DNA of 64,000 bases from Utricularia gibba. Taxonomy: Eukaryota > Plantae > Magnoliophyta. The translations under genes were made by a program, and so were the position numbers. Below are positions 1 to 64,000 of the stretch, piece by piece (within the stretch, counting starts at the first letter, position 1; each line of letters starts with the position of its first letter). Below the pieces are notes generated by a model. It did not search any database. It saw nothing but the letters and a program-made list of their open reading frames with translations, and was not told where the DNA came from. The DNA lies in the NCBI GenBank assembly GCA_002189035.1, contig NEEC01000004.1, forward strand, positions 2,170,001 to 2,234,000, in the 5' to 3' direction.

Positions 1-200
1 AGCTCCTAAAAAGTGGTATTCTATCATTGACTGCTATTTTATCGAGTTTAGCTATACTAGATGCAATAATAATACAACACTCTATTTATTATCCAATAGT
101 ATATCAAGTTGTGCTATATAATAGAGTATAGCAACAATTTCAAATATGATACAACAATGCTATTTTATTTAGTGGTATTTATTATCCGATTTTTCAACTT

Positions 201-968
201 GTGCTTTTGTGTATTTGTAAAATTTCGTTTGCTTTTTATCATTATCAAACTGATTGTGATTTTTTGAGAGATATAGTGCGAAATATGAGAAATATGTTTT
301 TGAAATATTTTGATAAAATCCCACATTTGTTTCTTATTACACCTATTTTGGATCCTCGGGTTAAGTTTAGAGGTGTGAAAACATTACTTAAATGCATTTC
401 AGAGTCATTTGGTGCAGATGATGTTGCTTTTTCCATTAAAAATTGTGAAGAAATAGATGTTGATGCTAACAATGTTTTACGTGCCATGTATTCCATTTAT
501 GCTTCTAAATATAGTGATCTTAGTGTTCATATTCCTAAAACATGTAATAATTCGATATTTGGCAGTCGCAATCCGATGGACATTATTCGTAGAAAACATA
601 GCTCATTTGTGTCATCCTCTTCATCATCTTCATTAAATTTTGTTGATCAAATTACACTTTACAATAATACTCCTATTGTTGAGGGTGTTGATGATGACAA
701 CTTTGATATATTGGGTTGGTGGAAGACAAATTTTACTATTTACCCTATCTCGGTTAGAATGACCAAAGATCTTCTAACACCTTCAGCATCTACAGTCGCA
801 TCCGAAAGTGCATTTTGTGCAGAGGGACGAGTTCGTAATCACAAGCGGTCCAAGTTGAACGTAGAGACCCTGGAGGCATGCATTTGTCTAAAGGATTGGC
901 TAGAGGCATTGAAAAGAAATCAAACATTATTTTCAAGTTCAAGTGAAGATGAAGTTGAAGACTCCTAA
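201..968 (+). mobile_element. hAT-superfamily transposase C-terminal region (DUF4413 plus hATC dimerisation domain, RICESLEEPER/Ac-like); the 5' part lies outside the window
   Basis: ORF contains ILDPRVK and FDILGWWK...YP..RMTKDLLTPSASTVASESAFCAEGRV...RSKLNVETLEACICLKDW, the hAT dimerisation signature. Confidence 0.9.
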
Positions 969-1029
969 TTTAAAAACATTGTATGCTTCATGAAGTAGTA
1001 ATAGTACGTTGTATTCATGCCTTTCATTA

Positions 1030-1465
1030 AAATTATATGATCTGGGCACTTACCGAAACCTTTGGATACATCCTCACCAGGCACCCACATGAGCAAATGT
1101 GGGTGCCTAGAATATGGTTGCACACATAAGGATAGAACATAAGGATAGAGTGCAATATTTTTGTTAAAATAAATAATGCACTCGATTCTTATCATTCCTA
1201 AAGATAGAGTGTCTGGAATATGGTTGCACATTCGTAGACACCCTTCTGAGGCATCCACATGAGAGAAGTGGATGTTTGGAAAAAAAACTGTCTCAAACAC
1301 CCCCTCCCAAACATCCTAATGAGCAAATATGGGTGCTTGGAAATGGTCTCACCCGCTCTTCCTAGACACCCATGTGAGGCATTGTGGGTGTCTGGAAAAG
1401 GGTATCCTACTATCTAGACACTCACACGAGGCAATGTGGGTGTCTGGAATATGGTCTAAGCGATA
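1030..1465 (+). repeat. Dispersed subterminal repeats of the hAT element (GGGTG[CT][CT]TGGAA / CTAGACAC motifs)
   Basis: Repeated gggtgcctagaa, gtgtctggaa, gggtgcttggaa and gggtgtctggaa just 3' of the transposase stop; related motifs recur at about 3186-3225. Confidence 0.65.
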
Positions 1466-1989
1466 GATGAATATTCTTTATTTACTTAAATTTTATTTCA
1501 ATGTTTAATTCACATGTGATTTAATTTTTTTATAATATTTAGGATATATTAAAAAATTTCATTTTCAAATTTTTATGTTTCAATTAATGCACGAAAAAAA
1601 AAATTATAATTTGGAAAATTAAGTCTTCTTTCAAAATTGTGCAATTCCCAAATATTAGGGTATGGGTACCTAGATAATACAATTTTACGGGTAACGGTGC
1701 CAGTCGCCCACATTAGCGACTCTGGGTGCCTCAAAATTGGAGTAATTAAACAATACTTCCAAAAGAATTACACAGTGGGTTCGCATCGAAAATTTTCTTA
1801 GCTCTTTCCCCCTCCCCCCAGCCGAGAGCGACCGGACACCCCCACAGTCCCACTACCTACTTGGAGTATTATTTAAATTAAACAAGGTAAGTGATTAATT
1901 TACCACCATGGGTTACTAATCTGTGTTCCAAATTGAAATACCTTGTCCAATTATTGTAGTTTGATTTTTTATACAATATCTATGGATGT

Positions 1990-2525
1990 TTTGTAAATGT
2001 ACACTTTTGAAAAATTGAGAACTAGATTCTTGATACCGGATGAATATGAGATTTGGGACAAAGAACCGGATGAGTTGATTGAGAGTGAAATTCCAAACTG
2101 TGTGTGTCCAATGGGATTTGCCTTAAGCATAAAGCATTTTCGTTGTGGTTTGCGCTTATCATTATTGCCCTTTTTAGAAGAAATATTAAAATGCTTAGAG
2201 ATTCCTTTATCTCATTTGACTTCAAGATCTATCTCATATGTGCTGGCTTTTGTAAGTATTTGTGAGGAGTTATCTCTTGAGGTTGAACTTCGTTATTTTT
2301 TTTGTTGTGATTGTATATTCTAGGACTTTAAATAAGAACCATTACACCCTAAAGGGGAAAAAAAGGTTGGTGCTAGTGAAGAATGTGAGAAGAGGATTTG
2401 AGAAATGGTGGACAAGTTTTGTTTGGATACATCCTCCAATGGAAACCAAATTTCCTCAAATACATCCTAATTCGAGTGAAATAGGCAAGGCAAAAGGTAA
2501 ATACTTCATTGTATTGCTAGAATAA
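1990..2525 (+). mobile_element. Frameshifted fragment resembling the 'transposase (putative), gypsy type' domain
   Basis: LRTRFLIPDEYEI...FRCGLRLSLLPFLEEILKCLEIPLSHLTSRSISYVLAF resembles this plant TE domain; continues in another frame (2262-2525). Confidence 0.6.
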
Positions 2526-2529
2526 ATAT

Positions 2530-3085
2530 GAACAAAAATATTCCATATCTTTATTGAATATTTTTATTGAATGTTTTTATTGAATGTATTATGATTGAGT
2601 GTTTTTTTAATCTACTCTGATAAAATCTATTGTTATTGAACAGTTTTATTAAATATTTTTAGTGAATTTAATCTTATTCAAACTAGTTTTTATTGAATAT
2701 TTTTCGAAATCTAATTTTATTCAATCTAATCTAATTAAATTTGTTGATTGATTTTTTTAATATGTTCTTATTCAATATTTTTGAAAGATATTTTTTTGAA
2801 TGTATTTTTATTTAATCTATTCTTATTGAATACTTTTTTATTTATTTTTATTCAATCTATTATTATTGAATATTTTTATTCAATAATATTTAATCTAGTG
2901 TTATTGAGTATATATTTATAGAGTTTAGTGTTATTGAATATTTTTATTCAATACTCTTTTCGAATATGTGTATTCAATTTATTGATATTGAGTTTAAACT
3001 TATCAAAATTATTCATATTTAATATTTTTATTGAATATTTTTGTTGAATCTATTGTAAATAAATCTACTTTTTTTGTAGAATTTG
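2530..3085. repeat. Degenerate AT-rich tandem array built on TTTTTATT(G/C)AAT units
   Basis: Many variants of attgaatatttttattcaatctatt in head-to-tail order. Confidence 0.7.
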
Positions 3086-3185
3086 ATATCTTGGATAAGA
3101 GGGATGCACAAGATCTTATATTGTTAAATATATTGTTTGATAATATCCAAATATTAAAAAAAAATTATTATTAAAAATTTCACTG

Positions 3186-3345
3186 TCAGACACACACAAT
3201 GGTTCATATGGGTGTTTGGAAAACACCTACAAACAATAACCGATCGGTTCCGGTTCCGGTTACGGTTCGGTTCGCGAATCTCGGTTCTAGTTTCAAACCG
3301 AAACGTCCATACCGGTTTCGGTTCGGTTCGGTTCAAGGTTTCGGG
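3186..3345 (+). repeat. (GGTTC)n / AACCG-rich terminal region typical of hAT ends
   Basis: cggttccggttccggttacggttcggttcg...cggtttcggttcggttcggttc, preceded by the same GGGTGTTTGGAA motif seen at 1030-1465. Confidence 0.6.
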
Positions 3346-6300
3346 ATAAGGTCTCAAGGAATATACCAATTCCAAGAGTTTGATATATTTCCAATCCCAT
3401 GTAATACCTCATAAGGCCTAGATCTGTCATTTGAAAATTTACTTCCATTTTCTTTTTGAAGTCCAGCAGCATAGATTCATTGTTTGAGGTAATTAGGAGA
3501 TCATCAACGTAGATGCTGACCAACAAATTTCCTTTTCCAGTATTTTTGAAGTATAGAGTTGGTTCTGTAGATGATTGGAGCAATCCTAAATATTCAAGAA
3601 AATTGTTAACTCGATCATTCCATGCCTTGGAGGCCTGTTTTAAGCCATACAGGGCTTTCTTGAGTTTCATGATTTTGCATTCATTTCCAGGTTGCACAAA
3701 TCCTTAGGATTGTCTGCAATACACTTCCTCTGTTAGGATTCCATTTAGGAATGCTGTTTTGACGTCCATATGGTATATTTTCCAATTTTGATTTGCTGCA
3801 ATAGCTAGGAGTAGTTTTATTGTATCCAATCGAGTTATAGGAGCAAATACCTCATGGTAGTTTATGCTTGGAACTTAAGAATATCCCTTTGCTACTAGTC
3901 TGGCTTTTTTCTTGTTCACCATCCCATCTGAATTGAGCTTCGTTTTGTATAGCCACATGGTGTCAATCACTAGTGCCAACATGTTTTTCGGTCTATCCAT
4001 CAGTTCCTATGTATCATTTTCTTCTATTGAATTCATTTCGCTTTCCATTGCTTTTACCCATTCCTTGTCTTTGCAGGCTTCGGTATAATTAATCAGGTCA
4101 CTGAACTTGATAGGACATTTCTGTTATATTTAGAGCTGAAGATTCATCTTCAGACGAGGAATTCTCAATTGTCATAAGTCTGAATACCCAAGTCTTAGTA
4201 TTTCTGATAACAGCTTGCTCCTCCTAATTTCAGGAGGTTGATCGTAGTCGTCAGTGTCTATAGAGTCCTCTCCTGGGGACAAGTTCAGCATCCTGTCCAC
4301 AAGTATTCAGCCTTGACTCAATCTCTCCAGGTGCAGTGTCGTTGGGGGTATGTGTTGAGGAGTCATCCTCGGTGGGATCTAGTGGACATGGAGAGTCATT
4401 CAACAGGGTCTGTTGGTGATTTTCCAGCACCAGTGGCATTAACGATGGACTCATCCATAGTTTCAATTTCAAATCCTCCACCCAACTGGTCATTATCAGT
4501 CGTAGAAGACAGCTCTACAGCATGGGACTGATAAAACCTCAAACCTGGTACATCAACGTGCCTGGCATTTATCGGAGGCAGTGCTTCAGCAGAGGAAGGC
4601 TCACATATAGGTACCATATCTCTACATCTGATTTCTTTTCCTTGTGAACATAGCTATGTTATATCAAGTTTTCCATCAATCAATGTATAGTCTTGAGACT
4701 TTTTTAATTTCACATCGTTGCTGATGATTATGGACTAAGTATTGGGTAAAAAGACTCTATAACCTTTTGTTACACGGCTGTACTCAACAAAGATACCTGT
4801 TTGTATTTTTTCATCCAATTTCGATCTTTTTCCTTAGTGATGTGAACATCGCAAATTGAGCCAAAGATCTTAAGATGTCCAATTTTCACCTTTCAACCTA
4901 TCCATAATTCAAAGGAGCAGCTTCTCTTAATGGCTTTTTATGGTAACAGATTTAATAGGTACATAGTAGTGGAGTACCGGAGGTTGCTTTTGCCCAGAAA
5001 TATCAAGGGAAGATTCTTTTAAAAAATTAGGCATCTTGTCATCTCTAAATTGTTCTATTTTTCCTCTCACTCACCCCATTTTTCTCAGGTGTATATGGGA
5101 CAGTAAAGTGATGAAGAATACCTTCTTCTTGGCAAAAAAAACTTGAAGGCAAAGGATACATATTCATCTCCATTATCTGATTGTATGATCTTCAATTTGC
5201 TGTCACTATGTTTTTTTATCAAGACTTTAAAGTTTTTAAACACAGTAAATGTCTCTGGTAAAGTTGTCTACAAAAATGATGAAGTACTTACTGCCATTGA
5301 CGGAGGCCTCTTTGAAGGGACGGCACAGGTCAATGTGAACAATCTCAAGTTTTCCGAAGCTCGTTGAATCACTAGATGTATATGTTCTTCTCGTAGCTTT
5401 TCCCTTTAAACAGGTGCTGCAGCAAAATTGTGAGAACTTGGCATCCTTCAAGGTAGATTCTTCTGAAACTGGAAGGGACATTGCTTGTTCTACACCTGTT
5501 TGGAGTTCGTATAGATTCTTGTACAATCGAACAACAGTAAGTGAGAGTGAGGTGTCCGGCGTAGGAATTTTCATTCCCTCCTTTTGAAGAGACACTTAAA
5601 AATTTTGGCTCTACAATTGTCCTAGGCTTAGGAGATTTTGAACAACTTCTAGGGCATCGCATACATCATGTATATGCATGTAACCTTTTTATGTAGGTAG
5701 ACAAATCGTGCCCTTGCCTAGAATTTTTGTGAAGTGGTCAGTTGATCCATATAGTTGTCTAGCAGTGATTTTTGATAGAGTTGTGAAGTAATTTATATTG
5801 GTGCAAATGTGACTTGTTGCGCCACTGTCTAAATATCAACTCCTATCTTTACATTGCAGACTTGACATCAAGGCAAATTCGATGTCACAGGTGTCGAGGA
5901 TGGATACTTTCTTTTTTCCTTCAAAGCAGGTGAAATTGGCTGTATGTTCTTCTTGATGTTTTTTTACATCTGGTAGGTTGTTGTTTGTCTCTTTCTTCTT
6001 CCTAACTAGACACACCTTTTCAATGTGTCCCTTTACTTTGCAGTATGTACAGGTTGCCTTCGAGTGATACCCGTAGGATTCAGACTTGTAAAACGGCTTC
6101 GAGCAATGTATACACAAGGGGGCGTTTTTTTTTCCAAAAATTTGTGTTGGTATGATTAATTTTGTCACAAATAGTGCATTTCTCCTCAAGGGGTAGTGGG
6201 GATAAATCAGCAGCTATTTTTCTGTTTGAGTCCGAACCTAATGATTCCTTAAAAAATAGGGGAGATTCTGCTTGGACAAAAAAGATTGCGTTTCTCTCAG

Positions 6301-6987
6301 ATTTGCATCCATTTTTAAGATGATTGAAGTTCCTCAATAAATTCTACAAAGCTCATATCTTCCTCATGACCTGTAATTTTCCTCATGTTCTCTTCTAGTT
6401 CAATTGTACATAGTTTTGCTTCAAACCTTTATGGTAAACTCATCATGGCTTTCTCAATGACTTTGGAGTCTGGTAGGTCTTCTCCAGAGCTCTAATGTCG
6501 TTTACAAGTTTTGAGGTTCTATCAAAATAATGTTTGAGAGACTCATGGTTTCCCATTTCATTTCGTTCGAACTCTTCCATTAAACTACGTCGATTATATT
6601 TCTTCATCTTGTCTTCTCCCCCATAAATTTCCTACAGCTTGTCCCATATTTGTTTGGGAGTGTCACAGGTGATGATTTTTTCAAACAACTCTTCAGAGAG
6701 AGCACCATGAAGGACGGTTACAGCAGCATATTTCAAGTCTTCATACTGTTCGAATGACTTGAGTTCAGCCTCAGTTGATTCCTTCGACAAGTGTGGAGCA
6801 ACTGGTTCATTTGTGATTGCTGTCCACAAACGCTTTAGCTTGAGGTAAGGTGTAATCTTGAGTACCCATTGTGTATAGTTGACTCAGGTAAAAACTGGAA
6901 GTCCTGCGTTGCCAACAAGTGGAGACGCATTCATGGTGCAGATTCAACATGACATTTTCCAGGTCCACATGAAATGAAGATCGGACA

Positions 6988-6999
6988 TCTCTGATACCA
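6988..6999 (-). other. Primer-binding site complementary to initiator tRNA-Met
   Basis: Minus strand reads TGGTATCAGAGA immediately inside the putative LTR end. Confidence 0.85.
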
Positions 7000-7175
7000 T
7001 GTCGACAATCTCTGCAAAGATGATAGATCTGGACACAAGATGGAGCCAGCTGATTAAACTTCGTGAAACGGCATGAACATACCGCCCAAAAAGATGCATT
7101 CAAGGTTAGGGTTCGATGTTTAAATACAACCCAATCACGTGAAGAGCACGTGATAAGAAAAACAGCAGTTGAACA
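7000..7175 (-). repeat. Putative 5' LTR of the Copia element (about 176 bp)
   Basis: Bounded by TGT...ACA, directly upstream of the PBS, and contains TATTTAAA on the minus strand; no partner LTR found, so the outer boundary is inferred. Confidence 0.55.
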
Positions 7176-7539
7176 TTTTTCTTCTTGCACTTACAGACCC
7201 GTCCCTTCTCCTTCTCATCGCGCATTTCTTTTTTCACGAGTACAAGAGCTACATCACCGCCTGGCCTGGTTTCCATCGTCTGGCTTTATTTCAGAGACCT
7301 CAAGGCGATCCTCAACACAGCCTAAGATTGGATTTTTTATTTATTGGATGCATGCGGTGCATTGCGCATCTCAGCTGCTTAGTCCATTAGTTGGTGCAAC
7401 TGAATTGAACAAGTTTTTACTGGGGTCCCTGGATTTATCAGAAACTCTAAATTTCATTTATTGATTCTTGACATAGTTCTGTGCGCTGCCTTGTGCTGGT
7501 GGTATTCGAAATGGTTGATGATGTTCTCTTCTTATGTTC

Positions 7540-8135
7540 AGAGACAAGCCAGGCAAATGAGATCACATGTCAAGAGTAGTAATGATGGTAGTACACATCA
7601 GTAGCGGCAGCCTACAGCTTTTGGACAACAAATTCTGCTCTCTTGCAATATGCCAAATACTAGCCCAAACCCCATTACTCAGGCAGACATAGTCGATGAT
7701 TTTTCCCCAATTCTGCTCTTGGTGGTCTCTTCGCTGGCACCCAGATGTCTTTCCAAGACATGCGACAAAAGTTGACTGAGAATCCTACAGTGAGGAACAC
7801 CATGAATCGGACCGTCCAGCAACTTGAAAGCCAATATCTTGGAAGCATGTTTTCAGGGAATCAATCAAGGGGGACGGTTTGATCTGTCAAGAATGATGCA
7901 GCAGATGACGCCCATGGTTTATCAAGCACTGGAAGTAAGGCATCAAAAGCTTTTGCAATAATCAAGAACTATTTCAGGTTCGCTTGCTTTCTGGTTCATG
8001 ATGCAGTATATCAACATTGGTTTTGGTAGACGCTGGAGCCCACCACTCTCTCTCACTTTGTGCTTAAAGGAGTTCGTGGAAATGCTGCATCATGATCTTC
8101 ATAGAGACTTGATGAAGAAAAGGGTCATAGAGCTT
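7540..8135 (+). pseudogene. Disrupted 3' fragment of a ubiquitin-like/BAG6-like gene
   Basis: Frames give NSALGGLF...LTENPTVRNTMNRTVQQLESQYLGSMFSG, DLSRMMQQMTPMVYQAL and EFVEMLHHDLHR, matching the remembered C-terminus of plant BAG6-like proteins; stops and frameshifts present; 5' part absent. Confidence 0.6.
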
Positions 8136-8527
8136 TGTGGGCACATTTATTAGCTGACTTGACAGCTATTTTTTTGTTTCCCTGCCGCCTACAATTGGAA
8201 AGCCCACGCGGTACATGGTGATCTAACATTTTTACCGGGCGATTGATGCTGTTTTTCACCTCTAGGCTATCATGAAGGAGAGTGATTACAAAACCAGCAT
8301 AGGAGTGCTTTAAACTGGAATGCAGCCGTGCCTCCACAAACAATCTGTAGCTGCCAAGAACTTGGGTTCGGAGGTGTAATTTGTGGTTAGAGATGCAGCC
8401 AGATGGTTACTTTCATATCATGTTCAATCTTGTGCTCCTTTGTAATGCTGGAAAGATATACCATTGACTGAAACAAGAAAGAATGGAACGTCTTGCATTA
8501 TTTACCTTAAGGTTAAAAAGGGATGGT

Positions 8528-10315
8528 TCACCATTTAAGTATTTTACTGCATCCTGCTTCCTTCTTGACAGAGAGATAACGAGAGTCGGCATCCCTGATA
8601 AGATCTCTGTGTGTTGCAGTAAGCTGTTCTTCAACCCCGGCCACAGCATAAACACCACTAAGAGCCAGGACATCCGCTGGATGCCCACCATCTGTTTTTT
8701 CAAGTTCATCTTTCACACGCTCTGCCAAACCTACATTACCATAAACTCTACATGCCCCCAACAATGCTCTCCAGCCAGCTCCATCGGTCTGCCCATCCTG
8801 TAATCCCTTGATCAGCTCATATGCTTCCTCCAGCATTCCTGCACGGGCGAGGAGATCAATAACGCATCCGTAATGCTCAATTTTAGGTGGCAGTTTGTAG
8901 ACATCGACCATGCTTCTTAGAAACTTAATTCCTTCGGCAACCATCCCTCCATGACTGCAGGAATTCAGCAATGCTAGGATGGTCACTTCATTTGGTGTGC
9001 ATCCTTCCTCCACCATTTGAGCAAACAGGCTGATTGCCGCATCTGGTTTACCGTTTAGACCATACCCGGAAATCATAGCCGTCCAAGATTTCACATCTTT
9101 GTTTTCTATTCTGTTGAAAATCTTGATAGCATTCTCAAGCAAACCACTTTTAGAATACATGTCCACCATTGCTGTGCCTAGAATGGCGTCCAAAACAAGG
9201 GGATTCTCCTGAAAAAAGTCGCGGACTACCAACTGGCCAACACCCAGAGCACCAGACACAGAACACGAGGAGATGAAACTAGACAACGCTGATGATGACG
9301 GCTTGATGCCGCTATGCTTCATCAACTTCAGCAGTTCAAAAGCTTCGTGAACAAGACCACTTTTCGCATATGCATCGATAAGACAGTTCCATAGTATGAC
9401 ATCCTTTTCAACATTAGTTTCATCATGTATACGTTTAGCAGAATGGATACACCTTTGTGATCCATACATGGAAATCAGAGCGGTAACCACGATTAGATTC
9501 GACAAGAGGCCGCTCTTGATGCACAGCCCATGTATCAACTCTCCTAAAGAAGGGTTTCCGATTTCCCCTATAGCTTGAAGAACGCCAAGAATGGTGGGTA
9601 CGCTGACACCACAGGAAGTGCTGCACAGTTTCATAAACAAATCGATGACCAAGTCATACTGAGCCGTGGAAATATAACCCCACATTAAACTGCTCCACGA
9701 GACCAAATCTCTTCTCTCACCCAACTCATCAAACACCTGGTGAGCCCCCTGCATCCAACAAAAAACACAGTACAAATGCACAAGAGCATTCTTTACAATC
9801 AAAAACAAATCACATCCAGATCTCAGCGCGAGAGCGTGAACATCCTGCCCAGTACCGGCCCCTCGTAAACGAGAGCAAGACTTCAAAACTGACACAAGAG
9901 TAAATTGATCAAGGAACAGCTCCTGTACGTGCTTTCCTCGTCTCATGCGATTGAAAAAAACAAGGCATTTTCCAGGGTCGCTGCTGACTGAAAACCCTCT
10001 TAGCATGGAAGTGAACATGAAAAGATTCGGGTGTTCTATGTGCCTGAAAACCGAGGACGCGTAATCCATCATGCCCTGCCTGCATATATGAGCAAGAAGC
10101 TTGCTTACAGGAAACGAGATCCTGTCCAAACCGATCTTCAACATCAACCCATGAACCTGAGTAGTCTGATTGACTTCTTCGCATGATTGTAACAAAGACA
10201 CAAGATCTCCGTTATTAAAAATTGAGAAAATCCTCGAGGAGTTGTAGCAATTATGAATCCCTTCGCGCCAAGTTCTTGATCTTCTACAACAATGCACACT
10301 GAAACTCCTTCTCAT
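8528..10315 (-). CDS. PCMP-E54: Intronless PLS-class PPR protein with E domain, likely an organellar RNA-editing factor (At1g26900-like)
   Basis: Uninterrupted ORF with PPR repeats (NLFMFTSMLRGFS, DVILWNCLIDAYAKSG, DVKSWTAMISGYG, PKIEHYGCVIDLLARAG) and E-domain end HPADVLALSGVYAVAG...KKEAGCS; start taken at ATG 10315, though an upstream in-frame ATG at 10489 exists; orthology from memory. Confidence 0.9.
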   Translation of the reverse strand: MRRSFSVHCCRRSRTWREGIHNCYNSSRIFSIFNNGDLVSLLQSCEEVNQTTQVHGLMLKIGLDRISFPVSKLLAHICRQGMMDYASSVFRHIEHPNLFMFTSMLRGFSVSSDPGKCLVFFNRMRRGKHVQELFLDQFTLVSVLKSCSRLRGAGTGQDVHALALRSGCDLFLIVKNALVHLYCVFCWMQGAHQVFDELGERRDLVSWSSLMWGYISTAQYDLVIDLFMKLCSTSCGVSVPTILGVLQAIGEIGNPSLGELIHGLCIKSGLLSNLIVVTALISMYGSQRCIHSAKRIHDETNVEKDVILWNCLIDAYAKSGLVHEAFELLKLMKHSGIKPSSSALSSFISSCSVSGALGVGQLVVRDFFQENPLVLDAILGTAMVDMYSKSGLLENAIKIFNRIENKDVKSWTAMISGYGLNGKPDAAISLFAQMVEEGCTPNEVTILALLNSCSHGGMVAEGIKFLRSMVDVYKLPPKIEHYGCVIDLLARAGMLEEAYELIKGLQDGQTDGAGWRALLGACRVYGNVGLAERVKDELEKTDGGHPADVLALSGVYAVAGVEEQLTATHRDLIRDADSRYLSVKKEAGCSKILKW

Positions 10316-12370
10316 AGGCCACGGTCGCAATCGCCCGTCCCTCCTCCGCCAACGGTTTCCAATTTTCGACTTTCCGAGTACCAGTTGAAAGAAAAGAAAA
10401 AAAGAAAAAAGAACTACAAGCACCTTGGGCTTGTTCAAAGTGGCCCACTTAATCAGACAACTATCCTTTAACTCATTGGGCCCGCCCATTAACGGTTAAT
10501 GAGGCCCTATGTTTAGTTTTTACATTAATGTTGTGTAATATGAAAACTTTTGAATTTTATTTTTAATTTTTAAAAATTAAAAAGTACAACTTCTTTTTAT
10601 TTTTAATTGTACTTAGAATGTTTTTGAATTTATACTAAATATAAGTTAAAAGTAACAATAAATTTTTCCAAAAATAATTTTTCATTATATTCTTAATTTT
10701 ATTTTTTGCTTCTATCAATTATTTCTACTTCTTTTTTTACTCTCTTTAAAAATAAAAATAGATTTAAATATTTTTAAAGTACTACTTAAAATTATGTTAT
10801 GTATGAATTCAGAAATTAATTGTTTTAGATAAAATAATCTATTTTTGTGATGGAGAAATAGAAATATGCTTAATATAAGAATCTATTTGTAGAAAAATAT
10901 TTAATAATTCATTTTATTATCAAAACAAATACACCTATATTGAGTATTGACTCTCAAGTTTGTGGGCCTAATCTTTGGGCCCGTCTCCGATTTGATGGGT
11001 GGCGCGGTGTTGGGCTGCTGGCGACTTCCTGGCTTCTTCCCTGGTGTGGTAAATGGAGATGGAAAGAGGGTGGCGTTGGTGCAGCAGGAGAGATTGAAGT
11101 GGGTGCAGGAGAAATTGAAGTGGAAGCGGTGGCGGTAGATGAGCAAATGAATGGCGTCGTTGGAAGAGGTAGAGCGCAGTGAATGAAGGGAATCTTGGTC
11201 TGCTGCTGCAATTCAATGCATCCACAACATTTGCAGAGATTCCCTTTGTTCAGTCTACTCTCTCCACTCCTCCACATTTATTGCCTGCCCCTCATTTACT
11301 CCTCCCAACCAAACTCCGCTCTCATCACTCTCCCAATCTTCCTACCCTTTCATGTTTTTCCTCGATATCTCCTACTCCCCTCTCCTCTCCTCTCCTCCTG
11401 CCCGCCCTGTGTGTGCGCTGTGGCCTCCTCGTAACGGTATTTTGAAAAGGATCTGATCAAGCCTATGAGTGGCCTGCAAAGGGTTGATTCATATTGTTAA
11501 TCATTGATGAACATCTACATTCTTCCTCCTTAATATATACAAGTATTTTGAAGTTTTGGGAAAGACAGAACAATACTGTTCACATGTGTTTAGATATCCT
11601 GCACCCAGCGGCATGCTTCATAGTTGATAAATACAGGAGAGGATTCGTTTGTTAGGTTTAGAATGCCGGGTGTTGTTTTTTAGCTGCCGGTCCGGTCCAG
11701 TGGAGTGGGACGCTGTCTTTTTCAACCATGTGACCACGCTACGACCACACCAATATGCATGATTTTATTATGTTCCTCTGCGCTGATACCCCACCCACCC
11801 TCATCCCTGGTTGTTTGTTGCTCTTTGTGATTCATGTTCTACTACATCTTAAACGCATCGACATTCCTTTTGTTGAACGCCTAGCACGACGAGAAAGCTA
11901 TGCACCTCTCTCTCGCCACCTCCAACCATGGAGGAATCAAACTGCTCCAAGGTCAAGCCAGAGCCTCCTTGCTGCTAAATGGACAGGGAAACTGTTTGTT
12001 ATATGCATTAGATTTGTGGCTTTACTTTATGATATGGCTGTTTGTTATAAGAGCTGTGTTTTCCAGAATCTCAACCATAGCAGTCAAATCATGACACTTC
12101 GTGCAACTTATTACACACTTCCAAACAAAAGGGTATGTATGATGAACTGTTCTGCGTTGCATTCCACCCAGAATGAGAAACAAGGTATGTAATGTAGGCT
12201 CTGAACTCGTGGCTTCTGCAATCTTGCACAGCGCAGGTTAGCCAGCTCCCTGTGAAACCTGAGACTACTTCCACTGATAAATAAAGAAGACATAGATATA
12301 GATGGATAGATGGGTACCTCGCTTGGAAGCAGCTCGGCAGGATGAACGGTTACTCACAGTTGAGAAAAGA

Positions 12371-12463
12371 AGACCATTAGGATATTGGCACGGCTCAATC
12401 AAAACTAGGGAGTGGAAGAACACCGACCACGTCTGAGCGAGTCGGGCCAACATCACAATGGCC
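12371..12463 (-). ncRNA. MIR171: MIR171 precursor hairpin (mature 12381-12401, star 12432-12452)
   Basis: Minus strand has exact UGAUUGAGCCGUGCCAAUAUC on the 3' arm and UGUUGGCCCGACUCGCUCAGA on the 5' arm; duplex has 3 mismatches, G:U pairs and 2-nt overhangs; stem extends (ggccatt/aatggtc). Confidence 0.96.
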
Positions 12464-12533
12464 GCTTCCGCAATGGAGAGAGGTCTGCAGCAGGGACTGG
12501 AAGACGAACAAGCGAAGAGCAAACTCGGGAGGC

Positions 12534-12540
12534 TTAAATA
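12534..12540 (-). promoter_or_regulatory. TATA-like box of pri-miR171
   Basis: CCTATTTAAG on the minus strand about 70 nt upstream of the hairpin base. Confidence 0.5.
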
Positions 12541-13253
12541 GGCAAAACCAAAAGCAAAGCCATTAATGAGAAGAGATGGCCGAGCCAACCCATTTGTATA
12601 AATAAAGTTCTCTCTCACTCCACCATAGCTTAGACTTAGAGTACCTTTACTAGACTAACATTTAATTCCATGCATGAAAATGATCAGCTCTGAAAGGTAA
12701 AACGTGATGCACCTCACACCGCATTAAAAGGAGGAGATTCGAGATTGAAGATGTGGTGGAGTCAATAAAGTGATGAGCATGTTATCCAAATAACTTCTTA
12801 ATAAATTTTCTACTATAATACGTTGATTCCATTTATTTCCAGCATTTTAATTTAACACAAACAAACACTACTACATGATTACTGTACTGGAATGCTTTTA
12901 AAACGATGAAGAAATAAATGTTGCAGAACAGTACATAGGCTCAGTTGTCGCGGACCAACCCCTTAAGTATACCTTTGCCATGTACAACCGTCATAAGACG
13001 ATGCCTCTAGGAGAACATATCTACATTAGTAAGGGAAAACTGAAGAGTAATGGCATCTTACTACCAGATACACGATGGCACTTTCACTGTTTCTCAATAA
13101 CAATAAACAAATCCACTCGGCCCTCCACTAGAAGAAGATGGCAGGGGAATAAGTTTTCTTGTTCAATGCCAATCAAATGAGCTTCACCTATGTATTGACT
13201 CATTTCGAAAACATGGCTTTACTCTGTATTGTAGAATAAGAGACAGATGGCTT

Positions 13254-16200
13254 CTATGTTGTCAAGGCATCAGGGATATTCGATGGCGCACCGAGTACTT
13301 TACCTCCAACATCAGGAAAGCTTTCGTATCCAGGCAGAGAACTTACCTTTCCATCTGCATCCACCTTTACTGGATACTTGAGGATATGCCCATGCAGAGG
13401 ACTGAAACTCTCTGCTGAGAATTTTCTCCAGTTCTCTTCACTTAGGCTATTCACATATTTCACACATTCTGAGTTTTCGGGGTCCTTAAAGCAATCCTGA
13501 ATATTTCCCAAATGCTCAGCCCACAGAGACATCCTGTAACCATATATCTGCAAAACAAGTATAAGAGCTCATGAAATGGATAAGAGATTGCAAATGTATT
13601 CGCTTCTGTGTTGTTTTTTAAAAGTACCTGGCCCCGCGGGTGTTTCTTCATCCGGTCCCAAGTGTAATGGGGCTGATAGGCACCCATTGCGATCTCGGTA
13701 TCTCTAGAGCCAGCCAGCGATCGTTGGTTGATATTAGCAGAACCCATTAACACGTACTCATCATCTACAATCATACCCTTTGCATGCACATAAATCATGA
13801 ATCTTCCGGTTCTCTGAGAAGCTGAATCCTGAAAAATAGGAAAGAAACAAAATGTAAGCATCATTTACTGTTGGTTATACGGTAGAACTGTGGTGATGGA
13901 GATAAATTACCTTGGTGCCACTTAATAAATTCTGGTTATCCGTCGTAGGGGCGCTTTCTTTCACATCCTCTCTGTTTCCAAGGCAGTAGAAATTCAAATA
14001 GTCTGTAGGGCGTGCGTTCTTAAGCCCAGCTGATTTGAGTTCTCGAGCAACGACGTCATACATCATCTGCATTGTTTGTATCTGCAGGAGAAATCTTTGG
14101 AATTGAAGAAGCATTCGAGTGAAACGCATTCATTGATTGAGCTCCATGTTTCCTGTGTTATTAGTATCTACCTGCCAATAAAGGATTTCTTGAACAGAAG
14201 CAGAGCTTGGACTACCTTCCGGCCACATGGGTATAACAATATAAACAGCAAATCTTTCCTCGGCCCTTATTTTACTAGCCACTTTCAGCGCCAATTCCAT
14301 GGGAATTGTATTATCAGCACCTGCCAGAAACAATGGCAGGTTATTACAAGAAAACATATCTGCGCGGTTTGAGAAGAATCAAATTCAACTCCATGCCTGC
14401 ATTCTTGTAAGATGGCCAGGCATAAGATGAACCAAGGAAATACTGATTCTCAATGTATATGAAGTGTTGAGCCGATCTGATTGCCTGGATATACGCTGTT
14501 TGAATGCTCTTATCAATGACCAGTTTCTTTGCAAAAATTAAATTCTGCAGCAATTCAATGCTTCAAGAGTGAGAGAACTTCCAAGGATAGAGTATGAGAA
14601 CATGATAAAGGCATCTTGAAATACTTGCTGCTCTGCAGCCTGTGCAGTTTTGGGGAATCCCTTCAACGATCCTGAATCTATGGACCGGAAGATCTGGAGT
14701 TAAAAATGGACAACCAACAAATATCAAACAAAAGTTCCTTTTTCTCCTTAACAGTAATAAGGGGACCATTATCACTCGAAAAATACAAGTTGCTAACCTG
14801 AGCATGCCAATTTTCTGTATCACCTTCTCCAGAAACCCAAAGGGAAGGATGGTCATTTGGGACAGATGGACTGGGGCTGCTTATCCATGATATTCGCTCT
14901 ACTTTGAGTAGATTATCATCGTGCCAATGTGATATTTTCTTGAATGACCTGCCCATCTTGGACCATTTTGCGGCTTTCCTCCATCTCTGCTCGAAGTTTG
15001 TCAGCACATCATAAGCAGCTGGGCCTTCTATCTTGCAGTGTAGATCATGCCATGGTTGCCTAGGTCCCTTGGTTCCTGGCTGTAGATGCATACACATAAA
15101 GCGAGAGATGACAGCGAATATAGAAGACATCAAGCTACCGATAAATTTCCACTTACAGAGAATGTTGGGTTATGATAATCATCCTCAAAGATTGTGTCCA
15201 AATCACAAAACAGTCGATGCTCAGGGGTATCATAACGACCGTCACAGAGATCTAAACCACCGAGGAATGCAGTGATCTTTCTATTGTTTCCTTGTCCTTG
15301 AGTGTCCACGATCACGCATTTCTGATGATGAGTATATATAGTTCCTACAACCTTGATTCAATAGCACAATATCCAATTAAGCTCGCTCCAAGCGTCCTTA
15401 AAGTTGAAAAAGTGAAACCGTGCCTGCTGCTTGAAAACGCTGAGTTTGCTGCTTCCATAACGAGGGGCCAGCACGCAAGTCACAGATGAATGCTTGAAGA
15501 ACTTCTTCGTTTCCTCGTCGTGAGTTTGCATCACCCCAGTCTGCTCCAAAAAAGATTCATAATCAACAGAGGAATTTTGTTTCCAGACCCAATTTCAATT
15601 GTTCTCTCGCCAAAAAAGTATACGAACCGTATTGAATCTGCTATGTGAAGTTTTGTCATCCCAAACCAACAGAAGCACTCTCACACCTTCTTGAGATTTG
15701 TACTTCAGCAAATCGCCGAGATTCAGATCGCCGCCGTTTGGGAGTGGCCGCGTTGGCTCCCTGACCAATCTAACTTTGTGGTAAATTGACCACCCTACGA
15801 TGTACACCAAGTGATGCGCTTCCAGTATGGCGTGGCAAATATCTTCCCAACACTTGTCGTGTCGGAAATTTCCACCATCGTCAAGGGGAATCTCCGGCAG
15901 CATTTCGTCAGGCACATGCGCATCTTGATAAAGTGTTATTTGGCCGCCGTGACGGAGAGGGAAATAGCTTTCTTTGAGGGAGTAATCCTCCGGAATGCCT
16001 TTTAGGAACAGGGGATTCTGGGTACAAGGTGTAAATTCGATTCGCAATCTGAGGGCGGAGTTGGGCTTGTGAGGCTTACCCCAGGCTCCGATGACGGGGA
16101 TCCACTCGTCAATCAACTCACCGGACGCGAGTCTCTTAGCCGGCACGGAGGCGACGCCGATAACATCCGCCCCGAAGACATCATTGTCCTTCACCTCGAA

Positions 16201-16612
16201 ATCAACCTTCAAATCAAATTCAGAGAAATATCAATGCAGGCAGAAAGATGAAATCCTCATGAATCGATTGATTTTACGTTACCTGCGAAACAGGGTGAGC
16301 AGTGGGGATTTTGAAGTTTTCGTTCCAAACCGGATTCTGCGAATTCGGTATGATTCTGGTACGGGCGACCCTTGCTCCGGCGAGGCAAACGGTGACGTAC
16401 GGATCACTGGTGATGATCTTTCTGTGGTTTTTTCGATTCACGCGATGCTGACCGGTGGTGCACGGCTGCCGACACATGTCGAAAGCGGAGAGGAATCGGC
16501 GGACGTGCTCCGTGATGAGATCCATGTTGGGCAAGCATCGAGCCTCTATGATCTGCACCATCAGATCTCCGTGGAGATACACAACATCGTTTTCCGGCGA
16601 CTGTGCCGCCAT
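13254..16612 (-). CDS. PLDdelta: Phospholipase D delta (C2-PLD), 11 coding exons
   Basis: N-terminus [17 protein letters not shown] and C2 SDPYVTV; HKD1 [10 protein letters not shown]; [12 protein letters not shown]; HKD2 [13 protein letters not shown]; C-terminus [14 protein letters not shown]; the splice junctions I read keep the frame; two GC-AG introns. Confidence 0.96.
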
Positions 16613-19425
16613 GACTTTTTCGAAAATGCGTCGTGGCGGAGAACGGTGGTTATTCAGCGTCTCCGCCGGCGGGGCGATGATGGATGGCGGTTTGCCTTTC
16701 CGCCAACTTTTTTTAGAACATAAACGGGCCTACAACGCTGTTTGCGCTTTTGTCGGTTATATGCCTCGCCCTCCCCCATCGCATACTATTCTTAGGATCA
16801 TATTCTTTTTCTTATCTTCTGATGACTAAGAGAATAGAATCATCAAATAAAAGCAATATGTTAATTAAAACAAAAGTATTTAATGCATTAAATATACAGC
16901 ATTTTGGTTATGGAGGGCATTCCGCCACTGAATGCCACGTGTACATTAAATCGATTTGAGATTTGGAAACCTTTATACGGGAAGGTTCCACTCTGATTCC
17001 ATGAATATTTTCTTTTAATATATATATTTTGAAATTATTAAATTGAATTATTTACGTAAACCAAAATTATCCTAGAATTCTGTAGCAGCAATTGTGCTGT
17101 AGAGGTACAAAGTAGCAAAGGAAAACATTCAAGACCAAGGAGAAATCATGAGAGGCATAGCCATAAACATAATCTTTGCTCATTCAACGGGTTTTAAAAA
17201 TTTAAAAAATGTTACCAAAGAAGTAAGATAAACAAATGATTTTCCATGTAATATTTTTATCTTGGATCGTCATCCTATTATGCTAAGCATTCTAAATTAA
17301 CACCACAACACCAAAGCAAATGTGATTACATATGCTTACTGATTATATAATTTAACATAACAATATAAAATAATTGTATTATATCGATTAAAAGACCATA
17401 CTTTCATATATAATAAAAAATATAAAGTTAAGAAATTCAGTTAGTTCATTTAGGTAAGTCTTCTCAATTTTTTTTAAATCTACCCTCTTAAAATCAATAT
17501 CTTCTTGGAGGGACTGCTTAGTGCTTGCCTTTTTTTTTTAATTCGTTCTTTATCCTTTGGGTTTTTTAATCACATGTGGAGTTACATATGTCCAATTCAT
17601 AGTTCACTGCATAAATGTATGATAAATTTGATTACAACTTATCAATATTTAATTAATGAATAAAACCATTATCTTTGGAATTTTTGTGATAGATGTATTC
17701 TCTGTCTTTGATACAATGATTTTTACTTTACATACACTTCCTCATGCTACATTGTTATATATATATATATTCATTTATTTGATTAAGTTACTTCAAATCA
17801 TGTGACCAACTATAATTCCCATGATATCATAAATAAAACATAAAAAATTCGTCAAAAGACTTAGAACATCTTTATTGATTTCCGGAAATGATGATATGGC
17901 TTCTTTTATTGAGTTTACATGAGGAAACGAAATTTTCTGAAAGTGATTTCTGCAGTATAGAGTTTACTCAAATTAATTATTTTTCATAAAAATAAAAGTG
18001 ATTTTCAGAAAACCATATTAACATTTGTGGAAAGCCATGTCAGTATTTCTGAAAATCACTAAAAATGATCGTAATCTAGATTATTTTTTTTACTGTATTT
18101 AAAGAGGATATAGAACTAATTTTGCTCTATCTATATTCTATTGTATCACCTTATAATTATATGAAATCTTAAATAATAAACTTTGGATGTAAATGATGTA
18201 AAAGAATTCCTGAGTCATTTGTTTTTAAGTAAACATTAAAATTATTTTGCTAATTTAAAAATAACACATATTTAACTTGAAAGTAAGGCTGTCTCTATAT
18301 TTAATGAATATTATTGCATTGCCAAGCCCTATAATAGATATTTCTACTATCTTATTATCCATTCTTACATCGTCAAAAAATATAATAATTTTTTTGTAGT
18401 CCTGTTCTTATCAAATATTGCAAGCAAATTGTTGCAATAAAGCCATGACTTGTATCTTATATGATTATACATATTCGTATTATATTCAACATATAATGAA
18501 AACAATTGTAAATAAAATTAGTAACAAACTTTATTAATGTATAAGAAAATTGAGAATCTATTAAAATTTTATCAAAAACTCATCGCTATCATTTAACATT
18601 TTCATGGTGTCAAACTGGTTGCTAACTTTGAAATGAAATCTATCAATATATGTTAGTCTTTTTTTAACTATAGACATTTTAATTAATATGTAGATAAACT
18701 CATATATTTGACTATGGACTTAAATTTTTAAAAAAACATTTACTGCTACTTGATGATAGCTTGGTTTTTTTCTAACCTCCACTCAAATTGGCATATTGGT
18801 TCTAATGCTTGTATGAGAAATTTCTCCTTATTTGGTTTTTAGTGACACTTATTCTTTTCCTTAACATTCACGATTTATCGAAAAACTTTATAAAAAATAG
18901 TTACTACTAAATTAAAAATAATGTAAAAAAAAAACCTAGAAAAATAAATTTCTCCATTAGTAAAATTCATAATCATACAAGCATTCATGTATTATGATTC
19001 CATCACTAGAATATATTTTGGAGTAGATTTTATTTAAAAGGTATTCAAAAATATCAATTATATCATAACGTATAAAAACATCACGATGTACATTTCATTA
19101 TATTTTAGAATTGAGATTGGATGCCTAGTTAAAAAAAAAATTTAATAAGATCTTAACATAGAAAATACTTTAAAAATGGAAATGGAAATTTAAAACTCTT
19201 ACTTCCCATCAATTCGGTAAAAATTAAGGCTAAAAATGTTAATTTAGTCAATAACAATAGATTATTAAAAATTTTAATTTATTTTTTAATAATTATAAAT
19301 CTAATCTTTATCATCCATCAATCAAATATAATATTTTAATAAATCAAATTCATTCACCAAACACAGCGTTTATTTAAACATTTTGGCTTATCATCTTTAA
19401 TAAATATTTTAATAAAATGTCAACC

Positions 19426-19486
19426 AGCCCACTGGTCCTACTTTCTGGCCCGATTTCGCAATTCCTATTGGGTCCCTAAACCCTAA
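19426..19486 (+). promoter_or_regulatory. Site II-like (AGCCCA/TGGCCC) and telo-box (AAACCCTAA, 19478-19486) promoter elements
   Basis: Motifs visible just upstream of the 5' UTR of the PGES2-like gene; this combination is common in plant housekeeping and mitochondrial-protein promoters. Confidence 0.5.
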
Positions 19487-19856
19487 CTAAACCTTGCATC
19501 TGCAAGATTTTCTCCGCGCAAGGGCTCTCCAGGTATACAGCGTATCTCACAGAAAGCTCCATCGGATTCCACAGGCAAGCCGTTCGTTTTTCTCACCTAC
19601 AGTACGGACAATCAGGAAATCTAGTTTAATTTTGCCTCTGAAGACGAAAAATTAGGGTGCAATGATGTGTTTGTTTTCTCAATGAATTAGTGATCTTCCG
19701 TCTGGAATTATTGATGTTTACTAGAGGTTGAATAGAGAAGAAGAGTAGGTGACTATGATTTTTCTTCAGCACAATAAGTTTATTACCGTGTACCCTACCA
19801 AGGCTTGCTTGGGAAAATTATTGAATTTGTGGTTCTTTTGTCTGCGTGGTTCAGAA

Positions 19857-21909
<2,053 letters not shown>

Positions 21910-22236
21910 TTCAAGATACTTTGGCTGACCGGAATAAGTGCCCTTCCCACCTGCCCCACCGGAAGTGGACATCGACCTGTTACAATGAAATGGAGGAGCT
22001 CGTATTCTTTGTTATATTATTCGACAACGTTTCGATTTTTAATCATATTTACATGTGTACTGTTTTCACCTTGCATTGAATTGGATAAGATGAACGTACA
22101 AGCACTCTGCACAGGTGGTCTGAATAGTTCAAGATTATGGGACATGCTTCAGCGTCGGTCTAATTCGTTGGCCCAGGCCCAATTTGGTAGTTTCTAATGT
22201 AAAACGGGCCTCAGTCCGACTCTAGAAAGAAGATGA

Positions 22237-22585
22237 ATGGCCTTGCAATTGCAGGATTTCCTCCTCCGCGCTAGGGTTCTGAAGCTTTACAGACAAGCCT
22301 TGCGTGTCTCACGGAGAGCGCCATCCGATTCCAGAGGTCAGCCGCGCACTTACAGTACATTTAAGTAGGGAAATGCAGTGTTAATTTTACCTGTCGAGAA
22401 GAAAAGGTGAAGTCCAGGGGCGATCCGGATTTTTGTGTGTTTCAGATGAGATTAAGCGGATTGTGAGGGAAGAGATGGAGAGCAACAGAAGCTGCAGAGA
22501 TCGGCAAAGGATTCGGTTTCTGATCAGCGAGGGGCTGGAGAGGCTGAGGCGCTTGGATGAGACTCTTGATATGCAAGGAAACTGA
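22237..22585 (+). CDS. Small LYR-motif (Complex I LYR family) protein, 79 aa, exons 22237-22336 and 22446-22585; not in the ORF track
   Basis: Spliced product MALQLQDFLLRARVLKLYRQALRVSRRAPSDSRDEIKRIVREEMESNRSCRDRQRIRFLISEGLERLRRLDETLDMQGN*; LYR tripeptide; closely resembles At3g19508 as remembered. Confidence 0.9.
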
Positions 22586-22792
22586 AACACATTTTTCGGT
22601 AAACGATTTATTCAAACAATCCGTAGTTTATTTTCGGAAGGGAACGTCTAGCTCATGTATTTTTTTTAAAATTTTTGTAGAGGTCGTAACTGGAATTTAG
22701 AATTAGAACATGAAATTATAACGAAATACAACGAAGGAACTCAGTCCATAGAATAAAATTTTGGCTGTGGGTAACTTCCGAGAGTCAATCCA

Positions 22793-23741
22793 TCAATTCT
22801 TCACATACCCCGCCAGCTTGAACCGATCAACGGCGCCATCCTGAACCTGAACCACGACGTTTTCCCCAAATTCCGCGCCTAAGAAATCCATCACAAAATC
22901 CTCATCTGGCGTCGAGGAGTAAAAGCAAACCACGACATTTTCCCCCAAATCCAGACGTCGGTCAATGATAAACCGCACCAGCGCCTCCACCAGATTTCGG
23001 CTCCGGCATGCACAGAGATTTGGATGAGTCCCGGGAGCGGATCGCCGGAGCTCGAGAAAGCAGGAAACCTGCTATCAGTGGTGAATGTGTCTCAGCTCCG
23101 TCTTTGATTCTCCAGTACAGGGCAGTTGCCTCCAGTGGTTGAATTTATTTTCTGGTCCGAACCCCCGCCCTGATTACGCATTTCTACATGGGAATTCCCC
23201 GCACTCGACGGGGCGTAGCACTGTTTCCCTTGTCAATCCGTCCTTGAAGGTGTCAATTACACGTTTGTTGTCCTTTATAACGGCGCCGTGGCACAAGGCC
23301 AGCGCTTGAAACATCGCCACAGCTTTCACCACCGCCACCCAGTCCTCCGGAAGCCAGAAAAGACCGGAAAACTCCTCAGTTGATTCCCCTGGAGAATTTT
23401 AATATTTGTGGCAAGTTCAATGACTTGGAGCAGTGATTCGCTCTGGGATGGGCGACTGGTTTTGAAATAGACACTGAACCCCGCTTCAGCCTGGGCTTCT
23501 TCCCAGGGGCGAGAAGATTCTAAAACCACTTTGGGATAGAGTTGCTACCTGTAATTGAGGCAGGCGGTCCGCGAAGAACCCGGAGTGGTGGAGGAAACGG
23601 AATTGCTGGAGAAGAAGGGTGTAGAGCCGTCTTTTTGCGGTGCGCTACGCGGAGGCGCTGCCGGCTGCCCACAACCCCGGCATCACAAGCGTCGGGTTTG
23701 TGCGATGGAGTGGGACTTGCTGGATGATTTATGTCATCCAT
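22793..23741 (-). pseudogene. Sarcosine/pipecolate oxidase (SOX/PIPOX-like) pseudogene, intronless
   Basis: Collinear motifs across frames: AKRRLYTLLLQQFRFLHH; PWEEAQAEAG; FSGLFWLPEDW..KAVAMFQALALCHGAVIKDN; KCVIRAG; PLEATALYWRIK; PGLIQISVHAG; CFYSSTPDEDFVMDFLGAEFG; GFRMAPLIG; at least 7 frameshifts and in-frame TAGs. Confidence 0.88.
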
Positions 23742-23829
23742 TTCTAAAATCCACCCCATGTCAATCATCCTTTCCATGTGCGAAAACACACATTATGAAT
23801 CCTTTTATTGGATAATTAATCGCTTGCAA

Positions 23830-24165
23830 ATCATTGATACGTGTGTTTTATGCTTTTGATGCATTGCGCTGAGCCTATGGATATGTTTCGTTACATCGAT
23901 AGATTAACAAAAAATTAATAATATTAAAGTGTTCATGTTCTTTACGTGATCCACTAATGACCAGCCATCACTTGATTTTGTCCTTCTTTGTAGATTTGAT
24001 TGTAACTTTTTTCCAATAATATTTTTTGAGTTATTATTATTTATCAACAACTCAATTAAATTGGAAAACATACTTCTAATTTATGAATTAGTTATTGATT
24101 TCATTTTAAGTTTTTTTTAGGGTTTTAAGGAAATAAATAAATTTACTGTTTGATCATAAAGATTG
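23830..24165 (+). repeat. Diverged direct-repeat copy of 27378-27710 (non-coding 5' region of the hAT-like element)
   Basis: Shared collinear blocks such as tatgaattagtta.tgatttcatt and ttaaggaaat..a.aaattt...ttgatcata. Confidence 0.65.
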
Positions 24166-24169
24166 GTCA

Positions 24170-26150
24170 TTCTCTAATTACTCGTGCTTTTTATTTATCT
24201 ATCGCTTCTCCTATATTACTAACAATATACCTAAGAAAAGAAATATTATTTCTATAGAATACACATTTTTTTTATGTTAATGAACACTTTCTCTTTTTCA
24301 AAAGTATCTAACATATACTTTAAATGACACACATGCTCATTAATACTCTTGCTATAAATAGGAATATCATTAAAATAAATAACCACAAATCTAACAATGA
24401 AGGGTCTAAGAACATGATTCATTAATCTCATAAAGATACTAATAACACTAATCAAATCATAAGGCATAACAACCTACTCATATAAATCAAATTTAGTTTT
24501 GAATACGATTTTCCATTCATCACTTTCCTTCATTTTAATTTGATGATATCCATTTATCAAATTAAATTGAGTAAAAATAAAAACACCATGCAATTTATCA
24601 AGCATAATTTCAATTCTACGAATAAGATATCTATACAGATAGTGATATTGTTGACTCAGTATTTTCTTAGTCTTCTTGTTTTCTTACACAAAATCTATAA
24701 ACATCAATTCTTCTATTTGCATTTCTATTTTCTTAATCTTCTCCAGATTGACTCATTATGATGGTCAGTTGAAGAGTTGTGCTCTAGGTATAAGGTAAAT
24801 TTGATACTTAATTACTTTGATGGGAAGCAATTGATAAAATTCTTCCAAAAATACAATTTGATATACCAATAATAGAGACACAACACAAAATAGGATTTTG
24901 TTTACCATTCACAAAACAATGTGTTTGAAAAAAGTTTTTTCTTTGTTCATTATTGTTATTAACTTTAATATTATGTATCTTTCGAGTGACTAATACTTCT
25001 CCCGAAAAAGGTATTTCATCCTCATTACTCAATTCATCCACTATCTCCAAAACATTATCATTGTCTTGAGTAATCAATTCTCTACTACCTTTCATTCCCA
25101 TTGCTCTTTTATTTAGACATTTAAAAGCAATATGTTCATATCTCAAAAATTGGAAACATTTTATATTCCTTGTAATGTCCTTTGGCAATCTTATTTGCTC
25201 CACTTTCATGAAACATGATGAGGTGTTGAATTTAAAATTTTTTATAAATAATTGTCCTATATTCTTTTATAGTATTTACTACATATCTCCAAATTTTGAA
25301 ATAAGAGCCCTCTTGCTGAAATTTGAAGAAAAACGCTTGTTCGTGAGTTATTTCTGAACTTTTGAAGCCATATGAATCATTGTTGTGTATCGTTTTCTCA
25401 AAAAATTTTAAATATGTCAAACGTAAAACACAAAAGAGTGTAGTACAAATATCAAATTACAACATAATCGTTGAATTTCATGAAAGTCAATCTAATTTGC
25501 TTTCCTTTGGAGTAGTTATTGCAATCAAAGACATGTTTTACTCAAATTTTCTATTATAGAAAAAAATCCGGATCATTTTTACCTTGAAATTCAAGAATTT
25601 TCATCTTAATATTATTAATATCTCTTCCATTTCTTTACACTTCTCTTAACCACCTTTGTTTCGAAATTGTCTTTTATCATCATCTACATTCTCATCTTCT
25701 CCATGTTCAAGATAAACTTCATCTTTATCATCATTCAAAATTCTATCTCTTCTTCCCACACATCTTTCATTTTCTTGATCACTAAAATCAAGTTTAATAT
25801 AGTTGCGTTGAAACATTCACACATCTCGACCCCTTCTAGCAACATGATTATATCCTACATCTTAAATTTTTCCAACATTTTGAAGAGAATTTGTGGGTTC
25901 ATTAAGTCTCTCATTGATATTTTTTAGAACACGATACAATTTTGAAAATTCTTATTGCATGACTCTAAAAATGAGCTTGTCATCTAACGACTCATCTTTC
26001 TCATGCTCGCTTTTTGAATTTGACATACTAAAACAAAGAGAAAAAAAATAAATGAAAAGAATGTAGGAAACATAAATGGATTTTACCACTAAATTCTCAA
26101 GCTTTAAATTCTTTTGTGCACTCTTGAATATTATTATACTAGATCTCATG
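24170..26150 (-). mobile_element. Highly degenerate Ty3/Gypsy retrotransposon (gag knuckle, protease region, RT fragment; CRM-like)
   Basis: RT FMRLMNHVLRPFIVRFVVIYFNDIPIYSKS (24252-24467); CFQFLRYEHIAFKCLNKR and EQRKNFFQTHCFVNGK (24808-25209). Confidence 0.8.
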
Positions 26151-27377
26151 GTACATCAACAATTAAATCTTTTCCATATGGATAATAGTTATGGTGTGAT
26201 GATAGAATAAAGTAAGGTCAAGAGTGATAACTTAGTCAACATATAGATAAAGGAGAGTGATTGAATTAAAGTATGATCAATAAATTGGTTGCTTGTTGAA
26301 ATAGATAAATAAGAGGAATGAGCAATAAACAAAAGAGAAGAGAAATCTGGACACTAAATAATTGGGTTTTAAAATGCAAATATATTGTTTGTTGAAATAG
26401 ATAAAATAAAATAATGATCAATAAACAAATATAATTTTATATTGAATAATTGTAATCAATAAATGACATGGGATGAGTATTCAACTTTAATCATATCTTT
26501 CATATAATTGAGGTTGATCTTTAATGTGTTCTTGCTATTCCATTGAGAATGAATTTCGAGCTCATCTTCAACAAACATATTTTTCACTATTCTTTTTTTT
26601 CTTTGTTTTACCAACATATAAATAATAGAAAATATCATGGCTTTTTTTTTCTTGAAATTAGTAGAAAAAGAACTAAAGTTATGATCAAAAGAGAATAAGA
26701 TGATGATAAAAAGAAGGAAACTCAAGCCTCTGATATTAAATGATGTGATCGTCTATAGTAAAAGATATTAGTAACCCACAAACATGAGTAAGCTAGTCCT
26801 TCAAAGATAACTCATTCAAGTGTACTATCAAAAAAATGAATCTACTACAATTAAATTATGAAAGAAATGGAATAATTACGAGTCACATTTACAAATGAAA
26901 AAGAATTGAAAATGATAAATAAAACATAATCAAGCGCTTAAAGAAGAGTAAATTTCTAACAAAATTAAAAAAACAAGCAAATATCAAATTATTACCAATT
27001 AAATTCAAACTAATTAAGAAATACTCATCAAGTATTATAATAAATATCAATTAAAAGATAAATTTTATATTTTATGGTAATTTTACTTTAAAAGTAGTTG
27101 AACTTCTTTATGGATAATACTCTGAGTATAATTTCTAACCTTATATTGTTTATTAAAGATTAAAGTGTAGCTTCATTTTTTTGGCCTTCACTTGTTATGA
27201 TTGATTCAAGTAGAATAATTTTACAATCCAAAGTATTCACTTGTACAATATTGTCATTATTTTTCAAATGTTGTTTATAATCTTGCAGGGTTTACTTACA
27301 TATTATGCATGTTTTTACTCGATAACTATTGGTGTGTTGGTGACACAATATACAAAGGTTGGGCTGTTCGCTACAAA

Positions 27378-30250
27378 ATATTGATGCATGTGTTTTATGG
27401 TATAGATATGTCAGATATACGCTTGATATATTGATACATGGGTGTGTTATGATACATTGCTATTATTGTAGAAATTAAAATGTTAAATTTCTGTTACTCT
27501 ATTAATACTATCCATCATTTGATTGTGCTCTACTTTATTGATTTGATTGTTACTCTTTTCTACCAATATTTTTTGGATTAATATTAATTATTAATAACTC
27601 AAATAAGTTGAAAAATATATTTATAGTTTATGAATTAGTTAATGATTTCATTTAAAGTTTTGTTTTAAGGTGTTAAGGAAATGAAGAAATTTGTTTCTTG
27701 ATCATATCTGTTTTTTTTAGATATCTCATCGCAATCCTCAAGAGAATATAGATTCATATTTTATAAAGTTGGAAGAAATTGCAATTGGACCTAATAAAAA
27801 TATTGATGATAACAATAATGATAAATAGTCTTTATGATCAAATAATGATAAAATGAAGAAAAAAGTTGTAAAAAAACTAGTGTAGTGGAAATTGATGATA
27901 GCTTATTTGTAAATCAAGATCTTTAAAATTGTATTTATCGTCATCTAGTCCCTTGAGATGATATTAAAGGAAGACATATACACAATTTGAGATAGATAAT
28001 ATTTTAATATAATGATATTAAATACATATCCAATTAATATCATAATTGATAAGATTTTTTTTACTCAAAATAAATTCTATTTTATCTTGCAAGTAATCCG
28101 TACTATGTTGAGACTTTTTCTATTATTGCATTAAGAATAATTTCAGGTGAATTATATTTATATTGAAATATTATAATTTTATCTTATATATTTTATTATA
28201 TTTATCTTTTAAATTGTAAATTATAAACCATCTGAATATAATAAATTGGGGACAACCTTTTTAAAAAATGAAAAAGCATGTATTGAGAAAATATTGACTA
28301 CTACACAAAATACTTCATATTCTTTAGGATTAATTTTGACGTTTGATGAATACAGCGATTTACAAAATATATTGTGATAAATCTCATAGCTTTCAATAAG
28401 GGTTATATAATATTCATTAAAACAATAAATTGTGAGTGAAAATTCAAGAATATTAAGTATGGTTCTTCATCATTTGAAGATTATTAAAAAAATTGATCCA
28501 TCAAAAGGTAATATAAGTTGTTTGGACAATTCAAAGATGTGTAGGGCTATTGATTGAATTATATAGAGAAAATATTCTAAATTTGTTTATTTTATTGATC
28601 ATTATTTGATTTGATGATTAATTTGAATGTTTTTTTACATATTTTTTGTTGTAAATAAGTTGTATTGTTTTGCTTTTTCAAATATTTTGGGCTCTACACA
28701 ATTTAAATCTTGCTCTCAAGAATTTGTGTAACCAAAATAAAAATATTCAATCAGGTATGAAACATACAAAAGTATTTATGATGTCACAACTAGAATGGTA
28801 ATGATTAAGTATTTATTATTAATCACTACATGAGGTTTTTCTTGGTTAAGAAATATTATTGATGAAACAGGGTTTATCTTGATTGTAATTATATTTAGAA
28901 GATTTGTTTTGTTTAAAAAAGAACTGAAGTATTTTTTAATTAGTAAGGATTGGTGTGGGTATCAAAATGATAATATCGTGAAAGTTATAAAAGTGAGATA
29001 AGTTTTGCTGAGTTATTCTTTTTTAGATTATGTTGAGTTTATAATCTCTTTTACAAATTTAATCGATGAGATTTTGAGGTTGTGTGATACAAATGAATCA
29101 AATTTGCATTTAATTATTGGGATTTTTGACTCCGTTTGTATGAAGATGAAAAAAACAAAATGCAATTATGAACAAAATCATTCTTATAAAGAGAGTTTTT
29201 TTGGGTGTATTGTGAACTCGATGCTATTAAAAAGAAAGAGTGAAAGTTTGACAATATTGCATGCATTGGCTCACACTTTGAATTTAAGGTATGTTTTGAA
29301 TATTGAAACGTATATTTAAGGATATGTTTAAAGTTGTTTAAACATTAAAGATAACTTTGTTTGATATTATGATTACCTATTCTTTTGATAGTGTTTACAA
29401 AGAATAATGGAAGAATGAGCATTGCTACTTATTGAATATTGCAAAAGATAAAGAATTAAAACATTCGAAACGAGAATTTGTTAAGCGTTATTTTCTTAAT
29501 CAAGAAAAACAATTAGATGTATATGGTGTTATTGCAAAGTTTCAAGCTTGGTTATGTGATTTTGGTATCACTGATGCCATGATTGAAAGATTAAGGATGA
29601 AATTGATTATATGGTAATTTAATTTTTGAATATGAAAACCTACAATTCAAACTTAGCTATGAAAATGTTTGGTCATATTTTATTTTTTTCAACTTGTGAG
29701 AAAAATTGGATTACTTACAAACAAGTTCATACATTATGTAATAAGGCACAAATAAATAAATGAAAGAGCTGAAAATGTTCTGTTTATTTATAATAATTTG
29801 CGTCTTCTATTAAAATGTTCATATATGATGTTGTGAGAGTAAATTATGAGATATTATGGGAGATACAAATATTGGCATTTTGAAGAATACAACTATTTCA
29901 TTCTATAAAAATGAATTCAAAATGGAAGAATTGAAATTAATTGTTTAAACATATTGGTGTGGATGTTGAAAGAGTTTATATGAAAAAAATTATTATAATT
30001 TTGATATGTTATTTATTTTGTTATATATTTATTTATTTTAAGATGAGTTTTTAATTAAATATATTTTATCTAATTTATTTGTTATTGATTTTTAATAATA
30101 TTTTATTTTTATATTAATAAAAATAATAAATTTTAAATAAATGTATATTACTTGTATTTTAATAATATATTTTTAAATTTATCCTATTTATATCTTTGTA
30201 TCTGCATGTATGATAAATTCATATCCATATTTTGTCGATTGTTTTCCAGT
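27378..30250 (+). mobile_element. Highly degenerate hAT element (DUF659-type transposase remnants)
   Basis: DYVEFIISFTNLIDEILRLCDTNESNLHL..FDSV..KMK and LHALAHTLNLRY (29005-29319) match this hAT subfamily; strongly AT-shifted with many stops. Confidence 0.7.
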
Positions 30251-31692
30251 GAAGTTAAATCTAATAATGTTGTTTAAGATGAATTATTTTACAAACAGTG
30301 AACTCATATTATGAATGATGGGTTAAATCGGATTTAAGCCAATTGTTTTAATTTAATGTTTTTAAAATTTCACATTTTTTTAAATGTTTTATGAAAATGA
30401 TTAAAGTACAACGCAAACAAACGAAAGCATGTATTTGAATGGAGTATTGAAAACAGGAGAAGGAGGATGAGGATGAGGGAGAGGGAGGCTACGACCGGCC
30501 CATAGAGGCGTTGATCTGATTGAGTTGACGTGGGCCGTCCGATGCAGCAGCAGGTGGGGATCCCCATCATCATCATCATGCATCCATTCCCATTCCTTAT
30601 TCATTACTCCCCGTATTTTGTAGCTCAGCCTTCCACTGCCCCCGTCCCTGCCACCTACGCCTCCGTACCATTTAGAAATTTGGAAAAATTCACAAGTTTT
30701 TAAGAAAAATAAAAGATGCCACATGGGTTTGGGTTGGGATGCCCACTCTCCCTCTCTCTCATAACCAGAAAAATTTAATTGATTGTTGTCAATTTTTTCA
30801 AGTACATGTCGCCAGATTTCTAAATACCCGGTTCTCTGGTTTACAAAAAAACTAATGTTTATTGGCTGGTGAAATTGGATAATTGGTGATGATAGGTATA
30901 TCTTTTTTACATTTTCATGATGTTGAAAATAATTTAATAATTTAAATGTGAGACATGTTTGAAATATTTATTAAGATAATAACTAGGACACATTATTGTT
31001 GTTTTGAATACATATCTAAAATTAAATGAATACATCATTACTTTAAAATAATATATATAATTATTTAAGTAATAATACATTGAATATTAAATCTATAGAG
31101 TAACAAATTTTAAATAAAAAATATTATATTTTTTTTTAAAAGAATGGCTTTTGGAGTGTCGGCGTGGCTTGTGATTCAAGCAATGCCCAATTGCCCACCA
31201 TCCAAAAAAAATTAAAAAATATAATAAGATATATAATAGCAGAATATATTATTATTTTAATTATATTACAAAGTATAGGAATTCAAACGTAAATTTTCAT
31301 GAATAATATAAAAATACAAATAAATTTAAATTTATTTTTCAAGGCAAGAAATTATTTTTTAGCAACAATTATTTGCGATTATAATAAAATTATAATCATA
31401 TATAAATTCAAATTTGTTATATTGAAAACTATTTATTATAACATTTGAAAGTATCATTTTAATAATCAATCATTTATCACTCGTTTATTGATATCAATGA
31501 AATGGCATATAATAAGCTATTTGCTAATATAATATAGTAGATTTATATTCAACTTTATAAATATATTGTTTTTTATATAGATATGCCATTTTTATAATCA
31601 TTTTTTGAGCATATGGAGAGAGAATCTGATTATATATATACTAATCACATAATCAAACTTGTATTTTAAGATATTAAATATTATTTATAATC

Positions 31693-31694
<2 letters not shown>

Positions 31695-31730
<36 letters not shown>
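31695..31730. repeat. (AT)n microsatellite
   Basis: Run of about 18 AT dinucleotides. Confidence 0.95.
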
Positions 31731-31734
<4 letters not shown>

Positions 31735-33507
31735 TTATTTATTTATATTTATATCTAATTATGCTATATTTAAACATACTAATATATTAATATTAAACCA
31801 ACTTTTGAGGTTATCGTGGTTACTGATACACGGAAATTAGGTATTTAGAAATACTTGTGATTTAGGTTTCCAAAATAGATGAGGTTTATAAAAGTTTTAT
31901 AAAATAAATGATGTTTTTGTTTTAATTTATAAAATAGATGAAGTTTAATATAATTAGTATAATATATTTTAATTAATTTCATAAAAATATTTTACTCTAA
32001 TTAAAATTTGTAAGGAATAGATATATTTATTATAATATAGTTTTCGTAACGAATTTATATTATTTTATTTATTAATCATGTATGATTATGTAAATAAAAA
32101 ATAGAGACATCATTACAGTGTGGAATTTATGTTAATAACAAATATTAAAATTAACGAATTGTAGTATTTTACAAACTATTTTAAATTAAAATAGTGTATG
32201 TAGTAAAACACTAAATGAGCCAGATAAAAAACAAATATATATTTTCTATATTATCATTAATTAATAAAGCATTAAATATGTTAAATATAAGATTTTCTAT
32301 TATTTAAAACATATAAAATCAATCATCATTTATTTTACACAGAAAATTTAAAATATATAACTTTGCAAATGAAAATATATTAGTACGTAGAGATACCCAA
32401 CGCAGCCGTACTGATACCACTAATCCCCAAATCTTCTGTTCACTGCAGGATTTGTAATTATTTTTAGGAGTACAAGCAAGCAAATTATGTACTGCAAATG
32501 CAGCATACCATCGGAATGCTCTTCACATAACTTCACCTAATGCTCCTCGGGCTTAATAACTTCAATCGGTTTAGTTAACTTTTGTAGATGTAAAAATGCG
32601 TATATTTTCAAAATTATATGAAGGCTGAGATTTGATGGAATTTTAAAAATTTTAAAGCATTCCCCAAATAATGGGGGCAAAACCCACAAAACCCTCTCGC
32701 TTTCTCTCACTCTCTCTCTGCGGATGATATAAATGATGTAGGGGTCCCGCCACCCTTCCTTGCTTCTCTTCGTCTTCTTCTTCTTATGCTGCTGTTCGGC
32801 TTCTGGTTCTGGTTCTGGTTATGGACGCTGCTGCACTTGTCTCGGTAAAGCACAAGGATGGATGGGGCTGTCAGAGGAGATGAGATGAGATGAGGGAGGC
32901 CCCTCGGCCCCTCGGCCCCGCCCGACTGTCTGACTGGACTGACTGACTGACTGACTGACTGGCCGACGACGATACGATACGACGCCTGAGTTCATTTGTC
33001 AAGGGAAATCATTTGGGGGATGGATCGGGATCGGGCGTATCTGGGCTGGATCTCTATCTGTATCTGTATCTGTATCCGGATGTCATTCATTCCTTCACGC
33101 CGTCAAAAGATACGCCTCCTGTGTGTCTAACGGCGGCACGTGACCTGTCCCGTCCAAGCTGCCGCCCAAACTACACCACCACCCCCCCCCCCTAAACCCA
33201 CCCCAACCCTACCATGTTTTTCCTTTTACCATTTCCGGAAATTCCAGTGTTGAAAGATTAGCCCTTCATTTGGGCCTGGGGGGACCCCTCGTAATTGTTG
33301 GAAGATTGGAAAATCCAATAATTAGGGCTTCATGTATTGGTAAGATCATTTGTCAACTTTTATTCGTCATTTGCCTTCACAACATAATTCTTCTTTTGTC
33401 TCGCACAGAAAGACAAAAAGCAAGATAAAAACCACTTGATGAGAGCAGGAAACCTCAACAAAAAGCTACACATCCTCATCTGTCGAATCTTCGCAGCTAT
33501 CGCGGAT

Positions 33508-36500
33508 ATGGAACTCCCGCTTCGTCTTCTTCCTCTAATCATCGTCATCTGCCTCATCCGATCACCGCCTTTCCTCCATGCACAGCAGCACGCCGATCTG
33601 CAGACCCTTTTGGCCCTCAGGTCTTCGCTCCTCGGTCCAGGTGGGGAAGGGCTCCACGACTGGGTTCCGCCCTACTCCGCTGCCAACGTTACATCTCATT
33701 GCTCTTTTTCCGGCGTTGCCTGCGATGAAAACCACCGCGTGGCCTCCCTAAGCCTAAAAAATATTCCTCTTTTTGGTTCTATTGGGCCCGAAATTGGGAT
33801 GCTTCAGAGCCTTGTTAATCTCACCCTCGCTGGAGTTAACCTCACCGGTCAGTTACCCATGGAAATCGGTAACCTGGTATCATTGAAGTACGTCAATCTG
33901 AGTTGGAACATGATCAATGGAACACTTTCTGGGAGAATGTTCATGAGAATAACAGAACTTGAAGTGTTCGACGTGTACAATAACGAGTTTACAGGGCCGC
34001 TACCGGCGGAGTTCGTCAAGTTGCGGAAGCTCAAGTATTTGAATCTAGGGGGGAATTATTTCTTCGGCGACATCCCCGAGATTTATTCCGAGTTTAAGGC
34101 CTTGACTCATTTAGCCTTGCAAGGCAACTCTTTGACAGGGAGAATCCCTGCAAGTTTGAGCAGAATACAAACTCTCCAACAGCTTTATCTGGGTTACTTC
34201 AACAGTTACGACGGCGGAATCCCACCGGAGTTTGGTTCAATGAACAATCTACAGCTTCTCGATCTCGGCAGCTGTAATCTTTCAGGCGAGATTCCGGCGA
34301 CCCTTGGAAATCTCAAGCATCTGCATACTTTATTCCTTCAGGTAACTTAATAATTACAACGCAGTTTTCTTTACTTGACGCCACTGTACAAATTTATTGA
34401 GGGGTCATTTTTTGTCTGTGTAAGGTGAATAATTTGACTGGACAAATTCCGGCAGAGCTCTCTGGCCTTACAAGCTTAATGTCTCTAGACCTCTCCATCA
34501 ACAATCTCATTGGAGAAATCCCAGAAAGCTTCTCGCAACTGCAAAACTTAACACTCTTAAACTTGTTCCAGAACAATCTCCGTGGCCCAATTCCAGGATT
34601 TATCGGAGGCCTGCCGAATCTTGAAGTTTTTCAGATATGGAACAACAACTTTACACGCGAGTTACCTGAGAATCTTGGCCAGAATGGGAAGCTTTTGCTT
34701 CTTGATGTTACTCAGAATCATCTTACGGGGATGATTCCGAGGGATCTTTGCAAAGGAGGAAGATTAAAAACTTTGATTCTTATGGACAATTTCTTTTTTG
34801 GACCACTGCCGGGGGAGATTGGTGCGTGTATTTCTTTGAGGAGGATTAGAATCAAGAATAATTTCTTTAACGGAACGGTTCCTCCAGGGATCTTCACACT
34901 GCCATTATTGGACATGCTTGAGCTTGATAACAATCTCTTTAGCGGAGAGTTGCCTGAGAATTTTTCGGATAACACATTGGGAAGCCTCACTCTATCAAGG
35001 AATTCTCTTTCGGGGACTATACCACCGGCGATCGGGAAATTGTTAAACCTTCAGATTCTGTCCCTGGATATGAACAACTTTTCTGGCGAAATTCCAGGTG
35101 AAATTTTTGATTTGGAAAATCTTTCTAAGCTGAATCTCAGTGGGAACTATTTGACGGGTGGAATTCCGGCTACCATCAATCGTAGCACCCACATTACCTT
35201 CATTGACTTTAGCCGGAATAATTTATCCGGTGAGATTCCGACGTCGATCTCCGGGTTGCCGATCCTGAACATTCTGAACCTCTCAAGGAATCAGCTAATT
35301 GGAAATATCCCCGAAGAAATTGGGTTGATGAAAAGCTTGACAGTGTTCGATGTTTCGTATAACAATTTCTCCGGCAGACGGCCCACGACAGGGCTTCTGA
35401 AGGATCTCGATGACCGTTTCTTTGCCGGCAATCCAAATCTCTGCACGACTCATGGCGCCGCATGTGATTCATCTTCACTCGCGTCTCAGAATACTCGCAA
35501 AAGGCATGAACCAAGGATCTTTTTGATCGTGTTGGTTATCGTCCTGTTCTCCATTTTTTTGGTACTTCGGCATTATTTTTCCGGGAAATCGAGAGCTTGG
35601 CAACTCACAGCCTTTCACAGGCTGAACTTCACCGCTGAGGATGTCCTTGACTGCCTGAGAGAAGAGAACATTATCGGCAGAGGTGGTGCGGGCATCGTTT
35701 ACAGAGGATCCATGCCTAACGGAACCGACATCGCCATTAAACGGTTAACCGGGAAACCTAATAGCTGCGGTGATCATGGTTTCTTGGCGGAGATTCAGAC
35801 GCTGGGGCGGATCAGGCATCGTTACATTGTAAGGCTATTGGGTTACGTTTCTCTGGAAGACACAAACTTGCTGCTCTACGAGTACATGTCCAACGGTAGC
35901 TTGGGAGAGATGATCCACGGCTCCAAGGGCTCCCATCTGCAATGGGACACTAGGTACCGCATAGCAGTGGAGGCTGCGAAGGGTTTGTGTTATCTGCACC
36001 ATGACTGCACTCCGGCGATCATCCACAGAGATGTGAAGTCGAACAACATTCTGCTCGACTCCGATTTGGAAGCTCATGTAGCTGATTTTGGGCTTGCTAA
36101 GATCTTGCACGACGCTACCGCGTCGGCGAGCATGTCCGCCGTCGCCGGGTCCTACGGCTACATTGCTCCTGGTAATGATTTCATCACTGTTTGTTTGGAG
36201 TTTTTCAATTTTCTGCTTGATTGATTGATGTGGGGTTAATGGAACAGAGTATGCGTACACGCTGAAAGTGGATCAGAAGAGCGATGTGTACAGTTTCGGG
36301 GTGGTGCTACTTGAGCTTATCACCGGCAGGAAACCAGTTGGTGGGTTCGGCGATGGCGTGGATATCGTGAGATGGGTCCGGAAAATAAAGTCTGAAACGT
36401 CTCCCCCCTCCGATGCTGCGGTGGCCCTGGCGGTGATCGATTCCCGGCTCACCGGGTACACGGGGAGTGCGGTAGTGAATCTGTTCAAAATTGCGATGCT

Positions 36501-36594
36501 TTGCGTGGAGGAAGATAGCTCCGGTCGGCCGACGATGCGCGAGGTGGTTCATATGCTCGAGAATCCACCGGCTATCAGCCTTGCCACCGTATGA
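33508..36594 (+). CDS. CLV1: CLAVATA1-like LRR receptor kinase, exons 33508-34341, 34425-36171 and 36248-36594 (975 aa)
   Basis: [15 protein letters not shown]; [10 protein letters not shown]|VNNLTGQIP; [33 protein letters not shown]; [11 protein letters not shown]; HRDVKSNN; DFG; SDAAVALAV; [11 protein letters not shown]; these fit CLV1 better than BAM; an upstream in-frame ATG exists at 33439. Confidence 0.92.
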
Positions 36595-37549
36595 TCTGCC
36601 GCCCACCTGCGTTGAACGCCTTTTGCTTCACGTCTTGGCCCTTAGGTTCAGTTTTAAGAAACATGAAAGGCTGTGTACAGATAGACGTGCTGATAGTTTT
36701 GAAGGCCAAGCAAAATCCTGTGCCTCGAGAAACGTTCATGTCCATCAGCACCATCCCAAGAACGTATTTATGCTGCTTCCCGGTCAGTCCAAATCAAATC
36801 GACCTACGTAATGCAAACCTGCTAAAACTGAATCACATCTCTGTAATCTGGAATTCCTTCACTCGAAGGATTTGGAAATTGCCGTGTGTTCCAAGTACAT
36901 CATCCGACAAGTGACTTGGGCGTCGAAGGTGCAGTGGACGTTCTCGTGAGTGAAGACGAAGGGATAGAAACAGGATCGCCTTAAACTTTCTAGGGAGTGT
37001 TATGCAGTAGTATCATCTGGGACACGAATTCTAGTTGTTAATTCCATCATTTTCATTGAGGATGGGAAACTGAATCAGTTTCAAGGGGACATGACGTGGA
37101 GAATATTGGAAATGTTACTAAAATTTGTTGCGGTAATTCAATTTTATTTATTGTCAACGAAATAACTGAATTTGATAATGAAATTTATAAAATAATTATA
37201 ACAAAGACCACAATAGACATCATGTATTAATGATCTAGGTCATTTACAAATGAGATCATCCTTCAATTCTTTTTTACACGCTGAAGTAGATTTTTTTTAT
37301 TTAAACATGATCATTTTTCTCCCATATTGAAAAGGGATGACCACATTTCTAATAGTTCCTAATGATCCTTGATTACAATTTTCTTTTCTTTTTTTAATAT
37401 TATTTGAAAAATTTTCAATAAACGTTAAATTAATAATTTATTTTAACATTCAGTGTAAATACACATTTATCGAGTAAAATATTAGATATTTTAATAATAT
37501 TTCTGAAGTTTTTTCTTATTTAATAAAGTGTAGTCCATGGAAATCCTTT

Positions 37550-40500
37550 TTAATCACTCATTATATATGTATTACTATTCCTTAGTAGATTTAAGAACTC
37601 ATAATAAAAATTCATTAAAATTAGATTGTGTAAATATTGTTGAATAAAAAATGATAATATCAGAGAGATACATTTCTATATTTTTTTATTAAATTGTGTA
37701 GTTGGAAAAGAAATGGTTTGTGAAACTTAATTATTTCATTTTTGGAAAATCATGGAAATAACCTTAATGTGCTACAATATTTTGGATTGTAAAATATAGA
37801 TAATGACCACACTCTTTGATTTAACCTATGATATAAATGCATTTATTGTATACGTTTGATGTTGGTTACTCAAGGTATTTCTCCATTGCTTTGTGATGTT
37901 ATCTTTATTCATAGTCTAGCATTGAAATGCAAAATAATTGTAATTTTGTGTATCCTTTTTATGCATTATGAGCATAAGCTCTTGGTGATCAACGTAAACG
38001 CCACTATGTGCTTTCCTTTAGCTAGTAATTTATGTAAAAATAATAAATATAGCGAAATTTACATTGCTCGATGCTTGTGCTGTAATAATGAGATTGCCAT
38101 GAACATATATGCCAAAATTAGCACAATGAGTAAGTCATTAATACTTGAGCCATGAACACATAACAAGTATTCATGTGTGTATTGGGAAAACCCCCAATCT
38201 TGAAAAAACGCATAAATTGTGTGATTCTATGACCTTTTAGATTGCTTAAAACCATTTAGTGCCTTGTGTAACTTTAGAACTTCGTTATCATTTAAACTTC
38301 AATGAAACCAAGTGAGTGCTCAACGTAGATATTTTCTTCCAACACTCTATCTAAAAATTTAGACTTAATATTCATTTGTCAGACTTTCCAAAGAAACTGA
38401 ACTACTAAAATGATAATTATATGCAGTGTCTCCATTGTTGCCACATGTGTGAATGCATAATCATAATCGATCCCCTTCTTTGGTTTGTATCATTTGACAA
38501 CTAATCTATTTTTAAACCTATCAATTTAACTATTTGCTTTATGTTTTATCATGTACAATTATCTTACTTAAATCATACATTTATTAGTAAATCTATCCAT
38601 CAAGCTCGGAAGTATTTGCTCATTGTGGCAGCATTTCTCATATTGTATTTTCTCCTTTCATTAAGGTTTTAATTTCCTCTTTAGATTTAAGACAAATTTC
38701 ACTTTATAGAAATGACTTCTTTTCTAAAATATATTATAGATTATGTAAAAGCTCGTTTGATCAATTCTTGGTAAAAAAAAAACATGTATTTCGTCATTTA
38801 ATTGATTTCCATATCATTTAAATTGAAAGCAAAGTTTTTTTCCAATGAGAGATCAATGTGAATTTTTGAATAAACTTCATCAGTTTTAGGTTTCACCAAA
38901 TATCTTACTACAATGATACTGTAGAAAATCATGGGTGGAGTATTTGGTGAACACCCAAAATCTACATCAGCAAAAGTATGTTCAACATGCATCATTGTAT
39001 AATGAAAGACTTCTAAATCCTCAAAAAAAATGTTTACAATGATGCGATCTAAAATATAACATATTTTTCGATCCACATTTGTTTCTCTTCTTTTCATCCA
39101 TTCTCCATTCTCCATCACATGTGTTTTTCCTTGTAAAAACAAACAAAAATCCCGTTGAGACAAATGCATTCAAAAGTCATGTATCAACCAACGGAGAATT
39201 GAATTACATGAAAAGAATTAAACTGATAATTTAAATCCATCAAAACCAATAAAAATAAACTCTTTTTCAGTCATTTTTCTGTAATCCCTTTTGATATCAA
39301 AATCATCATTCATCACAACTTTTGGTGTTTGCTTTGTTAAAGCAATTAACAAATAGTGGTATAGTTACGAAAATTCAAATAATGAGAATCTTATATTGTG
39401 TATAAAATAAAATAATAGTTTAAGAATTTAAATGAATTTAACAATTCCATAAATCCATGAAAATATTATATTGTGTGTAAAATAAAGCAATTTCTCATTG
39501 ATCAAAATATGATCAATGAAAAAAAAGATGAAATACTATATGTGGATATAATTTATCATTTATAATATGTTTGGTATATGAATAAGTTATACATAGGATT
39601 AAAAGGATATATGAAGAGAGAGTACATGACACGATAATTTTATTTCGATCATTTCCATTCTATTATTTTATCTCATATTTATGGTATAAATTATCCGGGA
39701 TATAATTTATTATACATATCAAACATCATATTTTTCTTTTCTTATTTAATTATCCCCTTTATACTTTCTACCAAACACACTCTTAAGGTTTAATAATTCA
39801 ATAAATCTCAATACAAACCTCATAATTGGTTGGTTATTTTCGTGAAATCAATTAAAAAGATCATATTAACCCCTTTTACATGGTTTAACTTAATTTTCTT
39901 TAAGTTCTTATGTAATCTTATCATTACATTTATTTTTCAAGTTTTGTTTCTTAGAATAGGACAAAATGTATAATTAATATTTTTGAGTTTTGGTATCAAT
40001 GCATGTAGGCTACGAAATATAGTTTACATCAAACTTATATAAAAATTATATTACAAAAAACACATATTTCTTTCATCGACTAGAAAATATTTCAAATTTC
40101 AAATTTTTTGTAAATGATTTTTTGGTTAAGAAGATATATTTTTTTTATTTGTTAGATGTAATTGTACCAATAGTTACTATCTATTTGATGATATTTAGAT
40201 ACTAGTAAAGAATGAGAGATATTGATTTTTCTTTAAATGTATCTTCTTTTATTCTTGATTTATATCAATTTCTTGTGAGAAATTAAATGAAGGGTTGGGA
40301 AAAATGTAGGAGTTGCTATTTAAAATTGTCTTTATTTATATTGAATATCATAAACATTATAAAAACTTTTTAATCCCATTAGCCCTTTTCTCCATTGATT
40401 AGTTCTTATCATTTGACAATGTGTGTATTTTTTTCTTTTGTGATAACCCTTGATTCAACCTTATCGGATATAGGATGAGAATTTTTGACTGTTGATGAGA

Positions 40501-41450
40501 TGATATTATCCTTTTCTTTAACAACTGAATGAGATGTGACAACATCTTCGTGTTGTCTCTCTCTCTCTCTCTCTATCTCTTTCTTGATAGCTATGACAAT
40601 TCATCTAATATCTAAAAAAGATCTCTAAAATCATTTTAGACGGAGAAGTAGTATACCAATTTAATCGAATCAGAATCAAACAAAAAACTATATAAAAAGG
40701 GGTTGGAAATAGTTACAAGATCGATGACATAGAAATTTCAATTTATTTCATTTTAACCCTTCTTTTTCAAATTTTTTAATCTTAAATTTGATATGTATAC
40801 ATGTAACATTGCATTTAAATTTGCATTTATACAAAAGACCAACACAACATTCAAATACATACCTCAAACTTAAACATTTATTATAAAGATAATACTTTAT
40901 TCAATTTTGTTCCAATAACTTCTTATAATCATTGTACTGCTTAACTTTCCAAATTATATTCGATATGTAAAAGTGGAAAGTTTAACATGAATTTGCAATG
41001 ATAAAAGTTCACGAGTATTTGTTCATGTCAACATTTCTCATATTGTCTTTTCTTATGTTTTTAAAGTTTTTATTTATTATATAGATGTAACACCAATTGT
41101 TCCTAAAGAGATATCATCTTTTTTTTTGAATATGATATGGATTATTTACAAGTTTGTCTATTGATTCTATTTAAAAGATGGCGACGATTAATCCTTGATA
41201 AACCATCTGAATTCTCTAAGTTGAGGTTCATAACATGAAAAAAAAACCCCTAAAACTCTCTTGTTTAAACATGCAACATCATCCAAATGATACATCATTA
41301 TTTCTGGTTGTATACGCCTATCAATTGTTTGTGCAAAGGAACAAGTATCACAAATAAATATAATTTAGACACTTGGTTTCCGCTTCTTGCACAATTTTTC
41401 ATACAATTCATTGTATGATAACTTTTTTTATTATAGTTTAAATTAAATTC
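37550..41450 (-). mobile_element. Very old Copia retrotransposon remnant(s), probably interrupted at about 39500-39790 by a MITE-like insert
   Basis: Minus strand near 38420-38530 reads like DRFKNRLVVK*YKPKKGIDYDYAFTHVATMETL (Copia RT), followed by LHKALNGFKQ; weak integrase-like remnants near 40300-40450; boundaries approximate. Confidence 0.6.
40556..40580. repeat. (CT)n microsatellite
   Basis: tctctctctctctctctctatctct. Confidence 0.85.
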
Positions 41451-43114
41451 AATATATTAGAAAAATAATAAATCAACTCCAAGAAAATTAAAAATTTGGA
41501 TTGAAACATATCTTCTGCTAAATTAAACCCTTAAGATATTGGTTTTATGGAATATAAGTATCAGGCCAACGTCTTAAGTATTAAGTATTATGATGTTTTC
41601 ACAATCTAATTACAGAGTTAAATAAGTTGCTTGTTCATCATCATTCTCCTTGTGGGAAGTCACATTGTATGTTGTGAATACGATGATTTTGGACGCTATC
41701 TCTTAGCTGCATGGGACAATTATTCTTGTTTTAAAACAATTATCATTGAATTTTTTAGAAATCTAACTATTCCAAGTATATCCACTTATGACAACAACAT
41801 TGTTATCTCAAACATATGGAAAAATAGATAAAAAACTATAAATCAGCTCATCTCGATGGTGATATTTTTACTTCTACCGATTAGAATGTACGGCGAAAAT
41901 GATAGACTTTTCTAGTAAAATTTTCTCCCGATGAAAGATCAAGTTGATTATTAGTGAAAAACTTGTAATTATTGGAGATAAAGTGGTTAAAATTTTAATA
42001 TAGAAAAATATAATAGAAAAATATGATATGAAAAAAAAAATTATATAAATAAAAGAAATGGTGAAATAATGGAGATAGATGGAATTGTTATAAATTTACA
42101 CACTTATTAACTTTACAAATAAATCTATCCACCCTCTCTCCTCTCTTGTATCATATCTCTTCTTTTTTTTATTTAACTATCTATAATATTTCTCAATTTC
42201 ACTTTATTCCAAAATTTATTATATTTATTTTTAAAAAATTAATTATTTTAAATTTCGTTTCAACAGATATGAAATTGATATATTTAAAATAAATTTAATG
42301 GACCTTTAATTTTTACCATTATGTAATTAAATAATTATTTTTTTACTTCAATTTTCAATAAAATTAGTTTATTCTTCGGTAAAATTATCTCACAATTATA
42401 ATAACTTATAATAATTACAATAAAATTAATTCTATTATTAAACATGTTTAAAAATAAAATATAAATTATCTAACATGAATATAAATGTTCAATAATTGAT
42501 ATTTAATTTTTTTAAAAAAATAACATTAATGAATATCTGTAGAGATCAATAATCTACTTGTAGATTTATCAATATGGATCATCTCATTAATTTTGATTGG
42601 ATTGGAATTCACTTATGTAATTTTTCCCATCAACCACATGTAGAACACTATAAAATAATAATGAAAGACATTGTGAGGAGTAAGTGTATGTAAGTGTATT
42701 GTTTGTGCTTTGAATGCAATTAATTGACATAGAAAAAATTGCATTATTATTTAGAAAAATTTTATTATACACATTTATTGAAAAACAATCAAAATATCAA
42801 TAATTAATTTCAAATACAAAATTACAAAAATCAATCAACAAATAACATTGTATTATTAAAACATTTTTTCAATAATGTCGACTAGATCGAGCTTCGTTGT
42901 TATACCCCTCGGAATCGGAATTTCCGTGCTTATCATTGGTATTATACATATGAAACTCAACCACCATACACTATAGAATTCATAAAATCTTATTGTTCTC
43001 ATTACTGAGTCTGAGAGTTCTTATTTCCGAGGAAATGGAAGTTTCTTTTCTTGTTGTCTGCATTAGTTTTCTGAATTATTTCCCAAAGTTGTTTGCCTTT
43101 TTTCCATTCTTTGT

Positions 43115-44460
43115 ATTAGGCTTGTAGGGGAGGTGGATGCCGGAACAGAGACCCATTCCATCCTAAACCATGAGGTCTACTATCACTTCCTTGGAAATGA
43201 TCAAACTGAGGACATGATGTTGGAGTGATCCTGAAAATCCCAGACACACTCATCGTCGCGGAGGAATGGATGGAAAGGTATTGATTTCTGTGACGCTTCA
43301 TTTTCTCGTTAAAGTGGACTGAAGACAGAATTTCTGTGTTTCAGAATGGTTTAAAGCACTCTGTTGTGATTTTTCCTTCAATAGTGTGTCTAATAATCAG
43401 GATTGAATAAGGTTTACCACTGTGACTTATCACTCCTCCAAAATGAACTTGAAGGCTATAAGGGAAGCAAGGATTTGGAATCTTCCAACAACTCTAACAA
43501 GGAAGCTCCAAGATATAAGCTTGTTCGGAATGATTTGCAGGAACCTACAACTTGGGTTGAGCAACTTCAACAAGTTTCAAAGGCGTCAGCAGTTGGAGTA
43601 AACAAAAACCAGATCATAGGTTGTTATTTAAATGACGTGAAAAAAGTTTTGCATTTAAGAGACTTACAGTCTGGAACACTTGTACAACATTTGCGGCTAG
43701 ACAATGTATCATGTGTAGGCAAATACTTAATTATGAGACACTGCAAACTCAGCTGAATGTGTGTAAGAACACGAAATGCTTCAGGTAAAAACCCAACTCC
43801 TTGGCTGGTAAAACCTCCTATAATCTGATTAATCACCCCAGATTTCAGAGTTCACTATAAACAATAGGAAGCACACTTGATCAATACACAGAGAGCAACT
43901 ATAATGCACACCAGCACCAGGAAACTCACACTACTTGTGATCACTCCTCCAATAGCTGCTGTGATTATCCACCTTGCCCCACGTCCAGACAGAACTCTCT
44001 CCCCGGAGCAGGCTCCACACCCTGCTCCGATACTCCACTTCCACGATTTGTGGATGTAGTGGGAAGTAACTGTCAGGTGCATCTCACGCCTCACTTCCAG
44101 CCTGTTATTGAGCAGCCCATTTGCAGATTATGGGCTTATTTACCTCCTACTCATGTTCTTGCCCGAAGGAAAGACTGCAGTTTTACATTTATAACGAGCC
44201 GATAGAGTGAACTATAAAGGGTAGAGCGCAAAAAATTCCTCCTCACTGAGAACAGAAAGAAGCCGCAATGCCAGCTTAGTGGAGATAAGTTCCCCAGCAG
44301 TAGCATGCTTCTAATGCTTGGCAGTTGACAAGCAGAAAGTGCATTTTAGAACAATAGGAATGCTATACTTAGACAAACAGCTACAAGCCAAGGAACTTAA
44401 AGGCAGCAAAGGCCACGCCACTTGGAATTGCTGCTGCTAACTTGAGATTTTCCAACATCC
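43115..44460 (+). pseudogene. Prolyl oligopeptidase (S9A) pseudogene fragment
   Basis: EVDAGTETHSILNHEVYYHFLGNDQTED; NKVYHCDLSLL; NKEAPRYKLVRNDLQEPTTW; CYLNDVKKVLHLRDLQSGTLVQHL; weaker remnants of the INQRPD, YSPLHN and KAGHG regions; deletions and frameshifts. Confidence 0.78.
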
Positions 44461-45865
44461 GCATCTCAGACAGTTTTAGGGGCTTAACCTAATTGAAAGA
44501 TTTCATGGTGCAGTGACCACAATGCCACCACTTTCGAACAGGGTGGAACCACAGTAAACACAAACTTGGGTTTAAGAAAAAACTTTTTTTTTAAAGGCAA
44601 ACAATCATTTTTTAAAGAATTTGCACAACCAAAACAGATGTTAGAATCATGGCATCAAATTTTCACCGAGTTAAGTAGAAAAGTGCCCTACTGCACAAGG
44701 TTCATTATTTTTTTTCCAAGTAGATGTTAGTTATTTGAATTTTTATCTATATTCTGAGACTGTGTCAGAATTTTATTTTAAAGTACTTAGTTTTTTTTTA
44801 ACTATAAGTTTACAATTATTTTATATTTTAATAAAGTCATTTTACAAAATATAATTTTAAATTAAATATTATTTTTTAAAAGATATAATTTTATCATTAC
44901 ATACAAGAAACAGATAGACATTACAAACATTATAAAATAACACAAACATAAATATCAATTGTAAATAAATACTTTGATTAATGATTATTACACCTGAATA
45001 ACGTACAAATCTTCATTCATATTATTAATTGTTGTTTAAATTTATCTAGTTAGTTTTTAATGAAATTTTATCTTTTAAAAGACTTTTATTATAATGAATC
45101 TACAAAGCAAACCACATCAATTATTTTTTAAATTATAGGATTGGTGATGAATTTAAATGCTAAACATGCTAAATGCTCTAGCCAAGGCTTCATTCAACAT
45201 GACTAACCATATGTATATGAAGTTATATCGACATAACAATTGGGAATTATAACTGCAATCTCACTACGACATGGTACAATATTTTTAAGTGCATAAGTTG
45301 CAGTTGATAAATTTCTATTTTATCGAAAAGGAAGTCAAGAGCATTATTACAATTTTCAAATCGAAAAAAATTAAAATTGTGATTTTTCTAATATTTTTCT
45401 CATTTATCTTATGGTTACACCAATCATCTCAACATATATCTAATAATTGAATAGGAGCTTCCTCCCAGATGGTTAGCTAAATGAAAATTAATTTCAAACA
45501 ACAGTTTATGATGATGATAGTGGTGAGTTGGATGATGAAGGCGCACAAAAAGAACATGTAGAATATGATGATGATGATGCTGATAATATTACATCACATG
45601 GTAATTAGCTATCAAGAAGAGATTCATTCAATCGGCAACCAAATAATCATGAATATTTCCGATTTCACTGTAGCAGCTTGGCTGCGTTGACACCTGTGCA
45701 TACGCATGTGTCCTTTTTTCCGGATGAAAAGGAGAGCTTATTATTGAATCTCTTCATAGGTAAGTATGAGTTGTGCTCGTAGCGGGATGGAGAGGCAGAA
45801 CAGTGCTGGATCATCCATCCCCTCGCCTCTCAACAACCAATCACAGATCAATGATGGCTTTGCCT

Positions 45866-47427
45866 GGGTTATTTGGGTAACCATACCTCTGCCAAAAAGT
45901 AATTGGCTAAATAGCCCCATTTCAAAAACATTTGCACAATAGCCCTACTTTATTTATCTCTTTGTCAAATAGACTTAACTTTTTATATATATTATTTTTA
46001 ATAAAAAAAAACGAATTTGTATTAAAAAATATTAAAACAAACTTATATATAAATAAACATATATATATTTACTTATATATAAATAAACATATATATATTT
46101 ATTTATATATAAACGAATTTTGAAATGATTTATATAAAACAAACTTATATATATATATATATGTTTATTTATATAACATTTTAATTTTAATTTTATATTA
46201 TTAGTTTTATGAAAAATTAATTTTTATAAAAATGTATAATTTGAAATGAAAATAATTAAAATCATTAATAAATCTTGAGATAAAAATGTGATCAATTATA
46301 CTATAAAGGGAGATTTTATATAAATCATGTTCTTATTATTAATACCATAGTGTTTAGAGTTTAGGGTTTTATATTTAGGGTTTAGGGTTTTACATTTATA
46401 TTGGCATGACTTATGTATGAAAATATGAAATGTCTTGATGTCACGTGAATTTTACCTCCATTGCATGTTGTTATTATTATTTTAAATAGACAGAAATCAT
46501 CCGTATTAAGAACCTGAGCAACCAACAACTCTATATATGAATAGAATCCTATCTTTGGGGGTGATTTTGAGACTTGAACAAAAACTAAGAGAACAAGCCG
46601 AAAGGTAGTTGCAGAAGCTGAGCAGATCCTCGGGCGGTGGCGGCGTTGGACTCTGTGAAGAATTGCAATGCAATGTTGAATCTCCATGCGCCACCATCGT
46701 AGTTGAACGGCATTGGAGTGGAACAATGGTGGATGATGAGAAAGGGCATTATGAATTGGGTTGTAAGGAGATGACTCTTGTTAACCTATATTCATATAAA
46801 TCATGTATGAGATAACTTATTGTTAGCTTACATTTATATAAAACTTTGAAATGAATTATCGTAATAACATATTGATGCATGGTTGTGTGTATGAATTATA
46901 ACAATTTAAATTGGAGTTCAAAAGTTACATAATGTCAAAAAATTTCATATTATCATACGTAATTCATATTAATATTATCCTAAACTCTCAATGTAAAACT
47001 CTAAATCCTAAAGACTATGGTATTAATCATAAGAACATGATTTATATAAAATATACTTTTATAACATAATTGACCACATTTTTATATCAAGATTTATTGG
47101 TGATTTGAATTATTTTTATTTCAAATTATACATTTTTATAAAAATTAATTTTTCATAAAATTGACATTATAAAATCAAAATAAAAATGTTGTAAAATGTT
47201 CTACAAATCATTTGAAAATTAGTTTATATATAAATACATCTATATATAAGTTTGTTTTAATGTTTTTTAATACAAATTCGTTTTTTATTTTATTAAATAT
47301 AATATATATAAAAGTTAGGGCTATTTGACAAAGAGTTAAATAAAGTAGGGCTATTGTGCAAAGTTTTTTGAAATAGGGCTATTTAGCAAATTACTTTTTG
47401 GCAGAGTGCTAGTTAGCCAAATAACCC
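45866..47427. mobile_element. Non-autonomous Mutator-like element (Pack-MULE-like) with long TIRs (about 45866-46400 and 46975-47427)
   Basis: Left end gggttatttgggtaac..ctctgccaaaaagtaattggctaaatagcc matches the reverse complement of the right end over several hundred bp; no transposase inside; TSD only degenerate (ggctttgcct vs ggcccttacct). Confidence 0.85.
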
Positions 47428-48279
47428 GGCCCTTACCTTTTTTTTTTTTTTTTTTTGTTTGGATATGGAGGTCCCACATGAATTTGATTACCCCCATGCC
47501 TCCTAATACACATAGCAACGTCAACAAGGTTGTTCGCGAAGAGGAACTAACTGGGAGCCTTTCCTTCTTCACCTGGGTTAGGGTGAGAAAAAGAGAACAC
47601 TCAGGATTTCTCCCCAACTGTCCAAATGATGAATTTGTTGCTATTCCCTCTGAGGAGAATAACCAGCTCTGTATGGTAATGTTTGAACAACTCCAGTTAA
47701 GTATTGGACTCCCTTGGTCTCATATCCCCATTTCAACACCCAGTCCTGATCGGACCAGACCCTCCTGATGTGAATCCGCAGGGATGCCCGTCATTGCTTT
47801 TGTCAACAAGGGACCCGGAACAATAACTTGCAAACGCGCTCACGCCACCTGTCCCCTAGAAACCAAGTGCGTGGACGCCGGAGATAACAAAGAGGTTTGC
47901 TCTATTACACAACTGCCCCACCTCATCCCTTGATATTACACAACTTAGCTACCAGAGAGGAAAGCACGCGGGGTTCTGTTTTTCCCCCGCCAAATCCTCC
48001 GAGTTCCAAGCAACGTCAAGGGCCTTTCAGAAACAGCTGGTTCAACGAATGTGGACGCACGTCCCTTCGCGGAATTCAATACAATCAATACTGAAAACAA
48101 ATCTATTAAAATCAAAGAGCAATCAATGCAATGATACTCTCTTGTTTGTATGTAATGTATTGACTCTATCCCTTTGCTGTTTGTTTCGAGATTCTCCTCA
48201 TATGGACGGGCCCATGATTCGCCACCACGGCCCCATTTCGACGACCCAACGGACCCACCACCTATCCCAAGCTTCGGTT

Positions 48280-49552
48280 TTACAAAAATATCCGCCATAG
48301 AGCAGCGACGCCGACGCTGATCGCGGCGGTGATGATGTGCGGGTCGCCGGAAGAAGGGGGCTGCTGCTGGAGTCTAATGCGCCTTCGTACACCATATTGC
48401 TAGCCATCGGCAAGTTCCGATTGGTGGCCGGCGGTGGCGTTTGTCCTCCGGAAGAGGATTTTTGGCTGCAATGATAAAGAGACAACAAAAATAGGGACCC
48501 GAATGGTCTTACGTTAGGTGATCATTATTGCGTTGATAAGATGAAGGGGGTATTAATATTTCGCAATTAAATGCATGAGGCGTCTTGACAGACGACGGCC
48601 CAACTAACGGCCGCATTGTCAGAATCTCAGACGCGTATTCATTGGATACCGCAAAAGTGACGTTAGGGGGGAAAACGGCCGTTAAGAGTAAGAGGGAAGG
48701 GGTAGTTTCGGGAATTCTCACCTGGTATTCGGGCCGGGACAGAAGGTTATCGTGTAGTCGGCGCCGGTGCAGGTGAAGGTGCTGGTTCGATCATCATACG
48801 CGTAGCTGTACGCTTGCGGACACGCGCTTTTGAACACCTGTGAGTACTGCGACGGGTGGCACGTCGCGGGAGTCGAGTACGCGCCGCTGCAACAAAATTC
48901 CTCCTTCCCGAAAGCCTCGCACGCGCTCTTGCACGCGACGGTACCGGCATCGCTGCCGACGCTGTTTACGCGTAGCTGCGAAGGACACACGTTGTTCAGA
49001 TCCGATATGCAACCGGCGGGGGTACAATTCACGCCGGAACCGCCTTGGGGCACCACCAAAATCGGGAGATTGTAACCGTCGACTAGGCTAATGTCGTAGA
49101 AATCCATCCCGCCGGAGCCGTCGAGAGTGAATTCCGCAAGCGTCGCAGGAGGAACCGCCCCTGCTCCGCCGCAGGTCACCTGACCCGAACCGCAGTCCCC
49201 TGTAACGCAGGAAAATTGACCATTACTACCCTGGGTGCAATACGTTCGCCCCAAAAACGACCGCCCCATCCTGACGGCGCGCTAATTATTTGCGATTGGC
49301 CAGTTTCTAGGGCGAATCCCGTGGTCGACAACGGCGCCACTCCAGCGTTAGATAAAATCCCCGGCCAGACCGTGAAACCACACTTATTCACCAACGTAAA
49401 AGTTGCCTGAGAATCAACTCCTGCATCGAATTCGCCGTCAAAAGAGGAAAAATCGCGAGCAAAATCCATATGCACATTTCCGATTCCTCACCAGTCAGTA
49501 GGAAAACAGTGAAAATCCAGGATACGATGCAAACATCGAGCTTCTGCTCCAT
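48280..49552 (-). CDS. Thaumatin-like protein (PR5) with a C-terminal hydrophobic or GPI-type tail, exons 49552-49492, 49420-48722 and 48465-48280; two 1-bp frameshifts as assembled
   Basis: Signal peptide; ATFTLVNKCGFTVWPGILS; WGGRFWG/RTYC; CVTGDCGSG; ATLAEFTL; FYDISLVDGYNLP; ACKSACEAF; YSQVFKSACPQAYSYAYDDRTSTFTC; frameshifts at 49249-49252 and 48356-48360. Confidence 0.88.
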
Positions 49553-52296
49553 GCAAATCGAAGCGCACACGGAAGGTGAAGGAAGAGAAGAAGCAAGTCT
49601 CCAGGATATCACGGCGCCGGAGATTTGCTTCTTCTCGTCGTGTATGTCGGAGAGCACTCCGGGGCCGAATTTATGTATATATCAAAAAGCCCCAGTGGGG
49701 TAAGGTAATTAATTGCCTGCTTTCTTACATTTATTTATTTGCTTTTACCACAACGGCTACTTCTCCTGATGTCTCCCCTCTCCATCTCCCTTTCTTACCT
49801 TACATAATATAACGCGGAACAATACAAAAAAGTACAACAATTCCTGTTTGGTAATAACCAAGACTGCTAAATTTAGATACTTTTACTACTGATATTATAA
49901 TAATTTAATTATATCCACACACAACCAAATCGTGAAAATAACATTTTCTTGTGATTCCAGTTACGCAAACCCTTGACACTATTTTCTGGAATATATAAAA
50001 AAGTAAGTTTGCTGAGGCGGCGACTAGAGGGCTCCGCCATGTGCAAAATAAATAGGACTCCAGTCCCACAATCAGTCAGTAAATTGACTCCGGCGTTGGC
50101 CGTTGGCCGAAAATATATTGGCTTCATTCTCAATTTTCCTCTCTCATACCTATTACATTGACAAAATACCTAAGTTTATACAGTTTTTGTCATGTACCTA
50201 TACTTATATATATACATATTTAGTGAAATACCTTAATTTTGAAAAAAAAAACATACGTATAAATTAATTATTTTAATTTTCAAAGTACAATAATACTTTT
50301 GGAAATGTATAAAATTTTAAAAGTTATATACTTATATTTATCAATAATACAAAATATTTATTTTATTCACAAATTCCAAAAAACTTAAATTTATTTTTTA
50401 TCAAATTGATAGTTTTTAATATATATTATTACATTTATTTTCTGATTAACAAATGATTTACATTCATTTATTTTGTTTTATTAATTAAAATTTGTATTTT
50501 AATAATAAGTGCTATGTTAATTTAAATTGACATTTAATTTTATCAAAAATTAAAAAAATTTTAATTTCTCAACACTTTTATCAGGATGACTTTGTGGCAC
50601 TTTCTTTAAATAATATTTATTTAATATAAATTATATATTTCGTCCATACTAATAGAATGGATCACCAAAGTTTTGCATGTTGATGTTGTACATAGTTATT
50701 TGTTAAAATTATATATTTTAAGAGTTTTTAGTTCTCTTTGCACACTAGATATAATTAGTTTTTATTATTTAAACATTTATAAAATTTTTAAACCATTAAT
50801 GATTACTAATACCAATTATTTCAAGCAATGAAAAATATTTATGTCAAACTTGTTACGTAAAAGAAAATGAAAACTAATTTTACTACTATTTTTAAAGAAT
50901 GAGAATAAACAGAGTAGAAAATATTTGGAATGATCTTGACAAGGAGCCTACTAAAGTGATTTTATGGAATTAAAAATGTTTTGGGTAAAACATTAGGTGA
51001 AGGTGGTTGATGGATATTTTCTACTTTCCAGGTGCATTGCACGGCAAAATGGCCCTTGGACCTCCTCCTTGTCTCGCCTGCCTCTACACCTCTGCCCTAA
51101 GACCATATTATATGCATATCCACATTTCTTATACTATGCTCAGTTTGATTTCTTTCTTAAGTATACAAAAATTGAGAGACAACTTTGCTTCAATTGAGTC
51201 GTGCTTCGACTTTAGCATTCATACCATGTGATTTTTTTGCTCTCTTTTGCTCTGCCATTACTGTTTGTGCATTGTGGATAACGAATTATAATGAAATTTA
51301 TTCCAATGGTATTGAAGAATTAGTATGTTGAATGTGGGAATGCATTTCTATGCACAAGCTAAGATTTCGTAAGCATGAGTGCGCACATGGGACAATGTGT
51401 TTGTTTTTTTTAATTTAGTTTTCAAAGTTGACAATTCGCATCATCTATTTATAATATTGAATAATGATACCATTTCAATTTTTTTGTACAGTTATTTATA
51501 ATTTAATTCAATAATCATTAATATATTTAATATATCAAATATAATTTTAATTATTAATGTTGCATCAATGTATTTATCAATAATATAATGAAAAATTTCA
51601 ATTATTATCATCCTTTCCAGAGTCCCTATCGTTATGACAAAAAATATGATTTTTAACATCATATTTGAATATAAAAAATATTAATTATCACTAACGTAAT
51701 TATTTATATTTTAATACCTTTTATTTAAAAGAAGCAGAACAAAAAGTAGATAAGATTTCCAAAAATTTAATGCATTTTCATATTAAAATACTTGAATTAG
51801 ATTAATTAAAAATGATAATTTCAAATCTCAAAACTTTTAAAATGAACATACTCTGCATATAAATAAACAAAAATTGTAATAACATTATTATTATGAAAAA
51901 CAGATGAATTAAAATATGAATTTTGTACACAAAAAATGAGAAATTTGACCCTTTTCTCCTCCACGCGCAGCGGAGGGAAGCTTCTATGGTGCCGGCAATG
52001 CGTATTAAAAAAAAAATGCAAAGGACGACTACTGAATTCATATAATTAATATGACGAAAAGGAAAAAAAACGTGTATGATGACTTGTTGAGTGCGGATGA
52101 AAACTAAGCAAGACAGCGGCCGGCAACCATACTGGAACAAAGACAGTTGCGTGAGTGAATCAGCGACCAAATTGCGTTGCGCTGTTGCAGAAGGGTTCCC
52201 ACATGAGCATAAGCAGAGGAGGGAATGCATTCTCCTCCCTGAGATAACACCTTTATGCCCATGTTTCATCACTCGAGAAACTTGGAGTTTTACATT

Positions 52297-53760
52297 CTAC
52301 TGTTGAGATGGGAGCTGCTTCACAATCCCTCTGAGGAAAAGGGTGAGAAATTTCCTAGCAGACTGTGCGCCACCGTTTTGGTTTCTGCCTTCTTCCATAT
52401 CATCATCTCCCTCACGTGGAAAAGGAGACTGGGCTGCCCTGACCAACTGCCGGAGTTTCTGCAAGTATTACCGCATAACTCAGTAAAATGATAACTGAAA
52501 GACATATCCAAGCTGAAGGTTAACTCAGGATGAACTCCACCACAAAGGAAAGGCTCGTTACTGTTGTGGTTTTGATGGGTTTCAGGTACCATCAACAGTA
52601 TCATGTCCCTGTTTCTCAATGGAAACTGACCTGGCGATCAAATTCCACTTCCTGAAGGGCATAGACTTCATTGGTGATCAATGGATCTTTACTTATGAGG
52701 CCATCACACCATCTGCTCAAGATATCAGCAGTTTCGGAATCCTGCATTATAAGTGGGAAAGGGAAAGAAGGAATTATTAGAGCACAACGAACATGACCGG
52801 ATCGTATAGGCTCTCTGAGTTACTTCGGACCGTGCTTAAGAGATGACAAACCACAATACCTCTTCATCATATGCTTCAATTTCTTCTACTGTATCTTCCT
52901 CAGCATTATCAAAAATTAATGTTTCAGATCCTGACAGAGACTGAAACTTACTAAGATCACCATCTTTTGTTGCCTGTATCAAACCTTCCATTATATCAGG
53001 TTCCATTTCTCTTAGTAACCCTCCTGATGATCATCATCATACAGAGATAAAAACTAAATTTCAAAGTGGAATGTAGCTTCTACTATTAAGAAAAATAGCA
53101 GTTTTGCTTACTTGAGCTGATTGAAAAATCTAAAAATTGCAGTGTACAAACTAAAAAGCATTGAAGATCATTTCTTTTATCAACCAAATGTCACCTATAT
53201 AGCTGAATTGCCTTCGCCTTCCTTCTCGAACATCACGACCCAGCCTCTGCGAAGTGAATCCATATTCCCTTATATTCAGCTCATCATTTTTAATTGAGTA
53301 TACCGTGATAGGAAAATGCAAAAAGAAATCACCTTTACTAGCATCAGAGCATCAAAAACCTGCTCATCAAGCGCAGCCACACTGCACCAACAAGAATTAT
53401 GTTTCACGAAGTATATTCGTTTTCTGCCGAATCGCAACTCCGAATTTCTCAATACCTCAGAATACGTTTGATTTGCTGAGGAGAGAAGGCAGCGAGCTCC
53501 ATACCCCAGCGAACGGCGCGCTTGGCCTCTTTTTTCTTGTTATTTTTGCTTCTTCGTTCGCCATCATCATCATCGTCGGCCGCAGGAGAAGTTTCACGCA
53601 ATTTCAGAGCGTGTGAACGGAAATGGGGATGGCGAATGGATCCTAGGAAGGGCGTTAATAAACGAAAATGAGCGACGGCGCGTGGAGAACACGATTGTGA
53701 AGAGATCCAGTAGCCAATTTGGCACCACCGCGTCCATTGCGGCCACAGAACGCCGGCCAT
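52297..53760 (-). CDS. DUF615/YjgA(DarP)-like ribosome-associated protein, probably organellar, 6 exons
   Basis: Spliced: KKEAKRAVRWGMELAAFSPQQIKRILR; VAALDEQVFDALMLVK|RLGRDVREGRRRQFSYIG; GLLREMEPDIMEGLIQATKDGD; RWCDGLI..EFDRQ|KLRQLVR..ARKFLTLFLRGIVKQLPSQQ*. Confidence 0.8.
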
Positions 53761-54806
53761 GGTGCTGTCTCCGCTGCTTTCAGTTCGCTGAAGTAAATTA
53801 GGCCCATCCAAATTGGGCCCAACCCAATTTTTAGTGCGCTAGTTTTATACTAATGGTCGGCCCAAATATATCACACTCTTTTGCAATATATATTTTTTAT
53901 TTTTTCTAAAAGTAAAAAATAAAATATATAAAAGTACAAATACAATTCTTGATGTTCTTCAGAAATATTTTTTAAATGAAATTTATAAAAAAAACTAAAT
54001 AATATTTTACTTTTAATTTTAAATTATGTACAATATATATTCAAAATATTTTTGATAGAAATTGTTAATGGCAAAAATCAGTGTCAGGGTTGTACCGATT
54101 TTCGGGTTATGGGTGTGACCGGAAGCGGTGTATCCGATTTAGGTTCATGTGTTATAAGTAATTCGAGAAGACAAGTTTTTTACGTGGAAACCGTCATAGA
54201 ACGGAAAAACCACGGAACTATCGGAGCTTGTCGGAAAAAAAGTCTTCACTAGATGGAGGTGGGGAAAAAAACACAAGTTGGAGGGCTTAGAGTCTAACCC
54301 CTTATTTTCAAAGTTTTTCCTACTTATAGTAGAGGTCGATATGACTGAATCCTGAATTCTGTTGATGTCACTTGTTTTCTGTGCCTGTACTGTGATTCTA
54401 TTTTTAGATAATCGCCGCCTACTTTGTCACAATTCGGCCATTTTTCAGACTGTGCAATACGGGCACTACTGTCAAATCTCTGACACATATCGCTCTGTCG
54501 ACCGACGTTATTCCATCAGAACACCTTTTAACAGTTTTTCAGATATCGATTAATCACACCCTATTGGTACCCCATCATAAATAAAAATAAATAATATTTT
54601 ACGAATAAATAATTTCTTATTTTCAAATAATAAATGTAAATTACACATCAGAAAACATTTTTTTGTGTTTTTGGCAAAGCGGGGAAACAAGAGATTATGA
54701 AAGAAAGAAATTATAGGAGAATATTATAATAAAAATGGAGTAAATTACACGTCAGAAAATCCACCCTATCACAATTATCATTCGGATTGCGCATTTCACC
54801 AACGGA

Positions 54807-54839
54807 CCAATAAATCGCGAGATTGCTTATCCGACGTGG
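54807..54839 (+). promoter_or_regulatory. Light-responsive module: CCAAT (54807-54811), I-box core CTTATC (54826-54831), ACGTGG G-box-like (54834-54839)
   Basis: Motifs clustered about 115-145 nt upstream of the LHCB5 ATG, as is typical of Lhc promoters. Confidence 0.6.
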
Positions 54840-54953
54840 CAGTCAAGCATCCACATGATCATAGTTCCCTCGTTGCAAATATGGGGTGGAGTTTCACATC
54901 CATGCCCATCCTCCACTAGTAAACTTGTTTCTCTTCGTCTTCCATTCTGCTCA

Positions 54954-56217
<1,264 letters not shown>

Positions 56218-56481
56218 TCCCGATCAACTTCATGTCTGAGGAATTGATAATCAACTCTTTTTTAAAGCAAGTGAAACTCCCTAGTTTGTGCCACATTTTA
56301 TTACATCGCAATGGCCACAGGCTCACATGAAACTTACCTAACGGCATTGCCATCAACGTGAAAATGCAAGCATCTGAGATTGAAAAAGTCCGATGTCCCG
56401 CCGGAAAAAAAGGGGATACCTCATTCGCATTACGAGCATAAATGCTGGATCGCAGATGAGTGAGTTCACCAGGAGGAGTAG

Positions 56482-57727
56482 ATGGCGGACAACACCTTGT
56501 TGCTTCTGTTGACGGCGGCTATTATGGCCGTTGGAGAAGTCGGGTGTGCATATCCTCAGGCGACCGCGCTGTTCGTGTTTGGCGACTCCCTGGTGGATAA
56601 TGGGAACAACAACTTCATCAATTCAGTTGCTAGATCCAACTACTATCCATACGGCGTCGATTCTGAACAAGGTGCCACCGGAAGATTCTCCAACGGCAAC
56701 ACCTTCGTCGATTACTTGGGTACGCATGCTTATTGTTTCTATGAGTTTCCCATGAAAGGAGAAGAAATTCATGTCGTCGGTTTTCCAAAGGTGCGTGGCT
56801 GGGGTTTCCAGCACCCCCTGCCTTTTCCGATCCCGCTACAACCGGAGCTCGAATCCTTGGAGGAGTTAATTATGCCTCCGCCGCTGCCGGCATCCTCGAT
56901 GAAACGGGTCAACATTACGTAAGAATTTACGAGTTTACCAAACAAAAACCAACCGAAGAAGTTGTAATAATCGGCCCCGTTGTGCGTAGGGAGAGAGATT
57001 TTCTCTGAGCCAACAAGTGGTGAACTTCGAGACAACTCTAAGCCAACTCCGAGAAATGATGACCGGAGCAAATCTCACAGACTATCTTTCAAACGCTGTC
57101 GCGGTTCTCGTCTTCGGCAGCAACGACTACATCAACAATTACCTCCTCCCCAACATTTACCCTGCAAGCTTCAACTACAATCCAACGCAATTCGCGAACC
57201 TCCTTCTCACACATTACTACCGTCAGATAACGGCGCTCTACAGCGTCGGCCTCCGCAAGTTCTTCATCGCCGGCGTTGGGCCTCTCGGCTGCATCCCCAA
57301 CCAGTTGGTCGCGTGGCAGGCACCGGCAAAGAGATGCGTCGACTACGTGAACCAAATGGTGGGTACTTTTAACCAGGGACTAATCTCACTCGTAGATTCC
57401 ATGAACAATGGAACCAACGGTGGGGGGATGTTTTTGTACGGGAACTCTTACGGTGCAATGGGCGAGATGCTGAACAATCCGGCGAAGTACGGCTTCTCGG
57501 TAGTTGACAGAGCGTGCTGTGGGTTGGGGCAGAACCAGGCGCAGATGACGTGCATGCCGTGGTCGCCGCCCTGCAACGATCGGAATCGGTATGTTTTCTG
57601 GGACGCGTTTCATCCGACGCAGAACGTGCATGCGATTCTGGCGCAGAGGGCATATGCAGGCACGCCTTCCGATTCTCATCCCATGAATGTTCAGCAGCTG
57701 GGTGTTATCAAATTCACGCTTCCCTGA
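56482..57727 (+). CDS. GDSL esterase/lipase (At1g71250-like), 3 exons
   Basis: Signal peptide; FVFGDSLVDNGNN; TGRFSNG; GVNYASAAAGIL; GSNDYINNY; GPLGCIP; catalytic WDAFHPT. Confidence 0.93.
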
Positions 57728-59707
57728 CTGCAACTGGGATCAGAATCGAAAATTTGAAATGATGTGGATCAACTGGGATCAACCTGATAACTGTTTCTCG
57801 ATTTAAAATATCAATTTATTTGATGTTTTGTTTAATTCTCAATCACTATAATTAAAATTATTTTTATTGATAAGATAAGATTATAAATGATGAAATAAAA
57901 TAAGACTATAAATTACTATATAAGATAAGATCACAAATGATTAGATAAGATAATGTTATAAATAATTAGATAAAATAAATTTAATATTCCATAAAAGATA
58001 TATTTGAGTATATTCTGCATAAAAGTTTCAATAAATTGCTTATTTGTGGGATAAGTTTTGACATTATTCAAGCTTTAGTTTTCATACTCCTTATTTTATC
58101 ATCGTAATAATTTCATAATTAGAATTGAAGTTATTTAAAGATTTTTAATTACAAAATATTTCTGACTAAAAATCAATTAATTATATTTAATTCTAAATCA
58201 TTTATCAATTAACAACATGGAAATTAACATATATTCTAATTGTATTTAAAACTATTATTTTAAAAATTATAAATGTATCTGATCACTAAATTAAGAAATT
58301 TTTTATGACAATATTAAAACGTAAAAAAAGTATTTGACACTAATTACCCAATTTTCTGTGTAAATAAAATAAAATATTATTTTTAGTTCTTATGATTTGC
58401 TTTTTAAGAGGTTTATGATTTTATCTATAAAATTATATTAGTTTACTATGAATAATATTATGCTATTTATTTATAAAGAAATTTTAGTATTTGTTGAACA
58501 CTGTAGTATTTATTAAAAAACATTTGAAATATAAATTATAATTAAAATTATATAAAAAGATTTGAGTATAATAACATAATGAATTACAAAAAAGGTAATA
58601 CTCATTTTTAAATAAAACTAACTCATTTATTATTTGCTATTGAAATCATGAAATACTTCCAACCATCTCTAGTTTATTGTTGCGGTCCTCTTCCTGGTTA
58701 TTTGGTGTGCGAATCTCTACGGCGATTGCCGGTGACGATCAACTTCGCTTACTCCGCTTTTGGAGACGATCAGAACTTACCTGCCTCTCTTCCTGTTTTA
58801 GTGTTATTGCATTTCTTCCATCATTATCCATGGATTTCCCTCTTATTCCCTCCCACATACCTGGAAAAAAGTTGCATCTTAGAAGCCCCTTTTTAGAATT
58901 TTTTGCTTATTCCCTCCCAGCAGCCTGTGCTCTCTTGCGATCAGCACTGGATTTTCTTCTCTTTTTTCATATTGGTAAGCAATTAGTAGAAGATACGAAT
59001 GATTTTGTCCAAACTCCGACCTCTCCAATCCAAAGTAAAGCACCAGCGACGAACTTTCCATGGATAGGCATCCTCAAGGTGATTCAGTATGAGAAAGTGA
59101 TGTAGTATTATGAATGAACGGGTATACGGAGTTTAAGGTGACAAAAGTTCCATGGAAATCTCTGTACCTCTCATAATTGTTTGAAAGATTTAATCATCTC
59201 AAGGTGCATTTGTAAACCATGCTGCTAAAATATTATTTTTATGATGATGTAAGCGTTGACTATGATGATGGGGAGAGGGGGAGGTGATTTTGTAGAACCG
59301 TGAGACTAAGCCTCCCTCCATGTACCTGAACCAGAATATCTCCATCATTCATAGACTTCCTTTTACCTAACTTCTACATTCAATTTCTGGTCTTTGATTT
59401 TTTTACTCAGATATCATTTTGATCAAGATTAAGGTTGTTTCTTAAGCTGTCTAAGGCGTTTTTTCGTAAGGGGATATCACCACATTATCAATAAATGTAT
59501 AAATACAATCGATTCTGGGTTTCGTTGGAGGGATTTGTGTTGAAAGGTTGAATTGTGCTCACACCAAAGGGAATTTTGTGCCCTTTGGTGGGATCCTTTT
59601 CTCTTTAGAAGCTCTGATTTTTATTCCTGTTCTGATTTGCATTTGGCCGCGTGAATGATTGTATGTTTTGAGGTTGTAAAAGCTGGTTTCACAGAATTTT
59701 GTTGGAG

Positions 59708-62184
59708 ATGGGCAGCTTTTGCTGCAAAGAATCAAATGCCAATGATCATGTCTTTGAGAAGGGAAATGAGAGCGAAAAAACTGCATCCGAATACCCTGTG
59801 CCTGTGATTGCTCCTTTGAATAAGAATGAAGGGAAAGAACCTGAAAACACCAAAAACGAAGGTTCACTTCCTTCAAAGTCCAAGAGAATTAGAGATTTTA
59901 ATGTGGATTCTGCAGTCTCTGAAAAATCTGAGATAATTGGGAAGACAATGGTAATTGAAAGGCCTGAAAATGGGCACCGGAGACATTCTACGTTGGATTT
60001 AGGACATTTCAATGGCAGCCAACAGGCGTTTCCTCGGATTGCTAGCATGCCTCATGGATGGAAAACTGAGCAAGTCGTAGCTGGGTGGCCATCATGGCTA
60101 GTTTCTGTCTCTGGAGAAGCGGTGAAAGGATGGTTTCCTCGTAGTGCCAATTCATATAAGAAGTTGGACAAGGTTAGTTCTAACAAGTTATTTTTGGATT
60201 ATGAATATTGTTTAAATCAGTTCATTGGCCTCGCTGATTTTAGTCATGCCATTATGCAGATTGGACAAGGAACTTACAGTACTGTATACAAAGCGCGCGA
60301 CCTTGAGAATGATAAGTATGTAGCAATGAAAAAAATAAGGTTTGTTAATATGGATCCAGAAAGTGTCCGTTTCATGGCGAGGGAGATTTGCATCCTTCGG
60401 AGGTTAGATCACCCAAATGTTATGAAACTTGAAGCAGTGGTGACATCAAGGGTCTCAGGAAGTTTGTACCTCGTGTTTGAATATATGGAACATGACGTTG
60501 CAGGACTTCTAGCATCTCCAAAGGTCAAGTTTTCTGAGCCACAGGTTTGTTTTGCTTTTGGCTGCTGCTTTTAAAACAAGGATTGCTATTCAATGCTACT
60601 ACTCTGAAATGAGATTTGCAGGTTAAATGCTTGGTAAAGCAACTTTTATGTGGACTAGAACATTGTCATACTAGAGGTGTTCTTCATCGTGACCTTAAGG
60701 GCTCAAATCTTCTCGTAGACAATAATGGAGTTCTCAGGATTGGAGATTTTGGGCTAGCTAACTTCTTTGGCCCTGGTCAAAAGCAGCCTTTAACTAGTCG
60801 GGTTGTGACACTCTGGTACCGAGCTCCAGAACTATTGCTTGGTGCCACAAATTATGGACCTGCCATTGATCTATGGAGTGTTGGCTGCATTCTTGCTGAA
60901 TCCTTCGCTGGAAAGCCTATAATGCCTGGTAGAACTGAGGTGATCTTGATTATTTTGGATGCTTTTTTGCATGCTTTTGTTTTGTCTTCAGAAGTTGACA
61001 TAATGACGCATTTCCTGCAGGTGGAGCAAATGCACAAGATATTCAAGCTTTGTGGTTCACCTACTGAGGGATACTGGAAGAAGACGAAGTTACCTCATGC
61101 TGCCAGCTTCAAATCGCAGAGCCACCACAAACGCTGCATTTCAGATGCTTTTAAGGACTTCCCTCCTTCGGCGTTGGCTCTTGTCGACATTCTACTGTCG
61201 ATTGATCCTGAAGAAAGGGGACTGCCGCTTCTGCCCTAAAAAACGCGGTACTCGACAGTTACCTTACCGTGTAAACCGTCAGCATGTCCTCGAATTTCAT
61301 GATATTCCATCCCTGACTAATTTATGGTGTTTTCTTCTCAGTGTTTCACGAGCAATCCTCTGCCATGTCATCCATCTAGTCTGCCAAAGTATCCTCCTAG
61401 CAAGGAACTTGATGCCAAGATTAGAGAGGAAGAAGCCAAGAAGTAAGTTGTTTGAAAAAAAAACGTGGAGAATTATGGATGTTATATCCTGTTTTTGTTT
61501 TTTCTTTTTTCTATAGACAAAAAGAAGAGAGCGTTAAAGGACGCATCGAGCATACGGGGAACAATTCAAGCCAGAAGAAATACAACCACGAACCACAGGT
61601 TCTGTAAGCTTCTTCAGTTATGCTTCTGGTTCATGTCCATGATGTAGTTTCCAACAGCAGGGGCACTCCAGCAAGTGCACAAGCTACAAGTACAATGGAG
61701 TGGAAGACAGTGGAACTGGCTTCCCAATAGAGCCCCCAAGAATCAAGAATCGTATCTCTCATTCAAACTCAGTGATCCACCCCAATGCAGTTGGATACTC
61801 TTGGAGCAAAAAGATGCAGGATGATTCTTCTTGTCCTTCGGTCTCCTCCTGGATGATGAGTTCTCATCGATCACACCCCCCACAATCCATCCTGGACCCA
61901 GTGGGCTTTCATCCAAAGCATGTCCCCCCTCGGATAACATCACACAACGATTCAACGGTATGTTCTCATTACCCCACATTACAAGGTTTCATTTTGGAAG
62001 CTCTACTGTTTCACTTGATGTTTTCCAGGGTTTCCCACCTAAGAGAAACAGGATTCTTTTCTCGGGGCCATTGGTGCCTCCTGGTGGGAACATGGAAGAC
62101 ATGCTAAAGGAGCATGAGCGGCAAATACAAGAGGCGGTTCGCAAGGCCAGGGTCGAAAGAAGCCGGACGATGCACGACAAGTGA
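59708..62184 (+). CDS. CDK-like Ser/Thr kinase (CDKL/CKL, At1g09600/At1g54610-like), 8 exons; 1-bp frameshift at 61217-61220 as assembled
   Basis: MGSFCCK N-terminus; GWPSWL; IGQGTYSTVYKARDL; PESVRFMARE; HRDLKGSNLL; DFGLA; VVTLWYRAPE; LPKYPPSKELDAK; SGPLVPPGGNMEDMLKEHERQIQEAVRKAR. Confidence 0.9.
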
Positions 62185-63465
62185 TAAGGATTACATCTAA
62201 AACGAAGCAAAAGAAGATTCATCACAAATCTGTGCTGCTGCTGTGAGGTAGTAACCTTTGTTCAAGCGACTAGGCGTCGCATTTAACCTCAATGTATTTC
62301 AGTGGACGAAGGTGGCTGCTGCAGCCCAAAGAGCAAAGACTTGCGAAAGTGGTAACAGAACCGACAAACTACTGCCCCCTGCGGGCCTCATCACTCATTA
62401 GGTTTGATGTGTTCAACTCTCAAACTTAGGAGCCAAGTAACTGAAAACTGATTAATAAGTTGACTTCATTAACCAGTTACCAATTATAAATTTAATAATT
62501 GAAAATAGATTAATCGCGAATCCTTCCCTATCAACACTTGTTTAATTAAATGCCTTGATTTTCAGTTCACGCGTACTTGTATGATTAATTTTACATTCCA
62601 GAGTCTTTTTGGAAAAAAATAAAAATTTTAAGTGCTCATTAATTAATTCTATCGACAATATTTTTTTTAAATTTTTTTTTGTAATAAAAAAATGAGTAAC
62701 CAATTGTTTCTATTTTGTTTAATATAAATCATCAATTAATGGAAGGATTGCTATTTATAAGCAGTGACGTAAGATAGACGGTAAAATTAGACGTATATCC
62801 CCTGCTAATTAAATTTAAATGATTAATATTTTTTAAAAAAGCTCAAAAAATTCAACAATCATCCTTTTAATACATTCTTCGTATTCTACCCGTGTCTTAA
62901 GTTTAACTATTTACCATGTTTTTCATGTTTATAATTATACCACTATTTGTTTATGTGTGCTACAAAAAAAGGAACTAGTTAATTTAAACCACAATAAGAC
63001 AAACAAGCACAACATTTTGGAACAAAATTTGTATTAATTAACCATATAGAAACAATTTTAACCACTAACTTCTCCCAAATATGAATCATTTAGAAAATTG
63101 ATTATTGTCACATTCTCTCTTACACACTTAATAAAAAAATACACATAATATGATTATTTTTTATATAATGTTTGAGACATAGTCAAATTTTTATTTCATC
63201 CCCAAAATACCCAAATGCAACTAGTGGGAAGGAACATGGCGATTAGAAAGTATTTAGATGTGTGCTGAAGACGTGTACTGCACGCTATTGAAAGAAACCC
63301 CCTGCAAATTTGATTAGCCAACCGGATGACCATTTGCCAACATAAAGTAATTATAGGCGTGTCGTCGTCAGTCTTCACGTAATCGCCACGCCGGCCCTCC
63401 CCAGCCCAGCCCCTCCCTCCTCTTCTGTCACACCTTCGCCCAACTTTTCAAATTTCTTGGAAGGG

Positions 63466-63474
63466 AAACCCTAA
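63466..63474 (+). promoter_or_regulatory. Telo-box (AAACCCTAA) in the DRP2 5' region
   Basis: Exact motif about 115 nt upstream of the ATG. Confidence 0.5.
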
Positions 63475-63586
63475 CCGTCTTCCTTCTTCGATCTCCACGC
63501 GGTTCAGTGGATCTGTGGTTTGGATCCTGTGCTCTACGTCTTCTTTCTCGCGTCGGGCTGGCTGCGGGGGTTTTTGATAGCAGAAA

Positions 63587-64000
63587 ATGGATGCAATCGA
63601 TGACCTGTGCCACTTATCCGTCTCCATGCGCCAGGCTGCGGCGCTGCTTGCCGATGAAGATATTGACGAGGCCTCGTCATCTAAGCACCCATCCACTTTC
63701 CTGAATGTAGTTGCGCTAGGCAACACTGTGAGTATGGATTTTTGCTCTGAGTACTGACTGACTGCTAGTGGTTAGATGTCTTATCTTGCCTGACTTTCGG
63801 AATGGGATCGGAATGAAACCGCGATCCTCGTTAATTCTAGAGGAAAATCGTTTAGAAGTTTGCGTGTGTGCGAAAGCCTATGCCGGATGGCTTGCTCAAT
63901 CTAAGGAATTTACATTTGAATTGAAATGCTCATCCAATTCCCTAATGCCTTTTCAGGGGGCAGGTAAGTCGGCAGTTTTGAATAGTTTGATAGGGCATCC
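63587..64000 (+). CDS. DRP2: Dynamin-related protein 2, 5' end (exon 63587-63727, then 63957 to the window end)
   Basis: [28 protein letters not shown]...[12 protein letters not shown]|[15 protein letters not shown], including the P-loop. Confidence 0.92.

Follow-up and report, generated by a model that had tools for sequence, protein, structure and literature searches.

We conclude that the two extra introns in a 64,000-nucleotide stretch of Utricularia gibba DNA (referred to here as the window), one in a CLAVATA1 (CLV1) orthologue and the other in a phospholipase D (PLD) gene, are most probably ordinary and unrelated introns that were gained in two independent, ancient events in the Lamiales and inherited by descent, with no introner-like mechanism involved (we put the probability of this reading at about 0.85). 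The initial annotation had proposed that both were lineage-specific gains produced by an introner-like or common repair-mediated process; the introns are instead old, unrelated to each other and single-copy in the window.

The gene carrying the first of these introns (33508..36594, plus strand) has a coding sequence of three exons for 975 amino acids, and its LRRNT_2, LRR and Pkinase domains (Pfam), its best matches to Lamiales proteins named CLAVATA1 (72–74% identical, with CLAVATA1, HAR1 or FON1 as the top names) and its place in a gene tree that matches the species tree, where it is sister to Genlisea aurea CLV1, point to a CLAVATA1 orthologue and thus an LRR receptor kinase. Exon 1 (33508..34341, 278 aa) includes the signal peptide, LRRNT and first LRRs, exon 2 (34425..36171) the remaining LRRs, the transmembrane segment and the N-terminal two thirds of the kinase, and exon 3 (36248..36594) the C-terminal part of the kinase. 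Intron 2 (36172..36247, 76 nt, phase 1, ..YIAP(E)|YAYT..) is the canonical kinase-domain intron, which is present at all seven orthologous CLV1 loci compared. The extra intron 1 (34342..34424, plus strand, 83 nt, GT..AAG) falls within the LRRs in phase 0 between Gln and Val codons (..LHTLFLQ|VNNLTG..) and reads TTCAG|gtaacttaataat...tgtaag|GTGAAT; its splicing is predicted from sequence logic and conservation.

The second extra intron is found in a minus-strand gene (13254..16612) with 11 exons and 10 introns encoding 844 amino acids. A C2 domain was matched (Pfam) in exon 1 (16283..16612, 110 aa), which contains the N-terminal half of the domain, exon 2 (15628..16206, 193 aa) shares 79% identity with a Handroanthus 'Phospholipase D', the exon matches are named Phospholipase D or Phospholipase D delta, and the PLDc and PLD C-terminal Pfam families are present at the orthologous loci. 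With an N-terminal C2 domain, no long N-terminal extension and catalytic exons downstream, the gene is a PLD-delta-type C2-phospholipase D, an assignment which leaves aside its exact subclade relative to Arabidopsis PLD-delta. The extra intron 1 in the C2 domain (16207..16282, minus strand, 76 nt, GT..AAG) is also in phase 0 between Gln and Val codons (..AHPVSQ|VDFEVKD..) and reads CGCAG|gtaacgtaaaat...tttgaag|GTTGAT from 16282 to 16207. The joined coding sequence is open throughout in a check of frame and intron phases, and in a read test of splicing confined to the PLD gene (3,501 letters) all ten introns were seen as joints in RNA-like contigs. The C2 intron was spliced out in the RNA-like contigs of X3 and X4 (joint 16204>16281, cut +2, CT..AC on the plus strand), which skip exactly 76 nt here as well as the other nine introns; the X1 DNA contigs show no skip at the PLD introns that they cover, with the C2 intron itself beyond their coverage.

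Each of the two introns begins with GTAAC-N-TAA, ends in AAG and carries AGGT at either junction, and the exons around them align gaplessly to orthologous proteins. From their termini and the continuous frame they interrupt, they would both be U2-type GT-AG spliceosomal introns, presumably removed at present by the spliceosome as for any short plant intron; neither length is divisible by three and therefore neither can be coding, and in each the third in-frame codon is TAA, where translation would end if the intron were retained. The positions, lengths, phase, Gln|Val context and AGGT junctions are exactly as described in the initial annotation.

The same introns occur in other Lamiales families. 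The CLV1 LRR intron was found at the identical codon boundary in Paulownia (L001, 100 nt), Buddleja (L009, 719 nt) and the species of SRR31865531 (L002, 82 nt), and the PLD C2 intron at the identical boundary in Handroanthus (L003, 115 nt), Genlisea (L008, 150 nt) and, again, the SRR31865531 species (L004, 101 nt), which is Salvia-like and carries both; lengths range from 82 to 719 nt for the CLV1 intron and from 76 to 150 nt for the PLD intron. The gene models of Paulownia, Buddleja, Handroanthus and Genlisea already contain the introns. Because the positions are identical in these families, the introns are older than the window's lineage by tens of millions of years, which argues against a gain specific to that lineage. 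The initial annotation would have given up its proposal if both positions were present in distantly related orthologues, or if the genome-wide gain rate were no higher than in other angiosperms and new introns shared no signature; the positions do recur in orthologues from other plant families, and no signature is common to the two introns.

Both introns are nonetheless supernumerary, as had been suggested. CLV1 exons 1 and 2 are contiguous in Olea (L006), Coffea (L010) and Ipomoea (L012), all of which keep the kinase intron as their only one; the LRR intron is not known from Arabidopsis or rice CLV1 either. The closest PLD relative without the C2 intron (L011) has the classic 10-exon structure with the other nine introns kept, and the potato PLD-delta1–5 genes likewise have 10 exons (PMC8389595). 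The C2 intron is further absent in L005 and in 90 uninterrupted reading frames, where absence means continuity at the level of the open reading frame, taken together with the literature. It should be noted that the word search behind these comparisons, run one exon at a time, covered proteins of 0.55–1.75 times the query length (the longest PLD exon is 195 aa), that several of the PLD sequences derive from sequencing runs, and that the Oleaceae are sampled by one CLV1, with no Oleaceae orthologue in the PLD comparison. Literature searches on the PLD family in the Lamiales, and on whether CLV1 is documented to have just one intron, gave nothing usable.

Phylogenetic analysis places the carriers together in each case. 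In the PLD exon-2 tree the four verified carriers and eight N-truncated frames form one 12-row clade (SH-aLRT 97) which contains none of the uninterrupted frames, all 90 of which lie outside it. We have counted the eight N-truncated frames as 'unknown' and not as carriers, since an open reading frame starting at an internal GTG is no proof of an intron: that of P0205 (L005) does so and yet is contiguous with exon 1. The CLV1 tree follows the order of the species tree, with the Oleaceae sister to the core Lamiales and the window gene sister to Genlisea, and all four carriers fall within one core-Lamiales paralogue clade, this being the one of the two such clades in which intron status was read.

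These distributions suggest that each intron arose once, independently, in ancestors of the core Lamiales. The CLV1 intron would have been gained after the split from the Oleaceae, Solanales and Gentianales and before the Scrophulariaceae, Paulowniaceae, Lamiaceae and Lentibulariaceae diverged, and the PLD intron probably on the stem of the clade with the Bignoniaceae, Lentibulariaceae and Salvia-like species. The original insertion mechanism is no longer readable from the sequences.

Two clade-specific gains in about ten genes exceed the typical angiosperm gain rate expected for a random window, so gain may have been elevated for a time on the Lamiales stem. In its fullest form this would have both introns gained on the same short core-Lamiales stem after the Oleaceae split, in a burst perhaps linked to the genome duplication which gave the two CLV1 paralogue clades, and with the same CLV1 LRR independently hit in the Solanaceae. 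We regard such a burst as unlikely; if it did occur, the second hit in Solanaceae would point to a preferred target context in long LRR exons.

It is also improbable that the two introns go back to the early asterids, the early angiosperms or further still and were lost repeatedly elsewhere with no gain in the Lamiales. What looks like a single gain in plants can instead result from several parallel losses, and in five grass genomes 118 'single gains' were set against 652 single losses, a loss of about 5.5 times gain, with many apparent gains becoming recurrent losses once outgroups were added (PMC4256211). Precise loss also occurs amongst our sequences, as shown by PLD intron 3, which is no longer present in the SRR31865531 species. 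However, the PLD carriers are nested several nodes deep among the 90 uninterrupted sequences, such that at least 7–8 separate losses would be needed, and some of the uninterrupted groups cluster with gene models of Ginkgo, Musa, Cinnamomum, Gossypium and Trapa. For CLV1, separate losses would be required in the Oleaceae, Gentianales, Convolvulaceae and Solanaceae, and in Arabidopsis and rice as well. Were parallel losses to replace a single gain, the introns would be even older than we suggest.

We consider very unlikely the proposal of a lineage-specific and possibly active introner-like or repair-mediated process acting at AG|GT proto-splice sites and leaving AGGT duplications and a GTAAC-N-TAA...AAG signature. 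It has in its favour that both introns are extra relative to the outgroups, resemble each other at the 5' end and have AGGT at each junction, and that the empty PLD site in L011 is GAG^GTG, a proto-splice site; the empty CLV1 sites in the outgroups, however, are CAA^ATA, CAA^CAG, CAA^ATG or CAA^GTG and not AG|GT, and both introns are common to other Lamiales families. Nor does AGGT serve as the mark of a target-site duplication, as had been suggested: AG|GT is found at both junctions of four of the 12 verified introns of the PLD and CLV1 genes, including the old canonical PLD introns 3 and 7, and no terminal repeat or target-site duplication beyond the same AGGT repeat was seen at either extra intron. 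The GTAAC...AAG signature fares no better as an insertion mark. The orthologous CLV1 introns start gttata, gttaga or gtgatt and have tag or cag acceptors, and the orthologous PLD introns start gtaaca, gcaatc or gtgagc and have cag acceptors, so that among the orthologous introns compared a GTAAC start is found outside the window in Handroanthus PLD alone. The AAG acceptors, and the GTAAC start in CLV1, thus appear to be derived in the window's own lineage; as the orthologous introns do not have them, they are not relics of insertion.

The introns themselves are no more alike than shuffled sequence. Their local alignment score is 14 compared with 14.6 ± 2.3 for shuffles, which bears out the caveat in the initial annotation that the interiors are not clearly homologous, and no further copies were found by blastn in the 64 kb window, where matches were chance ones of 12 nt or less; kinship of the two introns to each other or to window sequence was rejected on these grounds. 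A second caveat, that AAG acceptors are not confined to the extra introns, also holds, as AAG is used by three of the 12 introns of the two genes, and six of the ten PLD introns have a phase-0 junction after a Gln codon. The features common to both introns therefore amount to not more than chance and generic splice-site biology. Under the reading we prefer, of two independent Lamiales gains, part of their resemblance would come from features generic in these genes (exon ends that read AG|GT, and a CAG Gln codon ahead of a phase-0 junction) and part from drift in the window's lineage, which gave the AAG acceptors and the GTAAC start of the CLV1 intron.

A separate observation concerns the CLV1 gene of Solanum commersonii, which has an LRR intron of its own in phase 1, located 16 nt downstream of the Lamiales position. 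This is flanked by an 11-nt direct repeat (GACTTACAGGT / GATTTACAGGT) with a spacing of exactly one intron length, and the repeat supplies both splice sites. A second sequence, amongst eight weak matches in the CLV1 exon 1 word search, seems to be interrupted after ..MNRLTG, as Solanum CLV1 is by its intron.

The Lamiales and Solanum introns occupy the same LRR of orthologous genes at a distance of just 16 nt, which speaks for descent from a single ancestral lamiid intron by sliding. Such sliding is highly improbable, and we rejected it because the shift is not a multiple of three (phase 0 vs phase 1), VN(N/R)LTG, a run of six codons, follows the Lamiales intron and precedes the Solanum intron in a way that boundary drift cannot yield, Ipomoea, Coffea and Olea have neither intron, and the Solanum intron has its own flanking repeat.

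Confirmation of the introner idea would have given flowering plants their first evidence of an active introner-like process, but the idea does not hold. What stands are two well-bracketed Lamiales intron gains, one in a gene for a receptor kinase and the other in a gene for a phospholipase. Cleanly documented angiosperm gains are uncommon, and the two introns can be used as phylogenetic markers for the core Lamiales and as test cases for estimates of intron-gain rate. No paper describing them was found in literature searches, which were not aimed at these introns.

Compared with known gene structures, the window CLV1 has its kinase intron at the place expected from the canonical single-intron form, and the window PLD shares nine introns with L011 and Handroanthus, in keeping with canonical 10-exon beta/gamma/delta PLDs; each differs in having one more intron, which splits the long first exon. 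Introners and introner-like elements, which occur in some algae and fungi, form families of mobile introns, and the likeness of the window introns to these is only superficial (they are short, extra relative to outgroups and flanked by AG|GT). In contrast to introners, they have no multi-copy family in the 64 kb window, no mutual similarity, no terminal inverted repeat or target-site duplication beyond the 4-nt AGGT and no sign of recent insertion, and they are common to several plant families. They are closer to the single gains described in grasses (PMC4256211), which likewise involve a short GT-AG intron with monophyletic carriers, outgroups with all of the other introns and no source sequence, and differ from these in being placed in the Lamiales, in CLV1 and a PLD-delta-type gene. 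Models for such gains include duplication of an AGGT-containing exon segment, or insertion with target-site duplication (PMC4256211); in the window introns AGGT is the longest repeat left, and such a mechanism may or may not have produced them. It is the Solanum commersonii CLV1 intron that fits these models, and as the duplication which gave rise to its splice sites is still present on either side, it offers a clearer view of mechanism than either of the window introns.

Both introns were found on reading the sequence as the initial annotation had claimed, with the first intron of the PLD-delta-type phospholipase D (PLD) gene as CGCAG|gtaacgtaaaat...tttgaag|GTTGAT (minus strand, 16282 to 16207, 76 nt) and that of the CLAVATA1 (CLV1) orthologue as TTCAG|gtaacttaataat...tgtaag|GTGAAT (plus strand, 34342–34424, 83 nt). 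Each is in phase 0 with a Gln codon before and a Val codon after, reaches a TAA at the third in-frame codon, and is of a length not divisible by three. The exons beside the PLD intron encode the C2 domain, and those beside the CLV1 intron encode LRRNT, LRR and kinase domains (hence the C2 and LRR introns).

X3 and X4, runs of a single study, provided RNA-like contigs that map to the PLD gene and leave out ten segments with GT/GC..AG ends, including the exact 76-nt C2 segment, and contigs from the DNA run X1 are unbroken across the part of the gene covered (13200–15450 and 15885–16450; this coverage includes introns 3–10 and not the C2 intron). After refinement, the PLD gene is modelled with 11 exons, and a local check showed its frame of 844 codons to be open. 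The CLV1 model consists of three plus-strand exons (33508–34341, 34425–36171 and 36248–36594), with the canonical kinase-domain intron at 36172–36247. Here the LRR intron is a predicted one, supported by a stop codon and frame shift on retention and by conservation in other species; hypothetical retention would meet the stop two codons in (34342–34350) and give a product of 280 residues with the signal peptide and an LRR fragment. We also note that one short contig from X11, a slightly divergent accession, leaves out 81 nt of PLD exon 2 (15999–16079, minus strand, GT..AG ends, in frame), and this single-contig skip, with a loss of 27 residues, may represent an exitron or an intron that is used alternatively.

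CLV1 exon 2 shares 72–74% identity with CLAVATA1 of Paulownia, Sesamum and Erythranthe, and PLD exon 2 shares 79% identity with a Handroanthus phospholipase D. The CLV1 tree, which elsewhere matched the species tree, grouped the species of run SRR31865531 with Salvia and made the window and Genlisea aurea sisters (SH-aLRT 97). In the Handroanthus locus (L003), PLD exons 2 and 3 are present in two copies with equal scores (109–902 and 3384–4177, ~3.3 kb between them), as a result of local duplication or else as an artefact of assembly, and the gene appears as two separate models in the public annotation.

The introns had been proposed as possibly lineage-specific, and this was contradicted by the presence of both positions in other Lamiales families. 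The CLV1 boundary, ..LFLQ|V/INxLTG.., is identical in Paulownia (100 nt), Buddleja (719 nt) and the SRR31865531 species (82 nt), and the PLD boundary, ..HPV(S/T)Q|(V/I)EF.., is identical in Handroanthus (115 nt), G. aurea (150 nt) and the SRR31865531 species (101 nt). When 121 PLD exon-2 pieces were placed in a tree, a single clade (SH-aLRT 97) gathered the four verified carriers together with eight N-truncated frames; it held no uninterrupted sequences, and all 90 of these fell outside.

The view that both introns are supernumerary was upheld by the CLV1 outgroup loci and by uninterrupted PLD sequences. CLV1 exons 1 and 2 are directly joined in Olea (L006), Coffea (L010) and Ipomoea (L012), and these are not retrocopies because all three have kept the kinase intron. 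On unspliced genomic contigs, 90 PLD reading frames were called that are unbroken from the C2 domain across the junction, and the closest uninterrupted locus (L011, 76% identity) is missing the C2 intron alone, with its nine others where expected.

A single gain in each gene is the simplest account, with the CLV1 gain placed after the split of the Oleaceae and before the Scrophulariaceae, Paulowniaceae, Lamiaceae and Lentibulariaceae diverged, and the PLD gain on the stem of the clade with the Bignoniaceae, Lentibulariaceae and a Lamiaceae-like species. Both gains would date back tens of millions of years. Two gains in about ten genes might suggest that introns were for a time gained at a higher rate on the Lamiales stem, but the pair is weak evidence for this because the window was chosen for this very feature among ~1,600 windows of the genome. 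Parallel losses of ancient introns can pass for gains, a known pitfall (PMC4256211), but under this reading PLD would need no fewer than seven or eight losses and CLV1 no fewer than four, and the introns would, if it were true, only be older.

The proposed common signature was not borne out. Local alignment of the two introns gave a score of 14, against 14.6 ± 2.3 for shuffled sequence, and no further copies of either were found across the 64-kb window. The orthologous CLV1 introns start with gttata, gttaga or gtgatt and end with tag, cag or tag, and the PLD orthologues start with gtaaca, gcaatc or gtgagc and end with cag; because these ends differ, we regard the AAG acceptors and the GTAAC start of the CLV1 intron as later changes on the window's own lineage. 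AGGT also occurs at both junctions of the canonical PLD introns 3 and 7, and six of the ten PLD introns are in phase 0 after a Gln codon, intron 3 likewise being Gln|Val. The empty PLD site in the nearest intron-free relative, GAG^GTG, is a proto-splice site; the empty CLV1 sites in outgroups (CAA^ATA, CAA^CAG, CAA^ATG or CAA^GTG) are not.

Of the 12 verified introns, three end in an AAG acceptor (PLD 1, 16207–16209; PLD 3, 15352–15354; CLV1 1, 34422–34424) where the orthologues have CAG or TAG, and this lineage may have a relaxed requirement at acceptor position -3. Judged by the RNA joints, PLD introns 3 (15352–15423) and 7 (14321–14396), both on the minus strand, are GC-AG; the intron 3 donor is GC in Handroanthus and GT in Genlisea, and the intron 7 donor is GT in Handroanthus and the SRR31865531 species. 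The latter has precisely lost intron 3, with PLD exons 3 and 4 contiguous (L004:966–967).

In Solanum commersonii, CLV1 carries a separate 444-nt intron in the LRR region (L007:1333–1776; phase 1, ..VNRLTG|RIP..), which lies 16 nt downstream of the site occupied in Lamiales (compare window 34342–34440) and is missing from Ipomoea, Coffea and Olea. It is flanked by an 11-nt direct repeat (GACTTACAGGT / GATTTACAGGT, 10/11 matches) spaced by exactly one intron length, both splice sites come from the repeat, and reading frame P0241 appears interrupted at this position. It seems to be an additional gain, on the branch to Solanaceae, whose mechanism can still be read. That the Lamiales and Solanum introns are one intron that slid is made very unlikely by their different phases, by six codons lying on one side of the intron in Lamiales and on the other in Solanum, by the outgroups (Ipomoea, Coffea and Olea) having neither, and by the repeat peculiar to Solanum.

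Shared with other Lamiales families, dissimilar and with no signature in common, the two introns do not support a lineage-specific, introner-like or common repair process. We read the PLD C2 and CLV1 LRR introns as two old gains in Lamiales, independent of each other, that today act like ordinary introns, with splicing predicted in the case of CLV1. The PLD model can be compared with the 10 exons of potato PLD-delta1-5 (PMC8389595) and the 9–12 exons of beta/gamma/delta PLDs from Arabidopsis, rice, poplar and grape (PMC3095279).
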